Shown here: piece by piece, positions 1-64,000 of the stretch
How the letters are laid out: each line of letters begins with the position of its first letter
Numbering within the stretch: the first letter of the stretch is position 1
Origin: Pedosphaera sp.
GTDB taxonomy: Bacteria > Verrucomicrobiota > Verrucomicrobiia > Limisphaerales > SIBH01
DNA: 64,000 nucleotides
Direction of reading: 5' to 3'
NCBI GenBank assembly: GCA_031414955.1
Contig: JANOQV010000056.1
Coordinates: 32,001 to 96,000 of the forward strand
Translations under genes and position numbers: made by a program
Notes under the pieces: model-generated
Told to the model about the DNA's origin: nothing
The model's input: only the letters and a program-made list of their open reading frames with translations
Databases searched by the model: none

Positions 1-30
1 AGCAATTGGGCGACCTACGCCTACGACGAA

Positions 31-2055
31 GTGGGCAACCAGACCAACCAGATGGACGCGCTCAATCGCAAGACGCTGTTCGAGTACGACACCCTGAGCC
101 GCCGCACCCGCACGGCCCTTCCCGGCAGTCAGGTCGAACTCTTCGCCTATGACGCGACCGGCAACCTGATCCGGCACACGAACTTCAACGGCGTCATTCT
201 CACCAATCAATACGACGCACTGAACCGCCTCACCAACAAATCATCCGCTGGCGGCTACACGGTCGCCTTCAGCTACTCCGTGACCGGCAAGCGGGCCACA
301 ATGAGCGATCCGAGCGGAGCGACCACCTACGCTTACGACACCCGCGACCGGCTCATGACCAACAGTTCGCCGCAGGGCACGCTGGTGTATGCCTACGAAC
401 CGTTCGGCAATTTGCAGAGCCTGGCTTCCACGCGCGGCGGCGGGGCCAGCCTCAGCTACAATTACGACCCGCTCAACCGCGTGACCAATGCCAGCGGCAA
501 CAGCGCCTCGGTGCTCTACGGCTTCAATGACGTGGGCAGCCTCCAGACCGCGCGCCACGGCCACGGCGTGACCAACACCTGGCTTTATGATGCGCTCAAC
601 CGGCTGACCAATGTCACCGCCAAGACGAGCAGCGGGACCATCGCGAGTTTCGTTTACCGGCTCGCCGCCGGGGGCAACCGGACGAACCTCGCCGAGAACG
701 TGAACGGCACGTTGCGCACGAACGCGTGGTTTTACGATCCACTCTACCGCCTCACGGCGGAGAACATCAGCGGGGCCACGCCCACGGGGAACACCACCAA
801 CCGATACGACGCCGTGGGCAATCGAACGAACCGCACGACCACCGTGAGCGTGGGCGGCTTCACCAACCAGAGCTTCACCTTCAACACCAACGACTGGCTC
901 TCGATTGACGTGTTCGACAGCAACGGCAACACGCGCACCAACGGCGGCCTGCCCTTCCTTTACGACGTGGAAAACCGGCTGACCAACTACAACAACAGCG
1001 CGGCCAGCTACGTGTACAACGGCGACGGCTGGCTGGTGCGCAAGACCGTCGGCAGCACCACGACGCTTTACCTGGTCGATGACCGCAACCCAACGGGCTA
1101 CGCGCAAACGCTGGAAGAAGCCACCGTGATCAGCGGCGTCACGAACCTCTCGGTGATCTACCTGCTCGGCCTCGACCTCGTGGCCCAGAACCGCGGCGGC
1201 ACCGTGAGCTACTACGGCTACGACGGCAACGGCAACACCCGTTATCTGACCGGCAGCGGCGCGACCATCACCGACACCTACGCCTACGACGCCTTCGGCG
1301 TGGCCCTCGCCAGCACCGGCAGCACGGCCAACGAGTTCCGCTACAGCGGCGAACGGCTCAGCCCGGAAACCGGACTCACCTACCTGCGTGCCAGATACCT
1401 GAACACCGCCACGGGGAGGTTCATCAGCCGGGATGCGTTTGCAGGGTTAATTTTCGATCCGCGAAGCCTTCATCGCTACGCCTACGTGTCCGCGAACCCA
1501 GTAAATCGAATTGATCCAAGTGGGTTAACGGAGACCACAGTAGGCGGCTTGCTTGGCGGGATTAACATCGGCGGAATATTCCAAGGCTTGCCAACGTTGG
1601 TCATCAGCAAAGCATTAGTCAAAACAATCGCTATTGCTGGAGTGATAGCGCTGACATTGAGCGGTGATGATGTTTATGGAAACTTCGTTTACCGCCGTCT
1701 CTCCGACGAGCAGGCCGCCACTCCATTCAGGACCGTAGGAATCCTCGCGACAGCCCCAACGGCAATAACTGTTTCGCCCAGCGAACACATTCGAGGCACC
1801 GATCTCTCGCCATGGATCTCTTCGAGCCGGCTTTTCACTGTTCCGCTTTCTTTGTATCGCGACAATCCACGGAATCCAGTCGTGAAGATTGATTTGAACA
1901 AAGTTCCGGGTCCTTATCTTGATTTCACGAATCCTGTTCTACTTGCGACTCTGAGCGATGATTATGTTCGAGGTCTCGCCGCCTTAGCAGCCGAGGTTCT
2001 CATCTTCGGTTATGTTCCGGGAAACGCGATCGTGGGTGCGACAACAACACGTTGA
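31..2055 (+). CDS. RHS/YD-repeat protein with RHS core and C-terminal ADP-ribosyltransferase-like toxin domain (likely continues 5' of the window)
   Basis: Many YD repeats; core motifs YxYDAFG, FRYSGE, YLRARY, GRFISRD, PVNRIDPSG; divergent low-GC tip with YRR...ISSS...EVL. Confidence 0.9.
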   Translation: MGNQTNQMDALNRKTLFEYDTLSRRTRTALPGSQVELFAYDATGNLIRHTNFNGVILTNQYDALNRLTNKSSAGGYTVAFSYSVTGKRATMSDPSGATTYAYDTRDRLMTNSSPQGTLVYAYEPFGNLQSLASTRGGGASLSYNYDPLNRVTNASGNSASVLYGFNDVGSLQTARHGHGVTNTWLYDALNRLTNVTAKTSSGTIASFVYRLAAGGNRTNLAENVNGTLRTNAWFYDPLYRLTAENISGATPTGNTTNRYDAVGNRTNRTTTVSVGGFTNQSFTFNTNDWLSIDVFDSNGNTRTNGGLPFLYDVENRLTNYNNSAASYVYNGDGWLVRKTVGSTTTLYLVDDRNPTGYAQTLEEATVISGVTNLSVIYLLGLDLVAQNRGGTVSYYGYDGNGNTRYLTGSGATITDTYAYDAFGVALASTGSTANEFRYSGERLSPETGLTYLRARYLNTATGRFISRDAFAGLIFDPRSLHRYAYVSANPVNRIDPSGLTETTVGGLLGGINIGGIFQGLPTLVISKALVKTIAIAGVIALTLSGDDVYGNFVYRRLSDEQAATPFRTVGILATAPTAITVSPSEHIRGTDLSPWISSSRLFTVPLSLYRDNPRNPVVKIDLNKVPGPYLDFTNPVLLATLSDDYVRGLAALAAEVLIFGYVPGNAIVGATTTR

Positions 2056-2402
2056 GCACCATGAAGGGCAACGATTACGCAATTCAAGTCGGGGGAATCT
2101 TGATTGGCTACGCCAGGGAGGTCAGCGATGACATGCCGAATACTGGAGGGCGTTTCGAAGCCACGGATGCCTTCGCTGAGGTCAAAGCGCTGTTTGACGA
2201 AGAATATTCGCAAATTCGCGGCGGAGGCGAGGCTTGGCATCGAGCGCGTGAGCGGATTTTTTCCAAAGGACTGCGCATCGAATTATTGAGCACGGGCAAA
2301 GCGACCTTGGCTCGTCCCGGTGCGGTTCCAAGCTCAGAGCATCAAGGAATTTTGGCGTATCTCCACATTCACAACGGGAAGGTTTGGTGGAGGCAAATGT
2401 GA
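2052..2402 (+). CDS. Putative cognate immunity protein
   Basis: Small ORF overlapping or directly following the toxin stop, same lower-GC composition as the tip; no recognisable family. Confidence 0.6.
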   Translation: MSTMKGNDYAIQVGGILIGYAREVSDDMPNTGGRFEATDAFAEVKALFDEEYSQIRGGGEAWHRARERIFSKGLRIELLSTGKATLARPGAVPSSEHQGILAYLHIHNGKVWWRQM

Positions 2403-2512
2403 GTGATGGCCTTGCCCCGATTTGGTGGACGCATTGCTGTAGTTTCCGCAAACTTGCTCCACCCATGATTTTCCGGGCTTCGATCTTGTTGTGGTTGAGC
2501 CATGTCCTCATC

Positions 2513-3799
2513 GGCGGCTACGCGGTCGCCTTCGGCTACTCCATGACCGGCCGACGGGCCGCGATGAGCGATCCGAGCGGCGCGACCGTTTACGCCTACG
2601 ACACGCGCGACCGGCTCATCACCAACACTTCGCCGCAGGGCACGCTGGTTTATGCCTACGAGCCGTTCGGCAATTTGCAGAGCACCGCCTCCGCGCGCAG
2701 CGGCGGGGCCAGCCTCAGCTACAACTACGACCCGCTCAACCGCGTGACCAATGCCAGTGGCAACGGCGCTTCGGTGCTCTACGGCTTTGATGACGTGGGC
2801 AGCCTCCAGACCGCGCGCCACGGCCACGGCGTGACCAACACCTGGCTTTATGATGCGCTCAACCGGCTGACCAATGTCACCGCCAAGACGAGCAGCGGGA
2901 CCATCGCAAGTTTTGTTTATCGGCTCGCCGCCGCGGGCAACCGGACGAACCTCGCGGAAAACGTCAACGGCACGTTGCGCACCAACGCATGGTTTTACGA
3001 TCCGCTCTACCAGCTCACGGCGGAGAACCTCAGCGGGGCCGCGCCCACGGGGAACACCACCAATCGTTACGACGCTGTGGGCAACCGCACCAACCGCACG
3101 ACCACGGTGAGCGTGGGTGGCTTCACCAACCAGAACTTCACCTTCAACACCAACGACTGGCTCTCCCTCGATGTGTTCGACAGCAACGGCAACACGCGCA
3201 CCAACGGCGGCCTGCCCTTCCTCTACGACGTAGAGAACCGGCTCACGAACTACAACAACGGCGCGGCCCGCTACGTCTACAACGGCGACGGCTGGCTGGT
3301 GCGCAAGACGGTCGGCAGCACCACGACGCTTTACCTGGTCGATGACCGCAACCCGACGGGCTACGCGCAAACGCTGGAAGAAGCCACCGTGACCGGCGGC
3401 GTGACCAACCTCTCGGTGATCTATCTCCTCGGCCTCGACCTCGTGGCCCAGAACCGCAGCGGCACGGTGAGCTACTTCGGCTACGACGGCAACGGCAACA
3501 CCCGTTACCTGACCGGCAGCGGCGCGACTGTCATCGACACCTACGCCTACGATGCCTTCGGCGTGTCCCTCGCCAGCACCGGCAGCATAGTCAACGAGTT
3601 CCGCTACAGCGGCGAACGGCTCAGCCCTGAAACCGGACTCACCTACCTGCGCGCCCGGTATCTGAACACCGGCACGGGTAGGTTCATCAGCCGGGATTCG
3701 TTCGCGGGGAGGCCAGAGCAACCTGCGTCGCTTCACCGCTACCAATACTGCCAGAGCGATCCCGTGAACCGGATGGACCCGTCCGGCAACGAAAACTGA
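2513..3799 (+). pseudogene. Second, 5'-truncated RHS core copy lacking a toxin tip (orphan rhs)
   Basis: 2513-~3695 aligns to 250-~1432 (offset 2263) at high identity; frame ends DPSGNEN-stop. Confidence 0.75.
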
Positions 3800-3836
3800 A
3801 GTTCCCCCGATTTGGTGGGCAGATGCGGCTCGCGGC

Positions 3837-6185
3837 TCACGCCAAGTTCACCGGGTCGATGTCCACCGCCATCTGCACGTCGTCTGGGAGGGAGAGCGTG
3901 GTTTGCAACTTCGCGATGGCGCGACTCAGTCTCGTCATGCCCCGCGTGCGCAGCATGATTTGATAGCGGTAGAATGTTTCCGCACGAGCCAGTGGTGCCG
4001 GCGCAGGTCCAGCGATCACCAAATCGCCCAGTCCCACCATCTCCTTGTCTCCTGGTCCGCTGCCCGTTGACTTGGGGACGGGGAGACTTGCAGACGGGGA
4101 GAGGGACTTCTCCAGCTCCGTCCGCACATGGTCGGCACTCATCCGCACCTTGTCCTCATTGCGCCCCTTGAGCGTGAGCAACGCGATGCGCGCGAGCGGC
4201 GGATACTTGAGCTGTTCGCGGAACTCAATCTCCTGCTCGTAGAAGCCTGTGAAGTCGTGGCGGCGCGCGTATTGAATCGCCGGATGAAACGGCGTGAAGG
4301 CCTGCACGAACACCTCGCCCTCGACATCGCCGCGTCCAGCGCGTCCAGCCACTTGCGTGAGCAACTGGAACGTCCGCTCACCGGCGCGGAAGTCGGGAAT
4401 GTGCAGGCTCAGGTCGGCATGGATGATTCCGACCAGCGTCACATTGGGGAAGTGCAGCCCCTTTGCGATCATCTGCGTGCCGACGAGGATGTCGATCTTG
4501 CCGGTGCGGAAGTCGCCGAGGATGCGCCGGAAATCGTCCTTCTTCTTCAGCGTGTCCGAATCCATGCGCGTGATGCGCGCGTGGGGAAACAGTTTCGCCA
4601 GCGTGTCCTCGACCCTCTCCGTGCCGAGGCCGGAGTAGCGGATGCCGCTCTGGCCGCACTTCGGCTCGGGGCAGGCCACCGGAGCCTTGGCCGAGTGCCC
4701 GCAGATGTGGCAGAGCAATTTGGCCGCGCGACGGTGAAACGTGAGTGACACCGAACAATTCGGACACTCAGCCACGTAGCCGCAGTCGGGGCATTGCAGC
4801 GAGGTCGAGTAGCCGCGGCGGTTGAGGAACAGGATGGTCTGCTCCTTGCGTTCCAGGCGTTGGGTGATCGCCTCTTTGAGCTGATTGGAAAAGATCGGGA
4901 TGCCCTTCTGCTTGCGGCCTTCGCTGCGCATGTCGACCACGCGCACCACGGGCATCTTCTGGTCGTCCACGCGCAGGGTCAGTTCGAGCAGATCGTATTT
5001 GCCACGCTTCGCATTGTAGAAACTTTCCATGGAAGGCGTGGCACTGCCCAGCACCACCACGGCGCCTTCCATCTGCCCGCGCACCACGGCCACGTCGCGC
5101 GCGTGATAACGCGGCGATTCCTCCTGCTTGTACGAATGCTCGTGTTCCTCATCCACGATGATAAGGCCGAGCGGATGGACCGGCGCGAAGATCGCCGAGC
5201 GCGCACCAATGACGATGCGGGCGCGGCCCTGGCGAATCTTGTGCCACTCATCGTGCCGCTCGCCACCGGAGAGATGCGAATGCAGCACCGCCACCAGGGT
5301 GCGCAACGGTCCGTTGCTGAAGCGCGCCTTGAACCGCTCGACGGTCTGCGGCGTGAGCGAGATTTCCGGCACGAGCACGATGGCGCCCTGGCCCTGCTCC
5401 AGCGCGTGCGCGATGGCCTGGAGATAAACCTCCGTCTTGCCCGAGCCGGTGACACCGTGGAGGAGAAAAGGTTTGGTGAGTGGGTGGGTGGGTGGGAGTA
5501 AAGTTGTTGCCGGCTCTTTCCCACCCACCCACTCACTCACTGATCCACGAACGGATTTCATCGCCGTCTTGATCCGCTCCAGCGCGATCAACTGTTCCGC
5601 GTTCATGACCAGCGCCTGGGTCGGAAGGATCTCTTCCTTCGCGTACGGGTCGCGCTCGTCCACCTCCGACGCGATGGTGAGCAACGCCTTGTCTTCCAGC
5701 TTGCGGATGGTTGATGGCGTGGCACCCGTCAAGGTGAGCAGGCGTTGCAAGGGCAGTTCACGCCACTCCTCGATCACGCTGAGAATTTCCTGCTGGCGTT
5801 TGGTCAACTTGGGGGGTTCGCCGCGCACAGGAATCAAGCGAACGAAGAGCCGCTCCTTGAAGCGCGCGTCCTCCTTGCGCACCGCCTCGGGCAGGACGCT
5901 CTTGAGCGCAATTTCCGGCGCGCAGCAGTAGTAGTCGCCGATCCAACGAGCGAGCCTGAGCACCTGGGGCGTGACCATGCTGGGCGTGCCAATGATTTTG
6001 GTGAGGGGCCGCAGATTAGTGTGGGTGCTTTCCTCGATCACCTCCGTCACGACGCCGTTCACCTGGCGCGGTCCAAAGGGCACCTTGACCCGCGTGCCGA
6101 CGTCGATGCGCGCCGCCAGTTCCGGGGGAATGGCGTAGTCGAACTCCTTGCGAAGCGCGATCTCGAGGGTGACACGGGCAACCAT
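3837..6185 (-). CDS. priA: Primosomal protein N' (replication restart helicase)
   Basis: LLHGVTGSGKTEVY, LVPEISLTPQ, DEEHE, four CxxC motifs, ILVGTQMIAKGLHFP, QVAGRAGR. Confidence 0.97.
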   Translation of the reverse strand: MVARVTLEIALRKEFDYAIPPELAARIDVGTRVKVPFGPRQVNGVVTEVIEESTHTNLRPLTKIIGTPSMVTPQVLRLARWIGDYYCCAPEIALKSVLPEAVRKEDARFKERLFVRLIPVRGEPPKLTKRQQEILSVIEEWRELPLQRLLTLTGATPSTIRKLEDKALLTIASEVDERDPYAKEEILPTQALVMNAEQLIALERIKTAMKSVRGSVSEWVGGKEPATTLLPPTHPLTKPFLLHGVTGSGKTEVYLQAIAHALEQGQGAIVLVPEISLTPQTVERFKARFSNGPLRTLVAVLHSHLSGGERHDEWHKIRQGRARIVIGARSAIFAPVHPLGLIIVDEEHEHSYKQEESPRYHARDVAVVRGQMEGAVVVLGSATPSMESFYNAKRGKYDLLELTLRVDDQKMPVVRVVDMRSEGRKQKGIPIFSNQLKEAITQRLERKEQTILFLNRRGYSTSLQCPDCGYVAECPNCSVSLTFHRRAAKLLCHICGHSAKAPVACPEPKCGQSGIRYSGLGTERVEDTLAKLFPHARITRMDSDTLKKKDDFRRILGDFRTGKIDILVGTQMIAKGLHFPNVTLVGIIHADLSLHIPDFRAGERTFQLLTQVAGRAGRGDVEGEVFVQAFTPFHPAIQYARRHDFTGFYEQEIEFREQLKYPPLARIALLTLKGRNEDKVRMSADHVRTELEKSLSPSASLPVPKSTGSGPGDKEMVGLGDLVIAGPAPAPLARAETFYRYQIMLRTRGMTRLSRAIAKLQTTLSLPDDVQMAVDIDPVNLA
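4027..4108. repeat. Imperfect octamer-repeat hairpin inserted in frame in priA
   Basis: Arm cccagtcc caccatct ccttgtct cctggtcc faces arm ggggacgg ggagactt gcagacgg ggagaggg; encodes SPSASLPVPKSTGSGPGDKEMVGLG. Confidence 0.5.
5476..5540. repeat. GGGT/GAGT tetramer-repeat hairpin inserted in frame in priA
   Basis: 22-nt arms 5476-5497 and 5519-5540 are reverse complements with one mismatch. Confidence 0.75.
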
Positions 6186-6198
6186 GGGCAGACGCTAG

Positions 6199-6231
6199 AG
6201 TCCAAAGTCCAAAGTCCAAAGTCCAAAGTCC
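6199..6231. repeat. Heptamer tandem repeat (AGTCCAA)x4.7
   Basis: Read directly, upstream of priA. Confidence 0.9.
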
Positions 6232-6306
6232 GCAGCGGCGGTGATCGTCGAGCTTGAGAGGAACCGGGCGCATCTTGGAAGTACCACTGTGGTTCTGCCG
6301 GGCACC

Positions 6307-6410
6307 GCGACACTGGAAAGTGTCGCAACCTGCCGGCTGGAAAGCCGGCGCTACGGTGAGGCGATTGCAAAACCCTGTTTGGTGGAGCGCCGCAAAGATT
6401 GCGGCGCTCC
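6307..6410. repeat. REP-like palindromes (GTAG-type plus GGAGCGCCGC hairpin)
   Basis: gcgacactggaaagtgtcgc; gccggctggaaagccggcgctac (GTAG on minus strand); ggagcgccgcaaagattgcggcgctcc. Confidence 0.65.
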
Positions 6411-6506
6411 GACTTTTGCAATTGCCTCACGATAACGCCGGCTTTGCGGTTGAATAAGCCCCTTTCCTCATGCAGTCTGACCAGCGCCGCGCTGGCGGCT
6501 CTATTT

Positions 6507-9422
6507 ATGCAACTGCCAAAGCTTTTCACCTGCGCGGTCGCGAGCGCGCTTTTGTTCGCCTTGGCCGGCCAAGCCGCTTCACCCACCGGGGATCGCCTGC
6601 GGCAAAGTCAGTTGAAGCAGCAGCAGATTCAGCGCACCACCCAGCGCGTCGGCGAGCAACTCTCCTCCATCATCACCGAGTTCGACCGCAACGGCATCGC
6701 AGGCGAGGACGTGAAGGTGCTGCGCGCCATTCGTGGAGTGATCGCGCGGCTGAGCGACCAGGACATGGCGGTGGTGGTGGCGCTGCTCCAGCAGGCGCAA
6801 CTGGCCGGCGAGGACACGGCGGCGAAGAAGGACGTGACCGAAGCCTACGCCAGCCAGAAAGGCATCATCACCCAGCTCAAGCAACTGCTCCTCGAATACC
6901 AACGGCAGCAGGCCCTCTACGAAATGTCGATCATGCTCCGCGGCATCGCGGCCCGGCAGTCGGCCAACCTGCGCGTGGGCGCGTGGCTGGCCATGCAGAC
7001 GGAGCGTCGGCAGGCCCAGCAGTTCAACGACGACGAGAAGCGTTACCTGCACCAGCAGGAGATCGACGAGGCGGCGATCAAGGACGAGGTCGGCCTGCTG
7101 CTGACCAAGTTGGAAAAACTTTCCCGCGAAAGCGACGGCACGGCCACCGGCGAGCGCCCCAAGGCGGCGCTGGAACTGGCGCGCACCGGCGGCCTGCTGA
7201 CCGCGCTCGACGGTGCGCTGGAGGATTTGAAGGCGGGCAAGCTGCTCAGCGCCACCGGCAACGAGAAGCGCGCGCGCGACCAGATGCGCGACGTGGCGCG
7301 CACCATGTTGCTGGCCAAGGATCTCGTCGATCTGCTGCGCGCCGCCATCCACGAAACCGAGAGCGCCATTCTCCAGCAGCAGCAAGTCATGGAGGTAACC
7401 CGCAAAATGGAGCGCAAGGAGGACGCCGCTGACGCCGGGGAAAAGCAGTTCGAGGTGGTGGACAACACGGACTTAATCCATCGCGATGTCCGGGATGTCG
7501 CGCCCGCCGGCGCCTCCTACCTCAAGACGGCTTACGACCAGATGCAGGAGGCACGGAGGATTTTACGCGAAGGCAAGGACATCAACACGAGATTGCGAGA
7601 AACGCCGCCCCTCCAGGCGAACGCGGTCGCCAGTCTCGAACTGGCCAAGCGCGCCTTGCAGGATCAACTGGCCAAGGCGGAGCAGGAGGCGCTCAAGCCT
7701 GAAGGCGTGCTGGCCAACCTGCGTGAGTTGCAGAAGGAAGTGCAGGAACTGATCAAGCGGGAGCAACTGCTCAAGGAGGAAACTGCCGCCGTGGAAAAGA
7801 AAGCGGAGGAGTTGAAGGCTCTGGCGTCGGCGCAGGGTGAGATTCGCGACCGTACGCAGGAGGTTCAACAGAAGGCGGCCAACGACGCGCCCGAGGCGGC
7901 GGCGGCCTTAAACGAGGCGGCCAACCAGATGGAGAAGGCGCAGAAGGAGCTGGCCCGGGCGAAGAATCCACCCGAGGCCGAACAGGCGGCCATCGAGGCG
8001 TTGAAGCGCGCCGATCAGGAACTCGGCGATAAAATTGCGAAGCTGGAGAAAGACGAGAAGCAACTGGCCGCGCTGGAGAAGCTTTTGGAGAAGGTCGAGG
8101 TTGTCATCAAGGATCAGCAGGCCGTGCGACTCGATACGGCCAAGCACGCGCTCCAGCCGGAGACCAAGCCGGTCAGCGAGATTGCGCAGAAGCAGCAGGA
8201 GACCGGGGTCAAGGCCGCCGAGGCCCAAAAGGACGCGCAGGAGCCGGCACCCAAGGCGGCGCAGCATCTCGGCGCGGCGAAGAATCAGATGACCAACGCC
8301 AAGGAAAAACTCGACCAACGCCAGTCGAAAGACGCGCAGCCGCCGCAGAACCAGGCGCTCAACGAGCTGTTCGCAGCGAAGAAGGAAATCGAGTCCAAGA
8401 TAACCGAGCTGCGCAAGGAACTCGGACAGGAGAATGATCCGTCGCAGAACCTGGCCGATGCCGCCGCCGCCCTGGACAAGGCGCAGAAGGAAGTGAACAA
8501 CGCCATGTCCGAGATGGCCAACGCGCCCGCCGGGCTGCTGGAGAATTTGCAGAAGCAACAGCAGGCCATTGCCAATTCACTCGGCGAACACGCCCAGGCT
8601 TCCCCGGCGCAGAAAACTTCCGAGGCCCAGAAAGCCGCGGCCCAGGCGGCGCAACAACTCGCCGACAACAATTTGCCGGGTGCCGTGGCCTCGATGCAAA
8701 AGGCCCAGGCCGGCATCGATGCCGCGCAACAAGGCGCGCCGAAGTCGCCTTCGGACACGCCGACCTTGCCCCAGCTTGGCGCACAGCAGAAAGACGTGAA
8801 GGAACTCGCCGAGCAATTGCTGGCGGCCCAACAGGGCGTGACCGAACAGGCCATGCAGAACGCGGCGCAACAACTTGAACAGGCGCTGGCCGAGGTGTCG
8901 CCCATCGCGGCCGGCGCGGCCGGTCCGCTGCCGGGCGCTGCCCAACAGGCCGTTCAGTCCGCCCAAGCCGCGCTCACTCAAGCCGCCGCGCAGGCGGGCG
9001 CGAAGCAGAACAAACCCGCGCAGGCCAACGCCGCGCAAGCCGCCGAGGCGCTGGCCCAGGCCCAGGCCGCGCTCGCGCTCGCGCAGGCCGGACTCAGTTC
9101 CGAGATGGCCCAAGGCCAGGGGCAGCAGCCCGGCCAGGGACAGACTCCGGGCCAGGGGCAGGGCCAGGGCAAGGACGCGCAAAATCCAGGCCCGGGCAAA
9201 GGCACTCCGCCGCCACGCGGCACCGGCAAGGATGGAAACTGGGGCGGCGCGGGCGGCGCGAACGGCGCGCGTTCAGGCACCGCCGGCAGCGGCACCTTCA
9301 TCGGCTTGCCCAAGCGCGACCGCGCGGCGATTCAACAATCACAGGCCGAGAAGTATCCGCAGGAATACGGGCCTCTGGTGGAGCAGTATTTGAAGAATCT
9401 TTCTGATCAAGGCGACGAATGA
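6507..9422 (+). CDS. Large secreted Q/A/E-rich coiled-coil protein (DUF4175-like)
   Basis: Signal peptide, long helical Q/A/E/K runs, Gly/Gln linker, C-terminal KYPQEYGPLVEQYLKNL motif. Confidence 0.7.
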   Translation: MQLPKLFTCAVASALLFALAGQAASPTGDRLRQSQLKQQQIQRTTQRVGEQLSSIITEFDRNGIAGEDVKVLRAIRGVIARLSDQDMAVVVALLQQAQLAGEDTAAKKDVTEAYASQKGIITQLKQLLLEYQRQQALYEMSIMLRGIAARQSANLRVGAWLAMQTERRQAQQFNDDEKRYLHQQEIDEAAIKDEVGLLLTKLEKLSRESDGTATGERPKAALELARTGGLLTALDGALEDLKAGKLLSATGNEKRARDQMRDVARTMLLAKDLVDLLRAAIHETESAILQQQQVMEVTRKMERKEDAADAGEKQFEVVDNTDLIHRDVRDVAPAGASYLKTAYDQMQEARRILREGKDINTRLRETPPLQANAVASLELAKRALQDQLAKAEQEALKPEGVLANLRELQKEVQELIKREQLLKEETAAVEKKAEELKALASAQGEIRDRTQEVQQKAANDAPEAAAALNEAANQMEKAQKELARAKNPPEAEQAAIEALKRADQELGDKIAKLEKDEKQLAALEKLLEKVEVVIKDQQAVRLDTAKHALQPETKPVSEIAQKQQETGVKAAEAQKDAQEPAPKAAQHLGAAKNQMTNAKEKLDQRQSKDAQPPQNQALNELFAAKKEIESKITELRKELGQENDPSQNLADAAAALDKAQKEVNNAMSEMANAPAGLLENLQKQQQAIANSLGEHAQASPAQKTSEAQKAAAQAAQQLADNNLPGAVASMQKAQAGIDAAQQGAPKSPSDTPTLPQLGAQQKDVKELAEQLLAAQQGVTEQAMQNAAQQLEQALAEVSPIAAGAAGPLPGAAQQAVQSAQAALTQAAAQAGAKQNKPAQANAAQAAEALAQAQAALALAQAGLSSEMAQGQGQQPGQGQTPGQGQGQGKDAQNPGPGKGTPPPRGTGKDGNWGGAGGANGARSGTAGSGTFIGLPKRDRAAIQQSQAEKYPQEYGPLVEQYLKNLSDQGDE

Positions 9423-10564
9423 GGAAGCTCCAAGCTCCAAGCTCCAAGCTCCAGAGAAACATCAAATACCAAGCCTCAAGCGCGCACCTGAGCCGGTGTC
9501 GGCTGTTGGTGTTTGGAGCTTGGTGCTTCTTTGGATCTTGGGTCTTGGATCTTGAATCTTCTTCAGCGCACGCCGCTGACGCTCCTGCCGCTGTTCGCGA
9601 TCCCGTCCGCGTCGATGAAAAAACCGAGGCCATCATCAAAGGCGCGCTCAAGTGGCTCGCCTCCAAACAGTCGCCCAACGGCGCCTGGGCCGGCTCCGAG
9701 ATGGAACAGCAACATCCCATCGCCATCACCGGCTACGCGCTCATGGCCTTTCAGGCGGCGGGCCAGTTGCCCGGCGAAGGTGAGTACGGAAAGAACGTCT
9801 CCCTCGGGATGCAGTATCTCATCGACTCGATCACACCCGACGGCCTGATGGGCAACAAGCAGAACGGCCAGTACATGTACGGCCACGGCGTCGCGACCAT
9901 CGCGCTGGCCGAACTCTACGGGCAGACCAAGTCGCCGGCCGTGCGGGCCAAGCTCGACAAGATCGTGAAGGTCATCGTCAGCTCGCAGAACAACGAGGGC
10001 GGCTGGCGCTACCGGCCCATCGCCTATCAGGCCGACGTCTCGGTGACAGTGCTGCAAGTGGTGGGATTGCGCGCGGCCAAGAACGCCGGCCTGGACGTGC
10101 CGCAGAAGACCATCGACCAGGCCATCAGCTACGTGAAGAAATGCTTCCACGAACCCAGCGGCGGGTTCTGTTATCAGCCGGGCCAGACGCCGGGCTTTGC
10201 GCGCACGGCGGCGGCGATTTACTCGCTGCAAGTCTGCGGCCTCTACGATGACCCGATGGTCAAGAGCGGCTCCGAGTATCTGAACCGGAACTATCGGGAC
10301 TCGCGCGCCGAGTGGTTCACCTACGGCCATTTCTACGCCGCCCCCGCCCAGTATATGCGCGGGGGCGAGACCTGGGAGAAGTGGTACGGCCGCTTGAACG
10401 AAACCTTGGTCAAGCGCGCCACGGTCAAGGGCGACACCGCCTTTTGGGATTCCGCCGAGACACAACTCGATGGCGGCCGCAACGTGGGGCTGATCTACTG
10501 CACCAGTGTGTACACCATGATCCTCGCCATGCCCTACCACTACATCCCGCTCTACCAGCGCTGA
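9419..10564 (+). CDS. Prenyltransferase/squalene-oxidase repeat (terpene cyclase-like alpha/alpha) protein
   Basis: LKWLASKQSPNGAW, MYGHGVATIALAE, SQNNEGGWRY, DVSVT; ATGA overlap with the upstream gene. Confidence 0.85.
   Translation: MRKLQAPSSKLQRNIKYQASSAHLSRCRLLVFGAWCFFGSWVLDLESSSAHAADAPAAVRDPVRVDEKTEAIIKGALKWLASKQSPNGAWAGSEMEQQHPIAITGYALMAFQAAGQLPGEGEYGKNVSLGMQYLIDSITPDGLMGNKQNGQYMYGHGVATIALAELYGQTKSPAVRAKLDKIVKVIVSSQNNEGGWRYRPIAYQADVSVTVLQVVGLRAAKNAGLDVPQKTIDQAISYVKKCFHEPSGGFCYQPGQTPGFARTAAAIYSLQVCGLYDDPMVKSGSEYLNRNYRDSRAEWFTYGHFYAAPAQYMRGGETWEKWYGRLNETLVKRATVKGDTAFWDSAETQLDGGRNVGLIYCTSVYTMILAMPYHYIPLYQR
9425..9557. repeat. Heptamer-repeat inverted element (AAGCTCC arm / TTGGAGC-TTGGATC arm)
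   Basis: aagctcc repeats, then ttggtgt/ttggagc/ttggtgc/ttggatc repeats. Confidence 0.8.
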
Positions 10565-10630
10565 GATTCAAGCTGAACGTCACGCCCAGCTTCGACTGGG
10601 CAGGGCAAGGATTTGGGGGTAACAACAGGA

Positions 10631-12376
10631 ATGTTCATCCGGGCGATTCTACTCGCAGCTTCCATGGTGGCGGCTTCCACATCGGCCGGTGAGATCACTT
10701 TGCCTCCGCGACCGACGACGGCACCTGGAGGCCGCGCCTTTGCGCAGAGCATCACCAATCTGCCCTTTTCGGCGCGCGAAAAGGCAATCCAAACAGAGTT
10801 TACCCGGGGGAATGTTCCTGACTTCTGGCGGCGTTTCGTCGAGGTGAAGATGTCGCGCACCATCGATGGCCGCGAACTGCGCGCTTCCTGCTTCGTCGCA
10901 CCGGACTATCTCGCCATCGGATCTGACGACGACTATTTCCTCGCCCCGATCTCGCCCGGCACAGCCCAGGGCATCGCCGACGAGATCGACTGCCTTCTGC
11001 CGACCCGCCGCATGGTGGAGGCAATTTACGCGGCCGCTCCGGTCAAGCTCAAACCCGCTCCCCTCCCGCCAAGTGCGGCGATGGTCACCGTGCCGGTGTT
11101 CCTCCAGCACAACGAATCGGTACGACACCAGCGCGCCGAGCGGCTCACCCAATTTCCGTTAGGCACGCTCGTCGCCGGTCACAAAAAAGACGTGGTGATT
11201 TCAACCCGCCTCGCCGGTTCATCCGGCAAGGTGGCGATCTTCGGCTGGCACAAACCGGATGGACAACCCATCCAGCCACTTTACCTCGGCCACGACGAAT
11301 CGTGGACGGACTACAGCCACGGCGTGCGCTTGGTCCAGCGGCGGGTGCTCATAAATGGCGCAGCCACCACTGCGGAGGCGGTGCTGGCTGATCCGAGGCT
11401 GTCCGGATTGCTCAGTGACGAAGGGCCGCTGCACAGGACGCGATACCAGCCCTTGGTTCCGCCATCGCGGGCCGGCACGAATCGGTTCCAAGAACGGGAA
11501 GTCACATTGCATTTTCATCCGGAGGTGCGCGTCGTGGTAAATTCTCCCGCCGCTCCGGCCCCCCATAAGCCCGTCCGCCTCGTCCTCTTCGCGCTGCCCA
11601 ACGGCAATACCATCGAGCAAACCATCGGGCGGCGGTTCGAGCCGGGCGACGACTGGCAATTCAACATCCAGCACATCGGCGCACAAACGCGCTGGCTGCG
11701 CGAGCGGATGCCGGAGTCCAGCCTCGTCGTCGCCTATCTCGAATGCACCGGCAAATCCTGGCCGGCGTGGCGGGCGAAGCATGATCCTGATGGTCAACGC
11801 AGCGTCGGCATGGTGGCTGAACTGCGCCGGCAATTCGGCGGGCTGAAACCTGAACTCGTCCTCACTGGTCACAGTGGCGGGGGCAGCTTCACTTTCAGCT
11901 TCCTCAATGGCCTGGAGCAAATCCCGGATGACATCGGGCGCATCGCCTTCCTCGACAGCAATTACGCCTACGACGCGGCGCGCAGCCACCACACCAAGCT
12001 GGCGCGCTGGCTCAATGCCTCGACCAACCACTTCCTCTGCGTGCTCGCCTATCACGACCGCATCGCGCTGCTCAACGGGAAGACCTTTGTGAGCGAGAAC
12101 GGCGGCACCTGGGGACGAAGCCAGGCCATGCTCGCGGACCTCGGCACGCTGTTCCCCTTCGCGCGCGACGCCGATGCCCAGTGGCAACGCCACACCGCGC
12201 TGGGTGGCCGGGTAAAATTCTTCCTGAAAGAAAATCCCACCAAGGCCGTGCTTCACACCGTGCAGGTGGAGAGGAATGGTTTCATCCACGCCCTGGTCAC
12301 AGGCACGCCTGCGGAAAATCGTGGCTACGCTTACTTCGGTCCGCGTGTTTACGAGCCGTGGATTGCACCGGAGTGA
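10631..12376 (+). CDS. Secreted two-domain protein: uncharacterised N-terminal domain plus alpha/beta-hydrolase-like C-terminal domain
   Basis: Signal peptide; LVAGHKKDVV and DYSHGVRLV in N half; nucleophile-elbow LTGHSGGG in C half. Confidence 0.65.
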   Translation: MFIRAILLAASMVAASTSAGEITLPPRPTTAPGGRAFAQSITNLPFSAREKAIQTEFTRGNVPDFWRRFVEVKMSRTIDGRELRASCFVAPDYLAIGSDDDYFLAPISPGTAQGIADEIDCLLPTRRMVEAIYAAAPVKLKPAPLPPSAAMVTVPVFLQHNESVRHQRAERLTQFPLGTLVAGHKKDVVISTRLAGSSGKVAIFGWHKPDGQPIQPLYLGHDESWTDYSHGVRLVQRRVLINGAATTAEAVLADPRLSGLLSDEGPLHRTRYQPLVPPSRAGTNRFQEREVTLHFHPEVRVVVNSPAAPAPHKPVRLVLFALPNGNTIEQTIGRRFEPGDDWQFNIQHIGAQTRWLRERMPESSLVVAYLECTGKSWPAWRAKHDPDGQRSVGMVAELRRQFGGLKPELVLTGHSGGGSFTFSFLNGLEQIPDDIGRIAFLDSNYAYDAARSHHTKLARWLNASTNHFLCVLAYHDRIALLNGKTFVSENGGTWGRSQAMLADLGTLFPFARDADAQWQRHTALGGRVKFFLKENPTKAVLHTVQVERNGFIHALVTGTPAENRGYAYFGPRVYEPWIAPE

Positions 12377-12385
12377 AACGCTGCC

Positions 12386-13801
12386 TCACGGCTCGTAACG
12401 AACGGTCTCGTCGGCGTCCACTTTGTAACCCCACTGGGAGATGTATTCGGAGCCGGGACGGAAGTCGTCGTGCTGCGCGGCCAGCTTCTGCTTCAACAGT
12501 TCCTCCAGGCCGGATTGCAGGCGAGCGTGCCGGGGCTTCCCGACCAGATTGCTGAGTTGAAAGGGATCCGCTTCGTTGTCGTAGAGCAGCCAGGGTCCGG
12601 TGAGGTCACGGACATAAGTATAGTTCGCGCTGCGCAAGGCACGGTATTCGCGGCCCCCGCGCCGGCGGGTGAATTCCCCGAAGGGCGTAATGCAACGCAC
12701 GATGGTCGCGCCATCCGAGGGATCAAACCCACCGCGCATCGCGCCGGTGAAATCGAGTCCCTCAACCGTGGGCGGAATCGGCTGACCACAGAGGCTCAAC
12801 AACGTGGGCATCACATCCTCGGTGTTGATGGTGGCAGGATTGCGTTGCGGCTTGAGGCCGAGCGCCGCTGGCAACCGGAACATCATGGGCACCCGGGCCG
12901 ATTCCTCCCACGGCCGCTGCTTGCGCTGCTGGTCATGCGACCAAAGCATGTCGCCGTGATCGGAGGTGAAGACGACGATGGTGTTCGTGGCCAACCCGGT
13001 TTCGTCCAGCGTGCGCAATAGCTCGGCGAAGCAATCATCCAGCGCCGTGCAGTGCGCGTAGTAGCCGGCCAGTTCCTTGCGGGCGGCGGCCTGGTTTGAA
13101 GGCGAGACGTTCGGGTGCAGCTTGAGGTTCTCCGGCGCGTACATCGCGCGATACTTCGGCGGCGCGGTTTCATACGGATTGTGCGGCGGCCCCCAGGCCA
13201 GCCAGAGCAGGAACGGCTTCCCCGACTGTGCCCTGCCACGAAGGTATGCCTGCGCATCACGCGTCTGGGCGATGGCGTCGTAGCCTTCCCACTTCAGTTT
13301 CTCCGGCCCATCGGCGTAATACGGCGAGTTGTTATAGGCGTGGGTGCATTCGAGAACCTTCCAGTAACCGAAGCCCTGCCGCCGCTCCCGCGGAATAAAA
13401 GCCGAGCGGCTCCCGTGCCCGTCGATGTGCCACTTGCCGATGCAGCCCGTGTCGTAGCCGGCGGCCTTCAGCACCTTGGGCAGTGTCACGGCGTTCGTGC
13501 TCAACGGCACGTCGTTCAAAAAAATGCCGTGCGTCTGCGGCCGCTGTCCGGTGAGCAGCGATGCGCGCGTGGGCGAACAGACCGGCATGCCCGCCACCGC
13601 CTGGGTGAAGCGCACCGCCTGGCGCTCGAACTGATCCAGGTTCGGCGTCTTCACGTTCGGGTCGCCTGCGAAACCAAAGGCCTGCGCGCGCCATTGGTCG
13701 GCGATGACGAAGAGAATGTTCGGCGGCGCGGATTTCTCCGCCGCCGTGAGACTTCCGCAGAGTGCGCAGCAGAGAAACAGAAACAGACGATGGTATTTCA
13801 T
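12386..13801 (-). CDS. Sulfatase (formylglycine-dependent)
   Basis: PNILFVIADQ, CSPTRASLLTG, GKWH, FTSDHG; signal peptide from MKYHRL. Confidence 0.93.
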   Translation of the reverse strand: MKYHRLFLFLCCALCGSLTAAEKSAPPNILFVIADQWRAQAFGFAGDPNVKTPNLDQFERQAVRFTQAVAGMPVCSPTRASLLTGQRPQTHGIFLNDVPLSTNAVTLPKVLKAAGYDTGCIGKWHIDGHGSRSAFIPRERRQGFGYWKVLECTHAYNNSPYYADGPEKLKWEGYDAIAQTRDAQAYLRGRAQSGKPFLLWLAWGPPHNPYETAPPKYRAMYAPENLKLHPNVSPSNQAAARKELAGYYAHCTALDDCFAELLRTLDETGLATNTIVVFTSDHGDMLWSHDQQRKQRPWEESARVPMMFRLPAALGLKPQRNPATINTEDVMPTLLSLCGQPIPPTVEGLDFTGAMRGGFDPSDGATIVRCITPFGEFTRRRGGREYRALRSANYTYVRDLTGPWLLYDNEADPFQLSNLVGKPRHARLQSGLEELLKQKLAAQHDDFRPGSEYISQWGYKVDADETVRYEP

Positions 13802-14484
13802 GTCCGGCCGTAGCTTTGCACCGCGTCGCGCAACTCCTGTTTGTAGTCGCGGGTCGGCTCGCCGTAGCCCGCGCGGCGCTTTTGCAGCGCGGGCGCGATG
13901 ATCTCCGTGCGCGGATCGATCTCTCGCCCGAAGATGACGGGCCACAACCGCCGGCAATTGTTCGCCACGTCGTGCCCCTGCTCCTCGTCGAAGCTCGGAC
14001 GGAACAAATCCACCGCCATCTGCAATTCGTGAATCAGTTCCGCCTCGGTCGGATGCCCCGTCTTGCGGATGACGACGCGGAAAGCTTCAAGATCCTTTTC
14101 GTCCAGCCGGTTGAGTTTCGCGATGAGAATATCGATCGGATGCGGGAAACGAATCGTGCAGTGATCCAACTGGATGATTTGAGCCCGGTCGCGCCAGCGC
14201 GGACTGGTGCGGAAGTTCAGTTCACTGCTCACCTGAATGTAGAACTGCGCCTTGTCCTGCCCCAAACCGGCCGCATCGGCCAGTGCTCTCAGATCTTCCG
14301 AGTCGCCGAACAGATCGACATCAGCGCTGGTGAGTCCGGCATCAACCGTGATTTGGATGGGGGCAGAACCGAACACGGTCATGTCAAACCGGCGGTGATG
14401 CGGCAGTATGCTGACGAACTTGCGCAGCAATTCACCTGCTGGCGTGTCGAGATTTACCGAACCAGCCCATGAGTCCAGGTCCAT
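13798..14484 (-). CDS. Nucleotidyltransferase (DUF6036-like)
   Basis: Pol-beta-fold motif VFGSA...SADVDL; ILIAKLNRLDEKD. Confidence 0.7.
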   Translation of the reverse strand: MDLDSWAGSVNLDTPAGELLRKFVSILPHHRRFDMTVFGSAPIQITVDAGLTSADVDLFGDSEDLRALADAAGLGQDKAQFYIQVSSELNFRTSPRWRDRAQIIQLDHCTIRFPHPIDILIAKLNRLDEKDLEAFRVVIRKTGHPTEAELIHELQMAVDLFRPSFDEEQGHDVANNCRRLWPVIFGREIDPRTEIIAPALQKRRAGYGEPTRDYKQELRDAVQSYGRT

Positions 14485-14698
14485 ATAGTTTCCTTGCTCT
14501 GTTTGACCACCACGCCTGATCGAGCAGCCGGTTGGTCACGCCGGGATCGTCGGCCAACAGTTTCGCCAGTCGTTGATCGCGCGCCGTCCACGGCTGGCCG
14601 GCTTCCTTCTTCTGGATGAGCCGGGCCGCAATGCGCGCCTTGCGCCACCACGGGTCCATGAGGCGTTCGCGCTGCCGCGTTGGTTTCGGTTCGTTCAT
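14432..14698 (-). CDS. Small basic hypothetical protein, possible partner of the nucleotidyltransferase
   Basis: MNEPKPTRQRERLMDPWWRKARIAARL; fills the gap between the epimerase and the NTase gene. Confidence 0.45.
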   Translation of the reverse strand: MNEPKPTRQRERLMDPWWRKARIAARLIQKKEAGQPWTARDQRLAKLLADDPGVTNRLLDQAWWSNRARKLYGPGLMGWFGKSRHASR

Positions 14699-14763
14699 GC
14701 CGGCCGTTGTTTCGAGGATGGTAATGGCTTGGCCGGCAATTGCAACGGGGCCGCGGGCGGGCC

Positions 14764-15972
14764 TCATGGCTCGACTGGATGCCCGCCCAGTTCCCGCGCG
14801 CTGAACCACAACATGCGCGGCAGGTGGAACGGGCCTTTGAACAGGTTGCCCTTGGCCCGTTGCGAGACGGTGCCATCGCGATGCAGATATCCAAACCACT
14901 CGCCGTGCTCGCGGTCGGGAAAGTGCGCGAAGCTCCAGTCGTGGACCTGCGCGTGCATCGCGGCGTAACGCGGCTCACCGGTGAGCTTCCAAGCCAGCAG
15001 TGTGGCGATGATGGCTTCGCAGTGCGGCCACCAGAACTTCATGTCGTGCCAGTATTCCTGGACCGGCTTGCCGTGCAGGTCGGTGAAGTAAAGCAATCCG
15101 CCATACTCGCGATCCCAGCCGCGCGCCCACATCCAGTCGAGAATGCGCGCCCCGAGCGCGATAAGTCGCCGGTCTTGGCGCAACCGGCCCTCGTGCATGA
15201 TGAACCACGCGCATTCGAGGGCGTGACCGGGGTTCAAAGTGCGTCCGTCGAGGTGGTCGAGAATTGAGCCGTCGGGCGCGACGACTTCCATCAGCGCCTC
15301 GTGCTCTGGCTTTAGAAAATCGCGCTCGATCTCCGCGATGCTCGCATCAATCCAATCGCTGCACGTCTGCCCGGAGATCCTGATGTCGCCGAGGTTCGCG
15401 CGAAGCTCCTGCGCGGTGACGATACCGATCATGTGCGCGCCGATGCCTTTCGTCGGGCGCGTCGGCTCGTATTTCGGTAGCATCGCGCCCGGCTCAAAGC
15501 TGAAGCGCAGATACGCGGCGAACGCCTTCGCCGCGTCCTCCGCCGCGCGCGCCTCGCCGGCCGCTTTCGCGAACGCGGCGTAGCTGATCGCCGCGAAACT
15601 CTCGCTGAACACGTAGCGCCGCATCCGCAGCGGGCGACCGTCGCGCGTGACGGTGAAATACATTTTCCCCTCCAAGGAAGAACAGTGCCGCCGCGAAAAC
15701 TCGACGCACGAGCGCGCCGCCTCCAGCCACTCGGGGCGTTTCTCCACGGTGTTGAAAAGTGTGGCGAACATCCAGCCGGCCCGGCCTTGAAACCACACAC
15801 TCTTGTCCGAGTCGAGCAACGAGCCATCCCGATCCAGCGCGGTGAAGATGCCGCCATGCTCGCGGTCCAGTCCGTGCCGGAGCCAAAACGGGATCACGTC
15901 GTCGAGCAGTGTGGCGCGATAGAGCGCGGCCAGTTGCGCGCGGCGGGCGGGGTGGGTGAGGTCCGTAGTCAT
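14764..15972 (-). CDS. N-acylglucosamine 2-epimerase (AGE family)
   Basis: IPFWLRHGLDREHGG, DKSVWFQGR, NPGHALECAWF, MKFWWPHCE, KGPFHLPR. Confidence 0.92.
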   Translation of the reverse strand: MTTDLTHPARRAQLAALYRATLLDDVIPFWLRHGLDREHGGIFTALDRDGSLLDSDKSVWFQGRAGWMFATLFNTVEKRPEWLEAARSCVEFSRRHCSSLEGKMYFTVTRDGRPLRMRRYVFSESFAAISYAAFAKAAGEARAAEDAAKAFAAYLRFSFEPGAMLPKYEPTRPTKGIGAHMIGIVTAQELRANLGDIRISGQTCSDWIDASIAEIERDFLKPEHEALMEVVAPDGSILDHLDGRTLNPGHALECAWFIMHEGRLRQDRRLIALGARILDWMWARGWDREYGGLLYFTDLHGKPVQEYWHDMKFWWPHCEAIIATLLAWKLTGEPRYAAMHAQVHDWSFAHFPDREHGEWFGYLHRDGTVSQRAKGNLFKGPFHLPRMLWFSARELGGHPVEP

Positions 15973-17237
15973 GAGGCGCCCGCTGGCTCGGTGTTGCGCG
16001 GCCGGATCAACAGCACCAGCACGACGGAAACAACGGCCGCACCGGCGAAGATGCTGAAGATGATGTTCAGTGGCACACCACGATCTTGCAGCGTGCCGAA
16101 GCCCCAATCCGCGAAGCCACCGCAACTGATGCTGACCAGGTTCATCACCCCGTAGCCCGTGGCGCGCAATTCAGGCCGCACGATCTGGCAGAGGATGGGC
16201 ATGTTGTTGCAATCAAAGAAACCCCAGCCGATGCCGAACAGCACCAGGAACGCGACGGCCACGGCCAGCGTGCCGGCGTTGCCCACGCCAAACATGGCCG
16301 GCACGATGCAGGCCATGCCGATGGCGCTGACGTAAATGCGCCCCCGCTCCGTGCGGCGCATCCAGCGATCCGCCAGCCATCCGCCCAGCAGCGCGCAACA
16401 CAACGCCGCCACCTGCCAGTAAAGTGTGGCCGACACCCCCGCGCGGCCCTGACTGATGTTGAACTGCTTTTGCAGAATGGCCGGCATCCAGTCGCGCACC
16501 ACCCAACCCGCCAGCGCCGGCAAAGTGAAGTAGAGCACCAGCAGGAGGAAGGAAGTGTTGCCCAGCAAGGCTCCGAGCGCGCCCAAAGGCGAAGTCTTCC
16601 CCGCCGAGGTCACAGTGCCGCCCGTGCGCGGCGCATTCTTGAGCAGGAGCAGGAGCGGCAGCGCGTAAAGCACCCCGATGAGGCCGCAGACGCTGAAGGC
16701 CAAGCGCCAGCCAAGTTGCGGAGAGTCCGCGACGTAGCCGCTGAACCCGCCGATGATGACACCCGTGTAGATGCCCATTTGATGCACGCCCACGGCGCGC
16801 GACCTCGTTGGTCCGGTGTGAAAGTCCGCGATGAGCGCCAGCGCGGCGGGAATGTAGCAAGCCTCGCTGATGCCCATCAGCGCCCGCGCCGTCACCAACT
16901 GATCGTACGAAGTGACCTGCCCGGTCGCCCACGTCACCACCGACCAGACAAACAAACTTCCGGCGATGACATGCCGCCGGCTGAAACGATCCGCGAGGTA
17001 ACCGCCCACCGGACTGAGCACCGCATAGACCCACTTGAATGAGCCGAGCAGGAAGCCCCAGTTCTGTTGCGAGGCGATGTCCGGGATGTCGTGCATCACC
17101 GAGACCTTCATCGCGGCGAGCATCTGCCGGTCGAGATAGTTCAACAGCGCCACCGGGAAGAGCAGCGCCACGACCAGCCAGGCCGTGGAGCGGAGTGAGG
17201 GTAAAAAAGTCGAGGCGGCGTGCATGGGCGAAGTCAA
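15969..17237 (-). CDS. MFS transporter (anion:cation symporter-like)
   Basis: LNYLDRQ, GYLADRFSRR, about 12 hydrophobic segments. Confidence 0.92.
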   Translation of the reverse strand: MTSPMHAASTFLPSLRSTAWLVVALLFPVALLNYLDRQMLAAMKVSVMHDIPDIASQQNWGFLLGSFKWVYAVLSPVGGYLADRFSRRHVIAGSLFVWSVVTWATGQVTSYDQLVTARALMGISEACYIPAALALIADFHTGPTRSRAVGVHQMGIYTGVIIGGFSGYVADSPQLGWRLAFSVCGLIGVLYALPLLLLLKNAPRTGGTVTSAGKTSPLGALGALLGNTSFLLLVLYFTLPALAGWVVRDWMPAILQKQFNISQGRAGVSATLYWQVAALCCALLGGWLADRWMRRTERGRIYVSAIGMACIVPAMFGVGNAGTLAVAVAFLVLFGIGWGFFDCNNMPILCQIVRPELRATGYGVMNLVSISCGGFADWGFGTLQDRGVPLNIIFSIFAGAAVVSVVLVLLIRPRNTEPAGAS

Positions 17238-17353
17238 CGGGTCTTCCTCGGTTGCTCGGGTGAATTCATGCGGCGCAGTTTAGAAAGATGAGATTGGGAA
17301 TACAGCTTCAATGCGGGATGGCCTCATTTCGGGCGCATCATAAGGCCAGGCGC

Positions 17354-17456
17354 GGTAGGGCGCCGGTGTCCTCACCGCGCCGGGCTGCGACTCGACGGAC
17401 ACGCTCAGAATGGTTCACACCCCCACCCGGCGCGCTGAGGACAGCGCCGCCCTACC
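17354..17456. repeat. REPIN-like inverted REP doublet
   Basis: ggtagggcgccggtgtcctcaccgcgccg ... cggcgcgctgaggacagcgccgccctacc. Confidence 0.7.
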
Positions 17457-17471
17457 TGCGGATGCAATCGG

Positions 17472-19949
17472 TCATTGGGACTGCCTTGCCCCTCCAACCT
17501 CAATCCACGCCAGCAAGTCCAGAATCTCCTCGCGCGTCAGCGTGTCGAGCAGGCCGCCGGACATGGGCGAAACTTCGGACACGCGCTGGGCGGCGATGTC
17601 GGCCTTCGTCAACTTCCGCCGCTGATCAGGATCGACGGGATTGATGGCCAGCGTGAGCGACTTCGCATCTTCGCCCACGATGCGGCCGTCGTGAATCGCG
17701 CCGGACTTCAAGGTCACCGTCACGCTGCGGTAATTTTCCGCGATGACGCGCGAAGGCTCGACGATGCTTTCAAGCAAGGCTCTCCGATCGAAGCGCGAAG
17801 AAACTGCCGTGAGATCAGGACCGACGAATCCGCCTTCGTGGCCGAGCCGGTGGCACTGGGCGCAACCCGCCTCGGAGTACAGCCGTTGGCCCCGCGCGGC
17901 ATCACGCGCCCCAGGGTTGGTCAGCGCCGGTTCCAAATCCGCCATCGTCCACTCCTTCACCAACTGCCGGGCGGCGGTCGTCGGCGCGGGTGCAGGCGGT
18001 TTGTCCAACACCGCGAAAGTATCCTGCAAGGCAGCGCGCTCATCCGGCGTGAGCGTGGACTCTGCGTCGGCGCGGATGTAGTTGAGCGCGGTGGGCAGCA
18101 TATTCGCGCCGTTGAACTCGCGTCGCGCGCGGCCGAGCCACTCGAAGTAGGTCTTTCGGTTCGCGATCGACCAACCGTTCGTCACCGACCGCAACGTGAA
18201 CAGGTAATGGAACTTCTCCTCCTGGGTCACGGCGGTGGCGAGCATCGGGATCGTTTTGCCGACGACGTTCGTTGAGCCGAGATAGACGAGCAGTTCGCAC
18301 AGCGACTGGTTCACGCGCGCATCGGTCGCAGGAAACATTGGCTCCCACGCGGCCAGCGTGCGTCCGGCGAGAATCGCGTCCGGTGCTCCCTGCCGAATGA
18401 AGCTGACGGCCAGCGCACGGATGGCGATGAGTTGCTGGTCGGCGTTGAGCCGGGTGTTACTGAGTTCGATGAGGCGCAAAACTATTCTGTCGCGCCATTG
18501 GCCATCAGCGCAGCGGCTCAAGGCGAGCAGCGCCGTGAGAGCCGCATTGCGTTTTGATTCAGTGAGCGCGCGTTCGGACCAAAGGCCGACGGGCTGACCC
18601 TCCAGTTCCACCCGCCCAGCGTATCGGACCCAGTGATCGGAATCGTCGAGGCGTGACCACAAATCATCCGCGGAGCGCCGAGCATCGCTCGGCTCGGGTT
18701 TTGGCGAGACCGGCCGAGCGATGCTCGGCGCTCCAATCCAACTCACGCGATACAATCCCGACTGCGTCCGCCGACCGCCCGTGGTGAAATACATCGCGCC
18801 ATCGAGGCCGAACTCCAGCCCGGTCACGTTCAGCGGGCGGCCTTTCAGGAACACTTCACTGCGCCCGCCGTAGCTCGCGCCGTGTTGGGCCAGATGCACG
18901 GCGATGATTTTTCCGTAGGACCAGTCCTGGATGAACAGCGCGCTGCGCCACGGCTCGGGCCAGTTGCTTTTCGTGCCGAACTTGATCGCCGTCGGCGAAC
19001 TCACGCCGATGTCCACCGCACTCGGCAGCGTGTCCGGCGACCACACGGGCAGCACGCCCGTGCCGCGACGCCAGCCGTAATCGCCGCCCGGCACCAGGTG
19101 CAGCACGCGCGTCGGATGATACCACGACAGGCCCACGTCCCATTCCATGTCCGCGTCGAAGGTGAACACATCGCCCGCCGCGTTGAAGTCGAGGCCGAAG
19201 GGATTGCGCAGCCCGCCCGCCATCACTTCCCACGTCTGGCCGTCGCGGTCGGTGCGAACGAGATGGCCGAATGGCATCGAGGCACTGGCATTGAACAGAT
19301 GCTTGTCCCAGGCGCACGGCAGCAATCGATCCTCCGCGTAATGCCGCAGCGGCGAACTGGCCGAGATGCCATTCGTCGGCAGGCCCACGTCATCCCCGTG
19401 AATGCTGTAGATGAAACCGTCCGGCCCGAGCGCGAGCTGGTTGCGCCCATGCCCGACGCCGCCCGGCGTGGGGCGCAACACCTTGAGGTCGTCGAACTGA
19501 TCGTCGCCGTCCGTGTCGCGCAGGCGGACGAGCGCCTTCGAGTTGTTGGCGTTCGCGTAAAGAGCGCCGTACGCGAAGAGCAGCCCGCGACATTCGAGCA
19601 GGTTGGTGTTGATGGTCTCGACGCGGGTGACAGCGGAGCGGTTCGTCGCCAGCGTCAGGCGCAACAGCCCGCGATCCTCACGCGCGATGACGACGCGGCC
19701 CTTGGGATCAAAAGCCATCGCGACCCAGGAGCCTTCATTCGTCTGCGCCGAACGGATGAGTTCCACCTTGAAGCCGGGCAAGGCCGTGATGTGCCCGGCC
19801 TGCGTGGCGAGATTTGTCCCGAGCGCCTGCTTCCACTGGTTGTAGTCTTCCTCGAGGATCGCTTTGGCACCGAAGGTGACGTTGGTCATCACCAAGCTGA
19901 GAGCGGTGCCCAGGGTTGCGGCGACTCGGGCGTAGAATACCGGCGTCAT
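17472..19949 (-). CDS. PVC-type membrane-bound dehydrogenase-like beta-propeller protein with c-type heme domain
   Basis: GLRNPFGLDF, DADMEWD, CAQCH, GPDLT, SIVEPS, SPMSGGL. Confidence 0.88.
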   Translation of the reverse strand: MTPVFYARVAATLGTALSLVMTNVTFGAKAILEEDYNQWKQALGTNLATQAGHITALPGFKVELIRSAQTNEGSWVAMAFDPKGRVVIAREDRGLLRLTLATNRSAVTRVETINTNLLECRGLLFAYGALYANANNSKALVRLRDTDGDDQFDDLKVLRPTPGGVGHGRNQLALGPDGFIYSIHGDDVGLPTNGISASSPLRHYAEDRLLPCAWDKHLFNASASMPFGHLVRTDRDGQTWEVMAGGLRNPFGLDFNAAGDVFTFDADMEWDVGLSWYHPTRVLHLVPGGDYGWRRGTGVLPVWSPDTLPSAVDIGVSSPTAIKFGTKSNWPEPWRSALFIQDWSYGKIIAVHLAQHGASYGGRSEVFLKGRPLNVTGLEFGLDGAMYFTTGGRRTQSGLYRVSWIGAPSIARPVSPKPEPSDARRSADDLWSRLDDSDHWVRYAGRVELEGQPVGLWSERALTESKRNAALTALLALSRCADGQWRDRIVLRLIELSNTRLNADQQLIAIRALAVSFIRQGAPDAILAGRTLAAWEPMFPATDARVNQSLCELLVYLGSTNVVGKTIPMLATAVTQEEKFHYLFTLRSVTNGWSIANRKTYFEWLGRARREFNGANMLPTALNYIRADAESTLTPDERAALQDTFAVLDKPPAPAPTTAARQLVKEWTMADLEPALTNPGARDAARGQRLYSEAGCAQCHRLGHEGGFVGPDLTAVSSRFDRRALLESIVEPSRVIAENYRSVTVTLKSGAIHDGRIVGEDAKSLTLAINPVDPDQRRKLTKADIAAQRVSEVSPMSGGLLDTLTREEILDLLAWIEVGGARQSQ

Positions 19950-21475
19950 GGTTTTGCCTCGTTAAGAAGATCAGAAATCACGCCACGAATCTTCGGCTCC
20001 GCTTCGCGTTCCAGATAACTGCTCCTTGCGCGCCACGTCGTGTAGCCGCCGAGCGGGAATTGATCCGGCGGCGGCAGGTAGCCGTGATAGCCGTTGGCCA
20101 GGCCGACGACCATCGTAAGCGGGAACGGGCTGGCCTTTTTGATCGCGAGGCCAGTGCTGCCGAAGGTTTCGCAAGGCACGGCGGCGAGGGCGAAGTCGCC
20201 GATCGTCACTGCCTGCAAAATGATTTCCTTGGTCGCGGGCCAATCGGCCAGAAGCGTGGTTTCGCGCGCGTAGTTTTCCTCCCAGCTGCGCGTCGGGCGG
20301 TTGATAACCTTCGTGGCGAGATACTCGCGGGCCTCGGCGAGTTGCGCGGGCGCAGGCCGGCGCACGCCGAGGGTGAGAGGCCGCGTGATGGCACGCAACG
20401 GCACCGCGTCGTGATACTTCATCCCGGCCAGGGTCTTGAGCGCCGCACCGGCCACGGCCTTGGCAACGACAGGCGGCGTGGCCACCCAGTTGGTCTTGGT
20501 GAAGTCGATTGGATTGGCGTCGCCGCTGGTGCCGTTGCTCATCAGTGCGACGAAGTTTGTCTCCGCCTTCAGCTCTTGCGCCATCACCCGGCAGAACTCA
20601 CCGAAGTAGTCGGCGGAAATTTCCCCCGACGGCGCACTGGCGTAGTGCGTCGAATAATTTGCCAGCAGTCCGAGCGGCCGACCGTCACGGGTCTGCACCG
20701 AAAGGACGGTGACCGCCGGATCGACCGGGCCAGTCTGGCGGATCTTGTTCGTATTGCCGAAGCCGGGATTCATCATGGCGAGGTTCGTGGCCGCGCCGGT
20801 GAAAGAGGAATTCAAAGTATTCGCCGTGCCGGGCCGCATGAGCCAGCGGCGGCAATGCACGAACTCCGGCAGATCGCTGCTGCCCCAGCCCGCGCGCGCG
20901 GGCTGCAAGTTCTTCCACGCCTGCACGATGCTCCCGGCGATGCGCGGCACGAGCCAGGCGCGATACTCCGGCTCGGGATCGTTGCCGTGGCAGCCATACA
21001 CGCACGGCGCGGTGTGAGTGTGCGTGGAGGAAATCATCATGTTGGAGACGGAAATGCCGGTGGCCCGGCTGGCGATGGCCTTGGCCGCATCGAGGTCCTC
21101 CCGCGCCACCATGCAACTGTCCACCACCGCCAGCGCAAGCGCCGTCACGCCGTCCTCGAGCACGATGGCGCGCGAGTGCAGCGGGTCGTGAACTATACTG
21201 ACGAGGGTGAGGGTGAGATTGCCGGCGGTGCGAATGGGCAGATTCGTCGGAGTGATGTCGATGAGGGCGGCACCGGCGCGCAAGGAGGCGCCTTTGGCGG
21301 AAACACCAAACATCAAAAAACAAACACCAAAAAAACAGCAAACAGCAAACAGCAACCGATTCTGCACGAACGGACATTCAGAGGCGCCGGGCGTTGCGCC
21401 CGCTCGTGGTCCCATGTTGGAACTTGGAGCTTGGTGTTTCTCTGATGTTTGAAGTTTGGTGTTTGATGTTTTCAT
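19946..21475 (-). CDS. Neutral/alkaline ceramidase-like hydrolase
   Basis: AGAALIDITP, HDPLHSRAIVL, STHTHTAP, NYSTHY, GLANGYHGYLP. Confidence 0.75.
   Translation of the reverse strand: MKTSNTKLQTSEKHQAPSSNMGPRAGATPGASECPFVQNRLLFAVCCFFGVCFLMFGVSAKGASLRAGAALIDITPTNLPIRTAGNLTLTLVSIVHDPLHSRAIVLEDGVTALALAVVDSCMVAREDLDAAKAIASRATGISVSNMMISSTHTHTAPCVYGCHGNDPEPEYRAWLVPRIAGSIVQAWKNLQPARAGWGSSDLPEFVHCRRWLMRPGTANTLNSSFTGAATNLAMMNPGFGNTNKIRQTGPVDPAVTVLSVQTRDGRPLGLLANYSTHYASAPSGEISADYFGEFCRVMAQELKAETNFVALMSNGTSGDANPIDFTKTNWVATPPVVAKAVAGAALKTLAGMKYHDAVPLRAITRPLTLGVRRPAPAQLAEAREYLATKVINRPTRSWEENYARETTLLADWPATKEIILQAVTIGDFALAAVPCETFGSTGLAIKKASPFPLTMVVGLANGYHGYLPPPDQFPLGGYTTWRARSSYLEREAEPKIRGVISDLLNEAKP
21301..21472. 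repeat. Heptamer-repeat inverted element (AAACACC/AAACAGC arm / TTGGAGC-TTGGTGT arm)
   Basis: Read directly; same class as 9425-9557. Confidence 0.8.
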
Positions 21476-22434
21476 CGCTTCGCCTTCGCCAGCACCTCCG
21501 CAATCGTCACCACCTTGCCGCCCTGCCGCTTGCTCTCATCCGCCGCCTCCATGAAGGCGAACAGCTCGATGGTCTCGGCGGCCGACACGGGCGGCTGCTT
21601 AGTCTGGAAGAACTTCACGATCTCCACCACGAGCGGCGTGTAGCCATCGAACGCGCCGACGGGTGACTCGCCCTTTTCGCCCATAGCCTTGCCGCCGTAC
21701 TTCGAGTCTTCGCGAAAGGTGCCGGTGCGCCCGCCCTTCCACTGGCCCACGACCTCGATTTTGCCTTCGGCGGTCTTGCGGCGCTCGACGGTTTCGCAGC
21801 CGATGCCCATGACGGTGAAGAGCGATTCGCAACCATGAACGCCATACCAGAAAAGATCGGGATGGTGCGAGTCGAGACTGGCCGGACTGGTGGTCTCGGC
21901 GCTCAAGACCTTGCCGATGTTGCCGCCGCGCACGGCCTGCGAAGTCTTGGCATAGCGCAACGACGAGGAGCTGAAGATGGGCACGCCCGCCGCCTCGGCG
22001 AGACGGTAAATCTCCAGGGCGTCACGCAGTGTACCGGCCACGGGCTTGTCGATGTAGAGCGGCTTCTTCGCGGCGATGACGATGCGCGCCTGTTCGAGAT
22101 GCGGCCGGCCATCCACGGCTTCGATGAGCACGGCGTCCACGTTGGCGCAGACCTCCTGGATGGTGTCGTAAATCTTCACACCGTATTTGTCGCGCAAGGT
22201 CGTGGTGTAGCCTTCCACCCGGTCGATGCTCGACGGGATGTCGGCGCTGCCGCCCTTGAAGGCCGCGACCACGCGCGCGCCCGGCACATGGTCCTTGGCC
22301 TTGGGGTTGTTCAGCGTCTCGGTAAAGGCGGTGACGTGCGAAGTGTCGAGGCCGATGAGGCCGAGACGAATCTCAGCCGCCGGAGACAGCATGGGCGCAA
22401 GACAAGCGATGGAGATGGCGAACAGGTGTTTCAT
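21472..22434 (-). CDS. Gfo/Idh/MocA family oxidoreductase
   Basis: LGLIGLDTSH, YIDKPVA, FWYGVHG; signal peptide. Confidence 0.88.
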   Translation of the reverse strand: MKHLFAISIACLAPMLSPAAEIRLGLIGLDTSHVTAFTETLNNPKAKDHVPGARVVAAFKGGSADIPSSIDRVEGYTTTLRDKYGVKIYDTIQEVCANVDAVLIEAVDGRPHLEQARIVIAAKKPLYIDKPVAGTLRDALEIYRLAEAAGVPIFSSSSLRYAKTSQAVRGGNIGKVLSAETTSPASLDSHHPDLFWYGVHGCESLFTVMGIGCETVERRKTAEGKIEVVGQWKGGRTGTFREDSKYGGKAMGEKGESPVGAFDGYTPLVVEIVKFFQTKQPPVSAAETIELFAFMEAADESKRQGGKVVTIAEVLAKAKR

Positions 22435-22604
22435 GGCGCTGTTGGTAATTGAAAATGGGCGGCGTGTGAAGAGCGGTGTTGGATTAACCGGGCGCATGGG
22501 AAGTGCGGGTCGCCCAAATCCCGGAGCGCGGGTTTTCAACGCCCGCGCGCCGGTAAAAGATTTCTTTCGCCGTGACGGAACGTCGTCTTACGCTCGCGCG
22601 CCTC

Positions 22605-23546
22605 ATGCAAACGATTTCGCTGGGTTCCAGTTCGATGCCGGTCAGTCGCCTCGCCTACGGCTGCTGGCGCATCCTCGGTCCGGAAGGCGCGGCACTCGAC
22701 GCCGGACGCGAAGCCACCGCGCGCCAGGCCGTGCAGGCGGCCTGCGAAGCGGGCTTCACTTTCTTTGATCTGGCCGACGTGTACGCCGACGGCGCGGCGG
22801 AGCGCATTTTTGGCGAGGTGCTCAAGCAGACGCCCGGCCTGCGGGAGCGCGTGGTCATCACCACCAAGTGCGGCATCCGGCGCAAAGGCACACCCGCTCC
22901 TGACTCGCCGTATCGCTACGATTTTTCCGCCGAGTTCATTGTTCAGGCTTGTGAAGAGTCTCTCCAACGGCTGGGCGTGGAGACGATTGACGTGTTTCAA
23001 CTGCACCGGCCGGATTACCTGATGGACCCGGCGGAGGTGGCGGCGGCGTTCGTGAAGCTGAAGCAGCAAGGCAAGGTGCGGGAGTTCGGCGTGAGCAATT
23101 TTCGTCCGCAGCAACTGGCCTTGCTCCAGAAGGCCTGCCCGTTCCGGCTCGCGGTGCACCAGGTGGAGATGAGCCTGGCGAAGTTGGACTGCTTCGAAGA
23201 CGGCACTCTGGAGCAGTGCCTCGGGGAGAACATCACGCCGATGGCCTGGAGTCCGTTGGGCGGCGGACGGCTCGCGGACACGCTGCCCATCGACATCAAC
23301 GGTCCCGACCACGCGCGGCGCATCGGCGTGCGCGAAACGCTGGATGACATCGCGCGTGATCACCAAGTGGCGCGTCCGCTCGTCGCGCTGGCCTGGCTGC
23401 TAAAACATCCGGCGGGGATCATCCCCGTGATCGGCAGCGCCCGGCCCGAGCATATTCGCGAACAGGCCAAAGCTGGGGAGGTGAAACTTTCGCGGGATGA
23501 ATGGTACCGGCTGATGGAAGCGGCGCGCGGCGCGCGGCTGCCTTGA
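22605..23546 (+). CDS. Aldo/keto reductase (YdhF-like)
   Basis: LAYGCWR, FDLADVY, TKCGI, LHRPD, GVSNF, AWSPLGGG. Confidence 0.92.
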   Translation: MQTISLGSSSMPVSRLAYGCWRILGPEGAALDAGREATARQAVQAACEAGFTFFDLADVYADGAAERIFGEVLKQTPGLRERVVITTKCGIRRKGTPAPDSPYRYDFSAEFIVQACEESLQRLGVETIDVFQLHRPDYLMDPAEVAAAFVKLKQQGKVREFGVSNFRPQQLALLQKACPFRLAVHQVEMSLAKLDCFEDGTLEQCLGENITPMAWSPLGGGRLADTLPIDINGPDHARRIGVRETLDDIARDHQVARPLVALAWLLKHPAGIIPVIGSARPEHIREQAKAGEVKLSRDEWYRLMEAARGARLP

Positions 23547-23564
23547 ATTGATCCCGGTTTTCTT

Positions 23565-24632
23565 GTGAGCACATCCCACGCATCCCACCTCACGCCTGCT
23601 GCCCTCGGCTATCGCATGCCCGCCGAGTGGGAGCCGCATCTCGGCACCTGGTTCTCCTGGCCGCGACCGGAGGGCATCAGCTTTCCCGGCAAGTACGACA
23701 CCGTGCCGCCGGTCTATGCGGAGTTGATCCGGCACCTGGTCGCGGTGGAAGAGGTCCACATCAATGTCTGGCACGCGGAGATGGAGGCGTGGGTGCGCGG
23801 ATTGCTGCAGGCTCAGGGCACGCCGTTGGAACGCGTTCACTTCCATCACTTCCCAGCTTACGAACCTTGGTGCCGCGATCACGGGCCGATCTTTGTCGTG
23901 CGAGAGAGTCAGGGACGCCGCGAGCGCGCGGTGGTGGATTGGGGCTACAACGCCTGGGGCGGCAAGTATCCGCCCTTCGATCTGGATGATGCTGTGCCGC
24001 AACATGTGGCCAAGTTGCGCGGCCTGCCGCTGTTCTCGCCCGGCATCGTGATGGAAGGCGGTTCGATCGAAGTGAACGGCTGCGGCACGTTGCTCACGAC
24101 CGAGGCGTGCCTGTTGAACCCGAACCGCAACCCGCACCTGAACCAGGCGCAAATCGAGCAGCACCTGCGCGATTATCTCGGCGTGACGAACATTCTCTGG
24201 CTGGGCGAAGGCATCGTGGGCGACGACACCGACGGCCACATCGATGACCTGACGCGATTCGTGAACCCGACCACGGTGGTGACTGTGGTCGAGCCGGACC
24301 CGGCGGACGAAAACCACGAGCCGCTGCGTGAAAACCTGGAGCGGCTGCGCACCTTGAAGGATCAGGACGGCCGGCTCTTGCGCATCGTGGAACTGCCCAT
24401 GCCGCGCCGCCTGGAACACGAAGGGCAGCGCCTGCCGGCCAGCTACGCGAACTTCTACCTCGCCAACGGCCTGGTGCTGGTGCCGACTTACCGCGATCCA
24501 AACGACCGCGAGGCGCTGGAGATTCTCCAGCGCGAGTTCCCCGCGCACCGGGTGGTCGGGCTGGATTCAATGGAGCTGATCTGGGGGTTGGGTTCCTTCC
24601 ACTGCATCTCGCAGCAGGAGCCTGCGCCGTAG
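23565..24632 (+). CDS. Agmatine/peptidylarginine deiminase family protein
   Basis: MPAEWEPH, WCRDHGP, EGGSIEVNG, DDTDGHIDD, ASYANF, GSFHCISQQ. Confidence 0.95.
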   Translation: MSTSHASHLTPAALGYRMPAEWEPHLGTWFSWPRPEGISFPGKYDTVPPVYAELIRHLVAVEEVHINVWHAEMEAWVRGLLQAQGTPLERVHFHHFPAYEPWCRDHGPIFVVRESQGRRERAVVDWGYNAWGGKYPPFDLDDAVPQHVAKLRGLPLFSPGIVMEGGSIEVNGCGTLLTTEACLLNPNRNPHLNQAQIEQHLRDYLGVTNILWLGEGIVGDDTDGHIDDLTRFVNPTTVVTVVEPDPADENHEPLRENLERLRTLKDQDGRLLRIVELPMPRRLEHEGQRLPASYANFYLANGLVLVPTYRDPNDREALEILQREFPAHRVVGLDSMELIWGLGSFHCISQQEPAP

Positions 24633-24745
24633 TTGCCGCGCGGCGCGGCGCGATCCCCCGCTACCGTCACGGGGACTCCCTGATGCCCGGCTTGGCGGAT
24701 TGCCCGATACCGGCCGGCCCCGGCGACAGGTAGGCTATTCCCGGA

Positions 24746-25024
24746 ATGATTTTGGAAGTCGGTGAAGTTATCGAGGAGCTGCTTTGCTATCTCTCGATGT
24801 GCTACCCGTCCGTGCAGTGGCAAGTCACGCACGGGCTGGAGCAGGCCAGTCCCGAACCCATCATCCACATCACGGCCCGGCGACACCCTTTTCAACCCCT
24901 GGAATCGATGGTGCAATGCAGTTTCCGGCTCTGGGAGTCCATGGACCCGGTTACAGGCAGGATCGAAGCGGCCGTCTGGTCGCGCTGGGCCATGAAGACG
25001 CTGGAAGTGTTGCAGCATGCCTGA
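24746..25024 (+). CDS. Hypothetical protein
   Basis: 92-aa ORF filling an intergenic gap; no motif recognised. Confidence 0.35.
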   Translation: MILEVGEVIEELLCYLSMCYPSVQWQVTHGLEQASPEPIIHITARRHPFQPLESMVQCSFRLWESMDPVTGRIEAAVWSRWAMKTLEVLQHA

Positions 25025-25063
25025 GCAGTTCGCCGGCGTCCGCCGGAGAAACGGCCAGCGCAC

Positions 25064-27268
25064 TTACGGGGCACGGATGAGGACGGATCCGTTGTGGCGA
25101 CCCAGGCCGAAGTAGCCGGCCGCGATATTGCTGCTCTGCAAGACCGCGCCGCGCAACGGCGTGAGCGAGAGGGACACCGGATGAGTAAAACTGCCCGTGA
25201 GCAGGCCGGTCTCATCCGCCACCGCGAGGGAGATGTTGTTGGTGTTCGAGGGAATGGTGAAGGTGCCGTCCGGGTTGAGCAGCAGTTGGGCGCTAATCGG
25301 CGCGGCCAGCCCTCCCTCGGCCAGTTCGACGACGCCGTTGGTCCATGGAAACAACCGGGCCTGCGAGGGCGGCGTGTAAGGCGAAACCGACCACCGCACG
25401 GTCACGTTGGTGTTTCCAGGGAAATCAGGGTTGAACCAGCTCACCGTGGTATCGATGACATGATTGCTGTTGAACAATCCGAAGCCCAGCACTCCACCCC
25501 CTCCGAAGTACGCCGGGGCGAAGAGCGGCCAGCGCTCGCCTTGGAGGATGGAAGCGCGCTGCTTTATTGATTCCCCGTCGCCCAGCTTGCCCGACATGGT
25601 AATCCGACCGGACGGGCTCACGACCATGGTGCCGTGGCCGTAACCGTCGCCCGCAAGAAAGTTCGTGTCGCGAGTCGGGGAGAGCAGATAGGTATAGCGC
25701 CCGGTCGAGACGGCGTGATTGGTGCCGGTGAATCTCTGCACCCGGAAGAGCACGCCGGCCGCAGTGACGTGACCCTTCGAATAATCGGCCAAGATGGCCT
25801 CCGTGCCTTCGACGTATCTCAGGACCAGAATGAGTCGATCCAGGCCAACTTCCCCAGAGATGAGGCTACGGCCGCTGGGGGCGAAAGTGCCCCGGGTTTC
25901 ATAACTTGCCCCCAACGGAGCCAACCGCCCGTTGTACTCGCCCCAAGAGGTCAGGTTTAGGGACAGCCAGCCCAGGCTGGACTTGGGACCGCTGCCCTTG
26001 GGGAAAAACAGGCCGTGATAAGTGCCCTGAGGCTGGCCCAACAGCGTGTCGGAGAAACGCGCCGAGACGGAAAGGTTCTCGCTCATGCGGAACCCAATCG
26101 AGCGGACATTGGCGAAGATATCGCCGCGCCAGCCCAGAAAATACTTGCCCGGGCTGGGCCGGGCCTGGAGGTAGTAATTCACTCCGGCCTTCAGGATCTG
26201 GCCGTTGGTCGGTCCGCTGGTGTGCCCGGGCCCATCCACGTTCAAATGGAGGGGCGTGTAGAGCAGATAAAAAACTTTCCGCTTTTGCGGCGCGGACCGA
26301 TTGCCGAAGGCATCCACGCTCCAGACGACGAAATCGTTGGTGCCAGGAAACAGTTTCAAGACGGTGGACCAGTTCGTGGCCCCGGGGCTGGTGACAAATC
26401 CGTAGGGCATCTGAAAAAGAATTCGATCCACGGTGGTGTCATCACCCGACGTGCCGCTTACGGTGAGGCTTTCGTTCGTGGTCTCCAAGTCGGTCGTGGC
26501 GTCGAGGGTGAGGGCCGGACTGTTGAACTCGTGCGGGCGGCCATTCGTGAGGACCAAAGCCTGGACCACGAACAGATCTCGATACCGGGGCTGGGTCAGG
26601 CGGTTGGTGTTGACCGGCAAAGACTCAAATAAATCCGCCGGACGGGCCACGCCTACGCCACGAATCCCATGCCCGCTCGAGAGGGTGTTGAAAAAGTTCA
26701 GCAAGTTGGTCCCATTCTCCGGGCCCGTCGTGTTCACGACATGGCCAAAGACGGTAAACCCACCATCGACTGCATCCAGATTGGTGTTGTTGTTCAGGTT
26801 GAAGAAGAACTGCGCATCCGCCGAGTTGGTCACCCCACCGACCCGCGCCATGGCGATGGTTCCATAGAGATTGCTCATTTCTGGTCCCACGCTGTACTCG
26901 TTGGTGATCCGGCCGAAGTTCGGTCCCGTGACATACGAGGCGAACGCTCTCCGACTGGCTGGATTGGGCACGGTGACATAGCCGCCCTGCATGACAAAAT
27001 TAGGCACCAAACGCTGCAAGACCAGGTTCGAATAACCGCCGCTGTAAACGTAGAGCAGGAAGTTCTTCACCGTCTCGGGCTTGTCCTGGTCGAACAGTTC
27101 CAGATCGAGGTGCCCAAAGTTTGTGCCGCCGGTCAAGAAATTGAAACGAACGATGGTGTTGCTTGAATTGATCACGGCTTGCGCGCGCGCATCCGGCCTG
27201 GCGACCAGGCCGCAGACCAGGGTCAGTATGAGAATCAGGTTTTTCACAATGGTGGCGAAGTCTAACAT
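25064..27268 (-). CDS. Secreted cyclophilin-type peptidyl-prolyl isomerase fused to Ig-like and beta-rich domains
   Basis: LELFDQDKPETVKNFLLY, RLVPNFVMQGG, GTIAMAR, QFFFNL, FTVFG. Confidence 0.85.
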   Translation of the reverse strand: MLDFATIVKNLILILTLVCGLVARPDARAQAVINSSNTIVRFNFLTGGTNFGHLDLELFDQDKPETVKNFLLYVYSGGYSNLVLQRLVPNFVMQGGYVTVPNPASRRAFASYVTGPNFGRITNEYSVGPEMSNLYGTIAMARVGGVTNSADAQFFFNLNNNTNLDAVDGGFTVFGHVVNTTGPENGTNLLNFFNTLSSGHGIRGVGVARPADLFESLPVNTNRLTQPRYRDLFVVQALVLTNGRPHEFNSPALTLDATTDLETTNESLTVSGTSGDDTTVDRILFQMPYGFVTSPGATNWSTVLKLFPGTNDFVVWSVDAFGNRSAPQKRKVFYLLYTPLHLNVDGPGHTSGPTNGQILKAGVNYYLQARPSPGKYFLGWRGDIFANVRSIGFRMSENLSVSARFSDTLLGQPQGTYHGLFFPKGSGPKSSLGWLSLNLTSWGEYNGRLAPLGASYETRGTFAPSGRSLISGEVGLDRLILVLRYVEGTEAILADYSKGHVTAAGVLFRVQRFTGTNHAVSTGRYTYLLSPTRDTNFLAGDGYGHGTMVVSPSGRITMSGKLGDGESIKQRASILQGERWPLFAPAYFGGGGVLGFGLFNSNHVIDTTVSWFNPDFPGNTNVTVRWSVSPYTPPSQARLFPWTNGVVELAEGGLAAPISAQLLLNPDGTFTIPSNTNNISLAVADETGLLTGSFTHPVSLSLTPLRGAVLQSSNIAAGYFGLGRHNGSVLIRAP

Positions 27269-27309
27269 GGATTTTGGCCGTGACAACGGTGGGCCGGGGC
27301 GGGCCAAGA

Positions 27310-29025
27310 CTATTTTCGAACCAGGAAATCTCCAATGGCCAGGTTCCTCAGGTCGCTGCCGTCGAACATGTTCAGCGCATCGTCCGGCGAGCAGACCATC
27401 GGCTCGCCCCGGCGGTTGAGCGAGGTGTTCAACAGTACTGGCAGGCCGGTGCGGGCCTCGAACTTCCGCAGCAACTCATAATAGCGCGGGTTGCTTTGCG
27501 CGGTGACGATTTGCGGGCGGGCCGTGCCGTCCTCGTGCACCACTTCCGGGATGCGCAACTTCCAGTGCTCCGCCACGTCGAAGGTGAATGTCATGTAGGG
27601 CGACGGGTGCTTCGTCTGCAAAATATCCGCCGCCGCATGGTCGAGCATCGAGGGGCAGAAGGGCCGCCATCGCTCGCGATACTTGATCTGGGCGTTGATC
27701 GTGTCGGCCGTGCCGCGGCTGGCGGGATGGCCCAGGATGCTCCGGTTGCCCAGGGAACGCGGGCCAAATTCCATCCGGCCCTGGAACCACGAAACCACTT
27801 CACCGCGCGCCAGCAGATCCGCGCCGGCCTCCGTGATGGAAGCGCACCGCTCGTATTTCACGCCTCGTTTCTTCAGCGCCGCTTCAATTTCCCCGGCCGA
27901 ATATTCCGGCCCGAGATAGGCGTGCTCCATGGGCTGGATGGTGTCACCGAGTTGCTGCGCCGCGTAAGTCGCCGCGCCCAGCGCCGTGCCCGAATCGCTG
28001 GCCGCCGGCTGCACAAACAGTTCGCCGCCCGGAGGGAGCTGAGCGATGAGCCGCTGGTTGGCCTTCACGTTCAAGGCTACGCCGCCCGCGTAGCAGAGCC
28101 GCCGGGTCCGGGCGATGTGCCCGCCGAGGTAATGCTTGGTCAGCGCGAGCAGCACCTCCTCAAGCTGGCGCTGCACCGCCGCCGCAATGTGAACATACGG
28201 ATCGTCAATCTCATCGCCTTTGCGCGACGGACCCCATTTCTCGATCAGCTTGGGTGAGAAGTAAGTGCCCTTGCCCTCCTGCTTGTGCCGCCGCCAGCCA
28301 ATGCAATTGACCAGCGAGGTGTTCACGCGGAAATCACTTTCGGTCCACTCCAGCAGCGATGACACATCAATCCGGCTGGCGTCGCCGTAGGGTGCCATGC
28401 CCATGACCTTGAACTCGCCATCCAGCATCTCGAACCCGAGAAACTCCGTCACGGCCCCGTAGAGTCCGCCCAACGAATCCGGCGCATAGAATTCTTTCAG
28501 GCAGCGAATCTCGCCACCCACGCCGTGCCCAAACCAGGTCGTGCAGTACTCGCCCACACCGTCCACGCTCATGATGGCCGCGTCGCGATAGCCCGAGACA
28601 TGATAGGCGCTCGAAGCGTGCGCCAGGTGGTGCTCGACCGGGATGAATTTGATTTTACGCGGGTCGATGCCCAGTCGTTCCAGCGCAGCGAAGACCGCCG
28701 CCACATTTCGGCGATAACGGCGATTGCCGTTGAGCAGCGCGGTCAACGCCCGATCCGGCGCGTAATAATGCCGCCGCGCGTAATGCCACCGCGCCGGCCC
28801 AAAAATGCTGATCGGAGCGAAGGGATAGGCCACCGCCTGCACGTCCGAAGGTTTAAGCCCGGCAAATTGGAGGCAGAATTTGGCGGCCTGCTCCGCCTGC
28901 AAACCCTTGGCATGCTTGTCGCGGTTGAAACGCTCCTCCTCGGCGGCGGCCACCACCTTGCCATCCACCACCAGCGCCGCCGCCGGATCGTGACCGACCG
29001 CCCCGCCTAGCCCGAGGACGATCAT
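27310..29025 (-). CDS. Carbamoyltransferase (NodU/CmcH family)
   Basis: HDPAAAL, EEERFNRDKH, EHHLAHA, KVMGMAPYG, GGVALN, EFGPRSLGNRS, LNTSLN. Confidence 0.95.
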   Translation of the reverse strand: MIVLGLGGAVGHDPAAALVVDGKVVAAAEEERFNRDKHAKGLQAEQAAKFCLQFAGLKPSDVQAVAYPFAPISIFGPARWHYARRHYYAPDRALTALLNGNRRYRRNVAAVFAALERLGIDPRKIKFIPVEHHLAHASSAYHVSGYRDAAIMSVDGVGEYCTTWFGHGVGGEIRCLKEFYAPDSLGGLYGAVTEFLGFEMLDGEFKVMGMAPYGDASRIDVSSLLEWTESDFRVNTSLVNCIGWRRHKQEGKGTYFSPKLIEKWGPSRKGDEIDDPYVHIAAAVQRQLEEVLLALTKHYLGGHIARTRRLCYAGGVALNVKANQRLIAQLPPGGELFVQPAASDSGTALGAATYAAQQLGDTIQPMEHAYLGPEYSAGEIEAALKKRGVKYERCASITEAGADLLARGEVVSWFQGRMEFGPRSLGNRSILGHPASRGTADTINAQIKYRERWRPFCPSMLDHAAADILQTKHPSPYMTFTFDVAEHWKLRIPEVVHEDGTARPQIVTAQSNPRYYELLRKFEARTGLPVLLNTSLNRRGEPMVCSPDDALNMFDGSDLRNLAIGDFLVRK

Positions 29026-29699
29026 GACGACTGGCGGCGGAACACTGCGAGATGCAGGGTGTGGATGAGATTGAGCCGCGCGAAATCACGAACCAGCCCG
29101 AAGCCGCACTTCTCGAAGTACGATTTCACCTCACGCAACGACGTGGCGTGCTTCTGCGACTTGCGGCCGCCGCGGGCCGCGCGCCATTTGCGACCCAGCG
29201 AGGTGTAGGAGTAGGGGCTGAAATAGGAAAGGGCCACGAAATTTTTTGACACGCGGCAAAGTTCCGTGACCACACGCTGCCGAATCTCCGCGTTGGGAAA
29301 ATGATGGAAGAGCCGGAAGCTGATGATGGCGTCGAAGTGCCGATCCGAATAGCCAAGTTGTTCCAAATCTTGTTTCTCCACCGGTATCTTCAGACCGCAG
29401 GCGGTGATTTTTTCACGGGCGATTTCGAGCATGGCGTCCGACAAATCCGCCGCCGTCATTTTGTAGCCCAGGCCGGCGAGCATCATCGTCACCCTGCCCC
29501 CGCCGCAAGGTGCATCGAGCACCTGCCCGCGTGGGATCACACCAAAGGCCCGTTCCACCAACCGCAGCTCGGCCCGCTCCTTGCGCTCCGCGCGGATTTG
29601 GTAGGCCCGCGCCTTTTCGGGCGTGTACTTTACCCGCCCATTGTAAGTGGGCGATCTGTCGATCCTGATGCTTTCCACAAGTCCGGCGAGCGTAACCAC
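29022..29699 (-). CDS. Class I SAM-dependent methyltransferase (start uncertain)
   Basis: VLDAPCGGGR, ADLSDAML, FDAIISFRLFHH. Confidence 0.88.
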   Translation of the reverse strand: MVTLAGLVESIRIDRSPTYNGRVKYTPEKARAYQIRAERKERAELRLVERAFGVIPRGQVLDAPCGGGRVTMMLAGLGYKMTAADLSDAMLEIAREKITACGLKIPVEKQDLEQLGYSDRHFDAIISFRLFHHFPNAEIRQRVVTELCRVSKNFVALSYFSPYSYTSLGRKWRAARGGRKSQKHATSLREVKSYFEKCGFGLVRDFARLNLIHTLHLAVFRRQSS

Positions 29700-29871
29700 G
29701 CGCCCGACTCACGGCAACGGGCTTTTTGTCGCGCCGGCCCTCCCCACTCAAGCCCCAGGGTGGCAACTGACATAATCTGACTGCGAACCAGAATTCGGTC
29801 GTGGACGAGGATGGCGAGCTCGTATTTACGATCGCCGGCAAGGTCAGCCCAGAGCGGTGAATTGGGTTGGT

Positions 29872-30072
29872 CCGTCGCCTACTCCCCAATGAAATGGGCC
29901 ACGATGCGGCGGCGGTGGGCGAGCGTGCGGTGTTCCCAAAGATAAATGCCCTGCCAGGTGCCCAGCGCCAGCTCACCGCGTGCGATGGGCACAGTCACAT
30001 TCACCGCCGTGAGCGCGGTGTGGATGTGCGCGGACATGTCGTCCTCGCCCTCGGCGGTGTGCTCGAAGATCG
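29872..30072 (-). pseudogene. yjbQ: Duplicated 3' part of yjbQ (direct repeat of 39991-40191)
   Basis: 201-bp repeat, about 7 mismatches by eye; encodes HTAEGEDDMSAHI...LGTWQGIYLWEHR...FIGE. Confidence 0.88.
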
Positions 30073-30319
30073 ATTCACCACGCCGGCTCAGACGATGCCC
30101 TTGGGGGCGCTTCGTCCCCATCGCGCGGGTGTTGTCCGGCGGTGGCTGATGGTGTGCAACATCTCCGAGCTGACTTGCGCGGTCTGTTTCCGCAATGAAG
30201 CCAGGTAAGGAAACTTGACCCAGATCGCCCCGAGCCCACTCACCCGCACGCCTGGGCGACACGAATTGGACAGACAAGACTGAGATAACATGGCAAGCAG
30301 TGGCTCCAGAACCTGAGTT

Positions 30320-31063
30320 ATGAGTTCGCTTTCCAAACAAAACCTCCAGGAGTCGCCGCGCGGCGGTCAGTTTCTCACCACGCCCTGGACGATCGTCGTC
30401 TCACACGCGCGCGCGGGGGACACGGCGGCGCGCGAGCAGTTGTGCCGGCTCTACTGGTATCCGCTCTACGCCTACCTGCGCCGCGAGGGTTGCGCCCCGC
30501 ACAACGCGCAAGATTTGGTGCAGGGCTTCCTCGCGGCGCTGCTCGCCCGGGACGGATTGCGCGAGGTTGCGCGCGTCAAAGGCCGCTTCCGCTCCTTCCT
30601 CCTGGCGTGCTTGAAGAATTATCAGAAGGATCAATGGTCGCGGGAGCAGGCCGTGAAGCGCGGCGGGCATGCGCTGATTTTTTCGCTCGATGAAACGGTC
30701 GCGGAAGAACATTACCGGCGCGAGCCGACCGACGGCGTGGATCCGGCGAAGCTCTACGAGCGGGCCTGGGCGCAGGCGGTGCTGGACCGGGCACTGGCCC
30801 GCGTGGAGCGGAAGTTCACTCAGGCCGGACAGGAGGCAGTATTTGTCGCACTGGCTCCGTTTCTGCGGGGTGAGCGCGTGGCGGAAAACCACGCGCAACT
30901 GGGCGCGCGTTTTGGGCTTACGGAGCAGGCCATGCGCGTGCGCGTCCACCGGTTGCGCGCCGAATACCGCCAGGTGCTGCGTGAAGAAGTGGGAGCCACC
31001 GTGCTGGACGCGCCGGAAGTGGACGAGGAACTGGCCCACCTCTACCGCGTGCTCACGACCTGA
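30320..31063 (+). CDS. ECF sigma-70 family factor of the type typically paired with Ser/Thr kinases in PVC bacteria
   Basis: FLTTPWTIV, LCRLYWYPLYAYLRR, AQDLVQGF, GRFRSFLL, region-4 HTH MRVRVHRLR. Confidence 0.9.
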   Translation: MSSLSKQNLQESPRGGQFLTTPWTIVVSHARAGDTAAREQLCRLYWYPLYAYLRREGCAPHNAQDLVQGFLAALLARDGLREVARVKGRFRSFLLACLKNYQKDQWSREQAVKRGGHALIFSLDETVAEEHYRREPTDGVDPAKLYERAWAQAVLDRALARVERKFTQAGQEAVFVALAPFLRGERVAENHAQLGARFGLTEQAMRVRVHRLRAEYRQVLREEVGATVLDAPEVDEELAHLYRVLTT

Positions 31064-31342
31064 AGCTCACCACAGAAATCCGTGGACGTGAATCTGGTGG
31101 AAGAGCGGCAAGGAACCGGGCGTGGGCCCGCACTGGCGCAGGGAAAAATCCGCGCCTTCCACGGACGGCAATTCACCCTCAATCACAGCCCCGCGCTTTT
31201 TTGCCTCGCGCGAGCGCGCGAGGCCGTTCGAGGATTTTATCTCCCGCGCCTGGCTCCAGTCCGCGTCGGACACGGCCACGACCCAAACGTCGCCGACTGC
31301 GAGGTAGCCTACGCCGAAGGAGCGGGTGCGGTTCATGTCCTG

Positions 31343-33190
31343 TTACGGCGTCGGGTCGGGCCACATCCACACGACGTTGGTGGTCTTGCTCCCAGGCTGC
31401 ACGATCCAGTTAGTTTCCACGGTGTGGAAGCCGGGGCAAAAAAACCGGTAGTTGATTTCGCCGGGTGAATGCGCGCGTTCCTCGGCCATAAATTCAAACA
31501 GCAGATATTCCACGAAGTCTTTCCGCACGGTGTTGTTTTTGAACCGCCACGGCTCCGTGCGGCCCCATTCGTCCGTGCTGAGGACCCAGAGGTTCGGCGC
31601 AGCATCGATCACGCCGACGATTTTGAGGCGCAGGACGCCGGGGCGGAAATCAAGCGCGAGTTTCGCTGCCGGCCCGGCGCGGAGTTCCACCCGCGTGCGC
31701 GCGCGGTTGTTCGTGTCGGTAAGCGAGGCGGCGTCCACCACGAGACGACCGGCGGGCAGATTGCTGAGGAGGAGCTGCTGGCCGGAGAGAAGTCCTTCGG
31801 CAACGGTTTTTTTGTCGGCATCAAAAACCTGGAAGCGCACCGGCTCTCGACCGAGCGAGGGCGCGCGGGTGAGGAGCAGGGAGCCGGAAGCCAGCCCGGT
31901 CTTTTTATCCGGCCCGCCGCGACCGCGACCGTGGGGCGTCATCACGGCTGGCGGGACGAAATTCGTCAAAAAACTTTTAGTTGGGTTCGTCGTTGATGGC
32001 CGAAAGTTTAATCTCCCCCGCCATTTCCATCCGGCTGCGCCCACGCCCGCGAGGAACAGCAGCAACACCAGCCACGCCCAGTTCCGCGCCGCCGGCTTCG
32101 GTTCCTCGTCGCCCACCCAAGTCGTCCGGCCCGGTCTCAGCCCTTGGTCGGCCACCGGTTCCGAGGCGCGATGCAGGCGAAGCCGCCCCGCGACTTCGCG
32201 CATGTTCTGGAGCCGGCACGCTGGATCGGGCGTGAGGCAGGCGGTCACCGCGACTTTCACATGGCCCGGCAGCGCCACCTCGTAACCCAATTCCCCCAGC
32301 CGGTCCGACATCGACTGCGGCAGTTCGCGCGGCGCGGCAAAAATTTCCTCCTGGGTCCGAAAGGGCGGCGTGCCCGTGAGCAAAAAGTAGAGCGTCGCGC
32401 CCAACGAATAAATGTCATCCGTCAGCGCCGCTGGTTCGCCCGCCATCTGCTCCGGGCTGCTAAAAAGCGGCGTGCCGCAACCGCTCTCCCGCTCTTCTCC
32501 CGCCTGGGCGCGGTCGACCGCAGGGTTGGCGAGGCCGAAGTCGGCGAGTTTCAAAACGCCCTCATGGGTGACCATCAAGTTGCCCGGCTTCAAGTCGCGA
32601 TGGACGATGCCCTCCGTGCCGTGCGCGTATTCCAGCGCGGCGCACAACTGCCGCACCCAAGGCAGAATCGCGACCCAAAGGAACAGGCCCGCCGGCTGCC
32701 CGGCGCGCAGCGCCTCGACGGACCAGCCGCGCACGTATTCCATCGAGAAAAAGACCGGCTCATCCTCCTGCTCGTGCCAGTCGTAGATGCGGATGATGTT
32801 CGGATGGTTCAGCCGTCGGCTGTGCAGCACCTCGCGTTTCAGAAAGTCGAGCGCCTCGGGCCGGTCGCGGATTTGCGGCGCGAGAAATTTCAGGGCGACA
32901 AAAAAAACGTCCCCGCCCCGGGTGAGATGCTCGTCCACCGCCAGCCACACCAGGCCCATGCCGCCCTCGCCGAGTGGTTCGACCAGCCGGAAGCGGCCCC
33001 GTGCCAGCCGCTCGCCCGGCTGGATCACCCAGCCATAACGAGCGACCTGCTCCTCGGTCGGGACGGGCTGGCCCAGTGATGAAATGCGCAGCGAACTGAT
33101 TTGAAAACAGGCGAGACACAGGCCGAGCGGAGCCTGATCCGGAATGGTGGCACCACAATCAACGCAGTGAATCGCTAGATCTTCGGTCAT
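31343..33190 (-). CDS. Membrane-anchored Hanks-type Ser/Thr protein kinase
   Basis: N-terminal CxxC...CxxC, LGEGGMGLVW, VALK, HRDLKPGN, DFG, SPEQ, DIYSLG; TM helix and extracytoplasmic beta domain. Confidence 0.93.
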   Translation of the reverse strand: MTEDLAIHCVDCGATIPDQAPLGLCLACFQISSLRISSLGQPVPTEEQVARYGWVIQPGERLARGRFRLVEPLGEGGMGLVWLAVDEHLTRGGDVFFVALKFLAPQIRDRPEALDFLKREVLHSRRLNHPNIIRIYDWHEQEDEPVFFSMEYVRGWSVEALRAGQPAGLFLWVAILPWVRQLCAALEYAHGTEGIVHRDLKPGNLMVTHEGVLKLADFGLANPAVDRAQAGEERESGCGTPLFSSPEQMAGEPAALTDDIYSLGATLYFLLTGTPPFRTQEEIFAAPRELPQSMSDRLGELGYEVALPGHVKVAVTACLTPDPACRLQNMREVAGRLRLHRASEPVADQGLRPGRTTWVGDEEPKPAARNWAWLVLLLFLAGVGAAGWKWRGRLNFRPSTTNPTKSFLTNFVPPAVMTPHGRGRGGPDKKTGLASGSLLLTRAPSLGREPVRFQVFDADKKTVAEGLLSGQQLLLSNLPAGRLVVDAASLTDTNNRARTRVELRAGPAAKLALDFRPGVLRLKIVGVIDAAPNLWVLSTDEWGRTEPWRFKNNTVRKDFVEYLLFEFMAEERAHSPGEINYRFFCPGFHTVETNWIVQPGSKTTNVVWMWPDPTP

Positions 33191-33507
33191 CGCTTTCGGG
33201 CGAGGAGGAAAATGGCGATCCGGATCGAACTTGGCAACACCGCGCGCGCCTTCACCACAAATGTTGCGGCACAAGAAACCAGCCCGGTATCAAATCCTTG
33301 ACCCGTGCGACGGCGGAGAAGCTTGGCCCAGGGGGGCACCAAACACCTGGCCAAGATCTCAAGCTCTTCGGCGGTCAAGCCCGTCGCCGCTTCGCCAGGC
33401 GCGGCGTGCTCAAGATGCGCTCTTCCTGGCCAGGATTCTCCCGCCTCGGCTACTCCCGATGAGGCCAGATGGGTGTGCCCCACGCACCGTCAAGATGCTC
33501 GATTTCA

Positions 33508-35322
33508 TCAACGGCTCTCCGCGTATTCATTCATGTCCACGATGTAGCTCCACCAGTTGTTGAGCTTGCCGTTGTTGATCGGATTGGTCGCATCAATGTA
33601 ACGGCCGGGCGCTTTGGGAAAGCGGGTCATCCACCAGTGAAGAAAGTTGCGCCCGTAATCGGGTCCGCCCCACGCATTCGCACTAACATTGGTGAGGGCT
33701 CCGGAAAGGTTTGGAAAACTCAGCCAGCGGTTGGCCTCGGATGTCACTGGGGAAAACACGCTGTACTCGTAATCGTTCGTTGCGTTCGGCGGAAAGTGAA
33801 CATTGCCGCAGCCGGCGGTGCTGACACCGTGCCGCGGCCCAACCCGCGTAAATCTGTCCCACAGGTGATTGACGGTCGCGGATCCGCTCCAACTGCCATA
33901 CACATGCGTGAGGATCGACTCGGAGCGGTGCCCGAACGAATGCACCGCTTCAGCGACGCCGCGCTCATAGTTTAGCCCCATGACGACGTAGAGACGGGAA
34001 TTGCGAGTCAGAGCCGGTGCGTTGCACCAGTAGGCCGTGCTACCGACCATCCTGGATTCATACACGATGCTCATGTATGGAGCACCCCAGACCACAATTT
34101 CATCAACCTCTCCGCAGGCTGCCATTTGATGGGCTGTCTTGTTCCCGAGCGCTACCAAAGGAAGATCCAGCAAGGCGTCGTAGTCCGCGCCGTTCGGCGT
34201 GTGCCAGGGATACTGCTGTGAGTTGGACCAAGATTGAAGATAGCTGGTATCGGTGTAACGAAAGCCGTCGATCGCCGCGGGCCATAGATCAAGATCGACC
34301 GTCGCAGCCACCTGCCATTGCACGTATCCCCCGCTGGCCGTGCTTAAGTCATTCAAATAGGCCGCAGTAAGCGCGTGAGGATCGTTCCACCCAAGGTATT
34401 GATGCAGCCGCTGGTTTCCGTGAGCCTCCAATATGGGGTCGATGTTGAGAACGAGAACACGTTTTGTGATCGCTGGGCGATCTTCCGGCAAGGCCTTGCG
34501 GATTCGAAAAAAGCGGTGGTCCCCCGGAGGCGTCGGCGTCTGGAGCATTGTGGCGTGTTCCGATCCCTTTCTAAACCCGACACTGTTCCATGCCGCGAGG
34601 TCCAGACTGTTCGAAGTGCCCAAGTTTGGGGAGGACTGTATTTCGTACCACTGATTCAGAGAACTATTCCATGTCAGCTCCGTATCTGCGCCGACCTTTC
34701 GCAGACTGGTAATCACCAAGGGCCGGTCGAGCAGGAAGAGTTGCCACTCGTTGAGATGGACGTAGTTGTCGCCCGTGAGCCGCTGGAGTTTGAGACGGAC
34801 CACCCGGCAAGTAATGGGCACCGCCAGCGACCGATCCTGCCATGCGGCTTCCGGGCCGGTCACCCAGTCGAGGGCGACGCGAAATGTTCCGGTTGCCGCG
34901 TCCAAATCGGCAACAGTATCAGCCGTCTCGACCCGCCATCGGTTGTTGCCGGCGAGGAACCAGGTGCGCGACCTCATCAGTTGCTTTGGCGTCGCAAAGC
35001 TCAAGGTGACGACCATGGGGTTGATGGATTGCGTGCGCGCCAGAGTGTTCGTGTCGCCATCGAAGATGGCGCTGATCGGCCCGATATCAATTATGGAATT
35101 GGCCACCGTTGCCTGACCGCAGATCAGCATCCCCGCGACATCGATTTGGCCGGTCTGTGCCGCGAGTGGCGTCAGGAGCGAATACAAATAGGTGCAAATC
35201 GCTGTGAGAAGGAGTGTGGTTTTGCTCATGTTACTTCGGATAGGCATTAGCTTTCTGAACGGGGCGGCGTGCATCCGTGGCCCGGAGACGGTTTGGTCGG
35301 ACTTTGTTTGGTTGGCATTCAT
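33508..35322 (-). CDS. Secreted multidomain protein (discoidin-like domain, internal Verrucomicrobia-type module, uncharacterised C-terminal domain)
   Basis: Hydrophobic signal region; AIFDGDTNT...NEWQLF; YEIQSSPNL...W...RFFRIRK; MGLNYERG...HSFGHRSE. Confidence 0.7.
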   Translation of the reverse strand: MNANQTKSDQTVSGPRMHAAPFRKLMPIRSNMSKTTLLLTAICTYLYSLLTPLAAQTGQIDVAGMLICGQATVANSIIDIGPISAIFDGDTNTLARTQSINPMVVTLSFATPKQLMRSRTWFLAGNNRWRVETADTVADLDAATGTFRVALDWVTGPEAAWQDRSLAVPITCRVVRLKLQRLTGDNYVHLNEWQLFLLDRPLVITSLRKVGADTELTWNSSLNQWYEIQSSPNLGTSNSLDLAAWNSVGFRKGSEHATMLQTPTPPGDHRFFRIRKALPEDRPAITKRVLVLNIDPILEAHGNQRLHQYLGWNDPHALTAAYLNDLSTASGGYVQWQVAATVDLDLWPAAIDGFRYTDTSYLQSWSNSQQYPWHTPNGADYDALLDLPLVALGNKTAHQMAACGEVDEIVVWGAPYMSIVYESRMVGSTAYWCNAPALTRNSRLYVVMGLNYERGVAEAVHSFGHRSESILTHVYGSWSGSATVNHLWDRFTRVGPRHGVSTAGCGNVHFPPNATNDYEYSVFSPVTSEANRWLSFPNLSGALTNVSANAWGGPDYGRNFLHWWMTRFPKAPGRYIDATNPINNGKLNNWWSYIVDMNEYAESR

Positions 35323-35437
35323 GGTATCTGTGAACTTTTAAGGTTTTTCTCAGCGCTTTCCGCACAGGCTAAACGTGCCCGGCATCCGGCTTCGTAGAGG
35401 GAAACGTGCAATTCTCCCGATCGTTACAAACTATTTT
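35272..35437 (-). repeat. Duplicated promoter/leader/N-terminus cassette, copy 1 (copy 2 at 38275-38440)
   Basis: 166-bp near-identical direct repeat, offset 3003. Confidence 0.9.
35403..35428 (-). promoter_or_regulatory. ECF-type promoter TGTAAC-N16-CGTT
   Basis: Minus strand tgtaac gatcgggagaattgca cgtt, upstream of the 35322 start. Confidence 0.7.
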
Positions 35438-35541
35438 TGCTGGTGTGGACGAGTTGGCTTTCCTGGTTTGGAAAGCAACCGGCCTGTACAGAAAAGACTG
35501 GCCTCGAGAATTTGTTTTCCCTCTTAACGGCCCGCAATGCG

Positions 35542-38325
35542 TCATAACGAAACGAGTGCCACGCGGAGACGCAGGAACCGCTGGCCGGTACCCACAGGAA
35601 GGACATCTCGCACCATGACTTGTCGAAAGGCTCCATCCAACGGCTGCGACGAGACCTCCGGTGCGGCTATCGCCTGCCAAGTGACGAGATTGGTCGATGC
35701 TTCAATCGTCAGCACAAGATCGGCCGCCGGTCGGTAACGCTGCGGAAAGGTGAGCGTGAGGTAGGAGGAACCGCCGATCTTCGCGAAGCCTCCGCGAGGG
35801 CGGCGCTTGAATTCCAGGCCGGGCGTCATGCCCACGGCATACCGAAAGAGGAGGATGTTACTTCCCCCCAACGGATCAACTGCCGGCGGCGTCGAGCTAC
35901 TCCAGTGCTCCGGGTAGGAACTGCGCCACGCCGCAAAGGGCGCATCGAAGACCAGTCGGCTAAATGCCGAATTCGACCCTCCTGGTCCTTGAACCGAAAG
36001 GGTGTAGGTGCCGACGTGAGCGTTGGTCGCCACAGGGATGACCAGTTCGTCGGAGGTTCCGAGAACATTAGAACTGCCTCCTTGGCGCCATGCGTAGTTG
36101 GTCACAGTCCCCCCTTGCGCGATGCTGGATAGCACCACTGGATCACCGGCCCGGGCAAACACCGTAGTGCGCAGGGAGACTATTGGGAGATCCGGCACCG
36201 CCACCGGCTGAATGCTCACCATGGTCGAAACGGGTCCTACGGTGTAGGTGACCGTGCCGACGGCCCCTGTGGAGACGACAATATCATCACCATTGAAGAC
36301 AATGCCGCTGCCGGCCACCGCCACACTGACATCGTCTCGATTGAGAATCAGGGTTCTCGACATCGGCCCGAAGCTGCCGGTGAATGATGGGCGAAAGCTC
36401 CCGGCATAGATCGACGACACGCTGGTTGGGTTGCACGAGAGACCGGTCAGTGCGGAAAGTGCGGGGATGGACCATATCCGCCGTGGCGGGGCGGCCTCGT
36501 TCGGGCCACCGGCAGCAGACACGACGACGTCAGCGTTCGTGAGATTGGTGATATCCACGACCACCTCGGAACCCGTGATCTGTGCAGGGAGTGAAACTGG
36601 AATCAGACCATCGAAACGGTAGGCGTCAACAGTCGTCGGGGTGACGCCCTGGCCAGTGACGGAATTCCGCAGGTTGATCTTGATGCCCTGGAATCCACCC
36701 AATTGGACCAATGACGGCAGCTCGAAATCATCTATCACACTTTGAAGCAGGCGACGTTGCATCGCATCTAAATCCGACATTGTTGGAGCGACCACTCTTT
36801 TGTTGAAAGCACCTTTACTAGAGTCGAGATAGGCGGCCAATACCCGTTCGCCCATTGCTTGCGACGCCGTTTGCGTACCTTCGTGGACCCCGGGCACGAT
36901 AGACGCATGAGCCATGTGATCGGAAATTGTTTCGTCTGGCTGAATTCCGCCACCTTGAGACAGATAGTCCACGATGCCGTCATATCCGCCCGACTTAATG
37001 AACGCCGCATTGTCCGGATTGATGCCAAGCAACGAATGAAACTGGCGCGTTAGGAAATCCTGTGGGTAACCGGGATAAGCTAGTCCACCATCGATTCGGG
37101 AACTCAGAAAAGTAGCCGGTGGAACGAGAGCGTTCGGCTGACTCCAAGGAGCATCGGGGTTCCAAGGGTCGAATTTGTAAGCCCCTAGCCAGTAGTGGGC
37201 GAGGTATGTAAAAAGTGTGTTTGGAGCTGCGACAGTCGGGGGTGCGGAGGGTGGGTAAGTCAGTAAATCACCGATCCCAACTCTTTGGTAACGCAAGCCC
37301 CATCCTGCGACTCTGCTGCCAACTAGAGGAGAGCCAATGGTCACCAGGCCAAACACTTGATTCATGATATCTTGGTTTGGAAAGGGGGTGCCGGAGGATC
37401 GACTAGAGCACATCGCAACCGCCAACACACCACCTTGGGAGTGTCCGACCAAAAAAAATCGTTTGATTGCCCAATTCTTGCGGACCAACGCCGTCGGGCT
37501 GATGACTTCTCTCTGAACCACAGCAACGGCGGCAGCAAATTGATCCGGCCAATTGGGTTCATCTGGTGGATAAGTGAGAGGCAGAACCCAATCAGAACCG
37601 TCTCCTTCACGGAGTGGCTTAAGAAAATCTTCGGTGAACGTGGTTTTATCACTTTGGATACCGTGGAGAAGGACAATCAGTGGCTTCCGCACGGCAAAGG
37701 TCACTGTTTGCGTTTCGAGATCCTCCCATTCGGGGGGGAGAGTTGGATCAGGATTAGGCCAGCCCACTCGACCGCGCAGTGTAAGCCGGATGCGAAAGAC
37801 GGCACGATTCGATCCTGGGGCGAACATGGGGGCGAAGCCGGGATCGGGGGGCATCCCAGGGAAAATTACTTTGGCGTTAAACTGCGAAGAGAGTTTGATT
37901 TCAAGCGGACGAATGTGAAGTGGACTGGAGTCTCGATCTGGGTAAACGCCGGCAATGATACCTTGACCGTGATCAAGTGGCCCGACAGGAAAGGCACCTC
38001 CCCCTAAGTGGGTCACTTCGCCGCGCACAAATTCGGCACCCGGCTGGTCATGTGCCCAGTAGACTAGGAGAGAGGAGCCGTCGGCTGCCATCCCCGAGTC
38101 CACACCCCCGGGAATCGGAGAGCTGGCCAACGCCTCTGCTCTGCCTTGGTTAAACCCCATTTTGTAGAGCAACGGCATGGCGGCCTGCGTCTGAGGCGTT
38201 GTGGCTGCGAACGCGATGAGACAGATGGAGAAAACACAGAACGTAATTCGCTGTATTCTGGACGCTGCCCAGTTCATCCGTGGCCCGGAGACGGTTTGGT
38301 CGGACGTTGTTTGATTGGCTTTCAT
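35542..38325 (-). CDS. Secreted lipase/esterase (PGAP1-like alpha/beta hydrolase) with Ig-like and Verrucomicrobia-type C-terminal domains
   Basis: LIVLLHG, LVGHSQGG, VTIGSPLVGS, DGIV; C-terminal IEASTNLVTW...RFLRLRV. Confidence 0.8.
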   Translation of the reverse strand: MKANQTTSDQTVSGPRMNWAASRIQRITFCVFSICLIAFAATTPQTQAAMPLLYKMGFNQGRAEALASSPIPGGVDSGMAADGSSLLVYWAHDQPGAEFVRGEVTHLGGGAFPVGPLDHGQGIIAGVYPDRDSSPLHIRPLEIKLSSQFNAKVIFPGMPPDPGFAPMFAPGSNRAVFRIRLTLRGRVGWPNPDPTLPPEWEDLETQTVTFAVRKPLIVLLHGIQSDKTTFTEDFLKPLREGDGSDWVLPLTYPPDEPNWPDQFAAAVAVVQREVISPTALVRKNWAIKRFFLVGHSQGGVLAVAMCSSRSSGTPFPNQDIMNQVFGLVTIGSPLVGSRVAGWGLRYQRVGIGDLLTYPPSAPPTVAAPNTLFTYLAHYWLGAYKFDPWNPDAPWSQPNALVPPATFLSSRIDGGLAYPGYPQDFLTRQFHSLLGINPDNAAFIKSGGYDGIVDYLSQGGGIQPDETISDHMAHASIVPGVHEGTQTASQAMGERVLAAYLDSSKGAFNKRVVAPTMSDLDAMQRRLLQSVIDDFELPSLVQLGGFQGIKINLRNSVTGQGVTPTTVDAYRFDGLIPVSLPAQITGSEVVVDITNLTNADVVVSAAGGPNEAAPPRRIWSIPALSALTGLSCNPTSVSSIYAGSFRPSFTGSFGPMSRTLILNRDDVSVAVAGSGIVFNGDDIVVSTGAVGTVTYTVGPVSTMVSIQPVAVPDLPIVSLRTTVFARAGDPVVLSSIAQGGTVTNYAWRQGGSSNVLGTSDELVIPVATNAHVGTYTLSVQGPGGSNSAFSRLVFDAPFAAWRSSYPEHWSSSTPPAVDPLGGSNILLFRYAVGMTPGLEFKRRPRGGFAKIGGSSYLTLTFPQRYRPAADLVLTIEASTNLVTWQAIAAPEVSSQPLDGAFRQVMVRDVLPVGTGQRFLRLRVALVSL

Positions 38326-38440
38326 GGTATCTGTGAACTTTTAAGGTTTTTCTGAGCGCTTTCCGCACAGGCTAAACGTGCCCAGCATCCGGCTTCGTGG
38401 AGGGAAACGTGCAATTCTCTCGATCGTTACAGACTATTTT
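38275..38440 (-). repeat. Duplicated promoter/leader/N-terminus cassette, copy 2
   Basis: Matches 35272-35437. Confidence 0.9.
38406..38431 (-). promoter_or_regulatory. ECF-type promoter TGTAAC-N16-CGTT
   Basis: Minus strand tgtaac gatcgagagaattgca cgtt, upstream of the 38325 start. Confidence 0.7.
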
Positions 38441-38494
38441 CAGGCGGAGCCAAACAGCGGATCGCGGTGGCTGGGCGCAGTGAAGAGTTTTTCG

Positions 38495-38600
38495 ATTTGA
38501 CCTCAGCTCGAATGGAACCAGGGCCGCGTGTTGCGCCCGCCGCCTGGCCTTCATCGCCTCCGGGAGATCCGGGCTGGCCAGCCACCGCTGATACACGGAG
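38495..38600 (-). pseudogene. Possible C-terminal remnant of an integrase-catalytic (DDE) transposase
   Basis: YQRWLASPDLPEAMKARRRAQHAALVPFELR resembles, from recall, the TPYQRLL...LNPFEL tail of such transposases. Confidence 0.4.
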
Positions 38601-38709
38601 GGAGAACACAGACAGCACTTCTGGCCAGTCCGCCCCCAGCGGCATTGGGTCTTGGTCGCTGGAAAAGTTTGCGGATCAGCGGGAAGGACAGAGATCCAAG
38701 CGAGAGGCT

Positions 38710-38735
38710 TGTAACGTTTGGCAAGAACTCCCGTT
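38710..38735 (+). promoter_or_regulatory. ECF-type promoter TGTAAC-N16-CGTT
   Basis: tgtaac gtttggcaagaactcc cgtt, 60 nt upstream of the 38796 start. Confidence 0.7.
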
Positions 38736-38795
38736 ACCTCCGAAAGAAGGCTTCAATCGAAGCCAAAAAAGCAAAAACACTAATCCAGTTCAGCC

Positions 38796-39932
38796 ATGAA
38801 AAAATTCAAATACAGCTCTCATTTCCGCAATCTCGCCACCTTTCTGCTGGTGGCAACAATCGGTCTCCCCACGACCAATGCCCATGCGGCCAGCCTCTCT
38901 GACTTCCTTAGGGTCAAGGATGGGAAAGTTACAGCGATCAATCGCAGCGCGATCATCCCAAGTGTAATCCAGGACGTGAGCAAGGTTTTCGAGCCAAGCG
39001 GGCCAGGCTCGGCCGGGGAAGCGACTCCCAGCACGGCGCCGACACCGACGACCGGGAGCGAATCGACTGCGGCACCCAGCGCGGCCGTGGACGACTCGAC
39101 CGCACCCAAAACCGTGACCCCCAAAGACGCGACCGGGAGGTTGCCGAGCGCCAACCTGGGGATTCGTCCGCAGATTGACGGCCTGCCGGTTCGTTATGCG
39201 CTGACGGCCAACGATCATGTTCTCAACCTCAAGATCTATGGAGGTGAAAACAAATTGAGCACGCATTTTGCGAGCAGGTTTCTGGGGAACGACACGTTGG
39301 AAACATCGGTCCAGGGAGCAAAAATCCTGAATCAAACGTTCGGACGGCTCAATCCAAACCTTGAGGCATGGATCAGGGAGTTCAGAGAGTACCAGGCATT
39401 CCGCGGAGATGAATTCAAGGAACGGGATTACCTGCCCAAGATGACCGCGATCCTGACGGAAGAACTCAATTTCGCCCGAAAACTGCGCAAGGTCCGCGCT
39501 TTCGAGGCCAGATCCCAGTCGGGCGTCTATAATTTCGAGCGGCGCGCCTTTCCAGTTGAGTTGGGCCACGGACAAATGGTGTATCTGTCCAACGGGCAGA
39601 AGGTCGCATTGAGTGAAGTGACGTTGGACTCCGCACGGGCGCGAGCGTTGCGCGAAGCGACAAAGACCGGCGACCGCTGTTTCGGTTTTGGGATAATGGT
39701 CGAGGGAAATCTGCTGACCCACCACGAAGTTCAGGAACGCGGATGGAGCCTCGCTCCCGGCAGTTCCAAGCATTACATGGAAGCAACCAAGATGCTCGTT
39801 TACCTGCTCGAATGGACAGATACGCGGGGCAAAGGCAATCCCATCGTCCATACGACCTTGCTGGAAGCTCGTGACCTCTCCAGCCGAGAGGCGGTGGCCA
39901 AGGTCCCGCCAGTTTTCTCCCTGCCCGAGTAA
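38796..39932 (+). CDS. Secreted hypothetical protein (possibly DUF4852-like)
   Basis: Signal peptide ending AHA-A, P/T/S/A linker, DEF...YNFERRAFP motif. Confidence 0.65.
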   Translation: MKKFKYSSHFRNLATFLLVATIGLPTTNAHAASLSDFLRVKDGKVTAINRSAIIPSVIQDVSKVFEPSGPGSAGEATPSTAPTPTTGSESTAAPSAAVDDSTAPKTVTPKDATGRLPSANLGIRPQIDGLPVRYALTANDHVLNLKIYGGENKLSTHFASRFLGNDTLETSVQGAKILNQTFGRLNPNLEAWIREFREYQAFRGDEFKERDYLPKMTAILTEELNFARKLRKVRAFEARSQSGVYNFERRAFPVELGHGQMVYLSNGQKVALSEVTLDSARARALREATKTGDRCFGFGIMVEGNLLTHHEVQERGWSLAPGSSKHYMEATKMLVYLLEWTDTRGKGNPIVHTTLLEARDLSSREAVAKVPPVFSLPE

Positions 39933-39997
39933 GGGCTTCCACTGCTCGTTTTTTGGCTGTGGTACAGGCACGGCGATGACGTGCCTTGGCCCGTCGC

Positions 39998-40420
39998 CTA
40001 CTCTCCAATGAAATGGGCCACGATGCGGCGGCGGTGGGCGTGCGTGCGGTGTTCCCAAAGATAAATGCCCTGCCAGGTGCCCAGCGCCAGCTCACCGCGT
40101 GCGATGGGCACAGTCACATTCACGGCCGTGAGCGCGGTGCGGATGTGCGCGGACATGTCGTCCTCGCCCTCAGCGGTGTGGGCGAAGATCGCGTCGCCAT
40201 CCGGGACGAGGCGGACGAAAAACTTCTCGAAGTCGCGGCGCACTTCGGGATCGGCATTTTCCTGGATGACGAGGGAGGCGGAGGTGTGCTGGACGTGCAG
40301 CGTGACCTGGCCGGTCTTGATTCCGCTCTGGTGGAGGAGCGAGGCCACTTCGCTGGTAAACTCGTAAAAGGCACGCCCACGAGTGGCGATGATGATTTCG
40401 TGTTGGACCTGGCGAAGCAT
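39998..40420 (-). CDS. yjbQ: YjbQ/UPF0047 family protein (secondary thiamine-phosphate synthase)
   Basis: HTSASLVIQENADPEV, EGEDDMSAHIR, LGTWQGIYLWEHR. Confidence 0.93.
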   Translation of the reverse strand: MLRQVQHEIIIATRGRAFYEFTSEVASLLHQSGIKTGQVTLHVQHTSASLVIQENADPEVRRDFEKFFVRLVPDGDAIFAHTAEGEDDMSAHIRTALTAVNVTVPIARGELALGTWQGIYLWEHRTHAHRRRIVAHFIGE

Positions 40421-40435
40421 CGGGGCCGGGAAACC

Positions 40436-42169
40436 TCAGGGCTGGCGGATGATTTTTTCCAGCGACTCGTTGCGGGGATGGCCCGCCGCGCGCGCTTTCT
40501 GGTAGTGCCAGCGCGCCAGTGCCACGGCGGGCGGAGTTTGCGTGGCATAGACCACGGCGAGATTGTTGTGGGCCACGGCATTGTCGGGGGCGAGTTGCAC
40601 GGCGCGGCGCAGGGCCGCCTCCGCCGGGACGCGCAGCCCTTTCTCGCTCAACACGATGCCGAGATAATTTTGCGTGTCGGGATAATTCGGATTCACTTTG
40701 GACGAACGGCTCAGAGCATCCAGCGCCTCGTCGAGCTTGTCCTGACGGTAGCGCAACCGGCCCAGAACGTAGAGGCTGAAGTAATCGCTTGGGTCCGAAT
40801 CCAGGGCATGCCGGACGTTTCTTTCGGTCTCGGCGAGTTCACCCAGTTCCAACTGCGCGGAGGCGAGGTTGCCGAGCGTGGTGACGTTGTTCGTGTCCTG
40901 ACGCAGAAGTTCGGCGTACTTCTGCGCGGCCTCGGTGTAATTCCCGCTGGCAAAAGCGCGCTCCGCCGCTTGCACCAGTTTCTGCGCGCCGGTGGGAACG
41001 CCACGGGTGGCGTTGCGCAGCGGGCCTTCGGCGGGGGGCGGAATGGCCGATGTCGGCACCGCCGGCTGAGTGGAGGCGGTGAACGCGGCCGTGATGACCG
41101 CCGGAGTCCGGGCAAAGAGCGCGATTTCCTCCGTGGTGTAGGGCGCAGGTTTCGCTTCCAACGCCTGCACGCGAGCCTTCAAGGCCTCCAGTTCGCGCTT
41201 CGCCTCCGCCGGCATCACCGTGTTGGTCAGGATACGACGCTGGGCGTTGAGGGCGACCTGCTTCGCGAGCTCCAGTTCTTTTTGTAGGGCGATGTTCTGG
41301 GCCGCGGTTTTGTTCAACTGTTCGACTTGCGCGGCGGAACTGGCGGTCGCTTTGGCCAGGGTCTCGCGGACCATGTTCGTGGCCGAGTCCAGCCGGACCT
41401 GCCACTCCACGGACTGTTTCTTCAGGATTTCGTTTTCGGAGCGCAAGGTGGTGATGACCTCGATCTGCTCGGTCAGTTTCGAGGCCAGTTCAGGCGGGGC
41501 CAGGACCGCCGGCGCGGTGTTGGCGCGCTGGGCCAGTTGCACCTTGAACAGCTCGTTCTCCTTTTGCAGGGCGCGAATGCGCTCTTCCGCCCGGGCCAAC
41601 TCCTTGGGATCGAGTCCCGCCGGCTGCACCGAAAGCGCCTCCTTCAATTTTGCGGCCAGCAGTTTGTTGTCCGCCTGGAGCCGATCAATCTCCGCCTTCA
41701 GGTTTTGCACTTGCTGGTCGAACTCGGTGGACCAGGCGGCGGCGTTGTTCGTGGGCGTGAACAAAGGAACCGGATTGGTCGGGCCGGTGAGGGAGAGGTT
41801 CGTCACGATCAGCGGCACAGGGATCGGCGGCGTGGTCGGAGCGACCGGCGCGGGCGCAAGGGGTGTCGGCGGCGCAGCGGGAGTCCCGCCCAAGGTCGAG
41901 GCGATGGGCGCGAGCTTGGTGGTGATGTAATTCAACCGGTAGTTGACCACGCGATCGTTCCAGCCGGGATAGATTCCACGGAAATTGGTCAGCGCGCTTT
42001 GGGCCTCCACGTATTTGGACGCCGCCAGCTTGGGCTGGCCCGTGTCGTTGAGGCGATCCGCATCCTGAATCATCTGGTAGATGCGGACGTAGTGCTCATC
42101 CGGGCCGTCGGCGTGCGCCCAGAGGCACGTCAGCAGCCACGCCGTCAGCAGTACGAGGAACCGATTCAT
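40436..42169 (-). CDS. Secreted coiled-coil plus TPR protein
   Basis: Signal peptide MNRFLVLL, coiled coils, C-terminal TPRs (AHNNLAVVY). Confidence 0.85.
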   Translation of the reverse strand: MNRFLVLLTAWLLTCLWAHADGPDEHYVRIYQMIQDADRLNDTGQPKLAASKYVEAQSALTNFRGIYPGWNDRVVNYRLNYITTKLAPIASTLGGTPAAPPTPLAPAPVAPTTPPIPVPLIVTNLSLTGPTNPVPLFTPTNNAAAWSTEFDQQVQNLKAEIDRLQADNKLLAAKLKEALSVQPAGLDPKELARAEERIRALQKENELFKVQLAQRANTAPAVLAPPELASKLTEQIEVITTLRSENEILKKQSVEWQVRLDSATNMVRETLAKATASSAAQVEQLNKTAAQNIALQKELELAKQVALNAQRRILTNTVMPAEAKRELEALKARVQALEAKPAPYTTEEIALFARTPAVITAAFTASTQPAVPTSAIPPPAEGPLRNATRGVPTGAQKLVQAAERAFASGNYTEAAQKYAELLRQDTNNVTTLGNLASAQLELGELAETERNVRHALDSDPSDYFSLYVLGRLRYRQDKLDEALDALSRSSKVNPNYPDTQNYLGIVLSEKGLRVPAEAALRRAVQLAPDNAVAHNNLAVVYATQTPPAVALARWHYQKARAAGHPRNESLEKIIRQP

Positions 42170-42390
42170 GGTGGCGGAACTTAGAGAGGGAACGCGTGGT
42201 TTGCAACGTCCCACCTGCAACCGGCGGAATTCCCCCCGGCGAGGCCGCGTGGTCGTGGCCTCCTCTGGCCCCGTCCCGCCTGCGGCGGTGGGAGCATCGG
42301 GAGCAGATTCCAACCCGCCGCCTCCGAGCGAGGGTGCTTCCGTTGAGAGCGGCACGGTTCCTCCATGGACAATCCACGGGCCCGCCCGCC

Positions 42391-43746
42391 TCACACCGCC
42401 GCCGCCGTGGGATGCACCCAGGGTGGGCGATAGGCACGGGTCAACAGCCGGTTCGCTTCGTCGTCCCCCGCAATTTTTCCGGCGACGGCGTCCCAGGTGA
42501 AGGACCGTCCGATTTGGGCAGAAAGGTTGGCCAGGATGCACGAGGCGCTGGAGATGTAGCCCTGCTCGATGTCGGCCACCGGACGGCCGCGGCTCTCGAT
42601 GTTTTTCAGCAAGTCCCGCATGTGGGCGCGCACGGCCGAGGCGACGTGCCGTTCCAGATCCTTCTCGGTTTTGTCCTCGGGAAATTTCTCATACTCGAAG
42701 AGCGGCTCGCCCTTGAGCTTGGACTCGGTTTTGCCGCGCTCGTAGAAGTCGTAGCCGTTGACGCCGGCCTTGAGCGTACCTTTCTCGCCGTAGAAAATCG
42801 CGGCCCAGGGATACTTCGGATCGGGAGCGTCACCCCAGGCGCGGTGCGTCCAGACCACGTTCAACTCGGGGAACTCGAAGGTCGCGGTCTGGGTGTCGGA
42901 AATGTTGGCCACGCTCTTCTTGTCCAGATAGATGCCACCGCTGGAACTGATGCGGGTGGGCCAGCCGAGGTCGAGCATCCAGCGCGTCATGTCCAGCATG
43001 TGAACGCACATGTCGCCCACGATGCCGTTTCCGTACTCCATGAAGGCCCGCCAGCCGCGCGGGTGCATGGCCTTGTGATAGGGAAGTTTTCGCGCCGGGC
43101 CGGTCCACATTTCATAATCGAGATGCTCCGGCGGCAGACCCAGCGCGGGCGATGTGTCCCGCGAGCGCATGTGGTAGTAGCAACAGATTTCGACGTGGGA
43201 AATTTTCCCAAGCAGGCCGGCCTGGATCACCTTCTCCCGCGCGTCGATGAGATGCGGCGTGCTGCGGCGCTGGGTGCCGATTTGCACCACGCGCTGGTAT
43301 TTGCGCGCGGCGGCGAGCATGGCCTGGCTTTCGACAACATCGACGCTGGTGGGCTTCTGGCAGTACACGTCCGCGCCCGACTTCACGGCCTCGATCATGG
43401 TGAGCGCGTGCCAGTGATCCGGCGTACCAATGAGCACCAGGTCGAGATCCTTCTCCTTCAACATCTCGCGATAGTCCGAGTACAAGCGGGGCTTTTTGCC
43501 CGACGGCTGGCGCGAGGCCACGAGCTCCGCCGCGTCGCCCAACATTTTCTTGTCCACGTCGCACAGGGAAATCACTTCGACCGGCGCGACCTGGATGAGT
43601 CGGAGCAAGTCAATCTTGCCGTACCAACCGGTCCCGATAAGGCCGACGCGCTTTTTCAGGCCGGCGAAGTCGGCGGCGAAGGTGGGAGCGGCGGCCATGG
43701 CGAACGCGGCCGTGCCGCTCGTCTTGAGAAATTGTCGGCGGTTCAT
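42391..43746 (-). CDS. Tat-exported Gfo/Idh/MocA oxidoreductase
   Basis: MNRRQFLK, GLIGTGWYG, TPDHWH, YCQKP, QIGTQRRS. Confidence 0.92.
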   Translation of the reverse strand: MNRRQFLKTSGTAAFAMAAAPTFAADFAGLKKRVGLIGTGWYGKIDLLRLIQVAPVEVISLCDVDKKMLGDAAELVASRQPSGKKPRLYSDYREMLKEKDLDLVLIGTPDHWHALTMIEAVKSGADVYCQKPTSVDVVESQAMLAAARKYQRVVQIGTQRRSTPHLIDAREKVIQAGLLGKISHVEICCYYHMRSRDTSPALGLPPEHLDYEMWTGPARKLPYHKAMHPRGWRAFMEYGNGIVGDMCVHMLDMTRWMLDLGWPTRISSSGGIYLDKKSVANISDTQTATFEFPELNVVWTHRAWGDAPDPKYPWAAIFYGEKGTLKAGVNGYDFYERGKTESKLKGEPLFEYEKFPEDKTEKDLERHVASAVRAHMRDLLKNIESRGRPVADIEQGYISSASCILANLSAQIGRSFTWDAVAGKIAGDDEANRLLTRAYRPPWVHPTAAAV

Positions 43747-43849
43747 GCGCCTGTCGTACGCGGGAGCGCCGCCAGCGGCAAGCCGATTTCCGCCGCCTTC
43801 ACCCCAGCCTTGTTTCACCTGCCCCGTCCCCTAACCTCCGGGGACTACG

Positions 43850-44626
43850 ATGTCCGTCGCTGAAATCATAGGTCTCATCGCCGCCGCCGCCGCCGCCGGG
43901 GCCATCAACGCCGTGGCGGGGGGCGGCACCCTGATCACTTTTCCCACGCTGCTGCTGTTCGGCACCCCGCCGGTGGCCGCCAACGCCACCAGCACGCTGG
44001 CCCTCATGCTCGGCACGGGGGGGAGCGTCATGAGTTACCGGCGCCATCTCGCGGCCATCAAGAAGTGGCTCGGGCGGTTTGCGGCCGTGAGCATCCTGGG
44101 CGGACTGATCGGCAGTGCGCTCCTCACGCACACTGAAGAGAAGGTATTTGCCCGGTTGGTGCCGTTTCTGATCCTGTTCGCCACTCTCCTTTTTCTGAGT
44201 CAAGGCCTGGTGCGCAGGCTGGCCCTGGGGTCAGGCGGTGCCGAAGGCCCGGAGAAGCGGCACCATGTTTTCGCCGCCATCGCATTTCAATTCCTCGTGG
44301 CGATCTACGGCGGCTACTTCGGCGCGGGCATCGGCATTCTGATGCTGGCCTCGCTGGGGCTGCTCGGGCTGCGCGACATTCATGAGATGAACGCTTTGAA
44401 GACGGTGCTCAGCACGCTCATCAATCTCGTCGCTGCGGCCTGGTTCATCGGCGCGGACCTCATCCACTGGCCCAAGGCGGGCCTCATGACCGTGGGCGCG
44501 CTGGGCGGCTACTTTCTCGGGGCGCATTACGCGCAACGCATTCCGCAGCGGGCCGTGCGGCACCTCATCGCAGGAATTGGTTTCACCCTCGCGGTGGTCA
44601 CCTTCTGGCGGGAATTCCTCCGCTAA
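43850..44626 (+). CDS. TauE/SafE family (sulfite exporter-like) membrane protein
   Basis: AGAINAVAGGG, YGGYFGAGIG, multiple TM helices. Confidence 0.9.
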   Translation: MSVAEIIGLIAAAAAAGAINAVAGGGTLITFPTLLLFGTPPVAANATSTLALMLGTGGSVMSYRRHLAAIKKWLGRFAAVSILGGLIGSALLTHTEEKVFARLVPFLILFATLLFLSQGLVRRLALGSGGAEGPEKRHHVFAAIAFQFLVAIYGGYFGAGIGILMLASLGLLGLRDIHEMNALKTVLSTLINLVAAAWFIGADLIHWPKAGLMTVGALGGYFLGAHYAQRIPQRAVRHLIAGIGFTLAVVTFWREFLR

Positions 44627-44796
44627 TCAAATCAACCGCGCAGGATTTCGATTTCAGCCGTAGCACAACGGCGGAGAGCGGATTGGAACTCCGCCGTTGC
44701 ATCCATCAGCGCACCCGACCCGGGACCGACCGATCAGACGGAACTCGCGGCCCACGTCGCTCCAATCATCGGGCCTCGACCAAGGCCGGAACCGGG

Positions 44797-45831
44797 CTAC
44801 GCGCCCATGCCGTCTTCAAACGAGCCGGCGGCGAGCGGGAAGCAGAGATGGTCGCGAACGTAGGCCACGCCGTTGGCGCTGGTGGCGTCGAGATCGCGAT
44901 AGGCGCTTTCGGCCTCGACCACGAGCGGCGCGGTCTTGCGTTTCATGATTTCCCGGTAGCGTTGCGGATAGCCAGCCAGCACGAGCATTTCGGCGTAGCG
45001 GCTCATGTTGAGGTCGCCGGAGGGGAGGTCGGTGAACTGCATGGCCCGCTTCTGCCAGTTCGGCTCCATCGCGCGCAGCGCGAAGCCGGGGCGGATGACA
45101 AAATTCTTCACATGGGCGGCATGGATGCGCGGCGCGACTTTCAGGAAGCGGGTCTCCCAGCTTTCGCCTTCCCAGCAGTGGGAGGGATCAGCGTTCACGC
45201 CCAGGCATTTGTCGCCGTCGCAAATCTCGACCAGCAGATTGAAATCATCGGCGCACATGGCGGCCGTGCCAGGGTGAATCTCATGGCAGAGATAAATGCC
45301 GCGGTCCTTCGCCGCCTTGCGGAGTTTGGCTGTCTTCTTGACGAAGCGTTCCTTGCCTTCCGCAATCAGATCGTAGTCGCCGCCCTGCCAGAAGCCCCAC
45401 GGGTAGCCGGTGGCCAGTTCCCATCCGAAAGCCACGCCCCAAAACATGGGCATGATCTTCACGTCCAGTTCCGCCGCGAGGTCCATGAGTTTGAGCAGAT
45501 AATTCTCGGCCCACTTCTCGATCTCCTGCGGTGACTTCTTGGCCACGTCAGCGGGGATGAAAGGATTACCGCTGCGCGTGCCGGTCCAGGCGCTGGTGTG
45601 AACCCAAAAGGGGCAGTGCGAGGAAATGCCGTCGAGCGTCATGCCGCGCGAGGCGAACGTGTCCTTAATTTCCTTGGCGCTCTTGAACAGCTTGCCGCCT
45701 TGCAGCATGTAATTCGAGGGCTGCGCGCCAGCCGCGCCCGAGCGCTTCGCGTAGTCGAGGAAGTCCGCGAGGCTCTTGGCACCATGTTGGGCTCCCTCAA
45801 TGCTGGCGTGATAAATCGGTGTTGCTGCCAT
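44797..45831 (-). CDS. Sugar phosphate isomerase/epimerase (xylose isomerase-like TIM barrel)
   Basis: HEIHPG, NADPSH, HAAHVKN, VVEAE. Confidence 0.85.
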   Translation of the reverse strand: MAATPIYHASIEGAQHGAKSLADFLDYAKRSGAAGAQPSNYMLQGGKLFKSAKEIKDTFASRGMTLDGISSHCPFWVHTSAWTGTRSGNPFIPADVAKKSPQEIEKWAENYLLKLMDLAAELDVKIMPMFWGVAFGWELATGYPWGFWQGGDYDLIAEGKERFVKKTAKLRKAAKDRGIYLCHEIHPGTAAMCADDFNLLVEICDGDKCLGVNADPSHCWEGESWETRFLKVAPRIHAAHVKNFVIRPGFALRAMEPNWQKRAMQFTDLPSGDLNMSRYAEMLVLAGYPQRYREIMKRKTAPLVVEAESAYRDLDATSANGVAYVRDHLCFPLAAGSFEDGMGA

Positions 45832-45993
45832 AAATTTGGGCCAGAGACTTATGGGCGGGTTTCGGGAAAGCAACCCTTTATTGGCTTCCCGTCCGGGCCG
45901 AGCTGAAGGCCGATGTTTCGAGGCCGGGCGCGGAGGCTCGGTGCTCGGATTACGACCACTTCCGCCTGAACTGGTCGGGGGGAGAACATGGTT

Positions 45994-47274
45994 TCAACGC
46001 TGCACCGCACGGGCGGCGTTCCCGAGGCAGTAAAGAAACTCCTGCCGGTTCTCGCTCCGCTTGGCCACGCGCAGGTAAATCCGGCTGCCGCAAACCACCG
46101 GCGAAGCGTAGGACTCGTCACCCAGTTGATTCTGCGCGAGCAGCTTGAAGCTCTTCGGAGTGGCCTCGAAGACAAACGTCTTGCCGCTCACGTTCGAAGA
46201 ATAAATCCGGTCTTCCACCATCACAGGCGAGGCGAAGACATCGCCGCCCAGACGCTCCTTCCATAATTCTTCGCCCGTGTCCGACTTCCAGCATACGGCC
46301 ACGCCCGCATCCAGCACGGCATAGAGGTGGCCGGCCTTGGCGATCATGGACGGCACATAAACGCGCGCTCCGTTTTGCCACGCGATCCGGCCGGAACCGT
46401 CGGCCACGATCGCCACGGTGTGATTCTTGGGATAGCCGCCGCCGGTGAACACGCGCACCCCATCGGTCACGGCCGTGACCACGCACTCTTCCGTGGAGCC
46501 GTTCACTTCCCAGAGTTTTTGGCCCGTCGCGGGATCCAGACTTGTAATCAGGTTGCAACCCGCCAGAACCATCTGGGTGCGACCGCCCGCCTGCACGACG
46601 GACGGCGAAGTGTAGTTGGGCAGCTTCGGGCGCGGCTCGCTCCAGATCACCCGGCCCGTCTTGCGGTCAAGACCCGCGATCACGCCGCCACCCCGATGGT
46701 CCGCCGAGACCAGCACCAGCGATTCATGAATGACCGGCGAGGAACCAAATCCCTGGTGCGTGACGAAGTCGCAGACCCTCCGCTGCCATAGAATGTTACC
46801 ATCCAGACCCAGCGCCGTGGTGTGAACCGCGCCGGCGTTGAGGAAGTTGATGAACAGCCGCTCCCCATCGCAGGCCACCGTGGACGAGGCGGCGGAGGAG
46901 TGGGATTGCTTGCCAGGATCCGCCTGATTGCTGTGAACCTCGGTTTGCCAGACGAGCTTCCCGGTGTACCGATCCAGGCAGAGCACTGATTGGGTCTGTT
47001 TCACTCGATCCGCAGTCGCCAGGTAGATGTGCCCACCCACCACCGTCGGCGAGCCGTGCCCCCGACCCGGCACCGGCGTTTTCCACAGGACGTTCTCGGT
47101 CTCGTTCCACTGGACCGGCGGATTCTGCCCTGGAGCAGCGAGGCCATCGCGCGTCGGCCCGCGCCAGGCCGGCCAGTCCTGCGGAGAAAGCGCGACGGGA
47201 ACGGCCGCCTGGACAAGGGACAGGAGATTGGCCCCCAGGCAGATCAAGGCGGTGAAAATCACTTTGTTTTTCAT
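45994..47274 (-). CDS. PQQ-like beta-propeller (BamB-like repeat) protein
   Basis: DWPAWRGP, WKTPVPGRGHGSP, repeated G..xW motifs, ASPV. Confidence 0.88.
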   Translation of the reverse strand: MKNKVIFTALICLGANLLSLVQAAVPVALSPQDWPAWRGPTRDGLAAPGQNPPVQWNETENVLWKTPVPGRGHGSPTVVGGHIYLATADRVKQTQSVLCLDRYTGKLVWQTEVHSNQADPGKQSHSSAASSTVACDGERLFINFLNAGAVHTTALGLDGNILWQRRVCDFVTHQGFGSSPVIHESLVLVSADHRGGGVIAGLDRKTGRVIWSEPRPKLPNYTSPSVVQAGGRTQMVLAGCNLITSLDPATGQKLWEVNGSTEECVVTAVTDGVRVFTGGGYPKNHTVAIVADGSGRIAWQNGARVYVPSMIAKAGHLYAVLDAGVAVCWKSDTGEELWKERLGGDVFASPVMVEDRIYSSNVSGKTFVFEATPKSFKLLAQNQLGDESYASPVVCGSRIYLRVAKRSENRQEFLYCLGNAARAVQR

Positions 47275-47642
47275 ATGGGTCAGCTTGGCCAGCCTCCCCA
47301 ATCCCGGAAGGCTGGGCAAGCAACTTGAGCCGCCCAGCGCAGAGGACACCCGTCTCCACACCGTCCGAGGAAGGCGACGCCCGCAGGATTGGTCAGGGAG
47401 GTTGGACTCACGGATGGCGGGATCCCAGTTCCGATCCGCGCTCACCAAACCTCCAAGCCAGGCCACTAAAACTGTAAAGAACCAAGGCATTCTGGACACG
47501 AGTGTCAAAAAATCTATTGTCAAAGAAGGGCCGTTTCCTTAGAAAACGCCCAAATGCACCGCACAGGTGCGGCGGGCAAACAATTTTTGGCCGCTTTGAA
47601 ACGCAAGTAGTAACGCAATAAACACAGAACCCGGAGGAACAC

Positions 47643-48854
47643 ATGATGAAAGTTAACAAATGGACATTGGGTCTGGCAGCCGTGGGGTTGATCAGTCTCC
47701 CTGCGATGGTCCAGGCTGATGAGAAGCCCAATCAATTGCTCACCGCCCTGTCCTCGACCACCATCAGTGGTTACGTGGATACCTCGGCTCACTGGACGCT
47801 CGGCAGCGGGAATGCCAATCCTCCCGCTTATTCGTTCAACACCCCCAGCAAGCAGGACGGCTTCAATCTGAACGTCGTCAACGTGGTGATTGAAAAGCCG
47901 CTCGACGAAGGCACTTGGTCCGCCGGCTACAAGGTGGATTTGCTCTACGGCCCCAATGCCGTGGGTTTCAACAACTCCGTCGGCTCTGCCACCAGCGACC
48001 TCGGCATCAAGCAGGCCTATGTCGCCTTGCGCGCGCCGCTCTGGAACGGCTTCGACATCAAGATCGGCTCCTTCGACACCATCATCGGCTACGAAGTGTT
48101 CAACGCCGGCAGCAACCCCAACTACACCCGGTCCTGGGGTTACACCATGGAGCCGACGGAACACACCGGCATCTTGGGCAGCTACCAATTCACCAAGAAC
48201 ATCGGGGCCTCCTTCGGCATCGCGAACACCTCGGTGGCGGGCATCAACCGCCGCACTGGTCGCACAGATAACGAAGGCAGCAAGACCTACATGGGTTCGA
48301 TCACGCTCACGGCTCCGGATAGCTGGGGTTCGCTCGCCGGCTCCGGTCTCTACCTGGGCATCGTGGATGGCTTCGGTGGCCTCAACGACCAGACCACCTA
48401 TTACGTGGGCACGACCCTCACCACGCCTTGGAAGGCGCTCAAGGTGGGTGCGTCCTATGACTACGTGGTGCAGCACGACAACAACTTCGGGCCGGCCGGC
48501 TACTCGCAGGCGCTGGGCTTGTATGCCTCTGTGCAGGCTCGTGAGCACCTCAGTTTCCATGTCCGGGCGGAGTGGGCTGACTTCACCGATGGCAATGCCA
48601 CGGGCGGCAGAAACAACGGCCTTGGTGGCGGCGGCACCGGCGGCATCCCGGCCGAAGTGCTCTCCTTCACCGGCACGGTTCAATACGATCTCTGGGCGAA
48701 CGTCCTGAGCCGTTTGGAAGTGCGTTGGGACCATGCCATCTCGGGCCACGGCCCGTTCGGCGGCACTGTGGCTGGAGCCAGCGGCCCCACCACCGGCGGT
48801 GCCAACGAGAAGAACTCCGTTCTTATCGCGGCCAACATCATCTACAAGTTCTAA
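47643..48854 (+). CDS. Outer-membrane beta-barrel / putative porin
   Basis: Signal peptide, ISGYVD, QAYV, GSFDTIIGYEV, C-terminal YKF. Confidence 0.85.
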   Translation: MMKVNKWTLGLAAVGLISLPAMVQADEKPNQLLTALSSTTISGYVDTSAHWTLGSGNANPPAYSFNTPSKQDGFNLNVVNVVIEKPLDEGTWSAGYKVDLLYGPNAVGFNNSVGSATSDLGIKQAYVALRAPLWNGFDIKIGSFDTIIGYEVFNAGSNPNYTRSWGYTMEPTEHTGILGSYQFTKNIGASFGIANTSVAGINRRTGRTDNEGSKTYMGSITLTAPDSWGSLAGSGLYLGIVDGFGGLNDQTTYYVGTTLTTPWKALKVGASYDYVVQHDNNFGPAGYSQALGLYASVQAREHLSFHVRAEWADFTDGNATGGRNNGLGGGGTGGIPAEVLSFTGTVQYDLWANVLSRLEVRWDHAISGHGPFGGTVAGASGPTTGGANEKNSVLIAANIIYKF

Positions 48855-48874
48855 GCTAGGTTGATTACCTGCAG

Positions 48875-48905
48875 CCCCTTCCGGGTAAACCGGAAGGGGT
48901 TTTTT
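48875..48905 (+). terminator. Rho-independent terminator
   Basis: ccccttccgg-gtaaa-ccggaagggg followed by a T run. Confidence 0.85.
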
Positions 48906-49178
48906 ATTGGGTCGGACTGAGCCTGCTCCTGCCCGGCTGGACGGTCACCATCCGGCCAACGAAGCGTTTTCCCGCAAGGCACTGCTAGAAACTCGAGTCG
49001 TTTCCGTTCGCCTCGGATCGCGCGGATGAAGCGAGCCGCGCTCCGTTTACTCCGAACGCCGAGGCGAAGCCAAAAAAAGATTTTTCCAAAAAGGCGCGGC
49101 CCCGTCTTTCCTCGAATCGATTCGCTCAGCCTGCCCTACCTCTGCGGCTGAGCGCGCGTCTCGTTTCGGAAGGAGGGT

Positions 49179-50576
49179 TTACTCCGCCAACGTCTTCCGC
49201 CACCGCGCAAGTTGTTTCCGCACTTCGCCAGTGCCCGGCGCGCCGACGATCTTCCGCCGCTCCATCGCGGACGACAGGTTGAACACCTCCGCCGCATCGT
49301 CGCCGAAGTGCTTGTCGATGGCGCGCAACTCCGCGAGGGAGATTTCGTTCAACCCCTTGCCCGACTTCTCCGCCCAGCCCACCACGGCCCCCACCACATG
49401 GTGCGCCTGGCGGAAGGCCATCCCTTTGCGCACCAGATAATCCGCCAGGTCCGTGGCCAGCAGCGCGGGATCACTGGCGGCCGCGCGGCAGCTCTCCAAG
49501 TTCACGCTCGTGTGCTCCAGCATCGCAGCCATGAGCCGCGCGCAGGCCCGCACCGTGTCCGCGCTGTCGAAGAGCCGCTCCTTGTCCTCCTGCAAATCGC
49601 GGTTGTAGGTCATGGGCAATCCCTTCAACAGCGTGAGCAGCGCCATCAGGTTGCCGATGACCCGGGCCGACTTGCCCCGCGTCAACTCCGCCACATCGGG
49701 ATTCTTCTTCTGCGGCATCAACGACGAGCCGGTCGTGTAGGCGTCGGCAATCTTGATGAAGTTGAACTCGCTGCTCGCCCAGAGAATCACGTCCTCGGAG
49801 AGCCGCGATAGATGCACCGCCAGCAACGCCGCTCCGGCGCAAAACTCCACCGCGAAATCCCGGTCGCTCACGCCATCCATCGAGTTCTGCGTGAGCTGCG
49901 GTTTGCCCTTGGTGTCCACGAAGCCGAGCAGCTTGGCCACCAGCTCGCGGTCCAGCGGCAAGGTGGAACCGGCGATCGCGCCGCTGCCCAGCGGACACAC
50001 GTTCACTCGCTGGAAACAATCGATGAACCGCTGCCGGTCCCGCTCGATCATCTCCACGTAGGCCAGGAGGTGATGCGCGAAATAGACCGGCTGCGCCCGT
50101 TGCAAATGCGTGTAGCCGGGGATGACCACGGCGGCGTTGCGCTCGCCGAGACCGACCAGCGCGCGTTGCAAAGCCCGCAATTCCCCGTCCAAATCCGCCA
50201 GCTCGTCGCGCAGCCACATGCGGATGTCGACGGCCACCTGGTCGTTGCGCGAACGGGCCGTGTGCAGCTTGGCCCCGGCGGGGACGCGCCGCGTCAACTC
50301 CGCCTCAATGTTCATGTGGACGTCCTCCAGCGCGGGCTTCCACTTGAACTTCCCGTCCGCGATCTCCTGCCCGAGCTGCTCCAGACCCTCGACGATGGCG
50401 GCGCGCTCCACGGCGGTGAGCACGCCGATTTTCTCCAGCATGGTGGCGTGGGCGATGGAGCCGATGATGTCCTGCCGCCAGAGCCGGTGGTCAAAGGAGA
50501 TGGACTCAGAGAAGGCGGCGACCTCGGCGGCGGGACCGGCGGTGAACCGGCCGCTTCTGGAAACTGGTTTTTTCAT
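49179..50576 (-). CDS. argH: Argininosuccinate lyase
   Basis: HTARSRNDQ, PGYTHLQRAQP, GSSLMPQKKNPD, YNRDLQEDK. Confidence 0.97.
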   Translation of the reverse strand: MKKPVSRSGRFTAGPAAEVAAFSESISFDHRLWRQDIIGSIAHATMLEKIGVLTAVERAAIVEGLEQLGQEIADGKFKWKPALEDVHMNIEAELTRRVPAGAKLHTARSRNDQVAVDIRMWLRDELADLDGELRALQRALVGLGERNAAVVIPGYTHLQRAQPVYFAHHLLAYVEMIERDRQRFIDCFQRVNVCPLGSGAIAGSTLPLDRELVAKLLGFVDTKGKPQLTQNSMDGVSDRDFAVEFCAGAALLAVHLSRLSEDVILWASSEFNFIKIADAYTTGSSLMPQKKNPDVAELTRGKSARVIGNLMALLTLLKGLPMTYNRDLQEDKERLFDSADTVRACARLMAAMLEHTSVNLESCRAAASDPALLATDLADYLVRKGMAFRQAHHVVGAVVGWAEKSGKGLNEISLAELRAIDKHFGDDAAEVFNLSSAMERRKIVGAPGTGEVRKQLARWRKTLAE

Positions 50577-50632
50577 GAGGAGCGGGGCTGAACCTCGAAC
50601 ACTGAACGGGGCCGGGCCGCCCGCCGCATCAC

Positions 50633-50671
50633 TTCGATGTTCGGTGTTCGATGTTGAATGTTCGATGTTCG
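50633..50671. repeat. Heptamer tandem repeat (TTCGATG variants)
   Basis: ttcgatg ttcggtg ttcgatg ttgaatg ttcgatg ttcg. Confidence 0.8.
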
Positions 50672-50935
50672 CTTCATCTTCCCCAATCGGCGCGCGACTC
50701 TAGGAAAGGGGCCGGGGGCGGTCAAATGGAGAGAACAAATTCAGCGACGCGCGCACGCGCACCGGAGTCGAGTTGGAGCAGCGCAGTGTGCGCTGCTGCG
50801 GGCCACGGGAAGGCTCCAGGACTCGAAACAAAACCGCCGCCCCGCGCCGTCGAGTGGCGAGCGCTGCAAACTGTTTCTCCACGCAAACTTCCCCACGCCC
50901 TCCGCGCGGATCTGCCCCGACTGCTCTCAGGCAGC

Positions 50936-51592
50936 CTAGCCCTGCCCGGAGTGCCGGATGTCGCGGCCTTCGTAGAGGTAAACCACTTCCTCGCCGATGT
51001 TGGTGGCGTGGTCGGCGATGCGTTCGAGGCTTTTGGAGATGACCATCAGGTTCAGGGCGCGGGTGATGGTGGCAGGCTTCTCGATCATGAAGCTGGCCAG
51101 TTCACGGTGCATTTGCTTGTTCAGGGCGTCCACTTCCTTGTCGCGCTTGATCACGTCCCGCGCCTGTTGCGGGTTGCGGTTGACGAAGGCGTTGATTCCA
51201 TCGTCGAGCATCTGAAGACCGATCTGGGCCATCTTGGGAATATCGACGTAGGGTTTGAGCTGTGGTTCGGCGTTCAACTCGATGGCCCGGCGCGAAATGG
51301 TGGTGGCCTCGTCGCAGACGCGCTCCAGATCATGCGAAATTTTCATGGCGATGGTGATCAGCCGCAGATCAGAGGCGAGCGGCGCTTTGGAAAGCAAATT
51401 CACGGCCACCTCATCCACCTTGATCTCGAGCTGATCCACGATGGAGTCGTCCTCGATCACTCGGCGGGCCAGCGCCTCATCCCGATCCACCAGGGCCTTG
51501 ACGGCGCGGGTGACGGCGTTGCGTGAATGACCGGCCATGAGGAGGAGCAACTCCTTCAGCTCGGCCAGTTCTTGATCGTGGTGGGTCATCAT
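50936..51592 (-). CDS. phoU: Phosphate signalling complex protein PhoU
   Basis: PLASDLR, DLERVCD, LERIADHATNIGE. Confidence 0.95.
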   Translation of the reverse strand: MMTHHDQELAELKELLLLMAGHSRNAVTRAVKALVDRDEALARRVIEDDSIVDQLEIKVDEVAVNLLSKAPLASDLRLITIAMKISHDLERVCDEATTISRRAIELNAEPQLKPYVDIPKMAQIGLQMLDDGINAFVNRNPQQARDVIKRDKEVDALNKQMHRELASFMIEKPATITRALNLMVISKSLERIADHATNIGEEVVYLYEGRDIRHSGQG

Positions 51593-51621
51593 AAGAGCAG
51601 TGCGGAGGCCGAACGTAGTGT

Positions 51622-52449
51622 TCAGCCGAACCGGCCGGTCACGTAGTCTTCGGTCTGTTTCTTGGTCGGATTGGTGAACACCTTGGCCGTAGCATCGTAC
51701 TCGACCAGTTCGCCGAGGTAAAAAAACGCCGTGTAATCCGAGATGCGCGCGGCCTGTTGCATGTTGTGCGTGACGATGACGATGGTGAAGTCCTTCTTCA
51801 ATTCCAGAATCAGCTCCTCGATCTTGGCCGTGGCGATGGGGTCGAGCGCGGAAGCCGGTTCATCCATCAGGATGATCTCCGGGCGGATGGCGATGGCCCG
51901 GGCGATGCAAAGACGTTGCTGCTGTCCGCCCGAGAGTCCCATGGCGCTGGCCTGCAAGCGGTCCTTGACCTCGTCCCAGAGCGCCGCGCCGCGGAGGCTC
52001 TGTTCCACCACGGCATCAAGTTGCGCCTTGTCGCTTGTGCCGTGCAGGCGGAGACCGTAGGCGATGTTGTCGTAGATGGATTTGGGAAATGGATTCGAGC
52101 GTTGGAAGACCATGCCGACGCGTTTACGCAGTTCGATCACGTCCACCTCGCGGCCGTAGATGTCGTGGCCGTGGATTTTGACCGCGCCCTCGATGCGCAC
52201 GTTGTCGATCAGGTCGTTCATGCGGTTGAGGCAGCGCAGCAGGGTGGACTTGCCGCAGCCCGAGGGACCGATGAAGGCGGTGACGATCTTCTCGCGGATG
52301 TCGAAGGAGATGTTCTTGAGCGCCTTGCTCTGGCCATAGAAGAGCGAGAGGTCGCGCAATTCGATCAGGGGAGCGGCGTTGGCACTCTCCCCGGCTGGGC
52401 TGGGCGGAGTGGTGGCGAATCGAATCGGAGTTGTTACAAGCGTGGACAT
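51622..52449 (-). CDS. pstB: Phosphate ABC transporter ATPase
   Basis: [35 protein letters not shown]. Confidence 0.97.
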
Positions 52450-52450
52450 A

Positions 52451-53413
52451 TCAATGCATGGCGCGCATCCGGCGGCGAATCTTCGCCCGGACGAGCACGG
52501 CGACAATGTTGAGACTGAAGGTCAGGAGCAGGAGCACGAGCACGGTCGCGTAGAGGATCGGGCGCGTGAGATCGATGTTGGGCGATTGCGTGGACAAGGT
52601 GAAGACGTGGTAGCCCAGGTCCATGAACTGGTCGGAGAGCGACTTGGGCAACGTGGCCATGTAATAGGCTGCGCCGGTAAAAAGGATCGGCGCCACTTCG
52701 CCGGCGGCGCGGCTCACCGCGAGAATTCCGCCGGTGAGAATGCCCGGCATGGCCTGCGGCAGGACGACCTTGATGACAGTCTGCAATTTCGTCGCGCCCA
52801 GCGCGAGGCTGGCTTCACGCAAGCCGGGCGCGATGGCCTTGAGCGCTTCCTCCGTGGCCACGATGACGACGGGCAACGTCATCACCGCCAGCGTCAGCGA
52901 CGCCCAAATGAGCGCCGGCTTGCCCCAGACAGCCTCGGGATTTTGCAGCAGCGCGTCCATGTTCTTGCCCACGAAGGCGATGAAGAAACCCAGCCCGAAC
53001 AGCCCGAACACAATGGAAGGCACGCCGGCAAGGTTGTTGATCGCGCCCCGGATGATGCGCACGCCCAGCGAACCGGGCCGGGCGTATTCGGTCAGGTAAA
53101 TGGCCGTGATCACACCGACCGGGATGACGAAGAAGGTCATCAGAATCACGCGCGCCGCCGTGCCGAAAATCATCGGGAACACGCCGGCGTTGTTCACGTC
53201 GAACATGTCCTTCTCCGTGCCGCGGGTGATGAAGCCCCAGGAGAATCCGGCCCAGCCGTGCCAGACGATGTTGCCGAGAATGATGGCGAGCAGCGCCAGA
53301 ATGAGCAACGTGGCCAGCCCGGTCAGCCCGCTGAAGAAGCAGGAGCCGAGATCGAACTGCGACCGGCGGAAGTGCCGGTCGTGCTTGGTTTCTGAACCGG
53401 TGGTCGCGCTCAC
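52451..53413 (-). CDS. pstA: Phosphate ABC transporter permease
   Basis: [32 protein letters not shown]. Confidence 0.95.
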
Positions 53414-54603
53414 GCGTTGCCCTCCAGTTTGCGTTTCAAGCGATGAATCACCAGGTCGGCGATGAAATTCGCCACGAAGGCCACGGCGAAAAGCAGCGCG
53501 CCGATCATGAAGAGCATCCGGTAGTGGTGGCCGTCCACGACGGTCTCGGCCAGCTCGGCGGCAATGGTCGCGGTCATGGTGCGGGTGGAGTCGAAGATGT
53601 CCCAGGAAACGATGCTGGCGTTGCCGCTGGCCATGAGGACGATCATGGTTTCACCGATGGCGCGGCCGAAGCCGAGCACGAAGGCGGCAAACACGCCGGG
53701 CAGCGCCGCCGGCAGGACAATCCTCCACGCCGCCTGCCACTTGGAGGAACCGAGGGCCAGCGCGGCCTGAGTATAGCTGCGCGGCACGCTCGTGAGTGCG
53801 TCCTCGGCGATGGAGAAGACGACGGGAATGACGGCCAGACCGAGGGCGATGCCGGCGACAAAGGCATTGAGCCGGGAGTCATAGCCGAACACGTTTTGCA
53901 GCAGGGTGGCCATGACGATGAGGCCGAAGAACCCAAGCACGACCGAGGGAATTCCGGCGAGCATCTCGATGGCGGGCTTGAGCCACTCTTTCGTGCGCGG
54001 CGAGGCCAGTTGCGAAACGTATATCGCCGCGCCCAGGCCGAGCGGAAAGCTGAACAGGAGCGCGACCAAGGTGGCCTTGAGCGAGCCGATGATGAGCGGC
54101 ACCATGTTGTACTTGTGGATGTTGGAAACAGGCTGCCAGATGTATTCCGGCTTGTCGTAACCGCTCCATTGCTGGGGCCGCAGGATGTAGCGCCAATCCG
54201 TGGTGTCCAACTCGGCGTCCTTGTCGGCCGGACGTTCCTTCGATTCTTCAACCTTCACTTCCATGAGGAGGCGCTTGGTTTCGTCGTCGAAGTTGGCCCA
54301 CTGGCGTGCCGTGACGCCGAGGTACTCCTGAAGTTCCGCCGGGGAATGTTTCGCCATGTCCGCGACCGGGATGGCTTTGAAAACCCTCGAACTGTTCGCC
54401 TTGCCGGTGAGAATGGGCCACGCCTTGCTCCCGACAAAGGCGAAGATCAGAAAGATCATCACGATGGCCGAGAGGGAGGTGAGAAAGATGCCCTTTTCCA
54501 CGACCCACTCGAAGGGGCGCGGCTTGTGGCCCGTGGCCAGCCGGGCCCATTGCTCCCTGTGCTCGGCTGCTTTGTCGGGGCTTGGATCCATGTCGGGTTT
54601 CAA
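53410..54603 (-). CDS. pstC: Phosphate ABC transporter permease with extended periplasmic loop
   Basis: EMLAGIPSVVLG, GRAIGETMIV. Confidence 0.95.
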   Translation of the reverse strand: MKPDMDPSPDKAAEHREQWARLATGHKPRPFEWVVEKGIFLTSLSAIVMIFLIFAFVGSKAWPILTGKANSSRVFKAIPVADMAKHSPAELQEYLGVTARQWANFDDETKRLLMEVKVEESKERPADKDAELDTTDWRYILRPQQWSGYDKPEYIWQPVSNIHKYNMVPLIIGSLKATLVALLFSFPLGLGAAIYVSQLASPRTKEWLKPAIEMLAGIPSVVLGFFGLIVMATLLQNVFGYDSRLNAFVAGIALGLAVIPVVFSIAEDALTSVPRSYTQAALALGSSKWQAAWRIVLPAALPGVFAAFVLGFGRAIGETMIVLMASGNASIVSWDIFDSTRTMTATIAAELAETVVDGHHYRMLFMIGALLFAVAFVANFIADLVIHRLKRKLEGNA

Positions 54604-54743
54604 ACTCCTGCCTGGCCGTTTTAACTCAGCCGTGCCGGTTCCGTTAGTTACGGTTGTGTGAGAAAAAAGGCGGGCAAGACCCTACACTTTGGACCTCGCC
54701 CGCCCACGATGATCGCGGAGGAACCGACGATCAAATTCAACCA

Positions 54744-55592
54744 TTATTCCCGCAGGTGCTTGGGCAGAGGAAAGTATCCAATGTCCTTGACCAGCTTTTG
54801 GCCGTCGTCGCTCCGAATCCAGTTCAGGTAGGCCGCGACCTCACCCTTGTCGAGGGCCGGATTGATATAGACGTAGAGGTAGCGCCAGATCGGGTACGTG
54901 CCCTTGAGCACGGTTTCCTCGTTGGCTTCGATGGCCGGGCTTTGGTCGTCCTTTTTCACCCGCAACGCCCTCGCCCCCTGGCCGTAGGCCGCACCGCCGT
55001 AACCGATGGCGCTCTTGTCCTTGGCCACCGCCTGCAACAACGCCGCCGTGCCGGGCATGGTCTGCGCGCTGGCCAGGAAGTCCTTGCCGTCCAGCACATG
55101 CTCCTTGAAGAACTCGTAGGTGCCCGAACTGTTCTCACGGCTGTAAACCGTGATGGGCGCGTCCGCCCCGCCCAACTGTTTCCAGTTCTTGATCTTCCCG
55201 GTGAAGATCAGATCTAACTGTTCGAGGGTGATTTCCTTCAACGGATTGCCTTCGTTCACGTAAACCGTGAGGCCGTCGAGGGCAACCTTGTACTCGGTCG
55301 GGCGCTTGCCGAAGGCCGCGACACAATTGGCGATCTCCGCCGCCTTCATCTTGCGCGAGGAGTTGCAGAGATCGGTGGTCTTGTTTTGCAAGGCCGCGAT
55401 GCCCACGCCCGAACCGCCGCCGGTGACCTGGATTTTGGTGGCGGCATTCTTGCCCATGTAAACCTCGGCCCATTTCTGGGCGAGAATCACCAGGGTGTCA
55501 GAACCTTTGACCGTGATTTTGCCGGCCTGGACCGGCACGGCGGCGGCGAAAAGAGCCAGCGCCGCAGCCATGGTAAATGTCAGTTTCTTCAT
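54744..55592 (-). CDS. pstS: Phosphate ABC transporter substrate-binding protein
   Basis: KGSDT, GGGSGVG, SRENSSGT, YPIWRYLY. Confidence 0.93.
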   Translation of the reverse strand: MKKLTFTMAAALALFAAAVPVQAGKITVKGSDTLVILAQKWAEVYMGKNAATKIQVTGGGSGVGIAALQNKTTDLCNSSRKMKAAEIANCVAAFGKRPTEYKVALDGLTVYVNEGNPLKEITLEQLDLIFTGKIKNWKQLGGADAPITVYSRENSSGTYEFFKEHVLDGKDFLASAQTMPGTAALLQAVAKDKSAIGYGGAAYGQGARALRVKKDDQSPAIEANEETVLKGTYPIWRYLYVYINPALDKGEVAAYLNWIRSDDGQKLVKDIGYFPLPKHLRE

Positions 55593-55628
55593 ATGCTTGT
55601 TGGTCTGCGTTGTTAAATCTCAGAAGGT

Positions 55629-57041
55629 TTAGAATTTCCAGACGGCATCCAGTTGCACCCGGTGCGCGCCGCTCTGCTCGGTGCTGGCCCGCTGGCCATT
55701 GACCACGCCTACGACTCTCGGGGTGTCGATGAGTTCATAGTGGTAATACGTCACCCCCACGGTGAGCGCATCGGACAGGGAATACCCCAGCTTGGCGACG
55801 TGCCCTTGCAGGCCGGTGCCAGGACGGTAGCCGGCGGATTGGGCCGAACCGCTCAGCGCGACCTGGCGGTAGGCACCCGTGTCTGAATCGACGAACTCTT
55901 CATACCAGGCGTCGGACTCGAGGCGTTTGAAGCGATAGGAAGCCTCCCAAGTGCCTTTCTTGCCGGTCTTGCCCAGGAACAATCCCACCCAGTAACCCTC
56001 GTTGTCCTGGTCCGCGCCGGTGTTCATCATGAATTCGCCACCGACCCGGATCGGGAACGGGCCGGGGTAAAGCGGGAACTTGGCCACGCTGTAGGTGACG
56101 CTCGCATCGGCCACGATGGGCATGAAATTGGCCACGAGGTCGCCCGCCAAGTGCGTTCCCGACGCCGCCAGATAGCGCGTGTTACCGGTGTTAATGTTCG
56201 GCACCGAGCCATTGCCCAAGTTCTGCTCATGGAAGAGCGCCAGCCACCCCACCCCCACCGTGCTGACCAGCTCCGGCGTCCACTTGGCGTCGTAGCGCAG
56301 TTGCGAACCGATGAGATACGGATCCTCACTGGCCTGGGAGCCTTGATTGATTTCATCCAGCATGAACCCACCGTTGTTCAGCTTGAGGGAGTGTTGGTCA
56401 TTGAAGGCATAACCCGCCTGAATGGCCATGCCCTCCGGCGTGTAGTCTTGATCAAACACCATGTCCGAGACCACGAACGGGTTCTCCATCTTGCCGATAG
56501 TGGTGCTCAACAACCACGGGCCGCTGTTGATCGGCGTCCATTTGCCGTAGGCCAGATCGATGTAAACAAACTTCTTCGATCCGTTGTCTTGAAAGGATGC
56601 GTTGCCAGAAATCGGGTCGCCACCCAGGGAGTTTGGCTCGCCCGAAGTCAGCCGGAAGCCCAGCTCAAATCCTTCCTTCATTTGCACCGTGGCCCCGAAA
56701 CGCATCCGGTAGCGGAAGCGGGAGCGATCTTTGTTCGGCTCACTGGCTCCGGGATGTTCGTTGTCCGTCTTGACGAAGTCCCAGCGCCCACGCAGATCGC
56801 CGTGCAGCTTGATTTGCGTCACCCAGTCCGGCATCCCGGACTTGGACTGGTAGGCCTTGCGGAATCCCTGGTCGGACTGCTCGCGCAGCTCGTTCGCCTC
56901 TTTGACCGAGAGCACGCCTTTATCCACGAGCTTGTCGAGCAAGGCGTCGGCGGATTGCGCTTGGACCATCGGCATGGTGAGACCGGCGGCCAGAAGGACC
57001 GCCCCCAGAGCGGCCCAAGTGAGTTGTTTGTTTTTGATCAT
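55629..57041 (-). CDS. Putative porin at the head of the pst operon
   Basis: Signal peptide, LLDKLVDKGVL, GDLRGR, RFRYRMRFG, C-terminal WKF. Confidence 0.85.
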   Translation of the reverse strand: MIKNKQLTWAALGAVLLAAGLTMPMVQAQSADALLDKLVDKGVLSVKEANELREQSDQGFRKAYQSKSGMPDWVTQIKLHGDLRGRWDFVKTDNEHPGASEPNKDRSRFRYRMRFGATVQMKEGFELGFRLTSGEPNSLGGDPISGNASFQDNGSKKFVYIDLAYGKWTPINSGPWLLSTTIGKMENPFVVSDMVFDQDYTPEGMAIQAGYAFNDQHSLKLNNGGFMLDEINQGSQASEDPYLIGSQLRYDAKWTPELVSTVGVGWLALFHEQNLGNGSVPNINTGNTRYLAASGTHLAGDLVANFMPIVADASVTYSVAKFPLYPGPFPIRVGGEFMMNTGADQDNEGYWVGLFLGKTGKKGTWEASYRFKRLESDAWYEEFVDSDTGAYRQVALSGSAQSAGYRPGTGLQGHVAKLGYSLSDALTVGVTYYHYELIDTPRVVGVVNGQRASTEQSGAHRVQLDAVWKF

Positions 57042-57200
57042 AGTTTGGTGGTTGCGTTGTTTGGAGAATCAGAAGATCAGCCCGACACAGCGCTGGACGT
57101 GGCGCACCGCAGCGGCCCGCACCGCCCGATCTTGGCCGAATGAAAAGTCATGTTCATCGCGTCTGGTAAAATTGAACGCGCCCATTCATGGCGGACACAT

Positions 57201-57240
57201 CTGACAGACAAAGGGCGAATCCGTGACAACTGGGTGACGA
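57201..57240 (-). promoter_or_regulatory. Pho-box-like direct-repeat array
   Basis: Minus strand TCGTCAC-ccag-TTGTCAC-ggat-TCGCCCT-ttgt-CTGTCAG; GTCA units in 11-bp register. Confidence 0.6.
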
Positions 57241-57393
57241 AATCAGCCCTTCTCGCCGGGACTTGCTCGTCCTTTGCCCGGGCCAGGAACTTCGAGGCCT
57301 TGTTCTGCGGCTCAAACCGCAGCCAGGTGGAACCTCACTTTTCGGCCAAGATTATTCGTGCGTTCATCGCCTTCGTCTCTCACTCTGCCGCCC

Positions 57394-58020
57394 ATGTTTT
57401 CACTGCAAAAGCTCCTTGGAAAAGATGACAAGTTTTTTGACCTGCTCCAGGCCAGTGCCGAGGAAGGGGTTCACAGTGTGGCCGCGCTCAAGCGCATCCT
57501 CACCAATCCCTCCGTCACTCCCACCCTGGATGAGTTCGTCGCCACCCGGCGCAAGGACAAGGCCATTACCAACGAGATCAGCCAGATGCTGGTCAAAACC
57601 TTCGTCACGGCGTTGGAACGCGAGGACATCGAGGCCCTTTCCAACGTGCTCTACAAGGTGCCCAAGATTATCGAGAAGTTCGCCGAGCGTTACATCCTCT
57701 GCGCCCCCCAACTGCGCGGGGTGAAGTTCGATGTCCAACTCGCCATGCTCGAAGAGGCCACCCAGACCGTGGTCGCCATGCTCAAGGAGTTGAAGAAGCA
57801 CGATCTCGCCTCCATTGCCCGCCACAACTCCAAGCTGCAGAAGCTTGAGGGCGATGCGGACAAGCTGATGCTCGAGGAATTCCGCGAACTCTACAGCGGC
57901 AAGTACGAGCCCCTCACCGCCATGGCCCTCAAAGATCTCTATGAGTTGCTGGAAAAGGTCTTCGACCGCTGCCGCGACGCCGGCAATGTCGTCTCCCACG
58001 TCGTGCTGAAACACTCCTGA
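57394..58020 (+). CDS. DUF47 family phosphate transport regulator
   Basis: KFFDLL, TFVTALEREDI, LEGDAD, LEKVFDRCRD; directly upstream of pit. Confidence 0.9.
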   Translation: MFSLQKLLGKDDKFFDLLQASAEEGVHSVAALKRILTNPSVTPTLDEFVATRRKDKAITNEISQMLVKTFVTALEREDIEALSNVLYKVPKIIEKFAERYILCAPQLRGVKFDVQLAMLEEATQTVVAMLKELKKHDLASIARHNSKLQKLEGDADKLMLEEFRELYSGKYEPLTAMALKDLYELLEKVFDRCRDAGNVVSHVVLKHS

Positions 58021-58026
58021 AGTCCC

Positions 58027-59406
58027 ATGACGCTGATCCTCACGGTCATTGTCGTCGCCTTGGTGTTTGAATACATAAACGGCTTCCACGACACGGCCAA
58101 TTCCATCGCCACCGTGGTCTCGACCAAGGTGCTGACCGCGCGCGAGGCCATCATGCTCGCCGCCGTGACCAATCTGCTCGGCGCCTTCTTCGGTCTGGCC
58201 GTGGCCAAGACCATTTCCAGCGGCCTGGTCGATTCGGGGTTCGTCAATCAGGAGGTCATCATCTGCGCCCTGCTCGGGGCCATCACCTGGAACCTCGTCA
58301 CCTGGTGGTTCGGCATCCCGAGCAGTTCCACCCACGCCATTGTGGGCGGCCTGGTCGGCGCGGCGCTGGCCGCGGCCATTTGCATGAGCGCCCAAAAGCC
58401 CCTGGTGGACAAGGCCGGCCAGCCGGTCTCGGTCTGGAGCGCCATCAAGTGGAATGAAGTGAAGGAAAAGAAGGAGAAAAGCCTGGTGGAGGCGACCCCG
58501 GAGTTGAGGGCCGCGCTCGGCGAGACCGCCCGGACGAACGGCACTCATACCGTGAAGATCGGCACCAACAAGGTTCAGGCCGTGGTCTTCGGAGGGCGCG
58601 TGCAAATGGTCACGGAGAAGACCAAGATCGACAAGGCGGGCATCCTGAACAAAGTCGTCATCCCCATGGTCACCTCGCCGCTGATTGGTTTCACCGTCGG
58701 TCTCATCTTCATGAGCCTGCTTTACCTGCTGCTCCAGAAGGCGCGGCCTTTTTGGGTCAATCGCGTCTTCGGCAAGCTGCAACTGGTCAGCGCAGGCTAC
58801 ATGGGTTTCAGCCACGGTATGAATGACGCCACCAAGACCATGGGCATCATCACCCTCGCCTTGGTCGCCGGCACCAAGTCCGGCCTGCTGGACGACGCCT
58901 CGGGCCTGTTCAGTTTCTTGCGCACCGCCGAAGGCTCCGATCCGATGCATCTGCCCGTGGGCAGCCAGCTCATCGGCCTGCTCCCGAGCTGGCTTCAATT
59001 CGGCTACATGCCGCCCATCGGCGACGCCAAGAGCCAGGTGGTCCCGGCCTGGGTGGTCGTGACCTGCGCCATCACCATGGCCGCCGGAACGGCCGCCGGC
59101 GGATGGAAGATCATCAGGACCATGGGCCACAAGATGGTGAAGCTCCAACCCGTCCACGGTTTCGCCGCCGAAACCACCGCCGCCACTGTCCTATTCGTGA
59201 CCGGCACGCTGGGCATGCCCGTCTCGACCACGCACGCCATCACCAGTTCAATTCTCGGCGTGGGTTGCGCCAAGCGGCTCAGCTCCCTGAAGTTTGGCGT
59301 CGTGGAACCCATTCTTTGGGCCTGGGTGCTGACCATTCCGGCGGCGGGTTCCGTGGCCTTTGCCCTGGTCTGGCTGGGCAACAAGCTCGGGATGATCAAG
59401 TTCTGA
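58027..59406 (+). CDS. pit: Inorganic phosphate transporter (PiT family)
   Basis: NGFHDTANSIAT, GIPSSSTHA, SHGMNDATK, PVSTTH. Confidence 0.95.
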   Translation: MTLILTVIVVALVFEYINGFHDTANSIATVVSTKVLTAREAIMLAAVTNLLGAFFGLAVAKTISSGLVDSGFVNQEVIICALLGAITWNLVTWWFGIPSSSTHAIVGGLVGAALAAAICMSAQKPLVDKAGQPVSVWSAIKWNEVKEKKEKSLVEATPELRAALGETARTNGTHTVKIGTNKVQAVVFGGRVQMVTEKTKIDKAGILNKVVIPMVTSPLIGFTVGLIFMSLLYLLLQKARPFWVNRVFGKLQLVSAGYMGFSHGMNDATKTMGIITLALVAGTKSGLLDDASGLFSFLRTAEGSDPMHLPVGSQLIGLLPSWLQFGYMPPIGDAKSQVVPAWVVVTCAITMAAGTAAGGWKIIRTMGHKMVKLQPVHGFAAETTAATVLFVTGTLGMPVSTTHAITSSILGVGCAKRLSSLKFGVVEPILWAWVLTIPAAGSVAFALVWLGNKLGMIKF

Positions 59407-59427
59407 CACTCGACCAGACTCGGCGCG

Positions 59428-59456
59428 AAACGGTGCGGAGTCCCCGCACCGTTTTT
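59428..59456 (+). terminator. Probable intrinsic terminator
   Basis: aaacggtgcgg-agtc-cccgcaccgttttt. Confidence 0.65.
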
Positions 59457-59474
59457 GCTTTTACGCTCCCCAAC

Positions 59475-59849
59475 TCAGGCCCGCCGGCGTCCGAAGGCCA
59501 GATAAAGCGCCGGCATCAGGAACAAGTTCAACAACGTGGAAGTCACCAGCCCGCCGAGAATCACGATCGCCATCGGGAATTCGATCTCGTGGCCAGGAAT
59601 GTTTCCACGCCACACCAGCGGCAGCAGTGCGAGCGCGGCACAGGCGGCGGTCATCAGGATGGGCGCGAGCCGTTCCTCCGCGCCGCGCAGGACAAGCTTG
59701 AGTCCGAAAGGTTCGTTCTCCTCGACCTCCAAGTGCCGGTAATGACTGATGAGCATGATGCCGTTGCGCGCGGCAATGCCGAGCACGGTCACAAATCCCA
59801 CCAGCGAACCGAGCGACAAAATCCCGCCGCCGAGAAACGCGCCGGCCAC
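59475..59849 (-). pseudogene. C-terminal fragment of a CusA/CzcA-type RND efflux permease
   Basis: [44 protein letters not shown]; only about 124 aa. Confidence 0.85.
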
Positions 59850-59858
59850 GGCATAGAT

Positions 59859-60288
59859 CTAGGAGATCCGACCCAGCAACAGCGCCACGTAGCCCATGGC
59901 GCCCAGACTTCTGAGCAGCGCGCCAACAAGGAGTTGGAGCTTCGGGAGCGCAGAAATCAGGCGCAGCCCGCGGGCGACCCTCAGCACCGCGCCCAAGGGC
60001 CCCGCGGCCGACAGCAGGCACAACAAGACGATGACGAAGTCGAAAACATTCCAGCCTTCGCGGAAAAACTCCCAGGGCCGGCGCCCGTGAGCCCCGAGGC
60101 GCAAAGCCATTTCGATGATAAACATGCCCATCACGCAGGCGTGGGAGAAAGGAAGCCATGGATCGAAGCGCGCCACCAATGCGGTGTTCGTCTCCAGGCC
60201 AACGAGCAGGCCAGAGAATATGATTACGCTGGCGATGCCGTGCAGGAAGCCGGGGGGAGGAGGTGAGCCGCAAGCAAGTGGCTGTCAT
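59859..60288 (-). pseudogene. Frameshifted, truncated voltage-gated ion channel (Ion_trans; S1-S4 only)
   Basis: LVGLET, FFREGWNVFDFVIV, S4 LRVARGLRLIS, stop early in S5; +1 shift near the G run at 60252-60257. Confidence 0.8.
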
Positions 60289-60291
60289 CGT

Positions 60292-61152
60292 TCAGGCTTG
60301 GGCGAGTGTGCGTGAAAAATGTGATGGTACGCGCAGGGCGCGACGCTGGGGAACCTTCGGCAGCAGGTGCTCGCGGCCAGTGCGGGGATTTTCCCGGAAG
60401 TCACCCGCATGGCTCACGCCAAACTCCGGCAGGCCCGCCAACCCTTCGCAGTATTTCGCCGCGCCGCATTGCACGAGGTCGAAGCGTTCGACCATGTGCC
60501 GGCACCACTCCGGGAAACGGTCCGTGAACTTCAGCTCCAGGATGACCCGGTCGCCAAAAGGTTCGGCGGGATTTTCCATCCTGGTGCGAAAGCTGGCGGT
60601 GGCCCGGGCCTCGGTGCGGACGGCGCGATCCAGGGTGACGCGCACATTGTCACTCATTGGATCCACGTAGGCCTCGCGCAAATAGGCGATGTGCGCCATC
60701 GGGCGGGCGTGAATGCGCTCGATGAGTTTCAGGAAATTCTGAATGGCGAGGAGCGACTTGGGGCTATCGCTCAGGAGGTCTTTCGGGCCGGGCAGATGGC
60801 CGGCGAGCAGCCAGGGCACCGCAGCTTTTCGCACGCCGCCGCGCTGCTTCAGAATGCAGTTGTTCACGCGCCGCTTGATTTCAAAAAAGACCGGCGACTC
60901 GGGCTGGTCGTTGTAGAAGCGCAGACGCAGCTTGTAGCGGTTCTTGTCGCCATTGATGGTGGACCAGAAGGTTTCGAGCCCCCCGGAGTCGAGGTAGAGA
61001 CTGTGGACCGGGTAGCTGAAATCCGGCTTGCCGACGCCGTTCTCGTCGAGTTCGAGATGCGCGAGCAGCTCATGGCGGATGGCCCGGGCCTGGTGTTCGT
61101 CGAGCATGTATTTCTGCTCGAAGCGCTGGCGTTGCATGCGGTCGGCTGGCAT
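60292..61152 (-). CDS. VTC-domain (polyphosphate polymerase-like) protein
   Basis: RFEQKY, SLYLDS, KLRLRFY, FFEIKRR, YLREAY, RVTLD, ILELKF, KYC. Confidence 0.88.
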   Translation of the reverse strand: MPADRMQRQRFEQKYMLDEHQARAIRHELLAHLELDENGVGKPDFSYPVHSLYLDSGGLETFWSTINGDKNRYKLRLRFYNDQPESPVFFEIKRRVNNCILKQRGGVRKAAVPWLLAGHLPGPKDLLSDSPKSLLAIQNFLKLIERIHARPMAHIAYLREAYVDPMSDNVRVTLDRAVRTEARATASFRTRMENPAEPFGDRVILELKFTDRFPEWCRHMVERFDLVQCGAAKYCEGLAGLPEFGVSHAGDFRENPRTGREHLLPKVPQRRALRVPSHFSRTLAQA

Positions 61153-61169
61153 AGGCTTTGGTTCTTTGG

Positions 61170-62153
61170 TTAATGCGCGGAGATCGGGGTGGCCGCCGAG
61201 TCCGGCAGCGGCGGAGTTGAAGTCTTTTTGACTGGCCTGGGTCGCAGCAACGACCAGACGACGCTCGTGCCGAGGATGAGCACGATGACGACGAGGGAGA
61301 CCAGCGTGTCGAGCTTCCAAGCCGTGTGGGCGAGAAGCATTTTCACGCCGACGAAGGTCAGCACGGCGCCCAAGCCGATCTTGAGGTAATGGAATTTGTC
61401 CATCACTCCCGCCAGCGCGAAGTAGAGCGAGCGCAAGCCAAGGATGGCGAAGACGTTCGAGGTATAGACGATGAACGGATCGGTGGTGACGGCGAAGATG
61501 GCCGGGATGCTGTCCACCGCGAAGATGACATCGGTGATCTCCACCAGCAGCAGCACGACAAACAGAGGCGTGGCCATGCGAATGCCATTTTCACGAACGA
61601 AGAACTTGTCGCCGCGATAGTCACTGGTCACGGGCATGAGTCGCTTGAACCCTCTCACCACCGGGTTGCGCTCGGGGTGGATCTCCTCGGCGCGCTTCAC
61701 GATCATTTTGATGCCCGTGAGAACAAGGAACCCGCCAAAGATATAGATGATCCAGGCGAACTTCGTGATGAGCGCCGCGCCCCCGACAATCATGACAGCC
61801 CGCATGATGAGCGCGCCGAGGATGCCCCAGAACAAAACCTTGTGCTGATAGAGTGGCGGCACAGCGAAGTACGAGAACAGGAGGGCGAAGACAAACACGT
61901 TGTCCACGCTCAAGGATTTCTCGATGACGTATCCGGTGAAGAACTCCAGTCCCTTCTGCGATCCGGCGAAATGCCACACGCCGACGTTGAACGCCAAGGC
62001 GAGCGTCACCCACACCACCGTCCAGGTCATGGACTCCTTGAAGGTGACGACGTGCGATTTGCGGTGAAAGACGCCGAGGTCGATCGCCAGCATCGCGAGC
62101 ACGAAGAGGTTGAAACCGACCCACAGCCACATTGTATCTGTCATCATTGTCAT
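61170..62153 (-). CDS. TerC/Alx family membrane protein
   Basis: IEKSLSVDNVFVF, DVIFAVDSIPAIFA, SNVFAILGLRSLYF. Confidence 0.95.
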   Translation of the reverse strand: MTMMTDTMWLWVGFNLFVLAMLAIDLGVFHRKSHVVTFKESMTWTVVWVTLALAFNVGVWHFAGSQKGLEFFTGYVIEKSLSVDNVFVFALLFSYFAVPPLYQHKVLFWGILGALIMRAVMIVGGAALITKFAWIIYIFGGFLVLTGIKMIVKRAEEIHPERNPVVRGFKRLMPVTSDYRGDKFFVRENGIRMATPLFVVLLLVEITDVIFAVDSIPAIFAVTTDPFIVYTSNVFAILGLRSLYFALAGVMDKFHYLKIGLGAVLTFVGVKMLLAHTAWKLDTLVSLVVIVLILGTSVVWSLLRPRPVKKTSTPPLPDSAATPISAH

Positions 62154-62350
62154 CGACCGACGCTTGAGAAGTCGCCGGACCGATCCCCCTTTAGCTGCCA
62201 GTGTGCCAGCGACTGACTCGATGAGGAACCGCAGGTTTGCTGAGGGAACGAAAGAATTACGCTCCTCCGCAAAAGGCGGGCATGGCCAGAAGGAAGCCTC
62301 CCCTGCTCAACCGCTGGCCCGGAGTGAATCCCCTCGGCCACGATCCGCCG

Positions 62351-63676
62351 TCAGTTGCTCGGCGGCTTTTGGCCGGCCGGCTGCGAAGTGAGAGCCAGCA
62401 CTTTGTCCACTCGATGACCGTCCATGTCGAGGATCTCGAAGACGTAGCCTTGCGCTTCGACGGTCTCGCCTTCGCGTGGCACGCGGCCCAGCGCCTTCAC
62501 GACAAAACCAGCGAGGGTCTGAAAATCCTTGTTCTGCGCGGCGCTCAAGCGGAAGCCGGGCAACGCTGCCTCGACACGCTCAATCTCAATCATCGCGTCG
62601 ATAAGCCAGGAGCCATCGTCGCGTTTCTTGATCGCGGGCCGGGCACGTTCTTCGAGCGAGGGAAATTCACCGACGAGAGCCTCCATCACGTCGTGCAATG
62701 CCACCAGACCGACGATGCTGCCGAACTCGTCCGTGACCAGCGCAAGGTGTTTGCCGGTCTGCTTAAAAACGTCGAGCAGTTGGATGGCGGTTTGTGTTGC
62801 TGGAACGATGAACGGCTTGGTCATGATGTCGGCGGTCCGCGCGGTGGTCCCGGCGGCGAGGTTCGCGTAAATCGACTTCACCGAAACGATGCCCACGACG
62901 TTGTCGCGCTGGCCTTCATAAACCGGGAAGTGCGAATGGCCGCTGACGACGATCTTGTGCCAGATGACGTCGTGCGGATCGTTCTTGTTGACCCAGATGA
63001 TTTTCGGACGCGGAGCCATCAGATCCCGCACGGTCAGCTGATCAAGATCGAGCGCGCTGTGGATGATGTGGCTCTCGACCTTGTTGAAGGCACCGGCGCG
63101 AACGCCTTCCTGCATCAAGCCGCGCACCTCGTCCTCGGTGACGGCCGCGTCGGCACGGGGCTTCACGCCGAACAACCGCAGCAGCACCTCGGTGGATTTG
63201 CTGAGAAAGGTGATGAGCGGCGCGGTGAGCACGGAAAGCCGGTTCATGAATTTCGCCATGACGAGCGCGATGCCTTCGGGATTGCCCAGGCCGATGCGCT
63301 TGGGCACCAGCTCGCCGATGACGAGCGAAAAGTAGGTGATGGCGATCACGACCAGACCGAGCGAAACCTGTTTTGCGTAGGGAGCGAGCCAGGCAATTTG
63401 CCCCAACGGCTGGGCCAGTTTCTCAGCCAGCGTCGCGCCGCCGAACGCGCCCGCGAAAATGCCGACGAGCGTGATACCCAACTGCACGGTGGAAAGGAAA
63501 CGGTTCGGCGACTCCGCGAGTTCCAGCGCCGTGCGTGCGCGCGAGTCGCCTTGCTCGGCGAGACGGCGCAAGCGTGGTTTGCGCGCGGAGACGATGGCGA
63601 TCTCCGTCATGGCGAACACACCGTTCGCCACGAGGAGAAGCAGCAGCACGAGGACTTCGGTCACAATAACTGTCAT
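62351..63676 (-). CDS. Hemolysin-family CNNM/CBS/CorC-domain protein
   Basis: NGVFAMTEIAIVSAR, FLSTVQLGITL, GELVPK, DEFG, QTLAGF. Confidence 0.93.
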   Translation of the reverse strand: MTVIVTEVLVLLLLLVANGVFAMTEIAIVSARKPRLRRLAEQGDSRARTALELAESPNRFLSTVQLGITLVGIFAGAFGGATLAEKLAQPLGQIAWLAPYAKQVSLGLVVIAITYFSLVIGELVPKRIGLGNPEGIALVMAKFMNRLSVLTAPLITFLSKSTEVLLRLFGVKPRADAAVTEDEVRGLMQEGVRAGAFNKVESHIIHSALDLDQLTVRDLMAPRPKIIWVNKNDPHDVIWHKIVVSGHSHFPVYEGQRDNVVGIVSVKSIYANLAAGTTARTADIMTKPFIVPATQTAIQLLDVFKQTGKHLALVTDEFGSIVGLVALHDVMEALVGEFPSLEERARPAIKKRDDGSWLIDAMIEIERVEAALPGFRLSAAQNKDFQTLAGFVVKALGRVPREGETVEAQGYVFEILDMDGHRVDKVLALTSQPAGQKPPSN

Positions 63677-64000
63677 GCGCGAAAGCTAGCGGGTCACGGC
63701 GTTCGCGTCACGAGCGACGCGACCCGACAGACTTTCTCGCTGGCGGGAGCCGCTCGTGAACATCCGCGCAGCCAGCAACCCAACGATGGCAGCAAAGTGA
63801 TGAGCGACGGTGCCTCGCACGCATCATTGTCGCGGCAGGCCCCCGACTCCCGCCCTCGTCAAAACGGGTCAGGGTCTATTGGTCGATTTCGCCGAGAGAT
63901 AAACCCTGGCCTGTTCCACTGCCATTTCGGCGGGGCCAGCCGAAGCGAAATCGTTCACGCTTGGCGGTGGTGCGGTCGGATTGGGTTACCGGCGGGTCCT

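What the first reader, a model, noticed from the sequence alone, without database searches (positions are those of the whole stretch)
30320..39932. Self-contained kinase / ECF sigma / target-gene regulon in an island: all three secreted-protein genes have an exact TGTAAC-N16-CGTT promoter
Seen: TGTAAC, exactly 16 nt, then CGTT at 35403-35428 (-), 38406-38431 (-) and 38710-38735 (+), each 60-80 nt upstream of a signal-peptide gene. The third has an unrelated spacer and the opposite orientation, so it is independent of the duplication behind the first two. The same island encodes an ECF sigma factor and a membrane Ser/Thr kinase with an extracytoplasmic domain, and no anti-sigma factor is evident. 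Known: ECF promoters typically have -35 AAC and -10 CGT with about 16-nt spacing, and some ECFs are activated by kinase phosphorylation (EcfP/PknT). Inference: a portable sensor-sigma-secreted enzyme module, which would also give a promoter motif for a poorly characterised PVC ECF type.
Basis: partly seen in the sequence, partly recalled or inferred. Interest (0 to 1): 0.85.

Follow-up and report, generated by a model that had tools for sequence, protein, structure and literature searches.

The report
Rearranged kinase-linked sigma and its promoters
Three genes for predicted exported proteins each carry the same two-part DNA signal, whose letters match what the neighbouring alternative sigma factor is predicted to read, so they are likely its target genes, while control by the adjacent membrane kinase is plausible but untested and probably differs from the known phosphorylation switch.

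Summary
The three TGTAAC-N16-CGTT sites are real, 60-80 nt before three predicted exported-protein genes, and are the genome's only exact copies. Two share a 185-nt duplication, so only two leaders are independent (chance of any such shared motif: 6-7%). Stronger evidence comes from relatives. The sigma is one of about 25 ECF62-like paralogues. Across 258 family members a TGTAAC-N16 promoter typically lies between sigma and kinase, and its letters follow the sigma's residues. The island sigma's V207, H210, D104, N100 and V83 predict TGTAAC-N16-C.TT; it ranks first of 21 scored paralogues, by only 0.8 bit. Against: the sites lack the family's GTA tail; sigma and kinase are convergent, not tandem; neither has a strong site; the sigma is long-branched; the kinase lacks its relatives' FGE domain. 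The sigma keeps NxxD in region 2.2, so the EcfP switch does not apply. The 10-kb block is bounded by a duplicated yjbQ end, with no integrase. Only one target is clearly an enzyme. The scan found this family promoter before on other DNA; five literature searches did not find it in print. Verdict: a divergent, rearranged member of a known kind.

The parts
29854..30080 (-). Left copy of a 227-nt direct repeat: 3' half of yjbQ plus about 25 nt downstream; left boundary of the block
   Evidence: 93% identical to 39973-40199; UPF0047 positions 58-116 only
30320..31063 (+). ECF62-like sigma factor, 247 aa; predicted DNA-reading residues V83, N100, K103, D104, R206, V207, R208, H210; region 2.2 reads N62-A-Q-D65; V67 and D141 where the family has Thr or Ser
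   Evidence: best hits in the 5.8-billion set are 43-51% identical
31343..33190 (-). Ser/Thr kinase, 615 aa: N-terminal CxxC..CxxC, Hanks domain with intact motifs, one predicted membrane helix, about 230-aa predicted outside part without the FGE domain of relatives; convergent with the sigma
33508..35322 (-). Target T1, 604 aa, predicted exported; C-terminal domain with a weak zincin-like fold and the motif H461-S-F-G-H-R-S-E, which lacks the usual catalytic Glu
   Evidence: pLDDT 86; best E 0.014; best Z 6.7, rmsd 4.3, 157 aligned
35253..35437 (-). 185-nt duplicated unit, copy 1 (promoter, leader and first codons of T1)
   Evidence: 92% identical to 38256-38440
35403..35428 (-). Site S1: TGTAAC-N16-CGTT, 80 nt before the first in-frame ATG of T1
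35542..38325 (-). Target T2, 927 aa, predicted exported alpha/beta hydrolase (G294-H-S-Q-G), Ig-like domain, and a C-terminal domain shared with many other proteins
38256..38440 (-). 185-nt duplicated unit, copy 2 (promoter, leader and first codons of T2)
38406..38431 (-). Site S2: TGTAAC-N16-CGTT, 80 nt before the first in-frame ATG of T2
38495..38593 (-). Relic of the C-terminal end of an insertion-sequence transposase between the two divergent promoters
   Evidence: 54.5% over 33 aa, E 4e-5, to a 399-aa ORF on G000:C46 with a weak rve hit
38710..38735 (+). Site S3: TGTAAC-N16-CGTT, 60 nt before the T3 ATG; outside the duplication
38796..39932 (+). Target T3, 378 aa, signal peptide-like start, Pro/Ser/Thr/Ala-rich linker, orphan domain
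   Evidence: only itself among 6660 candidates; no relative in the metagenome scan; model pLDDT 36; Atlas lead DUF4852 at 0.88-0.90 with low recognition
39973..40199 (-). Right copy of the 227-nt direct repeat, inside the intact yjbQ (39998-40420); right boundary

Best explanation
The three TGTAAC-N16-CGTT sites are likely promoters read by the neighbouring ECF62-like sigma factor, which would transcribe the three predicted exported-protein genes, probably under control of the adjacent membrane kinase by a route other than the EcfP region-2.2 switch. Shown: sites, genes, orientation, residues, and residue-to-base covariation in relatives. Inferred for recognition: region 4 (V207, H210) reads TGTAAC; region 2 (D104, N100, V83) reads C, T, T of CGTT; the G of CGTT has no trained rule (K103). 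Inferred for expression: the sigma has no strong site of its own and would be made from a housekeeping promoter. The kinase has lost the dedicated promoter usual in the family and could be reached only by read-through from S1 or by another promoter. Inferred for control: the kinase binds the sigma and gates it through phosphorylation outside region 2.2 or by holding it. Because this copy has V67 and D141 where the family has Thr or Ser, some kinase-independent activity is expected. My odds: promoters of this sigma family 0.9; read by the local sigma 0.7; kinase is its working regulator 0.5.
For: Family promoter: 123 of 258 family sigmas have a site scoring 12 or more just downstream, against 1 of 120 shuffles. 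Using the 80 of 258 sites picked by exact TGTAAC alone, so that the -10 side played no part in the choice: D104 goes with C at -13 in 28 of 28, other residues in 3 of 52; V83 with T at -10 in 26 of 35, A83 in 0 of 40; N100 with T at -11 in 10 of 14; an exact TGTAAC site follows 74 of 160 V207 sigmas and 6 of 98 others. Rules trained on 107 sigmas from other genomes rank the island sigma first of 21 scored own paralogues (10.4 bits; next 9.6, 9.0, 8.4). It is the only one of 258 with all of V207, H210, R206, D104, N100 and V83. The predicted pattern TGTAAC-N16-C.TT occurs about 1e-4 times per 150-nt leader. Two runners-up have their own different sites: GTGAC for C149, and CTTA or CGTA for C184. 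Two other family loci use the same motif: G181:C46 has 4 sites (kinase plus three exported-type genes) and G032:C309 has 2. Published mutagenesis shows that Asp at the RpoE Asn84 position gives -13C and -12G (bioRxiv 10.1101/2020.06.23.168245, section 6). The alignment to M. tuberculosis SigE places N100, D104, R206, R208, H210 and R211 on SigE's N, D, R, R, H and R. Complex prediction of kinase with sigma gave weak support: 0.38 against a best control of 0.00. The mark was reached by 116 of 157 solved and 2 of 215 mismatched pairs, but at 0.60 or under by only 18 of the 157 and by both mismatches; runs agree in at least 36% of contacts, partner pLDDT at least 70.
Against: The sites score only 1.9-4.8 on the family matrix (threshold 12). 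They lack both -9G (58 of 80) and -7A (65 of 80); only 9 of 80 family sites lack both. R206 predicts A after TGTAAC (23 of 29), G in only 5 of 29. The lead over the next paralogue is 0.8 bit. C229 has no site to check because its contig ends, and four further paralogues were compared by eye only. The exact motif is not enriched near family sigmas: 2 copies in 1.17 Mb against 0-2 at other spacers. None of 20 hand-picked exact matches in other genomes had a family sigma in the fetched flank. The sigma is long-branched (0.71 against a median of 0.23; 7 of 265 as long) and differs at 14 of 69 conserved columns (median 5). A 96%-identical variant shows 7 synonymous and 7 non-synonymous codons from 15 of 19 listed differences, pN/pS about 0.34. 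Convergent layout in 2 of 79 loci against 63 of 79 tandem. The kinase belongs to another kinase clade (42-49% to most of it, 32% to a typical family kinase) and lacks the FGE domain found in 4 of its 5 closest zinc-ribbon relatives. The covariation counts are not corrected for relatedness.
Confidence: 0.6

Rival explanations
1. The local sigma reads the three promoters but no longer depends on this kinase. The module is a rearranged remnant whose kinase has lost its promoter and its FGE sensor domain, and the sigma is partly constitutive (D141 acting as a built-in negative charge in the linker).
For: Position 141 is Thr or Ser in 210 of 264 relatives and Asp in 17; position 67 is Thr in 229 of 264. 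A linker threonine is a required phosphosite in EcfK (PMC13147305 passages). No site lies before the kinase (best -0.2). The layout is convergent and the FGE domain is absent.
Against: Kinase catalytic motifs, zinc ribbon and membrane helix are intact. T20, T21, T24, S92, S122, T201 and T227 remain as possible acceptors. There is weak predicted binding. Two relatives that pair with the same kinase clade also have V67 and D141 (L227, L228), so the combination need not mean decay. That position 141 equals EcfK T106 was not tested.
Confidence: 0.2
2. The sites are read in trans by another ECF62-like paralogue of the genome, and the island sigma is decaying.
For: About 25 paralogues share the TGTAAC-type -35. 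Three score within 2 bits. C149 has a GTGAC-N16-CGTT site and C171 a site sharing 12 nt with S3's -35 context. The island sigma has non-conservative changes at conserved columns such as A29H, L38R, L102Q, E165K and R215E. Family-like sites occur far from any family sigma in G126.
Against: The reading frame is intact and the variant still shows pN/pS below 1. The runners-up's own sites differ at -33 or -10. The exact motif occurs nowhere else in the genome, including beside those paralogues.
Confidence: 0.15
3. The match is partly chance: one real or relic promoter was duplicated (S1 and S2) and S3 matches by coincidence, or the sites are no longer used.
For: Look-elsewhere chance of 6-7%; low family score and missing tail; in most of 201 order genomes the exact motif is no commoner than its reversed control; an IS relic lies between S2 and S3.
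Against: The motif equals the family -35 at the family spacing and the residue-predicted -10 (about 1e-8 for two leaders). Distances to ATG match those at G181:C46 and G032:C309 (53-89 nt before exported-type genes).
Confidence: 0.05

Closest known systems
ECF62 (Casas-Pastor et al. 2021, PMC7826278; main-text and supplementary passages read)
   Same: No anti-sigma; associated one-helix membrane kinase with an N-terminal zinc finger, as described for subgroups s1-s3. In my family set the kinase is at +1 in 63 of 79 loci, and some family members come from Planctomycetes.
   Different: [quoted passage not shown] Here the host is inferred to be Verrucomicrobiota from the titles of relatives. A promoter is found downstream of the sigma gene (1 of 79 has one upstream). 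This copy's kinase is convergent, has no WD40 and belongs to another kinase clade. No group HMM was available.
ECF43: EcfP/PknT (Vibrio parahaemolyticus) and EcfK/PknS (Xanthomonas citri) (PMC8999054 section 3.4; PMC13147305 passages)
   Same: ECF without anti-sigma next to a Hanks-type membrane kinase; a small regulon of envelope or secreted functions.
   Different: ECF43 replaces the DAED motif by Ser/Thr (STTA, QATE) and has a predicted GTC/CAG promoter. The island sigma has N62-A-Q-D65, and the family keeps D62 in 204 and D65 in 258 of 264, with Gln or Glu at the EcfP phosphosite.
General ECF residue-to-base code (Todor et al., bioRxiv 10.1101/2020.06.23.168245; sections 5 and 6 read)
   Same: The same helix positions set -34, -31, -13, -12 and -11; Asp at the Asn84 position gives -13C.
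   Different: That work used promoters upstream of the sigma gene, operon or divergent gene. In this family the site lies between sigma and kinase, D104 sigmas mostly have -12T (37 of 50), and residue 83 sets -10. The numbering match to RpoE is inferred through the SigE alignment and recall; no RpoE alignment was obtained.
   Same: TGTAAC-N16-CGTT before exported-type genes at similar distances; their sigmas also have D104 and V83.
   Different: They are tandem sigma, promoter, kinase, targets; they keep the -9G tail; their sigmas have H100, A103 or I102-A103, and K206. The tree does not group the island sigma with them.

Membership tests
ECF (group 4) sigma factor | sigma2 and sigma4 domains only, about 200-250 aa | tested here: met
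   247 aa; Sigma70_r2 E 6.5e-4 and TIGR02937 E 4e-7, both below cut-off; family HMM 293 bits; family profile aligns to M. tuberculosis SigE over both domains at E 0.003
ECF62 | Scores to the ECF62 group HMM | not testable with these tools
   No ECF group HMMs on hand; the label rests on genomic context and on earlier scan notes
ECF62 | Protein kinase with one membrane helix in the neighbourhood, usually at +1 | tested here: inconclusive
   The kinase is adjacent with one predicted helix but convergent; relatives are tandem in 63 of 79 loci
ECF62 | N-terminal zinc finger on the kinase (subgroups s1-s3) | tested here: met
   CxxC at residues 9 and 25
ECF62 | WD40 repeats on the kinase (subgroups s1, s2 only) | tested here: not met
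   No Pfam family in the 215-aa C-terminal part
ECF62 | No co-encoded anti-sigma factor | tested here: met
   Neighbours are a yjbQ fragment and the kinase; two small ORFs have no Pfam match
ECF43 (EcfP/EcfK) | DAED motif of region 2.2 replaced by Ser/Thr, which is the phosphosite | tested here: not met
   N62-A-Q-D65; position 64 is Gln or Glu in 244 of 264 relatives
ECF43 (EcfP/EcfK) | Predicted promoter GTC (-35) and CAG (-10) | tested here: not met
   Sites read TGTAAC and CGTT; ECF43 motif from the supplement passage
ECF43 (EcfP/EcfK) | Direct phosphorylation of the sigma by the neighbouring kinase | not testable with these tools
   Only a weak complex prediction, 0.38 against a best control of 0.00
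Integrative genomic island | Direct repeat restoring the 3' end of a host gene | tested here: met
   227-nt, 93% repeat of the yjbQ 3' half at both ends, with an intact yjbQ at one end
Integrative genomic island | Integrase or recombinase within the element | tested here: not met
   None among the ORFs; only a 33-aa transposase relic
Integrative genomic island | Empty site in relatives | tested here: inconclusive
   7 of 7 fetched congener loci keep TPR-yjbQ with one yjbQ and none of the island genes, but none has the methyltransferase next to yjbQ; no joint between the repeats in contigs of 4 runs
Metzincin/zincin protease (target T1) | HExxH zinc motif with catalytic Glu on a zincin fold | tested here: inconclusive
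   Fold hits are mostly metzincins but weak (E 0.014; Z up to 6.7); the motif is H-S-x-G-H-R-x-E, with the second His, the Arg and the Glu invariant in 16 rows

The most novel reading that the evidence does not exclude
This locus is a natural uncoupling experiment. A kinase-linked ECF has swapped its two commonest candidate phospho-acceptors (T67V, T141D), carries SigE-like DNA-reading residues, reads a private tail-less CGTT promoter, and is paired with a chimeric zinc-ribbon kinase from another clade that acts as a tether or anti-sigma instead of an activating kinase. It would expose both the phosphosite and a non-EcfP control mechanism for the whole ECF62-like family.
Probability: 0.2. Interest if true: 0.75.

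Novelty: new variant of a known kind. Interest (0 to 1): 0.5.

Why it matters
Kinase-associated ECF groups other than ECF43 have no tested member in the review section I read (PMC8999054), and ECF62 is listed without a conserved promoter (PMC7826278 supplement). The family promoter sits downstream of the sigma gene, which would explain why upstream searches missed it. Its residue rules give ready reporters for a family with up to about 30 paralogues per genome. This locus adds a divergent sigma with three predicted targets and natural substitutions at two candidate phosphosites, a useful contrast to a typical tandem pair. It is a variation on a known theme, and the scan has reported the family promoter on other DNA.

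Tried and rejected
No RNA holder was listed for the region, so start sites could not be checked. Conservation of S3 in a 90%-identical variant contig (38708-38863) could not be read: 5 of its 15 differences are unlisted and the site lies at the contig end. Relic of a tandem sigma gene in the T1-kinase gap: no hit with the family HMM. FGE-domain relic in the 89-aa in-frame ORF after the kinase stop: not above shuffles, and the profiles held only 3 sequences. Close orthologue of the sigma: none above 51% identity, so no same-lineage neighbourhood test was possible. G032:C246, whose sigma shares five key residues, showed no matching site in its 10.3-kb contig. Close relatives of the C171 sigma: none in 250 genomes at E 1e-55. 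The excess of 24 motif copies in G059 is mostly one repeated element. T1 homologue loci lacked the exact motif and family sigmas (7 loci). A sub-threshold site (10.3, TGCAAC with 17-nt spacing) lies about 135 nt before the sigma and does not fit V207. The sigma-70 promoter scan found 1 site against 2.8 expected, and no terminator-like site was listed in the T1-kinase gap. Rfam gave no match. The T3 fold was unusable. The tree placed the sigma with other long branches and was not used for ancestry. Which yjbQ copy is native could not be told. Literature searches that found no report of this promoter. Iyer 2020 and Jogler 2012 were not read. The supplement of PMC7826278 was cut when stored, its Table S2 and HMMs were not seen, and the bioRxiv supplements were closed; any of these may hold a predicted motif.

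Full report
OBSERVATION. The pattern TGTAAC-N16-CGTT occurs three times in the window, at the stated coordinates; 0.01 are expected and 0 of 100 shuffles reach three. These are the only N16 copies in the 6.55-Mb, 313-contig genome, while spacers of 12 to 20 give 0 to 5 copies each. The signal is therefore three hits within 3.3 kb, each before a long ORF at 80, 80 and 60 nt. Sites 1 and 2 lie in a 185-nt duplication (92%) that also covers the first codons of T1 and T2. Site 3 is outside it and shares 7 and 6 of 16 spacer letters. With two independent leaders, some shared 6+4 bipartite motif appears by chance in 222 of 3000 resampled and 170 of 3000 random genomic 150-mers, so the window alone does not settle the matter.

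ANATOMY. From left to right: a 3' fragment of yjbQ; sigma (+, 30320-31063); kinase (-, 33190-31343); T1 (-); T2 (-); a 33-aa transposase relic; T3 (+); intact yjbQ. Sigma and kinase are convergent. The 227-nt, 93% repeat of the yjbQ 3' half bounds the block as an integration at a gene end would. There is no integrase. Seven of 7 fetched congener loci keep the TPR-yjbQ pair with a single yjbQ and different genes beyond it, and none shows the methyltransferase next to yjbQ. The block's DNA was not found in 11 congeners. Contigs of four sediment runs cover the block in pieces with no joint between the two repeats; one run may be the source sample. GC3 is host-like for sigma and kinase (60th and 48th percentile of 2801 long ORFs) and lower for T1, T2 and T3 (31st, 8th, 29th). 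'Inserted block' is fair; 'portable' is not shown.

THE SIGMA FAMILY. The sigma is one of about 25 paralogues in the genome; 36 of 41 genomes searched, the own genome included, hold a match. Titles of related records are mostly Verrucomicrobiota, with some Planctomycetota and Lentisphaerae; the host's phylum is inferred from this. No close orthologue exists in the searches (best 43-51%). In 79 loci with enough flank, 63 are tandem sigma-then-kinase, 2 are convergent, and only 1 has a family site upstream of the sigma. Instead, a site of consensus TGTAACCT-N11-TTC(C/T)TnnGTAA lies just downstream: 70 of 98 sigma-kinase gaps against 1 of 98 shuffles, and 123 of 258 against 1 of 120 in the enlarged set. 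This context fits ECF62, for which the supplement of PMC7826278 says that predicted promoter motifs are not conserved (passages only). The ECF62 lead came from earlier scan notes; no group HMM was available.

WHICH SIGMA READS THE SITES. Mutual information on 113 strong 16-spaced sites (of 258 sigmas) links residue 207 to -34, 206 to the base after AAC, 104 to -13, 100 to -11 and 83 to -10. Leave-one-out accuracy on 107 non-own sigmas was 104, 95, 92, 63 and 97, against majority baselines of 87, 80, 51, 40 and 51. On 80 sites chosen by exact TGTAAC alone the -10 links hold: D104 with C 28 of 28 (others 3 of 52), V83 with T 26 of 35 (A83 0 of 40), N100 with T 10 of 14. The island sigma has V207, H210, D104, N100 and V83 and so predicts TGTAAC-N16-C.TT, which all three sites show; the background is about 1e-4 per 150-nt leader. 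It ranks first of 21 scored paralogues, 10.4 bits against 9.6, 9.0 and 8.4. Four others (two broken, two distant) were inspected by eye only. Two of the three runners-up have their own, different sites; the third sits at a contig end. Published mutagenesis gives -13C and -12G for Asp at the RpoE Asn84 position (bioRxiv 10.1101/2020.06.23.168245, sections 5-6). My mapping of residue 104 to that position rests on the alignment to M. tuberculosis SigE and on recalled RpoE numbering. Independently, G181:C46 has four such sites, before its kinase and three exported-type genes, and G032:C309 has two.

RESULTS AGAINST. The island sites score 1.9-4.8 on the family matrix, below the threshold of 12. 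They lack both -9G and -7A, as only 9 of 80 family sites do, and R206 favours A (23 of 29) where the sites have G. The G of CGTT has no rule, since no training sigma has K103. The exact motif is not enriched in 1.17 Mb around 79 family sigmas (2 copies, against 0-2 at other spacers), whereas the generalised family pattern is (22 against 1-7). Of 20 exact matches that I picked by eye from other genomes, none had a family sigma in the fetched flank and 2 had a kinase. The sigma is a long branch with 14 of 69 conserved columns changed. A 96%-identical variant fragment gives pN/pS of about 0.34 from 15 of its 19 differences, which suggests weak purifying selection on very little data. None of the covariation counts is corrected for relatedness.

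THE KINASE AND CONTROL. The kinase has a zinc ribbon, intact GEGGMG, VALK, HRDLKPGN and DFG motifs, and one predicted membrane helix. Its domain belongs to a clade distinct from the usual family kinases. Of the five closest zinc-ribbon relatives, four end in an FGE-sulfatase domain and three have a family sigma beside them, two of these divergently. The island kinase stops before such a domain, and tests for a relic failed. It has no family site and lies 318 nt after T1 on the same strand, with no terminator-like site listed in that gap, so read-through from S1 is possible but unshown. The EcfP mechanism needs Ser/Thr in place of DAED (PMC8999054 section 3.4). This sigma has N62-A-Q-D65 and the family keeps both aspartates in most members, so that route is unlikely. 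EcfK has a second required phosphosite in the linker (PMC13147305 passages). The family has Thr or Ser at linker position 141 in 210 of 264, and this sigma has Asp; it also has Val at 67, where 229 of 264 have Thr. The equivalence of these positions to EcfK's sites was not tested. A complex prediction gave weak support for kinase-sigma binding: 0.38 against a best control of 0.00, a range reached by 18 of 157 solved complexes and by both mismatched pairs that passed.

TARGETS. T2 is a predicted exported alpha/beta hydrolase with a G-H-S-Q-G motif and an Ig domain. T1 has a well-modelled C-terminal domain (pLDDT 86) with weak zincin-like fold matches and no catalytic Glu in its His motif; homologues occur in 18 of 200 other order genomes. 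T3 is an orphan. Signal peptides were judged by eye and hydropathy; no predictor was available. What the kinase senses and what the three proteins do together is not resolved.

VERDICT. Most likely the local, divergent ECF62-like sigma transcribes the three genes from these sites (0.7), with the kinase as a working regulator at about even odds and by a non-EcfP route; overall 0.6. Rivals are a kinase-uncoupled remnant (0.2), reading in trans by a paralogue (0.15), and chance or disuse (0.05). The family promoter was not found in print in five searches, but unseen supplements may hold it, and the scan has noted it on other DNA. Novelty: new variant of a known kind. Interest 0.5.

Noticed in passing
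G000:C171 40898 (+); L418:4899: TGTAACG-N15-CTTT before a 1670-aa exported-type gene, divergent from a distant family sigma whose region-4 helix also reads R-V-R; it shares 12 nt with the -35 context of S3. No close relatives were found to test this.
   Followed up: partly
G000:C123 47293 (-) and 41051 (-): Two TGTAAC sites with GTTG at the family -10 register, one between a paralogous sigma and its zinc-ribbon kinase and one before a signal-peptide gene: another small regulon in this genome.
   Followed up: partly
L359 (G181:C46) 13942, 10637, 9415, 3051: A textbook tandem cassette: sigma, kinase and three exported-type genes with four TGTAAC/CGTAAC-N16-CGTT sites; a better experimental model than this window.
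   Followed up: partly
L397-L400 (G126 contigs C60, C78, C254, C277): Four similar family-like sites ending CCGTTAGTAC on four contigs, with no family sigma in the fetched flanks; possibly a dispersed regulon or a repeat.
   Followed up: partly
window 38495-38593: Transposase C-terminal relic between the divergent promoters S2 and S3.
   Followed up: yes
window 31067-31336 (-) and 33187-33483 (-): An 89-aa ORF in frame after the kinase stop, and a 98-aa ORF whose stop overlaps the kinase start codon; neither has a Pfam match.
   Followed up: partly
L227 and L228 (G126:C1, G052:C17): Family sigmas with an altered region-4 helix, divergent from zinc-ribbon FGE kinases of the island kinase's clade; they share V67, D141 and H191 with the island sigma.
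   Followed up: partly
window 39998-42169 and L260-L266: TPR-yjbQ adjacency is conserved in 7 of 7 fetched congener loci, while the genes after yjbQ vary, so the yjbQ 3' end may be a rearrangement point.
   Followed up: partly
G000:C98, C61, C23: Several family sigma paralogues are broken by a stop or frameshift.
   Followed up: no
window 7001-10000 and 16001-17000: Strong positive AT skew (0.2-0.4) suggests long low-complexity or repetitive genes elsewhere in the window.
   Followed up: no
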